Positions 1 through 64,000 of a DNA stretch of 64,000 bases are shown piece after piece (position 1 is the first letter of the stretch; each line of letters starts with the position of its first letter). The notes under the pieces are model-generated. The model saw only the letters and a program-made list of their open reading frames with translations. It was not told the origin of the DNA and did no database searches. The stretch spans positions 26,412,001-26,476,000 of the forward strand of contig CM022665.1 of assembly GCA_012295275.1 (NCBI GenBank). Reading direction: 5' to 3'. A program made the translations under genes and the position numbers. The DNA is from Chrysomallon squamiferum. Lineage: Eukaryota; Animalia; Mollusca.

Positions 1-441
1 TTTTGTTTGAAACTGAATGAGCACAATTTGCAGAATTAGCTCTTTTCTTATGCCAGCCAGTGAAAGAATCACTGGCTTGTCAGTATCATCAAAGGTGTGA
101 AATAAGCAACAGATCTGAATTCCAACCAAACTAAACGTGTTACTGCCATCATGAATTCCGAAATGCTGAATGGCTGAATTGAACTTTTGGTCTGTGAACA
201 AAAAAAAGGAATAGGTGATTTGTCGGTTTTTGGAATGAAACACTGGATTTTGGTATATTATATAGGGGATGTGTTGTTTTCTATGAAAAAAATGGATTTG
301 ATTATAGTAATGATGGCACCTTCAGCTCTAACATGCTAGTCAGTTTTTCATTTTGACAGGAATGGTGTTTGTCAGTTTTTGCACCTGAACTCTTCATACC
401 ATAGTTATTTTAATATACAAATTGTGTTTCTGATTACATAC

Positions 442-3400
442 CTGAGCAGTGGAAAAGTGATCATAGAAGGAATATCTATCTGCTCCTACAACAACAGCTG
501 AACAGCTAAAAAAAAAAAAAGTAATTATATATAATTAACATATATATCAAATGAACAGACTGACATTGGAATTGTTTGATATGATACATTTATTTGTTAG
601 AATGCAGTGATGTATAAAATAATTACTTTCCAAAACATATTAGAAAGATAAAAATCTGAAACTGGTGGGTGTTACAGGAAATATGTATAATTCCTGAAAA
701 TGTCAGAAAATAAATGCATCACTGAATTGAAAGTAATGTGGCTAGAGTTGATAATAGTCCAAGCAAAATCTACGGTCAAGGGTCTGTAGAAAGAGCAAAC
801 TGACATTATGGACATGCTTGTTTGTTGGTTTGGAGAAAACAATATAACTGAACGGACTTTTGGAATTTCACTTTTCACAGCAAAATTAAATGTTCCACAT
901 TTGTGGCACATTTGGGTTTTGAGAGTTGCACTGACCTGTTATCATCTAGCCTCCCTCACGAAAATTATCTACTTGCAGCATCTGCATTGCCAATTTCTTG
1001 AGTGAATCAGAATTTATGCATATTTTATGAAATTTTCATGAATTATACATATTTCTTGATAATATATATTTCCTGTAACATACAAACACATATACATTGA
1101 TTCTGTCCAAAAAAAAAAGACTGTCAAATAAAAAAATAGACCTATAAGTTTTTAGATTTGGACAAAAATTCTTACTCATATATTCCACCAGTTGTATCAT
1201 CACAAACTTGTTTGAAACCAACACTCAGTATACAGCCAGCCACAAATATCAAAAAACAAGCCACCACATCACCAATTACATTGATCAGGAATCCCAATCC
1301 AATCAGATCACTTCTGTAATGAACACATCAGCATTTTTTAAAATAAATTTAAAAATGAAGATGATTATCTGAACAAGAGGACAATTCATTACTGCAAAAC
1401 TGAAAAAAATTTAAAAAATGGAAATACCCCCAAATATTATTTTATTTTTCTACATATACATAAAAGTTTACTTGCAAACATTATGTCAAGATATATTATT
1501 TTAGTTTGTATAAATATTTTCCTGTTAACAAACCAAGTAATATTTATGATTTGTCCCAAAAATGTTTGAATAAGGAATAGATCACCATGTTAAAATTAGA
1601 TTAAAACTGAGAATGACTTATTTGTATACATGTTTCTATAGGAGGTGAAAAAGTTTATGTTTTCACTAACATCAGATAATAAATGGGTAAAATTTACAAA
1701 ACAAATGATCAAACTCATATGTTCTCAAAATGCAAACTTATTTCAACATTTACGAAGATAAATTTATCATTGTCTGTTACACTCACAATGGATTTAACTT
1801 CCCAATTAAATTGCTGATTCCAGCTCCAGTTAACACCAAACCAAATCCTAAGTTGAGTATGACGGAGGTTGCTACCACATATACACAATTGGAGTCTGGT
1901 CCATATAGAATGTGAACGTTTACTCTTTTACTGTACAGTAAACATTCACCTGAGCTTTTAACCTGAAAAAGGCAGGGCAACATACATATGAAAACATTAA
2001 AAAATATATATATATGTCAAAACGAATAACAGTATACTGGCGAATGCTGATGATAAAAAGAAATGGAAGACAATAACTTTAGAAACAAAATACATTATCT
2101 TAAATGAATACAAATTATTTCTTAATGTATAATTTATATAAATTGATTTGTAAATGATTTACTGTTTACTTAACATCTATAATCTATTAAATTATTTGTC
2201 TAAACTGTCATTTTATTTCTCCTTATTTCACCTCTTTTTTTTTTTAATGTCAAATTTCATCAGCGAGAATGTAACCACTGCTTTTAATCTTAATTCTATG
2301 TAAATTAGTCTCCTGCTTAACGATACCTGACTTAACTATCGGAAATTTGGAACCAATTACATCTTTAATCTGAGGTATTATTGTAGTATGGATATCGCTT
2401 ATTGCATAAAGTATGCAAATATGACAAATATCGAAATAATCTACATATCAAATGTAGTGAATGTAAATAGTTAAAACAGTAGTTATTCATCTAAAAGTAT
2501 TCCCAATGATTTGGTCCTTCATATAAACTTGTTCAGTCATAGCCAAAGTATTTACAGGTCATATCTTTAGTATACATATTATTAATATACTATGTCACAT
2601 ATATTGTATAATATGTGCACAATGTGAATATGTATGTGTACATAACATAAATATGCTCAGTAACATATATCTTGTATGTGTTTAAGCTGAATATAGTTTA
2701 ATTCGAACAGTTAATGATAAATGTAACATTAAAATATTCTATTTACTGTAAATTACTCATATGTACAATGTTTTTTTTAAATTATATTGCTGCATAAAAT
2801 TAGTTATTTCTAATATTATTTTTGTTCTTTTCTTTTACAGAAGCAAGTCATGAGAATTAAAAAAAAACCATGTCGTGCCACTTTTTTCTTTTCTTTTATT
2901 CCTTTTTTTAATAGATAGATGAAACTGATGTAAAACTGTTTATTATTGGTTGGTTGTTTTGTAACACAATGGAAATGTTTATGAATTAGAAATGACCAGC
3001 TTAAATAATAATAATAATAATAATACAAATAAGAATAAGAAGAATACGAATAATAATAACAACAACAACAATAATAATAATGTTGATGATGGTGATTATG
3101 ATAGTGATAATAAGGAAGAGGAAGATGATGATGTAATGAATAAGTAAAAAAACAAATGAGTCGTGAACGCTTATTCTGCTTTCAGTTGATGTTACATAGT
3201 CGATTTAGGAAGAATGGACTTCACTCTGAATGTTAGAATCAAGTGCCACTTTATGTCAGCAGAACAACAATAAAGAAACCAGATATTTTTATTAAGTAGT
3301 ATTTTACAGCAGAATAACATTAAGACGAAGCAAGTAATTAGTAATACTCCTTTCAGATATAATTAGTCTAAAATGAGTAAGACCAATCGGAATTAATACT

Positions 3401-3569
3401 TAATGTTCATCTCCATTAGTAACGAGTTTAACAATAAAACAGTGTAAATGTAACACGTATTTACCATACTGATTGATACTGGGACAAATATAACAAAACT
3501 GGATATAGTAATAAATATATACAGCAACATTCGAATGATGACAACTGGTTTCGTTGACACGGTCGGCAT
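442..3569 (-). CDS. TMEM179-family tetraspan membrane protein, paralog A1 (exons 1-4; exon 5 expected beyond the left window edge)
   Basis: GT-AG exons 3569-3465 (MPTVSTKPVVIIRMLLYIFITISSFVIFVPVSISM), 1962-1787 (VKSSGECLLYSKRVNVHILYGPDSNCVYVVATSVILNLGFGLVLTGAGISNLIGKLNP), 1313-1176 (SDLIGLGFLINVIGDVVACFLIFVAGCILSVGFKQVCDDTTGGIY), 505-442 (CSAVVVGADRYSFYDHFSTAQ). They splice in frame with phases 0-2-2-0. The G-x-CLL(Y/F), second Cys, SVGFxxxC and FY..F..AQ motifs resemble TMEM179 proteins. Confidence 0.85.
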
Positions 3570-4906
3570 GTTGACTCGTCAGTTTCCTCCACCTATTTGT
3601 AATTTATGCACTTTGTCCTCGATTGGTTCGAGTTCGATGTGTACTGTTTACATTTTAACAGTCGGGGATGAGAGACTACAGTTCATTGCAGTCACTATTA
3701 GTATTATCCTCTCACAGGAAAGATTAGGAAATTAAGAGATCGAACTTCCGGTTCGTATTCGAAATAATAATATTCCATAAATTAGGTAAATGACATAAAA
3801 ACAATAACAACTACAAACAAACAAACAAAACAAATATTTCTGCTTCACTGGAAAAAAAAAAAAAATGATACTTATTTATGATGATAATTTGAAAAAAAAA
3901 AAAAAAAAAAAATACGGAGTAATAGCAATTTAAATTTCAGTATTCACAGCATGTAATTTTGGCTAGTTTCGAGCTTTCATAAAACACATTTTGTGAACCA
4001 AGCTTACAGGTGCATTAAATTCTCATATCTTTCTAAAACAGCAAGATAACTATGTAATCTTCGGGATATCAAATTCGTAACATGGAATTAAAATTCTAAT
4101 TAACTGAAGTTATTCATAATTTTGTAGATAAAAGTATAAACATTTTAACTAAAATAGAAATAAAATAAACATCCAATCAAATGCAGTACTTGATCATTTG
4201 ACCTAACACTATAATGGTTTGTTTATGATCCAAATCGGATGATTTTGCTGACGTTACAAACAATGTTGCCGCTCTTCAGATTTTGATAAAACTGTGAACA
4301 AATCACGCTGAACACCTAATCGATGTTTAACATTAGGTTTACGAGGTGAAAAATACTCCTTTTTTTTTTTTTTTTTACTTATAATTTTTTTTTTTTTTAC
4401 TCTATAAGGTTATTATTCGTCGGAAAATTCAAAATAGGAGAACACATGTAGCAAACTCGGGTAATGGCCAAAAGTACAGATTTGCGGAGTGCTACAAACA
4501 TTAGTAAAGTTCTATAAATGTTTGGTAAATATATAATTTCTGCTTAGTAACTTTCTACAGCTAGTAGAGTGGACAGTAATTTTAATCTCAGTATACTTTC
4601 GATGAACATACGGTTGAGAGTGTTAAAATAGAAATACTGAGAATATTCACGTTTAATATTTTGTTAAATATTTATGGCTAATTCTTTCTTGGTCTTAGAA
4701 CTACTTGTTGAATGGAAATAGATTTATAATTTCAGTCAAAAACATTGAAAATAAATTATTCACTGGTTGTTACTGTTAGATGCTGAAATTGCAAGATTTA
4801 TGAAAAGAGTGTAAATCAAAATATTATTTCATTTATATAATTATATGATTATTTCCTGAAACAGTCGATAACATATTACTGTCTACTCTTCGCATAACAT
4901 AACAAA

Positions 4907-4963
<57 letters not shown>

Positions 4964-5929
4964 CTGTATTTGAAACAGTAGGCCTAAATTTTCAACATAT
5001 CATCGCAATACAAAATAAGAGAAAAACATGTGGGTTTCAACTTTGTCATAAAAACCCCAGTGAAAACTTAATACCCCAAATAATCGGTATTGTATTTGGT
5101 TTTCTCCCACTTTGATATTAAACTTTTTTTTTTTTTTTTTGGGGGTTGTTTGGTTTTTTGTTATTTTCATTTTAGCAAAACAAACTTCATAAATGCTGTT
5201 ACCATTTCATTATTATAAATAATTATAGTATAATAATAATTGTTTTTATCACACCTCCCAGAAAGCAATACAACACCACCTATGTTAAGATCTACCAGTA
5301 ACCTTATCTTTGACCTATGCTTTTGTCTTGTATTTAACAAATATACAGTGCATAAGTATTTAAAAAAACAACCAAAAAACATAAAAATAATTAACTGCCA
5401 TTATTTATATATAAACGGAAACAAGATGCTTGCACACATCAAAATACTTGAAGCACTCTCAAATTCATTCAAGAATAATGTAATGACATCACAACCGGAA
5501 TGATTATAGACAACAATAAAAAGAAAATAATAACAGATAGAGACAAATAGTTTCTAATAACGAAGAAATAACACCATTGAAGTGTTTCTCAAAATACAGC
5601 GCTCAGCAGGTGGAGTTCATTAAATACTGCGATTGTGACCAGTTTTGGCACATGCTGTTTTATATCACGCATTAATTAATTATTCTGATGTACTTGTTCA
5701 CATTCCAGTCCTGGCGTGGAAATTTCTTTAATTATTCTACCGTATTAATCAGAAAAAATAAAGAAAACAGAATAATATAATATTGTATATATTTGTCCAT
5801 TCATGTATACTGTCGGAACAAAATTAAATTTCTGCGAACGTTTGAAAAACGTAGTGAAGTCTGTTAGGTTAGGATGGTTTGGGGTGTAATTATAAAATTT
5901 ACTCTTACCTTGATCGAAAAGGGGCTGAG

Positions 5930-6599
5930 TGAGGGTTGCAGTGATCATATAGTGGGACTCAGAATAACTAGTACCCAGACGTAAGGCTTCAAGTGGAAAA
6001 TGGTTTTAACTTTAAAGTTTGTGATTTCCCCCCCCCCCGATCTTGTCTGGATATATCAAAATCCGGAAAACTGAGGTCAGAGAAATCGTGGGTCAACAGC
6101 ATCATCATTTGCATGGTATACTATTCTCTGACGAATCCCGCTTCCAATCAAGGAATGCTGATAGTCGGTTGCTGGTACTGCGTAAGTGTTGCGTCCTGAC
6201 GAATCAGTGAGGTGTAGGGCGGGTCCTTTCTTTTATCAGTGTTAGGATATGCACATATTTCAGCAAGACAATACCTGAGCACAAACAGCAGGTATTACGA
6301 CACAGTATTACGAAAACATAGAACAGCAGGAGTGGAACGCTATCGCCTTTTGACACCATTCGCAGACGTCGGACCGATGAGACGACATTTCATGTCTTGT
6401 GTTGCTGCAGATTTTCATTGTGAATTTACGTGTCTCTAGTACGTAGATACATTTAAATTAATCAATGACTGTGCATCCTTGACTGTTTGTTGTCATCAAG
6501 ATTCATCTGTTGCTGCTCACAACAAAAACATTTATTGCTCAGGTATTCTTTTCGAAATGCAAACATTTCTTGGTGGTGCGTTTTTAGTGCTGTTCAGTA
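5930..6599 (+). mobile_element. Decayed Tc1/mariner-family DNA transposon (DDE transposase fragments plus right end)
   Basis: + strand fragments translate to GILFSDESRFQSRNADSRLLVLR (Tc1 'VLFSDESRF...DGRVRVWR'), IFQQDNT*AQTA (Tc1 'FQQDNARPHTA'), QQEWNAI and MRRHFMSCVAAD (Tc1 C-terminal 'SMRRRCQAVIAA'). The element ends in ...gtgctgttcagta followed by a TA run. It has stops, frameshifts and internal deletions; the left boundary is approximate. Confidence 0.8.
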
Positions 6600-6648
6600 T
6601 ATATATATCAGAAATTTAACAACAGTAAGGTAAAATAGTTCTACTTAC

Positions 6649-6835
6649 TGAATTCCAGCGCTTAATGAATCACATGTTTTTTGAAGACCACCAGTCATAA
6701 TTATTGAGGCCATAAATAAGAAACTACTGGCGATTCCATCAAAAATAGCACCTAGTCGCACCATAAAACCCATTCGTTCAGCCCTGTAAAAAGGGAGCTC
6801 CAAAATTATTATTTTAGTTTGTTTGCTTCACACAA

Positions 6836-6915
<80 letters not shown>

Positions 6916-7126
6916 TGTACGGAAGAAAAGGTTGATATAAAAACCGTAAATAGATAAAAGAAAAGAGGAGGGTTAAAAAGGAACTCTCCCCTCAAAAACC
7001 CCGCTTTTTAAACAATTATAATGAAGAATATGATAAATAAATTAAATACTTACCACTGCAATGGCTAAATGTTTAATGAACAAATAACATTTTCTCGTGT
7101 TATCTTTTATGTAACCCTCGGAACAT
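6649..7126 (-). pseudogene. Partial, exon-order-scrambled pseudogene of TMEM179-like paralog B (exon 3 and exon 4 copies only)
   Basis: 6783-6649 copies B exon 3 (AERMGFMVRLGAIFDGIASSFLFMASIIMTGGLQKTCDSLSAGI). 7126-7054 copies B exon 4 (CSEGYIKDNTRKCYLFIKHLAIAV). Exons 1-2 lie beyond the duplication breakpoint, and the exon 5 region (~17270-18420 in unit 2) is missing at ~5810-5860. Confidence 0.85.
6840..6912. repeat. (GA)n microsatellite
   Basis: Perfect GA tract at a rearrangement junction; a second tract lies at ~7315-7358. Confidence 0.95.
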
Positions 7127-7311
7127 CTGGGAAAAAAAGAAGAAAAGAAAAACCCAAAACGAACAAAGAACAAATTCATAACCTAATAAATAAATCAATG
7201 AATAAACACCAACAATAAATTCACCTCTAGAACAATAATTTTTTATTATTATATTTTTATCTGTATATCTATCGATAGCTATATATATATATATATATTT
7301 GTTTGCCACTC

Positions 7312-7360
<49 letters not shown>

Positions 7361-8015
7361 ATCCTAATGGTATTTTGTTTCAAAATACTTTAAGTTTATT
7401 TATAAACTTAAAAGAATAAATTGGTCACTCTGGGTATTTAATAACGGGGGAAGAATTATAAATTCTAAAACGCTGTTTTTCCACGTATCTGTCTATTCAT
7501 CTGACTAATGAATCGAAAGCAGAAATTTAAGAGAATACTGGATATCATACACCACTGGATATATAAGTAATAGTCGTACCCTTTCATTTTATCTTCTTGC
7601 AGCGTTTCTTTTTGTCGTCTGCTCTGTTATCTGAACTACCAGTAGTTTCACTGCAAAGGATGCTTTTAACAACTAAAAAAAAAAAACAATTCTCATTTTT
7701 TTGTTTTTCTCTCTCTCTGCAGCGCTAGCAGGTGTGTATAATTCTGTGAGGGTGTGCGATTTTTGAACCAAGGCGGTTTATTGTACAGCTGTACAAGCAA
7801 GGATATGAAAAACAGAGTTGAACACGTGTTGCAATTTTTAGACATCTACCAGTGACTGATAATAGTAATATAATAGCAAATACCTTTCCAGTTACCAACA
7901 CGAATGCCTGTAACATTGTTACAAAACTCAAGTATAACAAATTCCCTACGGGTTACGGTATATATATCTCTGATTTTGAGACATTAAAACAACAACAACA
8001 ACAACAATCATCATC

Positions 8016-8046
<31 letters not shown>

Positions 8047-8771
8047 GTAAATAAATAAATAAATAAATAATAAAAGTAAATAAAAAAAACCGAAAAAACA
8101 ACGAAAAACAAACAACAACAACACACACACAAGCACAAAAAAAAAACTTATATTCAGCATGTTTTGTAGCACTTTACAAATGTTTACAAATAACTAAGAA
8201 TAATAATACAGTTAACAATACAAATAAACTATAAACATTTTAATTATTACATATTACATATTGTGCCATTAATATAGATCACATAACAAACACAACCAAC
8301 AGATAACTGACAGTAATCAGTTCCAAAAGATCACATCAGCGAATACAAAGATTAAATAAATAAGATAACAGTATAAAACTACTACAAATATTTTAATTTC
8401 TTTATGTAAGCAATATCTGTATAATCTTTCATCTGTTAATTATCTATGACTATTTCAAAAAAAAAAATAAAAAAAAATAAACACCCCCCCCCCAAAAGAA
8501 AACAACACAACAAAAAACAGAAACCTCTAATAAAATGTATCAAAGAGTATATACAAATGTTACATAAAAACAGTACAATACTTTCAAGGCTACACATACT
8601 AAGTCAGGTTATAAAACATTTATTTAAAAAAAGACATATCTGCATTTCTGCACATTAATATATACTGTCAATGGTATTAATGCATAAACTTCAATGTACA
8701 AGAAATTTGTTTATCTATATTTTAACTTGCTATTAAAAGAAAAAGAAATAAAAAAAGAGAGACAGATACTC

Positions 8772-8895
8772 TTAACCCTTTTGGCATCACTGACAATACA
8801 TTTTGACATAATGCACAAGTTTAAGTTAAGTCCTAATATATCATTACCCAAAATACCTGGTGCTCGGAAATGTGTGTTGCACCAAAAGGTTTTAA
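8772..8895. mobile_element. Possible short piggyBac-like MITE remnant
   Basis: TTAA|CCCTTTTGG ... CCAAAAGGTT|TTAA imperfect terminal inverted repeats with TTAA flanks. Confidence 0.3.
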
Positions 8896-9017
8896 AAAAC
8901 ACTTTCACAGATAATCTGAATTTTTAAAATAATCTTATCACTATTTATCATTTATGAAAATGAAATCATTAGAGAATAACATAACTTAAAGCAAATAAAA
9001 TGTTTCAATACATTAGC

Positions 9018-9256
9018 AAGGGCAGATCCAGGACTGTGTTTTGTTTGAGAAGTTAGGCTACGTCTGCCAGAGATTAAGCAGTACAAAAAGTGCTGACCTC
9101 AGTAATTTTAAAGAACTAAAATGAATCAGTGACATTTTTTATGAGTATAAAATGTGTATTTATAAATGTGCTTACAAGCAGTTTGAACTGTACAATTTTG
9201 GTCTTTTGTCTACAGAGATCCACATTTCCTTCAATCACATCGCTGGATTTGCACTT
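9018..9256. mobile_element. Possible non-autonomous DNA transposon (MITE)
   Basis: Imperfect 14-bp inverted ends aagggcagatccag ... ctggatttgcactt; no clear target-site duplication. Confidence 0.4.
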
Positions 9257-9477
9257 ACTACAAACACAGTCTTAGTACCGCAAACTAAATATTAGTTTCT
9301 CAAGTACATACTTACATTGTCTGCTTTAATAATAATCATATATAATATAACTATTTATAGTGTGTTTGTAATTATTACTTATATGTATGTATATCAAGTA
9401 ATCACTATTATATTTATTTTCAATTATTCATATAATACATACATTTGAAACAAATATAATTATCAAGGAAATATATA

Positions 9478-9807
9478 CAGGGCTCGAAATGGCCAGTCAC
9501 CAGGTCGCCAAATGAGATCAAAGTTCCATCTGGGCGTTTGGGATGTTAAAAGAATCATGGGTTAAAATAATATTTTTTGGACGATCTTTTTTCCCATAAG
9601 TTATATACAACACAAGAGCCATTATTAATAATTTTATCGCAAATATTTATTTGACATAAAAGTTTTGCTTGTAGTAATTTATAAACATTCGCTGACCCAG
9701 TATCCAAAAATTGGCCGAATACGCGGACAAATCCGAGCCTTTCCGAATGCAGTCTTAGCTTCTGTCGTCTGTTTATTTTTTTATTTTTTTTCTTCTTCTT
9801 CTTCTTC

Positions 9808-9839
<32 letters not shown>

Positions 9840-10022
9840 TTTTTTTTTCAAAAGTTAATGATCAAGTACACTTTTTCCTTCACCCTCTCCACCCCCCCAA
9901 AAAAAAATAAAATAAATAAAAAGTAAAAAATCTGGGTCATTGAATTATTTTCAAAATGAATATTTAGCGGCCCGAATTTGTTTTTTTGGCCACCATACAT
10001 TTCAGACGAGTTTTCAGCCCTG
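9478..10022. mobile_element. hAT-type MITE
   Basis: Terminal inverted repeats CAGGGCTCGAAA ... TTTTCAGCCCTG, flanked by a near-identical 8-bp duplication aatatata / aatataaa. An 8-bp TSD is characteristic of hAT elements. Confidence 0.75.
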
Positions 10023-10254
10023 AATATAAATTACATAAGAAACAGAATCAACAGATAACTGACACTAGTCAGCTCCATAATATCGCATCAGCCAATACAA
10101 TGGTTAAATAAAAAGGACAACAGTATACATTCCCAAAAGAAACTGCAACAGTCAACATAATTTGCCAGCAAAATTATGTAGACTACTGAGTTATAAGTTA
10201 CCTAACTAAATGTCAATTTCAGATTAATACAGATGGAATAATTCTTAACTTTAA

Positions 10255-10460
10255 AATTCATTGTTTCACAGTAATTATATTGTAATGATTTGTCAAAGTA
10301 TTATTCATAATTTCAGAGCAATTCCACTGGAATGATTGGTCAAAATAAAATTGGTAATTTCAGAGTAATTCCATTGGAATGATTGCTCAAAACAAATATC
10401 ATAATTTCGGAGAAACTCTACTGGAATAATTTGTCAAAGTAAAATTCATAACTTCAAATA
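10255..10460. repeat. ~47-bp degenerate minisatellite, ~4 copies, just downstream of the A2 stop codon
   Basis: Repeated unit ataatttcagagcaattccactggaatgattggtcaaaataaaattg and variants. Confidence 0.8.
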
Positions 10461-10572
10461 TATAAACACATCATAAGAGTCCCTCTGAAACAAGTAATTT
10501 AGTTTGAGACAATCACCTTGTAGTGAACTGTTATGTGATAATGAGTAATATGAGTCTTCATTCTAAATCTGT

Positions 10573-12871
10573 TTACAAAATGTTTAACTCATAATTTGGG
10601 GAACCAAGTGGCACTTGCACTGGATTACAACACAATTTACCAAGTCTCCACAGTGTGACTATCCCCACACCTACCTGAGCCAACCACAGAACAAAAGATA
10701 CCCACAGAGCTGCCTGAAAAACAATGAAGAAAACTTATATTACTTATAAATGAATGAACAATAATTAATTAATTAATTAATAATAACAGTTTATGAATTA
10801 ACATTATCATATAATAATTTTTAAATTAGTAAATATGATGCGATCTGCGAAAAGGATTACATGGTGTATAAGGTAAAAATTAGAAAAAGTTAAAAACACT
10901 GTATATACAAAATGTTAAGGATCACATGAATAAAGCCTGATATTTTATACAGTTTTTTAACTGAATTTTTCTGAATTATTTATGCATAGGTATGTCCTTT
11001 TATTGTAATAAAACCAGGTGCAATCAAGCTAGAGAAAACATTTAAGCAATGCCAAAAATTTAACAAAACAATCAATTGAATCATTAAAAATGAAGTAAAA
11101 TCAAACAGTGGGCTTTTGCAGATGACACAACAAATATTTACAATAATTTATGAAGGAATTAAAATAATGTTTAACTTATCAATGAATAAATATCATTAAT
11201 TAATAAATTAATTAACGATAATATTTATAATAAGTTAATATTAAAAATCACAGTACCATAATAACCTGTTTTCAGTAATTCCGTAACTTTTTACACCCCT
11301 CTACATTTATTTTTTTAACACACAAACAACAGCATAAAGTCAATTCATAGACTTCATTTTTTAGCATTCTGTAACTATATTAAGACTTAGTTTGTCATAT
11401 GCAGTAGCTGGTTGACAACAACATTTACCAAAACTCCAGTCAGCCAGTTAAGACTGCTATAACATCTACAATTATATATGAAGAGTTTATATGCAAAACC
11501 AGGCAAGTCTATTTTAGTTGTGTTTTCCATGCAAAAACCATCAATATGACATTGGGTAATTCTGAATTTATGTGATGTAAAAATAATTTAAAATAAAAAC
11601 AATATTTTACTGTATTTAAAAAAGAAAAAACAGACATGTCTACAACATGTTACAAATATTCACATATAAAGCATTATGGTCTTTCTGCTACAACTAAGAT
11701 GGGTTAGTATTAAAAACGAACTAACAAAACAACAACAACAAAAAAACAACAAAACAGTTGAGTGTTCTACTCAGTGACCTGGAACTTGGTCTTTGTTTAC
11801 AGTCAAAGTGTTGTATTTACACCGATATCCCTTGCATTTATCAGGGTGCTATCCTCTTTTACTTTTTCCTGTGTTGAGTAAAGCTGATCATGTGTGTATT
11901 TAAGGTCATCCTTGGACAGATGTCATACATGTGTTATCATACACATATTATGTGCATCATATATGAACGAAACTGAAAGATTGCTGTGTTGCTTTTTTGT
12001 TTGAAACTGAACGAGCAGAATTTTCAGAATTAGCTCTTTTCTTATGCCCAGCCGGTGAAAGAATCACTAGCTTGTCAGTATCATCAAAAGTGTGAAATAA
12101 GCAACAAATCTGAATTCAGACCAAACTAAACGTGTTACTGCCATCATGAATTCCGAAATGCTGAATGGCTGAATTGAACTTTTGGTCTGTGAACAAAAAA
12201 AGGAACAGGTGATTTGTCGGTTTTTGGAATGAAACACTGGATTTTGGTATATTATATAGGGGATGTGTTGTTTTCTATGAAAAAAATGGATTTGATTATA
12301 GTAATGATGGCACCTTCAGCTCAAACATAGTAATCATTATTTCATTTTGACAAGAATGGTGTTTGTCAGTTTTTGCTGCTGAACTCTTCATATCATGGTT
12401 ATCTTAATATAAAAACTGTGTAAACATATTACTGATTACATACCTGAGCAGTGAAAAAGTCACCATAGAAGAAATACATATCTGTTATTAGAAAAGAAGC
12501 TGCACAGCTAAAACAAATTAAGTAATTATATATAATGAAATGAAAAATAAAATAAATGAATAAAATAAATTAAAAAAAAAGTAATAAATAATTTTAAAAA
12601 AGATAAGTGTAAAATTAAATAAATTTATAAATAAAGTAAAAAGCAATAAATAATAAAATAAATAAATGAAATAGTGACATTTTAGTATATATTAACTCTG
12701 TTTCATTATCTATAGGATAAATTAACAATATTCGCACTTATCCCTTTTTTTTCTTCTTTTTTTTGAACACGTTTGAACGGTTGATATCATACATTTATTT
12801 GTTAGAATCCACTGATGTATAAAATAATTACAGTTTCTAAAAAAATATTTAAAAAATAAGAATTTGAAACT

Positions 12872-12923
<52 letters not shown>

Positions 12924-13354
12924 GTACAGGAAATATGTATAAATCAGAAATCCATGTATCACTGAATTGAAAGTAATGTGGCTAGAGTTGATAATGGTCC
13001 AAGGAAAATCTAGGCATCCAGTGAGCCAAGGGTTTGTATAAAGATCAACTTGACATTAAGGACATGCTTGTTTGTTCGTTTGGAGATAAAAGTATAATTG
13101 AATAGACATTTCAACTCAGTATACTGAATTTCAAAACTTTTGTGGCACAGCTGGGTTTTGATGCTTGCACTGGGCTGTTATCATCTAGCCTCCCTCTTTA
13201 AATAATCCATCAGTTGTAATCAAGAGAATGATCTACTTATAGCCTTTGCATTGCCAGTTTCCTGAGTGAATCAGAATTTATGCATATTTTCTTGAATTTT
13301 TAGGAATTATATATATTATATATATATATATATTATAGGAAATATATACAATTA

Positions 13355-13385
<31 letters not shown>

Positions 13386-15009
13386 CATGAATTAAGAAAC
13401 AGATCTATAAACTTGGCCAAATATTCTTACTCATTTATTCCAACAGATAGTTCATTGCAAGCGTGTTTGAAACCAACACTCAGTATACAGCCAGCCACAA
13501 ATATCAAAGAACAAGCCACCACATCGCAAATTACATTGATCAGGAATCCCGATCCAATCAAATCACTTCTGTAATAATAAATTATGTTAGAACATTAACT
13601 TTTTTTATAAATTTAAAAATGAAGATGATTATCTGAACAAGAGGACAATTCATTACTGCAAGTGTGAAAAAAATAAATAAATAAAAAATATATATTTTTT
13701 TTAAAATTATGTCCAGATTTTATATTATTTTGGGTGGTATAAATATTTTCAATATAAACAAACTAAGTGATATTTATGATTTGTATCCAAAATGTTTGAA
13801 TAAGGAATATATAACATGTACATATATTACCACGTTAAAATGTTTGTATAGGAAGAGGAAAAAGGTTGATGTCTTCACTAATATCAGATAAATGGGTAAA
13901 ATTTACAAAACAAATGATCAAACTCAAAGGTTCTCAAAATGCAAACTTATTTCAACATTTACGAAGATAAATTTATCATTGTCTGTTACACTCACAATTG
14001 ATTTAACTTCCCAATTAAATTGCTGATTCCAACTCCAGTTAACACCAAACCAAACCCTAAGTTGAGTATGACGGAGGTTGCTACCACATATACACAATTG
14101 GAGCTTGGTCCATATAGAAACCGAATGGGAACAATGGAAGCTTTTGATATTCTTTTACTGTATAGTAAACAATGACCTGAGCTTTTAACCTGAAAAAGGC
14201 ACGGCAACATACACATGAACACATTAATAATTATAATAATAATAATATTAAATAAAAATGATGAAAAGTATAATTAACAGTAAATATTATTACTTTATTA
14301 GTATTATTATTAACACTATTAACATTTACTGTGTGTTAATCCTGTTTATTCTTGCATTTGATGTGACCCACTGTGTCACTTTATGCTGTTATATGTTATC
14401 AGTAAATAGCAAGTGATCTCTTACATAAAAAAGCTATCTATACAACCTTTGATAAATAAGACATGGCACACTGGTTGAAGAGGAAACAAGCAGAATGAGT
14501 ACACAGAGGAAACTGTGAAATGAACCACTTGGCTTACAGTCTGCTCTTGAACGTAATTCAAATAAAGAAAATGTACTTGGTTCAATTTTACATTTTATAA
14601 AATAGGAAGGACAGTTTATTATTTTGCATTGCTATAATATGACATAATAATGGCTTTTATTTTATCATCATCATTTTACAAATAGGTATCATCAAGTGAG
14701 AGACGTGTGTGGGTGAATGTGTGAGAGAGATATTTTTATTAAGTAGTATTTTACAGCAGAATAACATTAATTAGAACCAAGTAATACCCCTTTCAGATAA
14801 AATTAGTCTAAAATGTGTAAGACCAATCGGAATTAATACTTAATGTTCATCTCCATTAGTAACGAGTTTAACAATAAAACAGTGTAAATGTAACACGTAC
14901 TTACCATACTGATTGATACTGGGACAAATATAGCAAAACTGGATATAGTAATAAATATAAACAGCAACATTCGAATGATGACAACTGGTTTCGTTGACAC
15001 GGTCGGCAT
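10573..15009 (-). CDS. TMEM179-family tetraspan membrane protein, paralog A2 (213 aa, complete)
   Basis: Exons 15009-14905, 14189-13996 (VKSSGHCLLYSKRISKASIVPIRFLYGPSSNC...), 13568-13431 (...SVGFKHACNELSVGIN), 12507-12444 (CAASFLITDMYFFYGDFFTAQ), 10713-10573 (AALWVSFVLWLAQVGVGIVTLWRLGKLCCNPVQVPLGSPNYELNIL*). Total 642 nt, all GT-AG, four hydrophobic segments. Confidence 0.9.
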
Positions 15010-16549
15010 GTTGACTCGTCAGTTTCCTCCACCTATTTGTAAATTATGCACTTTGTCCTCGATTGGTTCGAGTTCGATGTGTACTGTTTGACTTTGTACA
15101 GTTCGGGGATGAGAGACTACAGTTCATTGCAGTCACTATTATCCTCCCACAGGAAAGATTAGGCAATTAAGAGATCGAACTTCTGGTTCGTGTTCTAATT
15201 TAACACTAATCCATAAATTAGGTAAATGACAAAAAACAACAACAAACAAACAAACAAAACAAATATTTCTGTTTCACTGGATACTTATTTTTGAAGATAA
15301 CTTGAAAAAAATACGGAGTAATAGCAATTTAAATTTCAGTATTCACAGCATGTAATTTCGGCTAGTTTCGAGCTTTCATAAATTTTCAGGTGCATTAAAT
15401 TTTATATCTTTCTAAAAAAGCCAGATGACTATGTAATTTTCGGGATATCAAATTCAGTACATTAAAATTCGAATTAACTAAAGTTATTCATAATTATGTA
15501 GATAAAATTATAAACATTTAAACTAAAATAAACATCTAATCAAATGCAGAACTCGATCATATGACTAACAAAATAAAGGTTTGTTTATGATCCAAAAAGG
15601 ATGATTTTTGCTGTGCACAAATCATGCTGAATACCTAATCTACATTTAACATTAGTTTTACGAAGTGAAAAATCCTTTTTTTTTTTTTTTTTTTTTTTAC
15701 TTGGATAATTCTATGAAATTATTATTCGTCGGAAAATTAAAAATACTTCAACACCAAAAGGAAAAATTCAGAAGGGAAGCAATGGAGAAATATGTGTACT
15801 TAATCACCAACTAGGCTTTTATTTCAGAAATTTTAAAAACGTATGAAATAGAGCAGCAGTTCTGGAGGAAGTACGAGCACACATGCAGCAAACTCAGGTA
15901 ATGGCCAAAAGTACAGATTTGCGGAGTGCTACAAACATTAGTAAAATTCTATAAATGTTTGGTAAATATATAATTTCTGCTTAGTAACTTTCTACAGCTA
16001 GTAGAGTGGACGGTAATTTTAATCTCAGTATACTTTCGATGAACATACGGTTGAGACTGTTAAAATAGAAATACTGAGAATATTCACGTTTAATATTTTG
16101 TTAAATATTTATGCTAATTCGTTCTTGGTCTTAGAACTACTTGCTGAATGGAAATAGATTTATAATTTCAGTCAAAAACATTGAAAATAAATTATTCACT
16201 GGTTGTTACTGTTAGATGATGAAACCGCAAGATTTATGAAAAGGGTGTAAATCAAAATATTATAAACATTTATATAATTATATGATTATTTCCTCAAACA
16301 GTCGATAACATATTACTGTCTACTCTTCGCGTAACAGAACAAAACACACACACAGACATATATATATATAAAATCTGTATTTGAAACAGTAGGCTTACAT
16401 TTTCAACATATCATCGCAATACAAAATAAGAGAAAAACAGGTGGGTTTCAACTTTGTCATAAAAAAAAACAATGAAAACTTAATACCAAAAATAATCAGT
16501 ATTAGTATTTGGTTTTCTTTCACTTTGTTGTAACAAATTTCAGTTTTTA

Positions 16550-16597
<48 letters not shown>

Positions 16598-17845
16598 CAT
16601 CATTTTCATTTTAGCAAAACAAACTTCATAAATGCAATTACCATTTCATTATTATAAATAATTATAGTATAATAATAATTGTTTTTATCCCGTCCCCCAG
16701 AAAGCAATATAACACCACCTATGTTAAGATCTACCAGTAACCTTATCTTTGACCTATGCTTTTGTCTTGTATTTAACAAATATACAGTGCATAAGTATTT
16801 TAAAAAAAACATAAAAATAATTAACTGCCATTATTTATATATAAACGGAAACAAGATGCTTGCACACATCAAAATACTTGAAGCACTCTCAAATTCATTC
16901 AAGAATAATGTAATGACATCACAACCGGAATAATTATAGACAACAATAAAAAGAAAATAATAAAGAAAATAATAACAGATAGAGACAAATAGTTTCTAAT
17001 AACGAAGAAATAACACCATTGAATTGTTTCTCAAAATACAACGCTCAGCAGGTGGAGTTCATTAAATACTCTGATTGTGACCAGTTTTGGCACATGTTCT
17101 TTTATATCACGCATTAATTAATTATTCTGATGTACTTGTTCAGATTCAAGTCCCAGCATCTAGTCTGGAAATTTCTTTAATTATTCTATCATTATATTGT
17201 ATTAATCAGAAAATATAAAGTAAAGAGAATAATGTAATTTTGTATGTATTTTTCCATTCGTGTATCCTGTGAGCGTTTGTGCGTTTCCTTAGAATTTAGA
17301 AGTACAATACACTTTTATAAAACGTTCAGAAATAAAGTAAACTTAGTAATTACATCATCAAAAAAAAACAACAACAACAACAACAAAACAAAAAAAACAC
17401 AAAAAAAAACCACTCGCTACTTCAGCACATATTCTTCACATATGTGTTTTTGAACAATATTTTCATTGCTGGTAGATGTTCCAGATGACAGACAACTCTG
17501 AATACTTAGTTTACCAAGTTTTCTCAGTGTGTACAATGCTACACAAAGCTGGGCCAGCCAAAGCACAAAGGATATCCAGCATGCAACCTTGGAAGAAGAA
17601 GAATAAAAAGCTAAATAATAAAAAGACAGAAACGAAAAACAGAAAAATAAAATAAAATAAAATAAAAATAAATAAAAACAACGACAAAACACCAAAAAAA
17701 AAAAAAAACCCTACACCAAAACAACAACAATAAAAACATACAATAATAACTGAAATAATTATAATATAAAATGCTTAATTTACGTTGCAAAGAAATCACG
17801 CGTGTTTGTATAACATACACATATATCTATGTGTGTTTCTTTAGT

Positions 17846-17881
<36 letters not shown>

Positions 17882-20135
17882 TGAAAATATAAAGTTTGTT
17901 TCTAACGTATGAAATAAACTGCACAGCATTGAAAACGCACAACCAGTTGATGATAAATGAGAACGGAATGGAATGGAATGGAAAAAAATGAACGTGCTAA
18001 TCAGAGCAAGCTGTTGTGAAGCACGTCTACGACGGGCACGCTTTCTGACAGGTCAGCGGGCGTGTCCGTCGCAGAATGAGAACGGGGCGTTATCAGCATT
18101 AAAATATCAATGAATAAATACCGTACTACTCACAGACCATGCATGACGACGAATAACTTACAAAAAGGAAACGGGAGCCTACGGACTAATGGAGGGAGCA
18201 CCGGTTAATAAAAATACAAAAGTCTGGGAAATCGGGAATGTAAACATTAACCCTAAAATTTAGCGAAATAATAAACTTTTGTACACTTAACAGCTACATA
18301 GATCAGTAATATAATCAATAAGAACAATATACAGACATAAAAACAAATGTAAACAAATGTTATACAGTATATGTAAAGATAAATGTACAGGAAAAAAATA
18401 TTGGCTAGTTTGGGTGACGTTTGTTACGTTAGGATGGTTTGGGGTGTAATTATAAAATGTACGCATAACTTGATGGAAAAGGCGCTGAGAGAGTGTTGCA
18501 GTGATCGTATAGTGGGACTCAGAATAAATTAATAGTTGCTAGACGTAAGGTTTTGAAATGGAAACTGGCGCTAAGTTCAAATTTAGTCATTGTTTTTTTT
18601 GGGGGTTTTCCAGATCTGGTCTGGGTATCTCGAAATCCGGAAAACTGAGGTCAAAGAAATCGTGGGTCAACAGTATCATTATTTGCATGGTATACTATTC
18701 TCTGACGAATCCCACTTACAATCAAGGAATGCTGATAGTCGGACCGATGAGACGACATTTCATGTCTTGTGTTGCTGCAGATTTTCATTGTGAATTTACG
18801 TGTCTCTAGTACGTAGATACATTTAAATTAATCAATGACTGTGCATCCTTGTCTGTTTGTTGTCATCAGTGATTCATCTGTTGCTGCTCACAACAAAAAC
18901 ATTTATTGCTCAGGTATTCTTTTCGAAATCCAAACATTTCTTGGTGGTGCGTTTTTAGTGCTGTTCAGTATATATATCAGAAATTTAACAACAGTAAGGT
19001 AAAATAAAAACAACTGCAGTATTTATTGGATACCCCATGTTATTTCCTGGGCTGTAAATGATCTTAAAAGAGATAAATATAACTAATCTCAGATTGTGTA
19101 CGACTTAATGCGACTTAATTATATTTTTTCAGTCGTAAAAACGTACGATTTCAAGTAATTTAGCAAGATATTTTCTTGGCTTTAAATGTTTTATTTTTTT
19201 GTTTTAAGATAGAGAGGGAGAGAGAGGAATTAAAACTAAAATGTACGGAAGAAAAGGGTGATATAAAAACCGTAAATAGATAAAAGAAAAGAGGTGGTGT
19301 AAAATAAGGAACCTCTCCCCCGAAAATCCAGCTTTTTAAATAATAATAGTTATTCAAAATAATTATAATGATGAATATAATAAGTAAAATAAAATACTTA
19401 CCATGGCAGTGGCTAAATGTTTATAGAAGAAATAAAATTTTCCCGTGTTATCTTTTATGTAACCCTCAGAACATCTGGGAAAAAAACCCAAAACAAACAA
19501 AGAACAAATTCATAACCTAATAAATAAATCAATGAATAAACACGAACAATAAATTCACCTCTACAACAATAATTTTTCATTATTTATTTTTATCTGTCTG
19601 TATATCTATCTATAGCTATATATATACATATATTTGTTTGCCAGTCACAGGACTATTTTTTCTAAAGAATAGTTTTTGTTGTTGTTGTTGTTTTCAATCT
19701 TTCTTTCACTACTCTCGTCCACCCAATGGTGATGTAGAATTAATCAACACATGTGTTGAAACAATCTAGTATAGTATAATCACCTTTTCCTTATATGTCA
19801 ATGAATCTTAGAAATTAACTTGAGCTTTGTAGGAAGTCTTTAGAAATGTAATAAAAAGTACGATAGAATCAAACATAAAAATAAAAATAGAAGCGACGAA
19901 ATTATACATTAAATAAGATCCACTGCGAAGACTAACACAGTTCTACTTACTGAATTCCAGCGCTTAATGAATCACATGTTTTTTGAAGACCACCAGTCAT
20001 AATTATTGATGCCATAAATAAGAAACTACTGGCGATTCCATCAAAAATAGCACCTAGTCGCACCATAAAACCCATTTGTTCAGCCCTGTAAAAAGGGAGC
20101 TCCAAAATTATTTATTTAGTTTGTTTGCTTCACAC

Positions 20136-20206
<71 letters not shown>

Positions 20207-20821
20207 GATCAGTTCTAAATGGTATTTTGTTTCAAAAGACTATCTACAAACTTAAAAGAACAAATTGGTCACTCTGGGTATTTAATAATGGGGAAGAATT
20301 ACTAATTCTAAAACGCTTATTTTCCAAGTATCTACCTGATCATCTGACTAATGAATCGAAAGCAGAAATTTAAGAGAATACTGGATTTCATACACCACTG
20401 GATATATAGTAATAGTCGTACCCTTTCGTTTTATCTTCTTGCAGCATTTCTTTTTGTCATCTGCTCTGTTATTTGAACTGCCAATAGTTTCACTGCAAGG
20501 GATGCTTTTAACAACAGTTAATAAAAAAACAGCTCGTTTCCCCCTCTGTCTCTCTACAGCGTTTGTAGGTGTGTATAATTCCATGAAGGTGTGTATATAT
20601 ATTTTTAAACTAAGGCGAGATTTTGTCTGCAGTACAAGCAAGGGTATGCAAAACAGGGTTGAACACATGTTGCTATTTGTAGACATCTACCTGTGACTGA
20701 TAGTAGTAATATAATAGCAGTTTCATGACCAACACGAATGCCTGTAACATTGTCACAAAAATCCGGGATAACGAATTCTCTAAGGGCTATGGTATATAAC
20801 AAATCTCTGATTTTGAGACTT

Positions 20822-20874
<53 letters not shown>

Positions 20875-20955
20875 AAAAAAAAAGTAAAATAAATAAATAA
20901 ATTAAAAAAAATAATAAAACGAAAACAAAACTTATATTCAACATTTTTTTGTAGT
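11995..20955. repeat. Tandem segmental duplication, unit 2 (portion alignable to unit 1)
   Basis: Counterpart of 1-8170. The full unit probably starts near 8170, giving a period of ~12-12.8 kb. Confidence 0.9.
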
Positions 20956-22170
20956 AGTTGAATGAGTATTAAAAACGGTAACAGAAGTTATTTCTTCAGA
21001 ATTATTTCTAAATCAAAAATTAAAAAATCCGTAACAAACAAAACATAGCATAAACAAAATAAAAATAGTAATAAAAATGTTAAAATGAATGTATAGATTA
21101 GGATGCAGACGAATTCGTAACACTTATTTTCATTTTGAATAGAATCTTGAAAAAAGTTTAATGAAAACTGGTAAGAAAACTTGAAGTGGAACATTTGTAT
21201 TAAGTTATCACTATAACAGAGTTCCACTGTCATACAGAAGTATTAGTACCAGCAACAGCCGTATTACTAGTAGTAGTGGTTGTAGTTGTAGTAGCTGAAT
21301 ATAGTATAATAGTAGTGATATATAGTAGTAGTAGTAATAGCAGTAATATGCAGTTGTTGTGGTAGTAGCTGAAGCAACAGAACAGCTGGAGTAACAGCAT
21401 TAAAGTAGTAATAGTAGAAGCAGTTGTAGCAGCAATAGCAGTAGCAGCTACAGTGGTAGTAACAACATAATCGTAATGGAAGGATTCAGTTCAATGAAAA
21501 CAAAAATACTTACTGAGAGACTGTTGGCTGTCTTTTATCTACAACAGTTACAAATCCTTCAGCAAAGAAAACTACCCCAGAGATCAAATTAAAGACGACT
21601 GAAATTGCTTGAACAAACATACAGTTCCCCTTTTTCCCGTATACGATCATTTTAAAGTATTCATGGGGTTTCGATGTCGTTGTAGAGTACAGCAAACAAT
21701 TACCAGAACATTTCGTCTGTGCAGATAACAATAATAACAATAATAATAATATTAGTTTTATAATAATTACCTTTATCTTTCGGGATGCGGGGGGTAATAA
21801 CTAAATCACTATTATCATGTATAAAAACTATGAAATGTGAATGAATATTCTGAGCATGAAATGATATAATACAATTCTAATGATGTATGTGACACATTTT
21901 CATTTAATTTTGAAATTTAAAAATATTTATATTAATGCATCAGTTTTTCAATTCTTGAATTTCATGTCATTTAAACTTATTTCATATCGATAACGAGGTA
22001 AAATCATGTTAGTTTTCATTAGGAAAATTTTTTACACAAGCAGTAACAGTAATATAACTTTTACTTACCATACTAACCGCAAGAGGGATAAATATTGCAA
22101 AACTTATAACAATGATAGCTATATAAAGTAATGTCCTAAAGCAAATTATTATTTTTGCTGACTGCACCAT
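17417..22170 (-). CDS. TMEM179-family tetraspan membrane protein, paralog B (227 aa)
   Basis: Exons 22170-22069 (MVQSAKIIICFRTLLYIAIIVISFAIFIPLAVSM), 21716-21514 (TKCSGNCLLYSTTTSKPHEYFKMIVYGKKGNC...), 20085-19951 (AEQMGFMVRLGAIFDG...GLQKTCDSLSAGI), 19474-19402 (CSEGYIKDNTGKFYFFYKHLATAM), 17587-17417 (VACWISFVLWLAQLCVALYTLRKLGK...EYVLK*). Total 684 nt in frame. Confidence 0.9.
18490..18970 (+). mobile_element. Second copy of the decayed Tc1/mariner element, in intron 4 of paralog B
   Basis: Duplicate of 5930-6599 (GILFSDESH..., MRRHFMSCVAAD, same right end) lacking 204 bp between two gtcgg pentamers. Confidence 0.75.
21245..21475. repeat. Degenerate (AGT/AGC)n trinucleotide low-complexity tract
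   Basis: Visible agt/agc/aac reiteration in intron 2 of paralog B. Confidence 0.8.
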
Positions 22171-22473
22171 AGTTGTTTCTTTGCAGTGTATTGTTTGTAT
22201 TCATTCTTTGGAGCACCGCAGTAAATATGTGAAACGAATGTGTAAATAATAATAATAATAGAAAAATAAAATAAAATAAATAAATAAATAAATGTGTGTG
22301 AGAAAATAAACCAGATCAACAAGATATGCCGTTTTAGACAAAGTGCCGATTTGTAAAGGTTAAAATGACACCAAATATCGAATATGTTTTATCAGTTAAA
22401 CGTATATCGTGTGTCAGCTGATAAACAGTCTGTCAATGATGACTGCGTTTTTTTCTTAATCCTCTCTAAAGCA

Positions 22474-22650
22474 CAGTGGCGTAGCGTGGGCGGAGCTTCA
22501 TGGGCGGTTGCCCTGTGCGCAGAATTCTTAGAGTTACTACTGGTCTAGTGGAAGGGGCTAGGCGATGGCTAATTTCTCAGAGTTGGGGGGTAGGGTGGGG
22601 CGCAATACATTTGCCCTGGCCGGGCGCTGACAACCGATGCTATGCCTCTG
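22474..22650. mobile_element. hAT-type MITE upstream of paralog B
   Basis: GC-rich 177 bp with inverted ends CAGTGGCGTAGC ... GCTATGCCTCTG and an 8-bp flanking duplication ctaaagca / ccaaagca. Confidence 0.8.
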
Positions 22651-23093
22651 CCAAAGCAAACTTTACAGTTAAACATCTATCGAGTGTTAGTTGATAAACA
22701 GTCTGTCAATGGTGACATATATATATATATAATAAGAAAATTAAAAAGACATACAAACATCTTGTCAGATGTGTTAACATGTAGTCTTAATGTTTTAAAT
22801 ATTTTTTGTTATATAATATTTTTCTTAAAACGATCAAAATACACATCACCTCATAAGATAACTAATGCTGGTCTGTCTTCAATGTTGTCATTTCTGATCT
22901 GTATTACAAGTAAATCCCCACAATCACCGACCTCTTGTGTATTCCTTCGATTAGTTTTATTTGTTTAATGGGATAATCTTAAATATCAACGCATCCCTAA
23001 TTACTAAATGATATATTAGGATTCATTTTTGGTATCACGATAAAACAGAATAAAGTGACCACTTTTGTAAACTGGCAGTTCCACAGTTTTGTA

Positions 23094-23140
<47 letters not shown>

Positions 23141-23526
23141 TCGACAGTGTGAATTACACAGAAAATACAAAACACTAAAGACCCTAAAAACTTAAAGTTA
23201 TTTTAATTTCAAATTTAGAAACAATGACATAAAGAAACCATACATTCACTCTACTTAAACAATATAAATAGAATTAACACCAACAACAAACAATCAAAAC
23301 AAAACAAAATATAATTATTATTATTATTATTATTGTTTGGATTATTATTATTATAATAAAATAAAAATAAATAAATAAATACATTTAATAAATATAAATA
23401 AAAATTATCGTTCACTTGGAAAATACAAATGTCTTGATAAAAACATTACACCATCAGAGTATGGTTGTCAGAATTAACAATTTTCTTATTTTATAAATTA
23501 ATAAGTGAATTTATTAATTTATCTTT

Positions 23527-23670
23527 TCAGCGCTTCATTTGGACTGTAACAACCTCTGCACAGAATACAGCAGAGGCTAGACCCAAAACTAACTGGACTA
23601 GCCACATCAAATCAGCAAACCAGCAAGAAATCTAAGAAGAAAAAAAATATTAAAATGGAAAATTACTACA

Positions 23671-23739
<69 letters not shown>

Positions 23740-26216
23740 AATTAGCGTTGAAAGGTAATATAATTACATGAATCATAAATAAATAAATAAAATGTGACGT
23801 AAAGATAACATAGTCTAAGACTGATCATGGTTTTAATGTACGTGTGCAGGTATTTATTTATTTGTGTGTGCGTTTAAAAATTCGAAATATTGATAAATTT
23901 CATACAAACCATAGCTAAATTAAGGTTTTCAAAGAAGTAGTACTTCCTGTCAAAGTGGTCGTTAATAGCAGAGTCTTCACAACTGCAACAGAAGACAAAT
24001 ATTATCAGAATAGTTTATAAAAATTTTAATCTCTGTCAGCATATTTAACCATCAGTAAGTAATACTCAGTATGTTTAATTAGATAATGCGTGTCCCTGTC
24101 ATTTTGTTTTTCTTTCTGAAGTATTGTCTATAGATATGGCAAAATTTCCGTGAATTCGTTGATCTACCTCTTTACAATTTTTATTATGCTTGTATTATTT
24201 CTATTAATGATGTTTATAATTTTATTTTTATTATTTTTATTTTAAACATTCTGATTCTTTTATGTTTTGATCAGTTAATTTGTGAATTCATGCAGTAATT
24301 CAAAATTATGTTGATACGTTAGTTCATGAAAAATAAATATAAATACTTACTTTCTCATGTTACCGGCTAAATTTTCACACGTCTTATGTAATCCGTTTGT
24401 TATTAATCCTGCGCAAGACAGCATTAATACAAAGCAAAATAGATCTGATAGTAGATTCAGTCGGAAAGATCTACTTGTCACGGTGCTCCTGTAAATCAGA
24501 ACGGCTTTATGATTGGATTATCTCCTCGATACTTGACAATATATGGGACAAAAATATTTTATTTATATAAATTTTTAAATCAATGATTCCCAAACATCAT
24601 ACATGTCTTCAGGAGTTCAGTAAGAAATATATATTAATAATTATATGTTTGTCCGTTTCCATAGTTTGAGAATTCTTCAACACACTTACACAGACATGCA
24701 CACATATAGATAGATATATATATAGATAGACAGATAGATAGATATATAGATCTGAGGGAAAAACAATAATGACAATAATCATCATTTTTACCTGGCGAAT
24801 TGTCATCATATTTTAAAGATGAAATATGACTGGTTTGATTTGTTAAGAGCTGTGGTTTGCAAATATATGTATACTGTAAAGTTTATAAACTATATTACAC
24901 TTAAATTGTTAAAATAACAGGACAATATTTAATGACTGAAATACAAAGATATATTTAACGAGGAGAAGATCGTATGTTATGCTAACTGTTTCAGAAGATA
25001 TTACATACTTCTTGGAATTATATTCACTGGCTTTCCCTGTGATCAAGCATTTGAAAGATCGTCATATGTTATGAATATACATAATCACACACACACACAT
25101 AAATTCGTACGCACATTCAAATACTTTAATGGATTTGTATACTCACAAAATTTCTCGTTTTCCACAGACATTCAATATTCCAAGCACAATAAAAACCACT
25201 GAACTGAGGAAGCTGAAGAAAATGGGACATACCACAGCAAAAAGACAGTTGGATCGCTTGCCGTATTCAAAATATGTACCTCCTATTCTTGAGCTGAACA
25301 GCAAACATTTACCACCAGTCCTATACTGAAAAATAAATAAATAAATAAATAAATAAATAAAAAATAAAAGAAGAAGAAGAAGAAGAAGAAGAAGAAGAAG
25401 AAGAAGAAGAAAGAATAAAATAATTTTACTAATAAATAAATATATACATAACAGGAAAAAACAGATTATAAATCATTTTAATTGCATCTATTTTTTAGTA
25501 TGTGTTTTTGTTGGTCTTTGTATTTCAGAATTATTTCTTAATCTTTATTTTATTTTTCAGACTGTTTTTATACGCCACTAGTATCAACAATTTACAAAAG
25601 AAAGAGAGAGAGAAAGATATTCTTCTTAAGACGTCACGTTAATTGGCATTTGACGTCATATATTCTTTATGACGTTACTGACGTCTTTAGTTAACCAGAC
25701 GTGAATTTTGAAACTCACAATAACAGTAATAAAACTGAAAATTAATGAAGTTAAAAAAATAATAATAATAATAAAACAAAATAAAAATAAAATAAGTAAA
25801 TAACAATATAAATAAAACAAAAATTAATAATACAAAAAAAAATCAAGTTTTGAGGGTACAAAGATTTACATTAAGATTAGGTAGATATAAAATTCAAATT
25901 ATTTAAATATGAGAAAATTATTTTATTTCTGATTAATATTTATTATTTGTATGTCTTACCATCAATAACGTTTCAGTCGAATGAAATATTAAAAAAATAA
26001 AAAAATAAATAAAATAAAATAAAATAACACCACAAAATAACAACCAAAAAACAGAAAAACAACAATAAACAAAAACAAACAAATTTTAAACAGTAATCTG
26101 AAGAAAATAATACCTACCATGGAAATTGACATCGAAATAAATACAATACAGCTCGTGATCATGATTAAAACATACAAAAATATACGACACGTATTTGTAA
26201 CCGTCAAACCTCCCAT
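23527..26216 (-). CDS. TMEM179-family tetraspan membrane protein, paralog C (197 aa)
   Basis: Exons 26216-26118 (MGGLTVTNTCRIFLYVLIMITSCIVFISMSISM), 25325-25147 (YRTGGKCLLFSSRIGGTYFEYGKRSNC...), 24488-24351 (...GLHKTCENLAGNMR), 23982-23910 (CEDSAINDHFDRKYYFFENLNLAM), 23631-23527 (ISCWFADLMWLVQLVLGLASAVFCAEVVTVQMKR*). Total 594 nt in frame. Confidence 0.9.
25630..25705. promoter_or_regulatory. Cluster of CRE/ATF-like motifs in intron 1 of paralog C
   Basis: gacgtca, a full TGACGTCA (25651-25658), tgacgtta, tgacgtct and gacgtg within ~75 bp of CpG-poor sequence. Function untested. Confidence 0.35.
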
Positions 26217-28500
26217 GGTGAATGTCTTTTGTAAGTGGTTGTTTCTCTTGTTTTTCTTGAAGCACCAAAAACCAATTAATGACCAAGTAAAAATTTTGAT
26301 TTATCATAGGTACCATTATTATTGTTGTTCTTTTAATATTTTTATTGATAAGACCACATTAAAATATATATATATATATATATATTTTTTTTTTTTTCTG
26401 GAAATGTATATGTTTGTTTAGCCAGGGCCGGTCAAAAGGGGAATTACCGAGATTTTCTTTATAATAATAATAATAATAAATAAATAAATAAATAAATAAA
26501 TTAGTTCTATTATTAAAAAGAATTAACCGTGTTTGTTAATATAATTATTGTTTGTATATATCAACACACACACAAATAACACACACACACACACACGATG
26601 TAAAAACTTTTCAAGACTATTTTAGTAACTGCGCAATATCCCTTGGAACTGGAGCGAGTAGTCAGTCAAGTATCAATTGCTTCAGCACACTTCATTGACA
26701 CTTTAAATACAAATAGTGAAACCTTTATCTGAACAATGATTTTAAAGCAATTTTAATGCGATTTTTTGTGTGCAATTTTTGGCTTGAGAATTTCTGCAGT
26801 CTTCTCTATATTTGGATTATGCCTTTAGACCATGGACTGGTTACAATGGGCAGTTTCCCGAGGGCCCCAAGGGTCTATGGACTAATGTAAATAATATATG
26901 CAATGGCTTGCTGTCAATACATTAATACAGTATAGGTATGGAACCGTTAATCTGGCTTCCAGAAATAAATAGTATGGTTAGATATGTTCTCCCTGAAGGC
27001 CGCCATTCTACATATAAAAATAAAATAAAAACCTCTCTCTGTACCTGTAAAAATTGAAGATGAAATATAAAATTAATTTTTTTTTTTTTAAATAAACACA
27101 AAAAAAAAAAATAATAATAACAAAATTTATGTGATAATAAATAATAAAATCCAGCAGAATATTAAAAATATATTACAGATAAAAACGAAAAATTAAAATC
27201 AAGCATAATTATGCGTATGTATGCTTTGAATCTGCAGATTTTCTTTTCCATAATTTTTTTTTTTTTCCCCTTCTTTTTCAAAAATAGTTATCAGATTTGA
27301 CAGAACATAAAACTCATTGTAGTATTCCACAACTGACGACTTAACAATCAGGTGCCGCAGAGATTATCGTTCGACAAAAATTGAATCGGCCTTCTTCTTG
27401 AAGAATAACAGCAGATATTGCCATGGTAAAAGGAAATTAATAAAATCACTATCGTGTTACAATATTTAATGTTACAATTAGGTTAACGCAGGAGAGGAAA
27501 TCAGTAGCGATATTATATTAGAATAAAACAGGCCTCTGTCAAAATAACCTGAGACAAACGTACGCACCAAATTACAGTTCTTAGTATCAGTGATGATATG
27601 ATGATACAAAAATACAAGACATTCCAACAAAACTTGAAATGTTAATAGCTGAACTTCCAGCAAACCGTTTGCAATTACTACTCGCCTGCTCTAACAGTCA
27701 GGATGTTTTAATCTTTAATCTTCTGTAAAAAGACGCCTTTGCTTACGAAAAAGACGTCATCAAAATTATACAAATGTAAAATGGATTTTACACACACACA
27801 CGCACACGTGTAATATATAGACGTGTGTGTGTTTGTGTTTAAAATCCAGCAGTGCATTTCGTTTAAAACAGACAATAAGATTTTGATGTTTAATAATAAA
27901 TGACAACAAATAAAAGGATAAAAGCAAAAACAAAACAAATATGAATGAATGAATGAATAAATAATACAAAACAGTAATTAATTAATAAATAAAAAAGAAT
28001 TATCTGCGTATTTTCACTGTCACGGCTTCTATATTTCACTACCCCATAATTATCAGTAAAATGGTACTATGTATACGTTTGCTGATAAAGTGTCTGATAC
28101 AAATAACGAAAACAATTCTCGTAAGTAAACTTCCATTTTTATTTAACATCAACATGGCTTAAATAAAATAGTACGACATTTTACATACACATTTCGCTTT
28201 GACAGAATCATATTAAAATAGTAAGTTGATAAAATATTTACAAAATATAAATTAACGCCAACTGTACTGACAAATAAAGTTACAAAAATGTCAACAGAGG
28301 TGAAATGTAAATAAGACATGAAAACATAACCTTAAGAAACGATTCACGTTGTTGAATAAATGAACGGATAAATATTTTATTGTTCGGTTCAAATAACAGG
28401 TTTATGAAATTAAGGGTATATATAGAAACAACAGAACAGTCAGCTTCATTTGGATATAAATGCTGACGTGGAAAATAAGATAAAATGTAGTAACTCTGGA

Positions 28501-28695
28501 TTATTTTTTTTGACCCTTCATTTGAACAGTAATGACTTGTGCAAGACAAACCACTGCAGCAAGGGCTATCACAAGTTGTATTAGCCAAAGAACAACAGAA
28601 ATCCAGGCAGACGTCTGAATAAAGAAAAATAACAGCGTCTTATATCATGGCAGATAAACAGATGATAAATAATTGTATAGGTGTGTACATGTACG

Positions 28696-28762
<67 letters not shown>

Positions 28763-29878
28763 TTAACATCACAGCTGAAATGAAGAACGTATTAATATAT
28801 TACAAATACAAATATTAATCTCAACAAAAAGAGAAATGTCCGCATTTTCGGTTTAGACCACTATATAGAGAGTAAGTTATTATCGGAGGAAAATTAAAAT
28901 AAATATTAACTGCAGCTGGACAATGGAAAACTACAGAGATAATAAATAAGTAAATACATATGTCTGTTAGTGTGGATGTTTATTTTTGACATCAAAATAT
29001 TGATAAATCAATCAAACCATTGCCACTGATAAATGATCATAGAAGTAATAGTTCCTGCCATTTCGATCAGTAATATATGAATTTTCACAACTGAAATAAA
29101 AGAAATAAGCGATCTGAGAATAACAGAATTCTTACTTTTGTCTAAATTCAAACTCAAAAGTAACTATTCTTATTTCAGCAAGAAATTGAAACAACTAGTG
29201 TGGATATATTATTAGTACGCAGAATATTCCTTTTAATAAATAACTATATTCTTTTCTTTATTTTTACCTGCGCATAATTAATAGATTGTAAACGTTACAA
29301 TTCCAGAATACATTTGAAAGTCTTTGTCTACTGAGATTTATTATTCACTTCATCATCCTGGCTAGTAGCCAGTTTGAATTATTCACCAGTTTCACTTTAA
29401 ATTCCTACGTATCTTTAATTCACACATCGCAATAACATTTCTGCATGAATACGAAACTATTGGGTAGTGCAAATATTTCTGTTTTATTTATTTTACATTT
29501 TTATTTTATTTTGTATACAGTTAAAATATAGCAGCTATTTTTTGTTGTTATTTATTCATTTATAGCTGTCATTTTATAATTTTAAGATTTATATGGTTTG
29601 TAAATTGTAAGGTTTATACAATGTGTAAATTGTAAGGTTTATATAGTTGTAAATCGTAAGGTTTATAAAGTATATAAATCGGTTTACTTCCTCATGTTTC
29701 CAGCCAAATTCTCACATGTAATTTGAAGTCCATGGGTTATAACACCGGCGCAAGCCATCATGAATACAAAGCAAAGTCCATCCATTAACAGACTAAGTCG
29801 ATAATTACGACTTGCTACGTTAACCCTGTTTAAAACATATGCATAGTTAGTATTAATTATATTAACTGAATTAATCTA

Positions 29879-29932
<54 letters not shown>

Positions 29933-30958
29933 AATAAAATAAATAAAACGGGGGAAAAACAAAAAAGAAGAAAATTTAAAACACACAGAAACAACAATGT
30001 CGATCCTGTGCAGATTATTGTTAGCATGATGATGGTGATTGTAATGATGAGTGTGTATGTTGACATTCCTCTTTATTCTTTTTGCAAATTAATTTGTTTT
30101 TCAAATTTTCTTTCTTTCTTTCACTTTTTGTAATTGTATTATTCTGTATGTTAAGTATATTCTATATTCATGATGGCGTATGAAAATAAAGGATGCATGC
30201 AGGAAACGGTTCTCGCAAATGTGGGCCTAAAATATTGAACTAAGCAACTACCTGTGTTTTTATGCAAGCAAACATTCAAGTTATTCAATCTCCCTGTCCC
30301 CTTTAACTAAAGAGTGCCCAAACGCCTGTGTATTCAATGTGTGTGTGTGTGTGTGTGTCAAACGTTCTATACTATAACAAATATATTTTTATATTTTATA
30401 ATTACCGAAGCCATACTAACAAATATATACACAATTTTAACAACATCTGTACTCACACTAAATCTCGATTCCCGCAAAGAGACACAATTCCAATTATAAT
30501 ATAAATTGAACCAATCACAAAATTGAATATAATGGAACTTGCCACGGCATAAACACAGTTAGACTGATCGCCATAGGTGAAGTATCCAACTCCAGTCTTT
30601 TTGCTAAAGAGTAAACATTCACCACGACATTTGTACTGTAAACAAATCGTAAGGTTATGAAAATAAATACTTTTATTTTACGTAAGTATATCATTTTATT
30701 AATTTCTTCATGTACACTATTTCTTATAATAACCAAATTAATGCTTTAATTGCATACTCAAATCAAATAATTATGTTTAAAAATAAATAAATTAGAAATA
30801 AAATAAAAATAGGCACATATAGTAACATATAGCAAATAAAAATAGCAAATATTTTGTGGCGTTGGGGCAAACACCACCCACAGGGTTCCAATCGATTTTT
30901 TATGTTTCTGTTTGTAAATTACTTCAGTAGGAGAATATTTTATCGGTGGGTTATCAGG

Positions 30959-31045
<87 letters not shown>

Positions 31046-31763
31046 CACAGTGACGAAGTTACTTAGGGTGCCTACAAATCAATCCGTTACTAACATAAAG
31101 ATAAGGAAGGCACGAATGAACGAACAGTTTCAATAAAAAAATAACTAGCATTAAGAAAAGATAAAACAACAATCATAAAACAAAAAAGCAAAAAAACACC
31201 AAAAATACCCACCAACCCCGCCCCCAAAAAACAATTGTATCATCTTCTAGAAGTAGCTAATCGAAATATAAAATATTTCTTGTGCAGTGTTGTTCATGCT
31301 GATTATTCATTCATTCATTATTATAATAAATAAATAAATAATGATAATAATAATAATAATTGCCAGTATTTAAAACAATTATTATTACTATTATTAGACA
31401 ACTGACATTTATTTTGAAATTAACAACAAAATGCTGATGACATACTTTATCCGTTTTTTTTTTTACCTATTTTGGGTTCTGGTCAGTCGATCGTCAGTAA
31501 TTTTTCAGAAGAAAAATAAATCAAACGATTTGTTGTGTTTGATTATTATTATTATTATTATTTCATAATTATTACTATGAATTTATAAAATAACAAAAAA
31601 AAAATAAATAAATAAAAATAATAAAATAAATCAAAGATTTATGATTATCAGTTACAGCAATAAAACTTTAAAATGTTTGGGATTTTTGTTGTATTTGTTA
31701 ACCGATTGCTTTTTAATTTAATTTTTATTATTTTTTTTTTTTTTTTTTTACTAAATAAATAAT

Positions 31764-31797
<34 letters not shown>

Positions 31798-32065
31798 ATA
31801 ATAATAAGCAACGAATTAACAATTTCAGAAATAAAATTTTCAAATGTCTGAATTTTTTTTTTCTATTAATTTTTGTAATCGTAAACAGTTAAATTATTTG
31901 TTTACACGTGTCTATTTTTTTTTTTTTTTTTTTTTCGGTTTACGCACAACAGTCAATACCTACCATGGAAATTGAAACAGGAATAAATATAACCAAACTC
32001 ATAACGATTTGCACCAGATAAAAAAAAGTTCGACAAGCGGTTACTACTACCAACGATCCTTCCAT
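28501..32065 (-). CDS. TMEM179-family tetraspan membrane protein, paralog D (201 aa)
   Basis: Exons 32065-31964 (MEGSLVVVTACRTFFYLVQIVMSLVIFIPVSISM), 30635-30457 (YKCRGECLLFSKKTGVGYFTYGDQSNC...), 29825-29688 (...GLQITCENLAGNMR), 29090-29018 (CENSYITDRNGRNYYFYDHLSVAM), 28614-28501 (TSAWISVVLWLIQLVIALAAVVCLAQVITVQMKGQKK*). Total 606 nt in frame. Confidence 0.9.
29582..29682. repeat. ~23-bp degenerate tandem repeat, ~4 copies, next to the exon 3 donor of paralog D
   Basis: Repeated taaggtttata...tgtaaattg units. Confidence 0.7.
30961..31043. repeat. Compound (GT)n(GA)n microsatellite
   Basis: Directly visible. Similar tracts at 23096-23138, 23677-23737, 28701-28759 and 33925-33984. Confidence 0.95.
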
Positions 32066-33922
32066 GATGATTTGGTTTGATTTGTATTTTTGGTGATTTC
32101 CTTACTTTTCGTCGGAGCACAGAAAAGCGTAATTTTCATTCTAAATTTTATTATCCATGAAACTTTTAAAATATCTGAACTATTTAGACTTTATTTATTT
32201 ATATATTTATTTTATTTATTTATTCATTTTTATTATTGATATTTGTAATAAAAAAAAAATGTTGAAAAATTTTAACTTTATTTTACAGAATATTGATTAA
32301 AATAACAATAGCAATAAAAATAATAAAAATAATAATTTTATTATTGATTAAATATATTTATTATATTTAAAATATGTGAACTGTGAGTAAGAATTAATAC
32401 TCTTTAACACATTAAGAAGAATACTTCAATTTTAAAGAAATGAAATGTTAAGAATCCAAAGCTCGTTCCAACAAAAAGGAACATAGATATTCATATACAT
32501 GCACACGCACCACACAGAATAGATAGTTAATGGTATAGGATATATATATATATGTTTATCCTTGTAATACAGAACATCTCACACAGTCAACACCATCTGT
32601 GGCATAGTAATTACCAAAAACTTAAATTTCATCACCTTTTATGTTCTCTCCTTGTCATTTTTTTTTACCTAATTTTGACTTTTTGAAGAATCCAAAATTT
32701 CTGTTATTTTCTCATCATGTGTTTAGAATCACATTCTGTCAAAGAGATATTACCTTTTAATTCAATGTTCTTAAATCTGTTAATTTCTTTTTCTGCATAT
32801 CTGTCAATATTTATATATATATATATATTTTTTTTTTTCCTTTTTCTGATGTTTATAATATAATAGTAAAAAAAAAAAAAATAAAAATAAAACTGGTTTC
32901 ATTTTGAAAATTAATTATACTCTCCTAGGATATTCAAATAAATTATCAGTCTTTCACTCGATGAAAGTGTATTTTAAAACAATACTGTAAAGTTCAGTTC
33001 ACTTCCAATGACAAACTACATGCTTACCAACTGAACCTCACTGATTGTTTATCATAGCTAGGGTTGTTGTAAAACAAACATGGCAGTAAAAAAAACAAAA
33101 GATAAAAAAAAAGTAGAAATGTATGGTGTAAAATACTGCACTGCATTATGTGAAATTTGTTATATACAATCTCTCCAAAATTCAGAAGGTCTAATTACAA
33201 AGCCAAAATTGTACAAATGTTTTAAATAATTTAAAAAATACACATGGTAATTCAACAGTAAACAGTTATTTTTCCAACTTAATTAATTTTTCTTCTTCCT
33301 CTGAACATTTTGAAATATTTATGGCTATCCATTGTCGTGTTACTATTCAAGCTAACTACCTACTAGATTATTTCAGTCAAAGAACATGCTATCTGCAGCA
33401 TGATGTATTATAATGTATAATAACATATTTATTAAAGAAGATTTTCCAAACAGAAAACAAAATTTATTCTTTCCATTTTTTATTCACACATAAAACAAAT
33501 ACATTACTTCCTTTACATAAATAAATGTATACAAATATGCTATCCAATGTCACTATAAAAACTATTGGATTAAAAAAAAAAAAAGGTATAAATATAACAG
33601 TTGTTGATAATAAAGAGTATTACAATTTTGTTTTCTTAACAACTGTTAAATGATGCATATATGGTAAATCAAGAAGCAAAAAAAACAGAAACAAAAAGTA
33701 AATAAATAAAAAAAATAATAATAAAAAAAAAAATAAAAAAAATAAAAAATTATAAATAATAAATAAAAATTGTCAGACTGGGAAAAAGCTAATTTTTAAT
33801 TCTCTGCTTTGCAACTTATCAGCATAAACTAAATTGGTAATACAATTTAAAAGGAAAATGCTGAATTGTGCAAAAAATGTAAACATATTTATTTTATTAT
33901 AAATTTCAAATTAACATAAAAT

Positions 33923-33988
<66 letters not shown>

Positions 33989-35237
33989 TAACATTAATAA
34001 TCTAATTAAAACATTTTATTTTCTACTGAAATGCAATTTATAAAAGAAATAGAAAATATAGAATTTACTGTTAACTAAAAAAGAAGAAGAAAACAATCTA
34101 TATTTAATTTGAAAAAAAATGAAATTAAAACATGAAGAAAAAACATTTCAAATTCAAAATTCTTCTTGTTAACATTTTAAATTCCAACTTGATCTGAATA
34201 TTTTAATGTATTTTTAGTTGTTTTTTTTTATTTATTTTATTTGTTAAATTATACAAAGGTTAAAAATCTGCAATTAATTAATATGTAAATAATGTTCCAA
34301 AGAATATAATTTAAAATTCCTATTCTTTGGTTCACTGATAAAGAAAAAAACAAAACAAAAAGAACTAAAATTAACTTTTACATATAATAATAATTAATAA
34401 AGGAAGGCATCTAAGAACCAAACTTAAATTCAAAATTCCACACATTTTTTGCAAGAAAAAAAAAAGGAAAAAAAAAAACAAATTAAAAAACAACAATCCT
34501 TCCTTTGTATATTAACATATCAGTAAATATTTTATAGGATGTTTTTTCTGTTCTTTTCACAAAACTCTCTTTTGCATGCTTATTACAATCATTTACACAA
34601 ATAATTAATTTTTAAATTTCTTTTAAAACACAAGAAATTATCTTTATGTTTTTATTTTCTTGTTTCCCACCCCAACTTTTGATATTATTTACAAATATAG
34701 TTATTATAAATATTTAATAATTAATTTTGGGGTTCTTTTTAAAACAGGAAAATATATATATATATATGTATATAATTATTTTTTTCTACATACATCCATT
34801 AAGAATTCTAATCAATTCGTATTTTTTTCCTTCAAAAATACAAAAACATGTCTCTATTTTTCTTTTTTCTTTTCCAAATCTTCAGCATATTCAGATTTAT
34901 TCATATACACTTATATGACATCTGAATAATTGACTGATTATGTTATGTCATCAGATTTGCACAGTAAAGCAGATTGCTTCTGGATTGGTTAAAAAAAAAA
35001 AAAAAAAAACAGAAGAAAAAAAAGGTGGAAGCACCATCTTTGTCGTGGATATAACTTTGAAGATAAAAATGAGATTCATTTTTAAGAAAAGAAATCCAGA
35101 AACAACAGTATGGTTAAGTGTCTTATGCACATACTGTTAACGCTTACTTTATTTACCTTATTCTAGTACTAGGAACCGTGGATTGTTATGAAACAAAACA
35201 TATCATCATAATATATGTTCCTGTACTGACACTGATA

Positions 35238-35347
35238 CTACACATGTGTGGCAAATGCTTGTCTCTCTGCCTTGAACAATATTACTGCTCCAAACAGAAA
35301 CTGACCACACCATAAAACTGAACTGATTGAAGCAGCAGCCTATTTAA

Positions 35348-35389
<42 letters not shown>

Positions 35390-36747
35390 TAAACCATTAA
35401 CAATCATTTGAAATAGATTGATATATTTGGGTTTTATTTGTTATTATTTATTTTAAAAGAAAAATAATGATAACTTATGTGAGTTTTATTTATTCTTGTC
35501 TATTTTAAAAATAATAATAATTTATTAGAAGTCAGATAATTAATAATCAGTTGCATAAATTAGGTATATCTGTGATTTTTTGTTTGATTTTCAAATTAGA
35601 TTATGCATTTATGATGTTAAACCCCTCACCCCACCAAAAAAAAACCAACATCTTTTAATCCTTCCATACATTATAAACTGAAACCTATGTAAGTACAAAA
35701 TAAATCTTGGAATTGAAAGAAAAATCAGTAAGTATAAAAATCATGAAACAAAATAAAATGTACAAAATATTTTCCTTATTATCATCACTCTAGTTTCTGG
35801 TATCATTATACAAACCAGAGTTATACTGTAATCCTTAAAGAAATAGTATGGCTGGTCATTCATGTCAAAAAGTACTACATCAGAACATCTGAAACAGAAG
35901 AAATATATCCTAGCTCTTCAGAATTAAAAATCAGAGGAACATAACTCTTGCTAAATGCTTATTTAATGTTTAATAATCATAAATAGAATTTCTTGGAAAC
36001 AGGAATTTATTGATTTCTGATAACTATCAGATTTGTGAAGTGGAATTTCTTGGAAATACAAATTTAATTATTTCTTAATGATAAAAAAACAAACAAAAAA
36101 CCCCAACAAATAACATTACACAAATTGTTACTGTTAATATTATCTAATGTATCATTTTTCTCTTTTTGACTTTTGTTGGTTAAACCAATAATCGGCTGAT
36201 TATGATATGGTCATTTAACTTAGTCATCATGATCAAAAGCATTCACAACCACACTTACATGTCCTGATGTACATAATTATAAATAATAATAATAATAATT
36301 AAAAACAAAACAAATTTTTTTTTTTTTAAATTACAAGTACATACTTTATAAAAATCTGAGCATTTTCTTCAGTCATTTCCTTACAGAAATTAATCAAACC
36401 AATCACCTGAGCAACCAAACTTGAAAGGATTACTCCAAAGCCTGTTAAGTCTAAAGCAACATTCAGTTTGAATGCTAAGCTTGTGAAATCAGTTCTGTAA
36501 AGAAAAAACTCATTTTACAAGAAAATCAGTTAATTATAATGTTTAGATTAAACTAAGACATACTACAACATAATCTTCAGACCTTTGTGTTATTTAGCAT
36601 GATGCTTACTTTAATGAGATTGAATTTCGTATTTGGGAAATACTTTTGTTATGTCTGATAATATTTTGAAAAACAAACTGTCAAATGGACCATTTTACAT
36701 TGTTATATTTGAATAATACATGATCTAACATAATAACAATAACAATA

Positions 36748-36780
<33 letters not shown>

Positions 36781-39129
36781 TATATATATATTAACTAAAA
36801 ATCTTTTTGATCAGCTTTTAAATAAAATTCAGATAACTGATTAAAAACAAAAAAAATCCCCTGCCATAACAGTTAATAAGAAGTAATAAGATACATAATA
36901 TATATATAGAGTAATAATTGTAAGAAGAACATGAAAACAATAATATTAAAACCATTTTGATATAAATAAAATTTTACAAGATATTGGGAAATCATTAAAT
37001 AAACCTGAACCATTCGGATAAAAATAATAATAATGTATTAAATTATTTTTATTGATACTTACAAGAGATATTTGTTGTCAGCAATACTGATAATCCCCAA
37101 CATCATCATGCCAAAACACAATATATTGTTGAATACAACACTACTTGAAAGTACAAAGAGGCAGGTTCCTTGGTAACCATACATTAGAAATGAGTCAGAT
37201 ACCTTATGACTGTTATATAAACATTCACCATTCATGTGGGCCTGTAAATAATTTTTAAAAACCCCAAAAACAACCTCTCAAAAAAAAAAAAAAAAAAGTT
37301 AAAATAAAAAAAAACACAACGAAAAACAAAGAAAAAAAAGAAAATCACACACCCCCCACAAAAAAACAAACAAAACACAATAACAATCTCTCCTGGGGGG
37401 GGGGAAACCAAAAAAAAAAAAAAAAAAAGAAGGAAAAAACAAAAATAAATACACCAGAGTAAATTAGGATGACAGAATACCTAAAATCTAATAAAAAATA
37501 TTATACTTCCAAGTTACTTACAGTCATTGCTCATAATAAAGTATGAGAAAAAAAAAAATCTGTTACAAAAGGCTGCCTACAGATGGAGTGCGGATTTCTT
37601 ATCATACACGGCAGGCATAAAGTATACATACATGTATTAGAGCAAACAAAGTCTGATACGTACACGATGATGTCACGTGAAATGGCAGCGTCCAGATGTT
37701 TATAAATAGTGTGCTTTTTGGGTGGTTATATTTTGTTATTAATTAATATCTGTGGGAAATAAATAAAATAAAATAAAACTTTGAAGAAAGCAGAATATAT
37801 TTAGACTGTTTCTACGTATAACCAAAGGTATACTTTAATCAGGTGTAGATCTATCTTCTCAGAAGATACGGTTGGGATCGTCTCTGTGATGGATGTTACT
37901 TCCCAGCTGGTATCACTTTATTATGAAAAACTAATAATCAATCAACAAAACAAAACGGCTGTCACCAACTGAAGGTGGCATATAACAAACGTCCCTCACT
38001 GTTTGTGTAATTTAATGACACCTATTAAAAAATATCAGTTTTATTTCGTATAACTGTATTTTATTAAGAATATATAATTTATGTTGCCATTTGTGCAATA
38101 ATTAAACAGTGTTATGAAAATTGTTTCCGTTGACTGTGTACTCGGAATGTGTAAACCATTTAATGGTAAACACATTTTAAAACAATTATTTTTCCCTTTT
38201 AATTTTCTATTTAATCATAATGTAGTTAACATAAATTAGCGATGATAAAGTAAATAGTCTAAAACAGAGAAAATTTTGAAAAATATATTTTGATATCAGA
38301 CCATATATATTATTTTATAATAAACATCTAAAGTTATAATGAAATTGTTTTTATCTTGAAAAGAATATGCACAACGTTGATAAATTCCCTCTCAAAGCTT
38401 AAAATAATAAATGATGTCACCTTAACCTTTAGCCATTTTTTATTTAGCTTTTGCGAATAAAATAATATAAAATAAAATGTAATATAGGTTTTTGTACGAC
38501 AAATTATATCAATAAGGAAAAGGCAAAATAATCTCTTGTATTGAACTTTTGGACAATGAGTTTCAAATATATCATGAAAATGTACTCTTTATCATTAAGT
38601 AAAAAGCATTTTTCGTATCCAAACGTTTATGAGTTATAAAGAATAAAATGAAAATAAGTAAGTAAATAAATAAATAAATAAACATAAAGATATAAATCTA
38701 AAAAATTTGAGCGTTAAAAAAGAAAACAAAACAAAACAAATGAGAAGTCTGAATCTTAATGAAAACACGATATTGGTATTAAAATTTGTATATATATATA
38801 TAAAAAGCCATAAAAGCATGAAAATATTAATTGCTTTAGAAATGTTTTGTAAACAAAATTTCAAAATATTTAATCTGCTGTCAACGGTATTACAAATTAA
38901 TTATTGATAATAACCCAAATGTAGAATAACCAAAAAGTAGTATCGAGATTGTTTCTTTACGTGAATGTAATGTTTATTATTTATTATAGCTAGATAGCCA
39001 AACAAGCAGATATGTCCTGGCATCACTTACCATAGAGACTGCAAGAGGCACTACTATTCCAAAACCTAGACAGAAAAGAACAAAATAAAATGCTGATCGA
39101 TAATAAACCGTTAACTTATGTCGTTCCAT
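35238..39129 (-). CDS. TMEM179-family tetraspan membrane protein, paralog E (200 aa)
   Basis: Exons 39129-39031 (MERHKLTVYYRSAFYFVLFCLGFGIVVPLAVSM), 37241-37063 (AHMNGECLYNSHKVSDSFLMYGYQGTC...), 36494-36345 (...GLINFCKEMTEENAQIFI), 35888-35816 (CSDVVLFDMNDQPYYFFKDYSITL), 35339-35238 (AAASISSVLWCGQFLFGAVILFKAERQAFATHV*). Total 603 nt in frame. Confidence 0.88.
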
Positions 39130-39609
39130 GACTTAGGATTTGACAAACTAGTCCCTGCATATTTCTTCATTTTATTTTAGAGCACCGCTATGGAGTTGAG
39201 AACCTTCAGCGTACACTGAAATTTAAAAAAAATAAGAATAACATTAATGAAACCTTTCTAAATATTCTAAAATTTCATTTTGTTGAATTTATTTATTACG
39301 AAGAAATGTGTAAAATTCTAATTCTTTCCTGTTTGTTTTACAATTTGTTGTTGTTTGTTTGTTTTTGTATGCAGTGGTATCAAAAACAGAAATTGACAGC
39401 CTGCATTGATCTCATCGGCCTATTAAACTGTTAATAAACACTGATGTATATCTTAAAGTGATATGTTCCACCGCCTGGTTACAAGTGATTTTAACAGGAA
39501 GTTTTATATCAAAACAAATCATGTCTTACATATAAAACATCACTGGAAATATTATACTGTACCTGTCCAGCGAGCGACAGATACATTGTACGGTCTTTTC
39601 TGAGTTTGT

Positions 39610-40669
39610 TTAGTCGTTTTCGTTGAACCATGTACTTAAACTAACGTCAGCATCTCCGTAACTACATCGCTGTTTTGCAAAATACTGATCTTCATTTAGC
39701 CATGATTTTACATTGCTCTTTAGATCTCCATAGCTGGGTTGTTGCGAATAACTAATAAGTGGCTCTTTCTCTCTGCGACAATAAAATAAAATAAAATAAA
39801 AATGAATAAATGAATAAAATAAAATAAATAAATAAATCACATTGTATACTGTTAAAGAAAAATAATAATAATAAAAATAATACAAATTAAATAAAATACT
39901 GAAGCCACTGCACTCAACATTCAAAGTCTAAAATGTATTTTGTTTTCTTTCTTTATTTAAAATAATAATTTATAACTATACCTTCGGTCTTTTGTCGTTG
40001 TTTGTCTGCCAGTGATTCTCTTGAAAAATCGTAACAACGAAGCAAACCATTTAATTCTGCCCCTCTTCTTAACTGCTTCTCCTGCTTCATCGTTGCATTT
40101 GCCCAGAAAAGTGGATTCTTCGGAAACTTGATCGAACAGCCCTGCCCTGTGCATTATTTCTATTTTGTTGAGAGCTTTCATAAATTGCAGGGGTGTTCTG
40201 ACAAGACCACTAAAGTTTAAACAATAATTTATCAGTAATACTGTGTATGGCATTTTGTACCTGGTATTTTCTACAATCAGTCACACACTGACACTTATAC
40301 AAACACATACAGACGAACTTATGCAAATACATACATTATATACATACATACATACATACATACATACATACATACATACATACATACACACATACATATA
40401 TTTATATATGTTACAGTCAATGTGTAAAACCAGTCATTCGCCTAATGCCTGAAATGTTTAGGCATTTAGCCTAATGACCAAGACCGTCAGGCGTTTGACC
40501 AAATTACTAGTTTGCCACACACACACACTGTAAATACATACATTCATTCCGACATACATACATGAATGTATGCATATATATATATATATATACGGTCTTG
40601 GTCATTAGCTAAATGCCTAAACATTTTAGGCATTAGGCCAAATGACTAGTTTTACATATTGACTGTAAC

Positions 40670-40708
<39 letters not shown>

Positions 40709-42180
40709 TGCATACATTCATGTATGTATGTCGGAATGAATGTATGTATTTACAGTGTGTGTGTGTGGCAAACTAGTAATTTGGCCAAACGCCTGACGAT
40801 CTTGGTCATTAGGCTACATACACACACACAGAAACACACGAACACACACCAGCCTCTCTCGCTCGCAGAAGCTCACATAGACACAAACCTGCAAAAAGCA
40901 CGAATCCGCTCGTATTCTGGAGGTGTTAGATCAGTTCTCATTTTTATAGGTTTTTCTTCCCCTGTCTTTCTTAGATGGCTCCAGTAGTCAGCGTTTATCA
41001 CGGTCATCTCTCCCGCAACTATGTCTATGTAAGCAAACCTATCTTTTCTTAATCTGTGTGCACTGTCGTTATATTTTCTGTCGTTGATATGTCGAATGCC
41101 GTTAACCACTTTATCAACCAACTTCAGGTACTCGCGCTCAACCTTTTCGAAATCCTCGCAACCGCAATCGTCATATCTATCACCATACATTTTGCTCTTT
41201 CTCTCGCCATTATTCTTACCATAGCACTCTTCTTTTCTTTCTTCGTAATCCTTATCACAGTCAATGTCATTACACTCGTCAAAGCTCTCTGCAGAAAGTT
41301 TATTATAGACTGTTCCCACTTTGTCATCATAATCTTTGCTACAGACATAGCCATAACGCTCGTTAAGGTGACTGGCAATTTCCACGCCATTGCTCGCGTC
41401 ACAGCTGTCGTCATAGATCTTACAATAGCTCTTATAGGCCTTTTTATTTCTCTTGTCATATGCATTGCTAAAGGCCTTGGCCAGACTTGCGTCATAAGTT
41501 TTGCAGTAGCCCGTAACAGGAGCCTCTCGCTCTCTTTCGGAAGACACCTTACCATTGACTTTTTCACAACATTCGACAGGGCGCTCGGAGTAACCCTTGC
41601 CATAGACCTTTCCCCTGTCGTCATAACAACGCTTGTCATAGACCTCCACCAACGTTGCGTTGTAGGTTTTGTGGTAGTCCTTGCTCTCGCTATAATTCTT
41701 ACTACAGACCTTTTCATAACATTCGATAGGGCCCTCGGCGTGGCCTTTGTCATCGTCGTTGCCACTGTCATCGTAACAAAGCTCGTCATAGTCGTTTTCC
41801 AAGCTTGCATCATAAGTCTTACAAAAGCCTTCCTCATTCGCCTCTCCTTCAGTCTCGTACTGATTCTCACCGTAGACGTTTCCAAAACTCTCGTCACGGC
41901 TTTCGGTGCAGTCCTTGCCACTGTCATATTTCTCGAAAGAGCTTGTTCTATCAATCCTGATGTTCTTGATTTTGTTCTTGTCTTCGTAAATCAACATGTA
42001 CTCGCCTTCGTCCGAGGTTTGTGCAGGTGCACAACCATTACAACCCAACATACATGAGCGAAATTTTCGTTTCGATTTGTTTTGTAAATGTAAATACTGG
42101 GAAACTATTTGATCAGCTAAATATGATTTTTTCCCACCAAGTCGATATCGTTTCACCATAACATCCTTAACAGACATCAT
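39610..42180 (-). CDS. Uncharacterised ~560-aa protein (gene X) with an acidic Asp/Glu/Tyr/Cys/Lys-rich internally repeated region
   Basis: Long exon 42180-40889 (the 435-aa ORF, preceded by acceptor tacag) splices in phase 2 to 40209-39982 (GLVRTPLQFMKALNKIEIMHRAGLFDQ...) and to 39772-39610 (EKEPLISYSQQPSYGDLK...WFNEND*). Total 1683 nt. Probable 5'-UTR exon ending at a donor near 42620. No family recognised. Confidence 0.7.
40404..40816. repeat. Two interleaved inverted repeats (A-B-A'-B') in an intron of gene X
   Basis: A 40404-40487 is the reverse complement of 40592-40676. B 40467-40580 is the reverse complement of ~40703-40816. Each pair has few mismatches. Confidence 0.9.
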
Positions 42181-42681
42181 CTGTATTTAAAATAATAAGT
42201 GGTGGAATGTTTTGTTTTTTAAAGTGCTAAATTAAAATAACGTTAATATTAACAGTCGTCATTTGTTATAATATATATTCACTCTCCTACGCATACTCAG
42301 AGACAACATATAGATAAATATATATCTGCAGGCGCACATGCATACGTAAATACGTACATAGTTCATACATACATACACACATAAATTGGCACACACACAT
42401 ACACACTCTCTCACACACACAATATACGTAGATCACAAGTACATGTATGTATAAAAATACGTACTTGAATATACACAACACCAACTGATACTGAGACACA
42501 TACATTCATATGCACACACATCCGTATAATAAATACATAACACTAAAGTAATAAACATAATTATAATCAATCCTTTTAAAATGTCATTTAATATTGTTTT
42601 TTAACATAAATAAACGTACCTTGAATGCTTCCGAATTATTAACGTTTCTAAACTGAAATAGTGAGAAAGGTCTAAATAAAA

Positions 42682-42689
42682 TGACGTCA
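42682..42689. promoter_or_regulatory. Palindromic CRE (TGACGTCA) just upstream of the putative first exon of gene X
   Basis: aTGACGTCAt about 60 bp upstream of the AAG|GTACGT donor at ~42620, in the divergent X/F intergenic region. Confidence 0.4.
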
Positions 42690-43259
42690 TTGTGGCGTTG
42701 GTTATACTGCTAATGCTCTTAAATAATAATTATGACTATAAATAGTTTGATGAAGATTAAGAAAATATAAAGTTATTAATGTACAGAATTAAAGCGCGCG
42801 CACACAGACATTCACAGACATATATGCATACGCACACACTCATAATTATGAAGATATTCACACACGCATACACACAGACATTTAAACGCAAACATTTTTT
42901 TTTATTGCAGGTACTAACAAGAAGGGAAAAGTTAAATATATTATTTATTTTAAACATAGTCAATTATCTCTTGATTGAGTTCTGCATTCACTATTTATAG
43001 TAGCAACAAAAACAACAATACTATTAACAGCAACCATAATAACAACAACATCAAGTTTAATACTAATAACAACAGCAGTAATAATAAAAACACAACCACC
43101 ACCAACAATAATTATAATACAAAATAAATAAATAATGAAATCGCTTACATAAATAATTAAACTACAGAAAAAAAAAAATTATTTAAATAAATAAAATTAA
43201 TTATGATGTAATTTAATTGATAAATACTAAAATTGTTAAAATAAATAATACAACTTTTG

Positions 43260-43290
<31 letters not shown>

Positions 43291-43324
43291 TAATTTTAAA
43301 TTTTTATTACAATTATTAACAATT

Positions 43325-43460
43325 AAGTTAGTCTACATAGGAACAAATCACTTAAAACTGTAAAAATAGTTAATCATGCAGTACTATTACAGTATTGTAC
43401 ACTTAGCTTCTATCGATTCGGTTATTTTCATATCGCTGATTCATTCACTCATTCATAGGT
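43325..43460. repeat. ~135-bp local direct repeat; second copy at ~44771-44902
   Basis: ggaacaaat.actt.aa.tgt..aaatagttaa...cagtact.ttacagta.tgta...tcgattcggttatt...attcactcattcataggt is present in both places. Confidence 0.8.
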
Positions 43461-43776
43461 TTTAAAAAAAAAATAATATATATATATATTATACAATTAT
43501 TTTAACAAGTGAAGTATAAAAGTTTTACAACAACAACAACAAAACAAGAGTAATAATAAACTAGGTTAATTAAATAAATTGAAAACAAAAAGTTAGACAA
43601 CATTACATAACTATTAAAGTTTTAAAAAATAAATAATTTAAACAAATGCTTTGCATATTATTTATGGTAACTGTATAGGATTCCTTATTATGAAAGCAAC
43701 GCCTAGGTTCCTGCACTTAACCTAGATTTCCCGTTTTCACATCGCTGTCGTGTTTCCATCAACTAGACTTGTTATT

Positions 43777-46414
<2,638 letters not shown>

Positions 46415-46643
46415 TACGGTTTATATATACGCATACAAACACCTTACGATTTTGCGCCCTAAGCAAGGTCAAATATTTGCATCACCTCCCTCAAAAAATT
46501 GCCACTTTGATTTTAAAAAAAAATATATATAAAAAGCACAAAACTTGAAACAGCTAAATTTATTTTAAATTGCAAGAATAAGTCATATAAGATGCCAACG
46601 GAACCAGTATTAAAGTATTAATTAATATATATAGATATATACA

Positions 46644-46691
<48 letters not shown>

Positions 46692-47751
46692 CATGAAACG
46701 TTCTGTTCTGTGTTTGTTATTGAGGAAGCCCAACTATTATTTATATCTTTTAGGTAATAAAGCAATGTAAGTCTGTTTTTGTTGGTTACGGTATTGACAG
46801 AGAGAGCGAGATAGAGAGATGTAATAGAAAAACAACGACAATGAAGCTAAAAATAGAAGACGTTTTATAAAAATGTGTTATTAATAGTATTTTTCTGTAT
46901 CAGTTTAAATCTATACAATTCAACTTTAATTCTGTTAACACTCCTACCCGGCATTATACCAAATATATAAAGAAAATCTTTTCGAACAGTCAGACGCGGA
47001 TAATAAATTGCGTGTTTTGTTTGCATAGGCTGGACTACATAAAAAAACATGCATTCGTATACTATTATATTTAAGAGAAAAGTGGAAAAACATATTTGTT
47101 AAAAACATACACATTACCTGTATTTACCAAGGATGTACCAATTAGTTTTCTATTTGAGCTATTTTCTTCTTTTCATATTTGTACATCTAATAATAAAAAG
47201 TGATAATATTTTTTTTTTTTTTTTTTTTCTTTACAAGCCATGGAGATGTAATGAACTGCCATTTTCTCTACTTTTGGTTACAGTTTTCCTATACTTGGCC
47301 ACTCTTACATACATCTGTTACTCACAAAGTTAAAAAATATATTTAACTATTTATGAACGTTATCTGTGAAACGTGTACTACATATATTTCATATGATATA
47401 ACACCATAATGACGGGTGCATTTTGAAATATATTATCAAAGTAGAATTACACTGTTGTTTCAAATTCTAATTTTAAAAATAAATCCATTGTGCTAAAGTT
47501 TTCAAAAAATATCTTTCGCCTGAATTAAAATAAACTTCTGTAATATATAAATGCTGTCATAAATTTTAACACGACGGAAAGTTATCTAACTCTTCAGTTT
47601 TGTTGATTCACATTACTGAACAAATATGGTGAACCATTTTTCTGTAACTGGAGAACCGTGGATCTGGAAGTGCGTATAAATGATAATTCTAACCCATAAC
47701 GCTTCGAATTTGTATTTTATTCATCCATGTTACCGTCACTCGGGCCTAGCA

Positions 47752-47854
<103 letters not shown>

Positions 47855-48370
47855 TTTCGTAAATCAATGACTTAACTTGAACTGTGAATATGGACACGTA
47901 CCCAGCATTCAGCCGCAATTTTCATTACGGCACAATATGTATATAATTCATCATTATCAACAACTACTGCATAAAAATTAAGAAATAAATATACAAATAC
48001 AAATGTTTAATTAATATCTAAGTGTATATATTATGTATTAATAAATTATCTTTCATCCATTTCTTGTCTTCATATCTGTTTATAATTATGAAAGAAAACA
48101 AGCAAAGGCTGTATTTTTTTTCTCTCAAAAGACGACATTATAGCCCTTTACATCAACAACAAACAGGCTTTAAGCTATGTACACTTTAAGAGCACTCGTC
48201 TATTTTAATGTTGACACAGTTTCTCCGAGCACAAGGACTGGGACACGTTTGAAATATTCGATTAACAAACGCGATAACTTCTCCCTACGTTGTCCCTTTC
48301 AGTCAGACGTCAAATAACGTCTGCACAGGTAGCAGAGCGCGCGCATTGGGCAGCTGTGAGGCTGGCAGAA

Positions 48371-49096
48371 ATGTCGAAGATTTTACAGTATGTTAAACAG
48401 TTTTACCTGCAGAGAGTAGTTTTGTATGGATTAATAACTTTGTCAGGTTTCTTCGTTATTGGACCTCTGGGAGAGGTACTGGTAAGTATTTTTAAGATTT
48501 TATTTTTTGTGTCATAGCGACTTAAAAAGATGTCGTTAATCTTGAAGATGATGTTGGTTGTCATGACAACTGAATTGGGGTCGTTGTTGACAAAGGGTGG
48601 ATCTTTTTTCCCTACTCTGGATACGTTAAATAAACTGTTTGTTTCTGTGGCAAAACTGGCAACTGGGAACCAAATTTTGAGAACAAGAAAGAAAGAAAGA
48701 AAAGAAGAGAAACGACAGAAAATTCCCAATTTGACATCTTATCATTTATTTTATTTTAAACTTGAAAGATTCAAACATCTAGCAGTTTAAAGATACACTA
48801 TAATTTTAATTATTTTATTTTATAATTAATTTATTTATTCTGAAGGATATTTATTTTGTTTTATTTTATTGTTTTTATTTTTTTCAATATTTATATTTAT
48901 TTTTTATTTTTTTTTTTTTTTTCAATATTTATATTTATTATTTTTTTTTTTTTAAATTTTATTACTATTATTTTTTTAACATAAAATATAAACTACAAAT
49001 GCAGTTTTTAAAGAGATCAGTACTCATTAATTTCTAAACCAATTTTCGAATATAAAGCAAAATCCATACCTCATTACTGGTTTTTGTGTATAGGCG

Positions 49097-49183
<87 letters not shown>

Positions 49184-49919
49184 TTACGATGTAGTTACTG
49201 TATTATGTGTAGCTGATATAATTCAGTTTGCTTTTTAGTTAATAAGCAAATAAAATAAAATAACATAAAATAAAGTAAATTAAATAAATAAATGTTTCTC
49301 GTCAAGAAAACAATTTATTTTTCGGCAAACGATAATGATAATATTATACTTATTAATGTGGTTTCAACCTGTATTTGTGTTTATATTAACGCATATGTTC
49401 TTTTCAACATTCACTCTTACAGTATCTGTTGAATTGTAATAGAGTTTTCAGTGCTTACAAATAAATGTAGATTCTGTACATCACTTTTGTATCGTGTGAT
49501 GTAATTCTGCTTTGAGCTCTTTGTAAATTGCTGTTGCTGATAATGTGATAGCACATGTGTAATATGTATTCCATAACATCCACTCTGACATTGACATTTA
49601 GTCTTACAAGCTAGTAGCCTTACATTAAGTGTGTCGCGATCACAAAAGCCTTTTTAAAGGTACGAAGGTTTAATTTTGTGTTTTAAACCTTCCACTTGAC
49701 TGATTAATATCACTCGCAGCTCACACTGATATTGAATGGTGTTTTAAATATATGAGAGGCTATTCACACAAGATACAGTAACACTGAGTGCAAATAATAT
49801 TCGCAGCCATATATGTTTATTACTGCTTAATGTAAGACGATATGTTCTCCGTAGCAAAAATAAGAATATTTCAGCATGAACATTTTGCATAATTTTTTTT
49901 TAATTTATTTCACTACAGG

Positions 49920-49957
<38 letters not shown>

Positions 49958-50411
49958 TTATTGTTGTTGACACGTGTGACTTCTCGGGCGTATTATCAAA
50001 TCCTAAATTTGTTTCACCAACTATAAATTATCATTAAGGTGAATAAATTAAATCGAAAGATTTTAAACTGTTTTTATACATGTATATATATTTTGAAGAT
50101 ACGTTTGCAAAATTAAATATTTATTTTTACCGTGAACAGAATTTTCTCACGTGTGCCCACAGGTGCATGACAAACTCACTAGGTGTGTCCAGTGCATAAA
50201 TGAAAGTAATATCAGCGGGTGACGTTATGTTTTAAATGACTTGTGTATACTACGTGATAAAATTTTGTTTAAGATCAGACTGTTATTGTCATTTTGATTG
50301 TGCCCATGTCTTTGTGTGTGTGTGTGTGTGTGTGTGTATGGGTGTGTGTGTTTGGGTGTGTGTATGGGTGTGTGTGTTTGGGTGTGTGTTTGTGTGTGTG
50401 TGTATGGGTGT

Positions 50412-50456
<45 letters not shown>

Positions 50457-51120
50457 TCTACATATGATTGATTGTATATTAAAAATATACCCCATAATTT
50501 TGCAAAATAAAAAGATAATTTATAATTTTAACTCATTTTATTTTTTCAGTCTAAAAAAAATGATTGGTTGTACACATATTTACAGTGGCTGGGATTCATT
50601 TAGTTCGTGAGGTTTATTTACATAATAAATTCGTCTCACTTAAAAAGTTGTCGCCTCCAGCTAATAAGCGTGCATATTAAAACATTTTTTTTTTTTACAG
50701 ATTTTCTAAGCACATCCAAGTTATTAAGTATATAGATATTTATTTTCTGAAAGATCTTGAGATAAAAAGAAATAATGCATTTACTGATTGATAGTTTATC
50801 AAAGTTTTTTCTGCAAAAGATGGCGGAATTCTAGATATTTAGAACAGACGAACTTAGTAAAAGCTGCAAGCCTGGCCAAGACAGATTAAGGCATTGCAAA
50901 AAATCAAAGGTTAAAACCTATTCGAAATTTTATTAATGTACAAAAACCGTTTCCTTGCAATTGCCATAATAATGTCCATCTGTGTTTTTTCACCACGTTT
51001 TCATTAATTGCTAATATTGACAAAGTTTGTATAATTTAAATATAAAGAGTAATCTACTTTACATGTATGTTTGGACTTCGCGAAACCATTTCCGTGTGTT
51101 GTTCGTGTTCGTGTTCATGA

Positions 51121-51151
<31 letters not shown>

Positions 51152-51690
51152 TTAATCAAATCAAACTTCACCCTTTTTATTTGGCTATTTATTTCCTAAA
51201 ATAGACTACTAGACATATGTTATTTACATTGTCAATCTATTTACTAGTTCATTAGTTTACTTTACTCAGTAACTTTATCTGAATTTGACAGACAGATACA
51301 TACGAAAACAACAATGTTAAATTTGCTGCCAGCAAACATGACGGGAGCATATACATGCTGTATATCTCTTCAAAACACCAATGGCTTGCTGTGCAGAGGG
51401 CTTATTGTCACACTGTTTATTAAATTTGTTTTGTTGTCAGTATGCAAAACTCACTATCCTTTTGATTAATCTTTTGATAGCTGAAAACCATACATCTTAA
51501 TGTTTGTCATATCAACATAAAGGGTTTGCTTAAGGAGTTTCAATCTTTTTTACTCTCTGCTTTCATTCATTCTTTCTTTCTTTTTTCATTCATTCATTCT
51601 TCTGTTTTCTTCCTTTCATTCTCCATTACAAATTTCTTTTCATTTTTCTTCCCTTATCTTTATCTTTTCTCTTTCTTTCTTCTCTTATTT

Positions 51691-51731
<41 letters not shown>

Positions 51732-52184
51732 AGAGCGATAGAATAAACATCATGAATGGCAGCAGCAGCAATCAGCTCTTAAAAGAAACTGAAATGTTTG
51801 TCGATGGTGGGTAAAAGTGACTAAGATGCAATCACCACCCCACTGATATATACAGCTTATGAATGAAAGCGTATCTACCTTTAAATCATTAAGAAACTCA
51901 TCGACAAACGTACTCGACTGGAAACGACATCGGTGACCAAGATCAAATTACAGAAATAAATGTGAAGTTTCAAAAGGACAAAAGAATGAATAAGTTGGCC
52001 CATTTCAAAGTTTACATAAAAGTCATTATAAACTGGTTTCTTCTCAGTCAGATATTTATTAAACAGAGGTGTTAGGTATCAACCAGATAATTTAAAATAG
52101 GTCACATTTAAGGAATGTATTAAATTTATGTTTAATTTTGCAGGTTTTACACAGTCAGAGGAAATTCTTCTTCTTCTTCTTCTT

Positions 52185-52215
<31 letters not shown>

Positions 52216-52935
52216 TTATTATTATTATTATTATATGAATTTAATTTAATTTAATTTACATTAAGGATATTTATGTATGCCAGTTCTAGCATTTAAAATT
52301 TGACAAAATAAAAAAAATAGAAAATGTTAAAAATATGTTTTCATTTTAATTGATTTAGAAACGATTCCGAGTTTCTCAGAAACATTGACATCTCTTTAAT
52401 AACGACGTCATAACAAGATGATTCATCTGCAGGGACTAAAAACATGTTGCTGTGTTATAGGAATGTAAGCTGTTATATTTATGGGATGCTTGGATCTACC
52501 TTTCGGATTGTTGCTCTACGAGTTACAGTTTCATAGGATGTACATTAGGGACAGGTTGCTAGGTACAGTTTTATATCTTTCCAACAACTTTCATCAACGG
52601 AAAGACGAAACACAAACAACCACGCTGTTGCCAATAGGCTTACCAAAGGAATTTGAGTATCAGCTGAAGTCCTTGCTTTAAAATCCCAACAAAGTGATGA
52701 TTCAAAAGATAATGTTCGTTTCCATGGCAGCGGTCTAAATATGTTTTTTATATCCATTTTTATTATCGATTTTGAAAACTACTGAAACAGTTTGTGTTTA
52801 ACACGTTTTTCGTAAAAATAGTTTCGTGACCTGTGCTCACTTTTATTGTTACACAGATGCTCTCTCTCTATGTTTACACAAACATGCACATATGTGAACA
52901 TATTATATATGTAGATCTTGTGTCTGTATAAATCA

Positions 52936-52968
<33 letters not shown>

Positions 52969-55142
52969 AATACATGGATTAATGTTACATTCATGCTGAA
53001 CTTTGTATTCCTTATTTCTGCAGGATTGGAAGCAATTTATTTTTATTTCAACAAGGAAAAGAAAGAAAGAAACTAATATCGATTATGAAAAGTAAAAATA
53101 TTAAAAATAAATGAATAAAAAATAAAGAAATTTAAAATAATACATACATACTGAATATAAGTATTAGCATGAGAAGCTAAATCTCGAAATCAGATTAACG
53201 ACAACAGTATTTTAATTTACTGAACTCAAAAGTAATTGTCCCGTATCAATAATCATTTTTAAAATAATTAAATAAAACCAGACGAAAGAGCTGTCTGTTT
53301 TTATTATCGAAGTCGAGCTGTTTCTTTGAGAAATCTGCTTTTACTCGTTACAAGATAACAATGAGGCTTTGATAGCATTTGCAGCAACGACAAAAGAAAC
53401 ACGAACAGTTTACGATCCAAATAGAAAAACAGATAATGAATTTTGGCAGCGTCGATTGTATTTATTCTACCAATGTATTGTACGCATACCTGTAAGTTTT
53501 AAAGTTTTAAATAACGCAAAGTATGCCTTACAGCACAGGGTCGTGCGGTGTGTAATTTAATATTGAATACGTGAAGGTACCAAATACATATAAAATGTAT
53601 ATATATATATATTTCTTTTATTGTCCTTAGTTGTGGACTTTCTTTAGATCGCTTAGAGGATGTTCACATATGTTGAATTTCTTTCACTCTTCATTTAGAG
53701 TTAAATGAAAATTGTTCTGGTCAAATCTATTTGCAGTTAGTGTTTCGTGGTTGTCAGTACTTGGAATAAATTCAGATAGAGGAAAACAAAGCATTTTTGC
53801 TTGTTTAATCTGCCCATGTTATGTGGAGTAATCGTTGTTAAAAATGTTTTGTGCGTGTATATGTGTGTAGCAGCGAGTTTTTATATCTTTATAAGACTAT
53901 GTATGTATATATATATAAACATATATTTACTGGGTTAGACGTTAATACAGTATCTGTCTGTCTGGCTTTCTGCCTCAAGCATTCACACAAACTACTAGCG
54001 AAGCCAGATCACAATCTTAATATCAACACAATGACAAAGAAGCACTGATAGTTATCTCTACTTGTTAATACAGCCATTTCAGACGTCCAGAGTCATAACC
54101 GAGTATAGCACTCAGTGGGTTACTTTATTGGAGGAAATTAAGCTAATCCTTATTAAGAAGCCTCTGTGGTTTTGACGCGTTTTGCTTGCATTACTAGAGC
54201 ACCCTTCGCTACACAGTTCGTAAATGCTTCATTAACATAACAAGCGCAGGTACTTCACATGTATGTGGCATAAACATACTGCTAGGTTTGTATAGTGATT
54301 TAGAAGTAAAGAAATACTAACATGATTTTTTCCCACTTATAAACGTATGGTTTCCTCTTAAATGAAGTAATATCTGTCTAAAATACACACGAAAAAGTCT
54401 AAATCTTTTATACAATTCTGAACATTTGTCAGTTTGGAAGATTTAGTTTTATACGTGTTTAAATCACAGAGAAATGTAGCACAGGTTGAATTAAAGATCA
54501 CAGGTATTTCTTAATAGTAATCGCTGCTTTACACTTATTTCTGTTATATTTATTATCATTATCATCATTACTACTACTACTGCAACTTTTAAAAGTACTG
54601 TTGTTGCTGTTCCTGTTGTTTTTGTTGGTGTTTTGTTACATATGTATTTGTGTCTTTTTGTGAAGATACTTAGACTAATTTTATAAGCCTTATTTATTTC
54701 TGTAATGATTCACAACTAATGATAAAATCACATCTCCTGTTCAAAGTCAGAAACATTTTCACATTTATAAGTGTGTCTGTTTGTATGTTTATTTTATGAC
54801 TGCTTCCTAGAATTACGGTTAAAGATATAACACATTCAAATAGACTGTATAAATAATATGTTTCATCTTACTGTAATCGAAATAATAACATGTATCTTTA
54901 AATAAACAGTTTTTCTTCTTCTTTTATTAAAAGAAATAAACAGAGGATAAACTTCATAGTCCTTGTTTATCGGCGATCTGTCACTAAACGTACAAGGAAA
55001 ATTTAAATCGATAATCACCTTGACAGAATGTTAAATGACGTCTTTCCAGTATGTTATCTAATATTTATTTAGCCTTGTTAAACATCGCTAGGTCAAAAAG
55101 CTGTTAAATATACTTTTTGTAACAAACTCTGGAGGTTATGCG

Positions 55143-55230
<88 letters not shown>

Positions 55231-56465
55231 AACTGTATTGGCAACGGTGGCAATATTAACTTTAGGATGGTTGTACACTGTATTAGTATTAGGATTAGTA
55301 TTAGTAGTAGTAGTAGTAGTAATTGTGTAATTAAAGAACATTAAGAAGAGACGATGATGATCATGTTGATGATAATACTAATAATAATATACAGTTTTAA
55401 AAAGAGATCTGGCTATTGAATGAAAAACGAAACAAACCAAACAAACAAACACAAAATAATAATAAGAAGAAAAAATAAAATTTAAAAAGTTAAATACATT
55501 TAGAAGATTTTAACAACTGAATCCAAAAAGGATAAATGCTGCAATAATTTCTGTTTGGTTGCTTCTAGCATGAATAATTTGATTATGATGACGATTATAA
55601 TATTTATTTTCAATTCTGAAAGTATTTGTGACAAAATTAAGCAATATAAAACTGTTTTGGAGGAATCCGCTGGTTCTGTTTTAGAAGACCCTGAACTGAT
55701 TTGAAGACTATGAGAGTTACAACGGACATTAACAACGATGTCAATATTTAATTCAAACATTTCTGTTTTCACAAAGTAGGTGTTAGCTCATGAAAAAGAC
55801 GAAGAAGCTTTTTATAAAAAAGAAAAATAATAAATAAATAATAATAATAAAAAAATAGAACCTGAAACAAAACCAAAAAAGACTTTGGCAGAATGTAAAC
55901 GTCAAGTTTACATTTGGCAAAGGCCCGTATTAGAAGGAGTAAATTGCCATTTTTATACGTATAAATCTGTAGATGTTATTACTATTTAACGTACGTATTT
56001 ATTATTTTCTTCTTCTTCTTTATTTTTTTTTTTTTTTTTTTTTTTCACTTTTAAAAGTGTAATTTATTTTAGTTTATTTAATTTTATGGATTGTAATAAT
56101 TATCGTCATCATCAACATTACTACTACTCTTTTTATCATTTATTATTATTATTGCTGTTTTTGTTGTTGCTGTTGCTGTTGTTGTTGTTGCTGTTGCTAT
56201 TGCTGTTGCTGTTGTTATTGTTGTTGTGGTTGTGGTTGATGTTGAGGCTGTTGCTATTTATTTATTTTTTATTTTTTTAATCATATTTAAATTTAAATTT
56301 ATTTTGCTTTCGTTTATCGGTTGAATTAAACTTATTTTTTGAAACAGTAATTACTGTATGCCAGTATATAACTATATATCTGGAATAATTTGTCTAGAGT
56401 ATTTTTACATTTCTTTACAGACACACACACAACACGCACATACATACATACGTGTTGTATATGTA

Positions 56466-56496
<31 letters not shown>

Positions 56497-59400
56497 GTGT
56501 ATATATATATATATATGTATATGTATATGTATGTATGACTAAAACCCCTGATCGATTTAATGTAACCTACATTTAATTTTATTGCCAGTAAATAAATCAC
56601 AGGATACTGCACAGCTGCTGTTTACAGCTTTAACACAGCTTTTATTACCGAAACACTATTTCAGACCGATATATGCTATTTTCTTTGTTACGAAGCTCAA
56701 CACGGTGATAATGTTGCCACCCTTTCTGAAATCCTTTATCGGCTCATGGCCATTGACATAATACTGAAATTACAGTATTACAGCGAGTATCAGACTGACG
56801 ATTTATCTGAAAACAAGGCACAAAACAACATTTTAAAATACATGTATGTAAAATTAAAGCGGATGTGATAGCGTATTCATAAAAAAAAAAAGTATATGTA
56901 AATAAAAATACAGGAAAACAAGTAACATATCAGTTTTTATTTATTCCACATGTCACATTTCTAACTGTTCATCGATTCTATTAATTAAAAGTACTGAATA
57001 AACTAATTTTTTCCCTTTGAAGCAAGTAATTTTGTTCTTACTGTGTCAGAATTTGGTGACCCAGGTTTCAGTTTCAGTGCTGACTGCATGGAGCTTGGCC
57101 AGATTTGGTAGCTTATAGACTTGGTTCACGACTTGTTTCAAATTCATTATTACATAGAACTGACGAGGGTCTCATATACGTCTTGAGGAATCCGCGTAAC
57201 TTCCCCTTTATTGAAATATCTAGTGATATCTGTGAAATAGCTATAACAAAGAAGAAAAAATCTCAGATTCACCAATATTAGGGGACTCAATTAGCTTTTG
57301 AGCTTTAAAAAATTCATTATAAAGCTATCTTTTCTTTTCTTAAATTTGTTCGTTTCTTTTCTTTTTTTTTGTGTGTTTATTTGTCTCTTTCTTTCGTTTT
57401 GATTAATGAATTCGTGCTACAGTTAGACAGACTATTTAGTTATTTTTAAAAATGTTTGTGACTAAGAAATGTACTGTCATTTCAACGTATTTTTTCAAAC
57501 TTTGTGGATTCATATTATTCAAAAATAAGTTTGTTCCCATAAACTGCGCTTCCATTTACAAAATAAGTTGATCTAATGTAAAAGATATTTAAAACGATTT
57601 TTGAAATTTATTCATTCTGTAGTGTTTATTTATTTGGTAAAGTATATTGATACTCTAAAAAAAAAAAAAAATATATATATAAAATAAATAATTAAAAACA
57701 ATTAATAATAATAAAATAAATAAATAAATAAAACAACCCCCCCCCCAGCAAAACTATAGATATCTCACAACTGTTAAAATAGCTCATTCAAATAACTGTT
57801 TTTCACCTCTTCTTATTTAAATAAATTTAATTTTGGCTAAGGTAAAACCTTATGACTGTTTTGTATCAGGATACATTTATATATATAGTATGTTCAGCTT
57901 TCCTTCTGACAAACTCTTTCTCGTTGTCAAAGGTTATGCGGCATTCTTTAACAATTCTGTGATCGATACTTGCTCAGAATCTCTCACAGTACGTTACATT
58001 CGGTCAGTTATAATCTAATATGTTAGTAATATTACGCTAGCTACAGTCTGGTTCCTATCATTTTTTTTTTTTTTTTTTATAAAAAGTGGTTGATAATATT
58101 TGCTAAATTTTATAAATTATTATTATTTAACAGATGTTTAACAAACATGCAGTAGAAAATAAATAATAATTATTCTGAAATTAAAAATATTTATTATGTC
58201 AGTCATTATCACAAGACAAAATACAGTAAATTACCGATTTCGGTACCTGCAAATTAGCTCAGTCTTCGTAATTATTATATTAAAGCCACGTGAATGTTTG
58301 AAATATGTGAAATAACCTCAAAACCTTTTGTCCGGGGTTCTGACTGCGTTTTTGCCTACGGTCACGCGGCAATTCTTACGCAATTAGACAACAAAACGGT
58401 GTTAAAGTTGTCGCATGGTATATTTATTAAGTGCCAAAGTTTTTCTTCCTAACCCATAACTGCCTCAGATTTCAATTGTGTTTGGTAAATACGGTCGAAC
58501 AAACACATCATCTCTAATATTTGCAACAAATTAGCGTGTCCGTTCTTTCAAATGGCGAACGTTTGTGTTAATCTGAAAATGTGTTTTTCGAACGTGATGT
58601 CCACAGAGTAATGAATCAGTTTGTTTGTCCGAAACCGTCAGACATACAGCACACAAAATATCCAGCGAGGTGCAGAGCACACTTTCTGTTTGTGTTCATT
58701 TGTGAAACTGGTTTTTAGATCTTTATTGTTATATCATTATGACGATAATGGTAAATATTTATCTACACTTGAAACTTGAAAACAAATACACGTCTTTCAA
58801 GTGGTGGACAAAGGTTTTGTGATGAAAAGTAAGTTTCAAGAATTCTTACGTACAACTCATGCGTTCTATTTTTTATTTTTGTTTCTGCAAAGAAATAAAT
58901 TACATTAGAAAGGAAAACTGTTTAAGAAATTAGTTTTATACTAGTAACATAAGATATGTAAACAGCATTTAACCAGACTTGACGAATTTTATATTTTAAA
59001 ATTATTGTAAAACTCTGAGATATATTACTTTGTTATTATCATTATATAAAAGTGATAATTTCAAAATAAAGTCAACGCTGTAGGACACGGAAAGATTAAA
59101 TTAACACCCAGTGACTAATCCAGTCAGCATCAGTGTTATCGGTAAAGACTTAAATATTAAGTCCTGCCCAACAACGAGTTATCAAAATGTCTTTACTTCT
59201 ACGTGATTCAACAGCTATCATACGTAACCATTAACTATAGTTAATTATCGAATGCATGATATATTTACACCATAGGCATTTTTTGATTGTTAACGTATCA
59301 TTCTATGAAAATTTGAAAACGATTAGATTCGAGGACATCATAATGAAAAATATCCGGCATAGTATATTCAGATAAAAATAAAATTAAAATAAATTATAAT

Positions 59401-60293
59401 CCGTTTTCACTGTATTTATTTATTTTTAAAATAAAATTACTTTGCACACATGAAGCTTAAGATGTTACAGTCACATTTATCATGTCGTAATAACCGATGA
59501 TTATGTGGTTTTTCAACAGTAAATTTCTGAATTAATTAAATATTTATTTATTTATTTGTTTCTTTGTTCGATGTTTTTTTTATTATTATTATCATGCTAT
59601 ATTATATTATATGTACAGTATTATAACTGCTGTTTTTTTTTTTTTTTCGTTTTGTTTATTCATTTATTTCTTTGCAGTATTTTTAATTACAGATATTTAG
59701 TAATTTATACGTTGACAGTGCTATAGCTTAACACTTTTGATAATATATTACTTTCGTTTCTTTGCAGGTTAATTTCGGAGACAAATGTATTCTGTATGCC
59801 GACGTGGAGTTTTTGAGGAATGGCTCATTCACGTATTTCCTTGTAAAATTTCCTCCCGATTCTTCTGTCTGCCACTATGATTTAATCACAGCAGTGCTCT
59901 TTTGTTTTGTCTATCCAGCAGGAGCCATTGCAGTCTACATTTATCTTTATTTCAAAGCAAAAAAGACAGAATCGTGAGTTTAAATTCAGTTTATTTATTT
60001 TTATGTCTTAATCAGAAGACTTATAATAATGTTCGTCTGTAAGTGCAGTATATCCCGATATAATACTTTTTTTGAATTATTCATCAATTTAAAGTATTAT
60101 ATATACTTTTTTTTTTTTTAAATTCTAATATGAATAATAATTATCATTTACTTTTTTATGTACTGAGTATCCAGAATTAATATACATGTATATGTTTATA
60201 ACGTTCTTTCATTCTATTTAAATGAGGCATTAAAACCGAGTACAGTAAAGGTTATACTAAATTACGTGTGTGTATGTGCTGTACTGTGCTCTG

Positions 60294-60353
<60 letters not shown>

Positions 60354-60807
60354 TTTTGAAGTTTATAAATAAAGACAGTTTATCTTTGATGTTAACTAAT
60401 TTCTTTAAGAAATAAATAACAATTGTCTCTTAGAATAAGAAATAAAAGATATATATTGATGGATCTTTCTTTTTAGATTTGATATAGCTAATGTATACTT
60501 CATCATCCACTGTGTGGTAGACGTCGCCATCACAGTGCTCATCCTGGTGTCAGCTTGCACCATCAGTAGGGGATTTTCGTACGTGTGTGATCAGTTCATG
60601 AAAGGCTCCAACTTCGGCATCAGCAGGTTGGTACTGTTGTTAAAGACTATCACACTGATAGGATGGTGCAAATGAAAAAGACAGAAAGAAATAATATATA
60701 GGAACAAAATAGTATGACTTGGTTTTGTTCATAATTTCTAAAGGCAAAATCCAAAGTTGCCTTTAATATTTACTTAGATTTAACAAAATGACTAGATTAA
60801 GATTATT

Positions 60808-60885
<78 letters not shown>

Positions 60886-61438
60886 TGTTCCAAAACCTCT
60901 TGAAAATATTTATATTTTTCAGGTGTTCTGACGCTCAGAATTTTCAAAATTGGTTCGATATTGACGCCAGCAATTTTCATCTCTGCCTTACAATGGCTGT
61001 GGTAAGTTCATAACATAATTATTTTAATAATAGTGTTCAGTTAATAAATCAATAAATTATATATTTATAAAACATCGTTACATTTATTCATAAAAGGATA
61101 GTCGCTTTTTGTTTTTTTATGTTTTAAAACTAGCCTGCCACTGTATTTTATGCAAATAAATTTTTAAAAGTATTATCAAATAAGCACCCGCCTGGCGCCT
61201 GAAGCTCAGAATTTTATATTATCAGATTAGAAAATGCAAAACGAAATTAGCCAAGCGGGCGAATTATATATAAACTAAGAAATTATTTATAAATTAACCA
61301 TAGATGATTATAATTATTTGCATGGAAAATCACATCATGTACACAAACTCTACACATATTTAGGATTCTTGGGAATGCTGTGAAAGATTCCCAGCATTTT
61401 TGCTTATATATATGCAGGCCCGTACGCTTAGTATGACG

Positions 61439-61478
<40 letters not shown>

Positions 61479-61986
61479 TCCAATGATGTGAACTGTATGA
61501 AGTTCCCATGTCGTGTAAACATTTCAAATTTACTTCCCAAAATGCATCACCTGCAGCCTAGATTTTAAAAAAATTCGTTGGGGGAGCAGCTCCGGCCCTT
61601 ACAGCCGTCCATTACGCAGCCCCTATATAAATTTCTTCGTACGGGCCTGACATGTATATATATATATATGTTCATGTGAAGCTGCAGCCTCTTTTGCTGA
61701 AACTAATTACGACGATACACCTAGCTATTACACTTTATCTATTTAAACCATCTGAATCCAAATGGGTGCATCATTATCATTTAAATTACAATTGTATATT
61801 GCCCTCAAAATAACTTGAAGATATTTGATACTATTAGTTTAATCCATGCTTATATTTCAGACTGCCAGCTGGCTAACGTTTGTGTTCTGGCTGATGCAAG
61901 CTGTGTTTGGTGGATGGAAACTGTGGAGGCTTAACATGTTACCAACAGTTCCTGAAAAGTTAAAAATATGTTGTAGAGACACGTGA
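48371..61986 (+). CDS. TMEM179B: Transmembrane protein 179/179B-like, paralog G (223 aa; most canonical copy, 11.3-kb intron 1)
   Basis: Exons 48371-48481 (MSKILQYVKQFYLQRVVLYGLITLSGFFVIGPLGEVL), 59768-59973 (VNFGDKCILYADVEFLRNGSFTYFLVKFPPDSSVCHY...), 60477-60626 (...VSACTISRGFSYVCDQFMKGSNFGIS), 60923-61001 (CSDAQNFQNWFDIDASNFHLCLTMAV), 61861-61986 (TASWLTFVFWLMQAVFGGWKLWRL...ICCRDT*). The F.G.C.LY, C..AQ...W and NF..L..A..ASW motifs are recalled from TMEM179/179B. Assignment to the B subfamily is tentative. Confidence 0.85.
61415..61649. mobile_element. MITE in intron 4 of paralog G
   Basis: Perfect 12-bp terminal inverted repeats CAGGCCCGTACG ... CGTACGGGCCTG with hAT-like CAG ends; target-site duplication not clear. 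Confidence 0.7.
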
Positions 61987-64000
61987 CAAATTTAAGCTGA
62001 TGCAAATATAAAATAATGTGCATTATGTGTAAATATACAACGTATTTATTGCAAATATAATTAAGGGAAAATTTACGTATTCGAATCAGCAGAACTGAGT
62101 GGCAGTGAAATAAATTTGAGAAAACCCGTTAAGAGCAGAGGGATCGTATGGATTCTGACAAAAGTGGGTTTGAAATAACCACAGAAGGTTGTTAATATTA
62201 TCGAACATTGGAAAGAAGTGTTGGCTAAGTCGTATGCTGTGCATACGATACACATACTTTAACATTACTCTGGCTGAAGTATGCTAAGAATTATTCAGAT
62301 TCAATCAATTGAATGCTGGTAGTCAAGGTCAATTATCTTTTTAACTTGTATCCGTGGACGATAAAATAACAATAATATTCGGTTTTGAAAATTGTCCATT
62401 TTAAAAAGAAGCAATAGAATATGTTTAGAAAACAACAACAAATATATATATATTATTCTGGGCTTTCTTTCTCGTTATCTTGTACAGTTTAAATTACCAG
62501 CATGACACTATACAAAATATTTCAAATATTATATGTGACTCTTTAAATAACAAAATTCTTTCTTCCATATTTATTAATAAAAAATAAAAAATAGCAAAAA
62601 TTTGACCTGCAAATGGCTAGAAAGAAGTTTGTTTCAATTAACAGATGCGATGATTATTAAGTTTTGTTTTATGGTTGATATCTGATTAACAAACAGTATA
62701 CATATATTTATTTCAGTCTATATATACATATGTAAATCCATGTATGATGATTAATGTTTTTGTTTTACAGTTTATATTTGATCCATAATCTTATACGATA
62801 TACATATATTTATTTCAAATTATATGTGTATATATATGTGTATATATAGGTAATTCCAGTCATACATTTACATATCCTAGTCTTCAAAGAGTGCTTTATA
62901 TTAATGAATGAATAATATTAATAAAAATTATTATTTTAATATTGTTGAGTTGTGTATTAATTCGCAAATAATGTTTTCAAAAGTGTAAATTATATTATAT
63001 TAAATACACACACTTAACACATACAGTTTTTAAATTTAAAAAACAAAAATTAAAATTAAATATTAAAATTTAAAACAAACAAACAAACAAACCAAAAAAT
63101 GCCTATATATTTCCAGAAACATACACTCAGTTAATTTTCGAGGATGAATCGAAAAAAATGTTAGTATTTTTTTTTATGTTATTGGATGGTAGAATTTATT
63201 TTTAAAATTGTCTTAGAACCTTTAAAATATTCCAAAGTGAACGGAAAAACAATTAATTTAGCCATCATCAAACGTTATTTAATATTTTTTATTTATTATT
63301 TTTTATTTATTATTATTATTATTGATTCTACAATATTATTCTATGCGTATGAAAACGTGGCTGGGGGAAATAATAATAATAAAAATAATAATCGTTTGTT
63401 TATTTATTTATTTGTTTGTTTGTTTGTTTGTTTATTTATTTGTTTGTTTGTTTGTTTGTTTATTTATTTATTTATTTATTTTTCATTTTATTTTAAAATA
63501 TTATTGCCAGGCTCTCATCATATATAAATATAGTGGAACAAGAAAAGTTAAATGTCCATGAACTGACGTATCGTCTGTAGTAATCCAATAGCTGCTTTTC
63601 TAGTCATGGTGCGAAGATCTGGTGACATCTGTTGCATTTTCGTTTACAAGCTTGAAGCAGATAAAACTCTGATTTTAGCCCATTTCACTCACGTCAGCAG
63701 TCATATTACCATCACACTGTAGATTAGACTAAACATTTTGAAATGAATACGATAGCAACTAGTACCAAGGATGATACGGAAGCTGAAAAATAAAATTAAT
63801 TTAATTAGCTTTCTAAGAAGAGCAGATGGAAATTAATAACAAATTAACCAAAGCAATGTTAATTATAATGACAGTTAAACAACAATACTATTATTTAAAA
63901 AAATAATAATAATAATAATAAATTAATAATTATAAAAGAACTAACAGCAGCAGTAATAGAGATATTAGTCATAGTAGCAGTAGTAGTAATTGCAGTTGTA

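Follow-up and report, generated by a model that had tools for sequence, protein, structure and literature searches.

The window, i.e., the whole stretch of 64,000 nucleotides that was analysed, holds eight tetraspan genes of the TMEM179 family (MARVEL-like) and one dead fragment, spread over 62 kb. Two of these genes, A1 and A2, are tandem duplicates within the cluster; both lie on the reverse strand, with canonical GT-AG splice sites and open frames. A1 comprises exon 1 (3465..3569; the ATG and the first transmembrane segment, TM1), exon 2 (1787..1962; loop 1 and TM2), exon 3 (1176..1313; TM3, and a part of loop 2 at 1176-1213) and exon 4 (442..505; the second half of loop 2 and the start of helix 4, in open frame with AG/GT flanks), whereas its exon 5 is predicted to lie left of the window start. 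Within its intron 3 (506..1175), at about 700-1045, lies a high-copy repeat, which shows in three runs as many joints and a summed depth of 240-800. The A2 exons are located at 14905..15009, 13996..14189 (18 nucleotides longer in loop 1 than in A1), 13431..13568 (loop 2 part at 13431-13468), 12444..12507 and 10573..10713, the last of which encodes TM4, the tail and the stop. Self-BLAST revealed that the pair belongs to a duplicated block, of which copy 1 (1..8102) contains A1 and the 3' part of a gene B, and copy 2 (11995..20931) contains A2 and the 3' part of B2. In copy 1, B is represented by the dead fragment B1 (6649..7126, reverse strand), in which exon 3 (6649-6783) and exon 4 (7054-7126) are swapped in order and exons 1, 2 and 5 are absent; this fragment served as an internal neutral control. 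Six more full-length paralogs, each of five exons, complete the cluster. B2 (17417..22170; exons at 22069-22170, 21514-21716, 19951-20085, 19402-19474 and 17417-17587), C (23527..26216), D (28501..32065) and E (35238..39129; a long branch) are on the reverse strand and have open frames. F (43777..46414) and G (48371..61986) are on the forward strand; the top database match of F is Patella SNE40_010447 (41%), while G is 79% identical to XP_041352963 of Gigantopelta aegis and is a conserved ortholog of the gastropod TMEM179-like proteins.

The family assignment rests on several features shared with TMEM179/TMEM179B (PF26158, Claudin_TMEM179-179B), namely four hydrophobic helices, a cysteine pair in each of the two loops, and a glycine before loop 2. 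The hydropathy plot of A2 has four segments, and the AlphaFold models of two relatives, P0001 and P0021, have four long helices; the cysteine pairs and the glycine, invariant or nearly so in 100 relatives, are kept in both A1 and A2. A profile was built from ten gastropod TMEM179-like proteins (P0001-P0010), all with precomputed PF26158, and stood in for a curated model; by hmmsearch it scored A2 at 76 bits (E 2e-19), F at 65, A1 at 57 (E 1e-13), B2 at 52, C at 38 and D at 37 (E-values at Z=1e6), and did not report E. Pfam scans of single exons returned no family (0/7 and 0/8). In a tree of 24 rows, hand-picked out of 59 (the 59-row version being a quick tree only), A1, A2, B2, C, D and E formed one clade with a support of 97/92. 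Among the 159 proteins examined, the one nearest to this clade was at most 36% identical, and the top matches of A1 and A2 fell at 31-36%. No ortholog of A-E from another species was found among the profile matches listed (150 of the 365), and word-index searches gave only the G ortholog or the query itself; in metagenome contigs, a 32-base pattern from exon 3 had 0 matches. According to PMC4815072, the family in humans consists of two uncharacterised genes, as opposed to the eight in 62 kb here. Literature searches found no publication on a molluscan TMEM179 expansion.

Related folds were considered as well. When the models of two relatives (P0001 and P0021) were used in place of A1 and A2, the best Foldseek rows were the MARVEL tetraspans synaptogyrin (E 0.004, TM 0.54/0.70) and synaptophysin (E 0.03), both with E above 0.001, and in a wide structure search sarcospan and designed four-helix bundles tied (Z 12.3-13.6). 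The MARVEL model PF01284 scored 26.5, 22.8 and 15.2 bits in three of the seven relatives scanned, all under the gathering cut-off of 32.8 bits. To our knowledge, no selection on a loop has been described in MARVEL vesicle proteins. The classic claudins resemble A1 and A2 in having four helices and a loop 1 cysteine pair, and they gave weak fold rows, but they are also characterised by a Trp-Gly-Leu-Trp (W-GLW) signature and a multi-strand beta sheet in loop 1. These features were not found: no tryptophan occurs in loop 1 of A1 or A2, the F-type model P0021 has no beta strand, and the G-type model P0001 has only a two-strand hairpin.

The two copies differ most in loop 2 (A1 codons 128-161), where 19 of the 34 residues are replaced, as compared to 10 of 123 in the rest (Fisher p 9e-9); four of these 19 replaced codons carry two base changes. 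The hand counts in the sequence-only reading of this DNA were found to be exact, i.e., over the 64 bp of exon 4 there are 14 nucleotide differences, which replace 11 of 21 residues without a single purely synonymous codon, and exon 3 shows 2 synonymous codons alongside 11 replacements, of which 8 lie in the loop part. It was likewise correct that the cysteines are kept, since all four family-invariant ones are present in both copies, and that the transmembrane parts are nearly identical, with residue changes at 7 of the 101 codons outside both loops. Loop 1 also differs by the 18-nucleotide in-frame indel, three clear replacements and four ambiguous codons adjoining the indel, which were excluded from every dN/dS count; nonsynonymous change in loop 1 (5/47) showed no significant excess (p 0.28). 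The sequence-only reading had missed this loop 1 difference, as well as the family identity and the six additional complete paralogs. Family entropy is higher at the changed loop positions (3.30 bits) than at the unchanged ones (2.15 bits; p 0.0004), and the six most conserved loop positions are all unchanged between A1 and A2 (p 0.004). With B2-G as outgroups, derived residues, as judged by eye, are present in A1 and in A2.

Loop 2 has a dN of 0.38 and a dS of 0.07. By the NG86 method, 22.5 changes in 75.8 nonsynonymous sites were obtained versus 1.5 in 21.8 synonymous sites (Fisher p 0.04). Codon-based maximum likelihood gave an omega of 5.9-8.9, with parametric-bootstrap p values of 0.007-0.045 in all four models, two of which include 9-17% doublet events. 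It is to be noted that these tests rest on two sequences and on a region picked after viewing the data, from a scan of many windows; when the whole gene was used and no region was chosen, omega was 1.7-2.6 (p 0.025-0.11). In the B1 pseudo-exon 4 of the same block, 6 residues are replaced against 2 synonymous codons, the conserved tyrosine is lost, and the omega of this dead sibling exon is near 1.

The non-coding DNA offers a local yardstick for these values. The introns and upstream DNA had been thought to be more similar than exon 4, which was borne out for intron 1 (12/210) and intron 4 (24/419), both diverged by 4-6%, and for the upstream region (119/1846), but not for intron 3, in which 70 of 441 aligned columns differ (16%), a level not significantly below that of exon 4 (14/64; Fisher p 0.28). 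Similarly, the total divergence of loop 2 (24/102) is not significantly above that of intron 3 (p 0.08), and 1-2% of the non-coding windows are as densely different as loop 2. The flanks of exon 4 are diverged by 8-12%, and a zone of raised divergence runs contiguously from about 317 to 1680, including intron 3. Over the whole duplicate, divergence is a mosaic of 1-17%, and in its non-coding part it is overdispersed (variance/mean 2.7-3.0, p below 1e-9); identical tracts of at least 60 bp number 13 versus 1.3 expected, and as many were seen in 0 of 2000 permutations. Such a mosaic is typical of gene conversion, which is its likely cause, with mutation-rate variation as an alternative in a comparison that has no outgroup. 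In the transmembrane exons, synonymous differences number 3/75 against a baseline of 12-15% (p 0.016-0.002), and the near-identity of these exons looks to be partly a product of gene conversion. A1 and A2, described as recent duplicates, are thus probably of greater age than their similarity suggests, because intron 3 is diverged by 15-16% and the mosaic is conversion-like, and the signal is therefore probably less extreme than the hand count suggests.

These data also bring up an explanation without positive selection, in which loop 2 is weakly constrained, escaped conversion and simply displays the old divergence of about 16-20%, while a handful of multi-nucleotide mutations and the play of chance in small counts account for the dearth of synonymous changes. 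The divergence of intron 3 and of the exon 4 flanks agrees with it, as does the synonymous count in loop 2, which is compatible with 16% (p 0.30), and the changed loop 2 sites are the family-variable positions. Count-based neutral simulations gave p values of 0.08-0.18 for loop 2 and 0.03-0.21 for exon 4, in which the zero-synonymous count alone had a p of about 0.06-0.12; with two-base codons dropped, the count simulation gave 0.11-0.14. Adjacent differences are enriched in the non-coding DNA (15% directly beside another difference, against roughly 10% at lags 3-10), and codons with two changes are known to inflate selection tests (bioRxiv 10.1101/165969). Nonetheless, p was still 0.017-0.045 in the doublet-aware models, and the nonsynonymous divergence of loop 2 (29-30%; 22/76 sites) exceeds the intron 3 level of 0.159 (p 0.003), although six conserved codons in it are not free to vary. 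Against the raised intron 3 baseline (d=0.18), omega was 2.1 (p 0.004), but the excess weakened to p 0.04 when the local neutral rate was set to 20%. Moreover, loop 2 is not relaxed in the relatives: between C and D it is the most conserved region (38% difference vs 55-58% in the TM regions), and in the comparison of G with its ortholog from G. aegis it is no faster than TM2-TM3 (25% vs 33%). An origin without selection is regarded as rather unlikely.

A second alternative invokes a third A-type paralog, more distant and located beyond the window, from which one of the two copies would have acquired its exon 3-4 segment through conversion or unequal crossing-over. The raised zone is contiguous across intron 3, the block is demonstrably mosaic, and the window edge falls inside A1, beyond which further copies may lie. 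The sequence-only reading had named such a tract, with synonymous and intronic divergence equally elevated, as what would undo its claim; intron 3 is indeed diverged, but the synonymous sites in the tract are at only 7%. No close enough donor exists in the window, where B2-G have at most 42% of residues in common with A, and contigs of exon 5 and of shared introns are at about 1.8-2.3x the A1-specific depth (X1, X3 and X5), a crude measure that fits two copies. A dN above dS in an imported tract would still need explaining, and we consider an import improbable. The same two-fold depth of shared versus copy-specific contigs would equally be expected of a heterozygote, and no contig was found across the junction near 8100; A1 and A2 could then be strongly diverged haplotypes of a single locus that the assembler placed side by side, with loop 2 as a balanced polymorphism. 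However, all three DNA-type runs, from three studies, carry contigs specific for copy 1 (299-698, 3930-4489 and 7556-7978) as well as contigs that reach into the A2-specific intron 1, and the state of B1, a truncated and scrambled fragment in decay, is what would be expected if this duplicate had lacked its first exons from the outset. There is, thus, little likelihood in this explanation either.

Some features of the contigs were set aside. A1-type letters in contigs of A2 exon 2, and A2-type letters in contigs of exon 1 (X1, X3 and X5), were rejected as alleles, because their intermediate depth fits collapsed bubbles between two copies. An RNA contig of X8 on A1 exon 1 (3463-3652) ends two bases into the intron, at the point from which spliced and unspliced forms would differ, but it was not counted as expression, because X8 also contains intronic contigs. 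A2 exon 4 is uncovered in the contigs of X2, X4, X5 and X9 (12290-12535), which is uninformative, as the known A1-type contig of X5 is likewise missing; a 39-base match in this interval is out of frame and unrelated.

Overall, we lean, with somewhat more than even confidence, towards divergent positive selection having altered the exposed surface of loop 2 while gene conversion evened out the rest of the gene. In the original proposal of diversifying selection on an external binding surface, it is the amino acid excess in loop 2 that survived the tests; the words 'binding surface' and 'external' describe what we infer, and loop 2 could face the vesicle lumen rather than the outside. A plausible course of events would begin with duplication of a block made up of gene A plus the 3' half of gene B, following which unconverted DNA would have reached 12-16% divergence and B1, born without its first exons, would have decayed. 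Later conversion tracts would have homogenised exon 1, the TM2 and TM3 parts and stretches of intron. In loop 2, replacements would have been fixed in both copies at free positions, the scaffold of two cysteines, Phe-Tyr and Ala being kept, and selection against the overwriting of these replacements would have preserved a peak of divergence, itself flanked by raised stretches, comparable to that at exon 5 of the human red and green opsins. The A1/A2 loop 2 is, with the moderate support that two sequences provide, likely a divergence peak of this opsin or RH type, in which, as PMC3924837 describes for opsin exon 5 and RHD/RHCE, an exon is more diverged than its surroundings and tracts elsewhere are homogenised. 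In the opsins, the introns on either side hardly differ and the decisive residues have been identified, whereas here the intron 3 flank is itself raised (16%).

The cysteine-pinned loop 2 is predicted to point toward the outside or the lumen of a vesicle or vacuole, by comparison with MARVEL proteins of the synaptophysin type, and its difference between A1 and A2 likely reflects selection for different binding partners. Given selection, our best guess for the partner, offered tentatively, is a microbial or viral ligand at the cell surface or at the membrane of a phagosome or vacuole. It is a more speculative and rather doubtful extension that, in this snail lineage, the TMEM179 family was co-opted to form a cluster of diversifying, microbe-recognising tetraspans, in which loop 2 would tune A1 and A2 to ligands from different bacteria or viruses, perhaps at the membrane in which endosymbionts are housed or screened.

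Selection on a loop within duplicates that undergo conversion is, as an evolutionary pattern, already well known, and the statistics here come from two sequences. In the literature found, TMEM179 proteins are without an assigned function; a lineage-restricted expansion, together with a pair whose differences are nearly confined to a single loop, amounts to a natural experiment. The A1/A2 pair suggests that loop 2 is the working surface, and it offers a matched pair for loop-swap binding tests; if the host is, as its nearest relative suggests, a vent snail with symbionts, the pair would be a candidate for host-microbe recognition.

Self-comparison of the window, whose base composition is that of AT-rich animal sequence, revealed a tandem duplication (1-8102 vs 11995-20931). 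Exon modelling predicted eight five-exon genes with identical intron phases, canonical splice sites and open frames, F and G being encoded on the plus strand and the other six (A1, A2, B2, C, D and E) on the minus strand; all eight are sequence-based predictions, and exon 5 of A1 falls outside the window. Besides the duplicates A1 and A2, the six other full-length TMEM179-family genes, B2 to G (17417-61986), share a mutual identity of only 17-50%, and intron 1 of G (48482-59767) spans 11.3 kb, much longer than the first introns of its paralogs. B1, a dead fragment of B in the first copy of the duplicated block, carries exons 3 and 4 in swapped order; the breakpoints of the swap region (6631-8102 vs 19207-20931) lie at (GA)n microsatellites, and a microsatellite-guided rearrangement is possible. 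Short local direct repeats were recorded by self-comparison at 8265-8375/10017-10127 and 43307-43460/44747-44902, and in exon 3 of C and D at 24337-24438/29672-29775. Between E and F, a single open frame of 437 codons (40873-42186, minus strand; 40% GC), rich in Tyr, Cys, Asp, Glu and Lys and loosely repetitive, is overlapped by long open frames on both strands; a Pfam scan of it returned no family above cut-off, and it may encode a secreted or matrix protein of low complexity, or else represent a repeat. Directly downstream of it is a MITE-like inverted repeat of ~350 bp with 83% identity (40322-40819).

A profile of exon 2 retrieved a single protein, from Gigantopelta aegis, which carries a precomputed PF26158 assignment and is 79% identical to G. 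This protein and nine others (seven of the nine being named gastropod records, e.g., 'transmembrane protein 179-like') make up the G group, and a profile built from the ten matched seven of the eight window proteins, E being the exception. These matches place the source of the window among gastropods near G. aegis, perhaps a vent peltospirid such as the scaly-foot snail. Two relatives, P0001 (G type) and P0021 (F type), were both assigned to Claudin_TMEM179-179B clusters (0.93-0.95, Atlas); in the P0001 cluster, the G. aegis ortholog is annotated with a 352-aa isoform X1 and a 227-aa form. The predicted models of these two relatives have four long helices (pLDDT 79 and 89), and their nearest solved folds were synaptogyrin and synaptophysin, a likeness on a level with that to sarcospan and generic bundles. 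The invariant cysteine pair found in each of loops 1 and 2 suggests that the loops are extracellular or luminal. Since Patella has F-like and G-like genes with consecutive locus tags (SNE40_010447, SNE40_010448), and those of Haliotis asinina lie on contig(s) of equal size, the pairing of F with G appears to be ancient. One clade united A1, A2, B2, C, D and E (support 97/92 in a 24-row tree, its rows picked from 59, and 93 in a quick 59-row tree), which suggests expansion within this lineage, although E is a long branch and both trees sample no close species for A-F. In the literature, a passage of PMC4815072 states no known function for human TMEM179/179B, an excerpt of PMC12727525 names tmem179b as one of the genes upregulated in zebrafish iridophores, and the available text of PMC12841848 holds only expression data. 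No title among the TMEM179-naming matches listed concerned molluscs, the name was absent from every match listed for TMEM179 with mollusc terms, and further literature searches added nothing. The accessible main text of the vent-snail genome paper (PMC7736800) contains no 'TMEM', 'claudin' or 'transmembrane'; supplements and subscription papers may list the family.

Codon alignment of A1 and A2 reproduced exactly the exon 3 and exon 4 counts on which the sequence-only reading had based its claim of positive selection in loop 2 (A1 codons 128-161). Replaced residues numbered 19 of 34 in loop 2 and 10 of 123 in the rest (p 9e-9), leaving out four codons that flank an 18-nt in-frame indel in loop 1, overlooked in that reading. 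The A2 loop 1 (14100-14150 vs A1 1900-1925) carries the 18 nt as an insertion, along with several replacements, and loop 1 length varies among most paralogs. The loop 2 changes sit at variable positions, entropy across 100 relatives being 3.30 bits at changed and 2.15 bits at unchanged sites (p 0.0004), and the six most conserved sites are unchanged (p 0.004). With B2-G as outgroups, derived loop 2 residues were judged by eye to be present in both copies. By NG86, dN and dS were 0.378 and 0.072 in loop 2, and 0.033 and 0.041 outside the loops. Purpose-built codon models placed omega at 5.9-8.9 for loop 2 (bootstrap p 0.020, 0.007, 0.017 and 0.045, the last two from models permitting 9% and 17% doublet mutations) and at 1.7-2.6 for the whole gene (p 0.025, 0.035, 0.055 and 0.11). 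For loop 2 and exon 4, respectively, p was 0.05 and 0.06 with each changed codon counted once, 0.11 and 0.14 with two-base codons removed, and 0.08-0.18 and 0.03-0.21 in simulations conditioned on the difference count. Multi-nucleotide codons, described in part of bioRxiv 10.1101/165969 as a known source of false positives in selection tests, make up 4 of the 19 replaced loop 2 codons; because of these and the weaker simpler tests, the synonymous shortage in loop 2 is suggestive, not decisive.

The introns had also been held to be more similar than exon 4, which failed for intron 3: substitution-only divergence was 5.7% in introns 1 and 4, 6.4% upstream and 15.9% in intron 3, whose alignable part is mostly high-copy repeat and whose non-repeat flanks are raised too (8-13%). 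High-copy interspersed repeats occupy 700-1045 (A1 intron 3) and 2040-3060 (A1 intron 1, missing in A2), with summed depths of hundreds to tens of thousands. Loop 2 stands out even against this higher non-coding baseline (22/76 nonsynonymous sites vs 0.159, p 0.003; omega 2.1, p 0.004), the excess weakening to p 0.04 with an assumed 20% baseline. The pattern in loop 2 is real and was counted correctly. Positive selection on it is moderately supported, less strongly than at its first rating, as divergence is raised in the flanking intron too.

Over the duplicated block, non-coding divergence ranges from 1% to 17% with a variance ~3x binomial, and 13 identical tracts of at least 60 bp were observed vs 1.3 expected. 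B1 and its sibling copy differ at 2 sites in exon 3 and at 9/73 in exon 4, so that both ages are adjacent, and synonymous sites outside the loops differ at 3/75, under the 12-15% baseline (p 0.016-0.002). From these results we read the duplication as an older one that gene conversion has since patched; the mosaic may instead stem from mutation rates that vary along the block. Import of the loop 2 segment from a third A copy is improbable. Neutral divergence, with loop 2 loosely constrained and missed by conversion, is somewhat less remote but still unlikely, considering that C and D are more alike in loop 2 than in any other region, that loop 2 does not outpace TM2-TM3 when G is compared with its ortholog, and that it exceeds the intron 3 baseline in A1/A2. 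In B1 exon 4, a conserved Tyr is lost and synonymous and nonsynonymous rates are roughly equal. The controls speak for selection rather than for decay or a loosely constrained loop, since conserved positions are spared, B1 exon 4 decays, and loop 2 of C/D and G is not fast.

Seven sequencing runs from one organism contain 61-80% of A2-region words. The contig of A1 exon 4 and flanks had 0, 0 and 2 variant letters per ~400 bases in three DNA-type runs, and that of the A1 exon 3 loop had none in the two runs with the contig among the matches listed; A2-specific intron 1 sequence was present in 3/3 DNA-type runs, and shared segments had ~2x the depth of A1-specific ones. These results fit two real copies and a stable A1 loop, although contigs drop variants. 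Heterozygosity is compatible with them as well, and little credence is given to A1 and A2 being two haplotypes of one locus.

We lean, by a little, towards divergent selection on exposed residues of a cysteine-pinned loop 2 that would be shielded from conversion. The divergence peak of opsin exon 5, as treated in part of PMC3924837, offers a model for such a peak kept from conversion. Selection would diversify the exposed residues between A1 and A2, and the differences would be protected against overwriting. Since duplicated surface loops are often fast-evolving, our best guess for a candidate loop 2 partner would be a microbial or viral ligand. The chief value of the finding lies in the uncharacterised TMEM179 family together with the expansion of its cluster, which may outrank the A1/A2 pair in notability.
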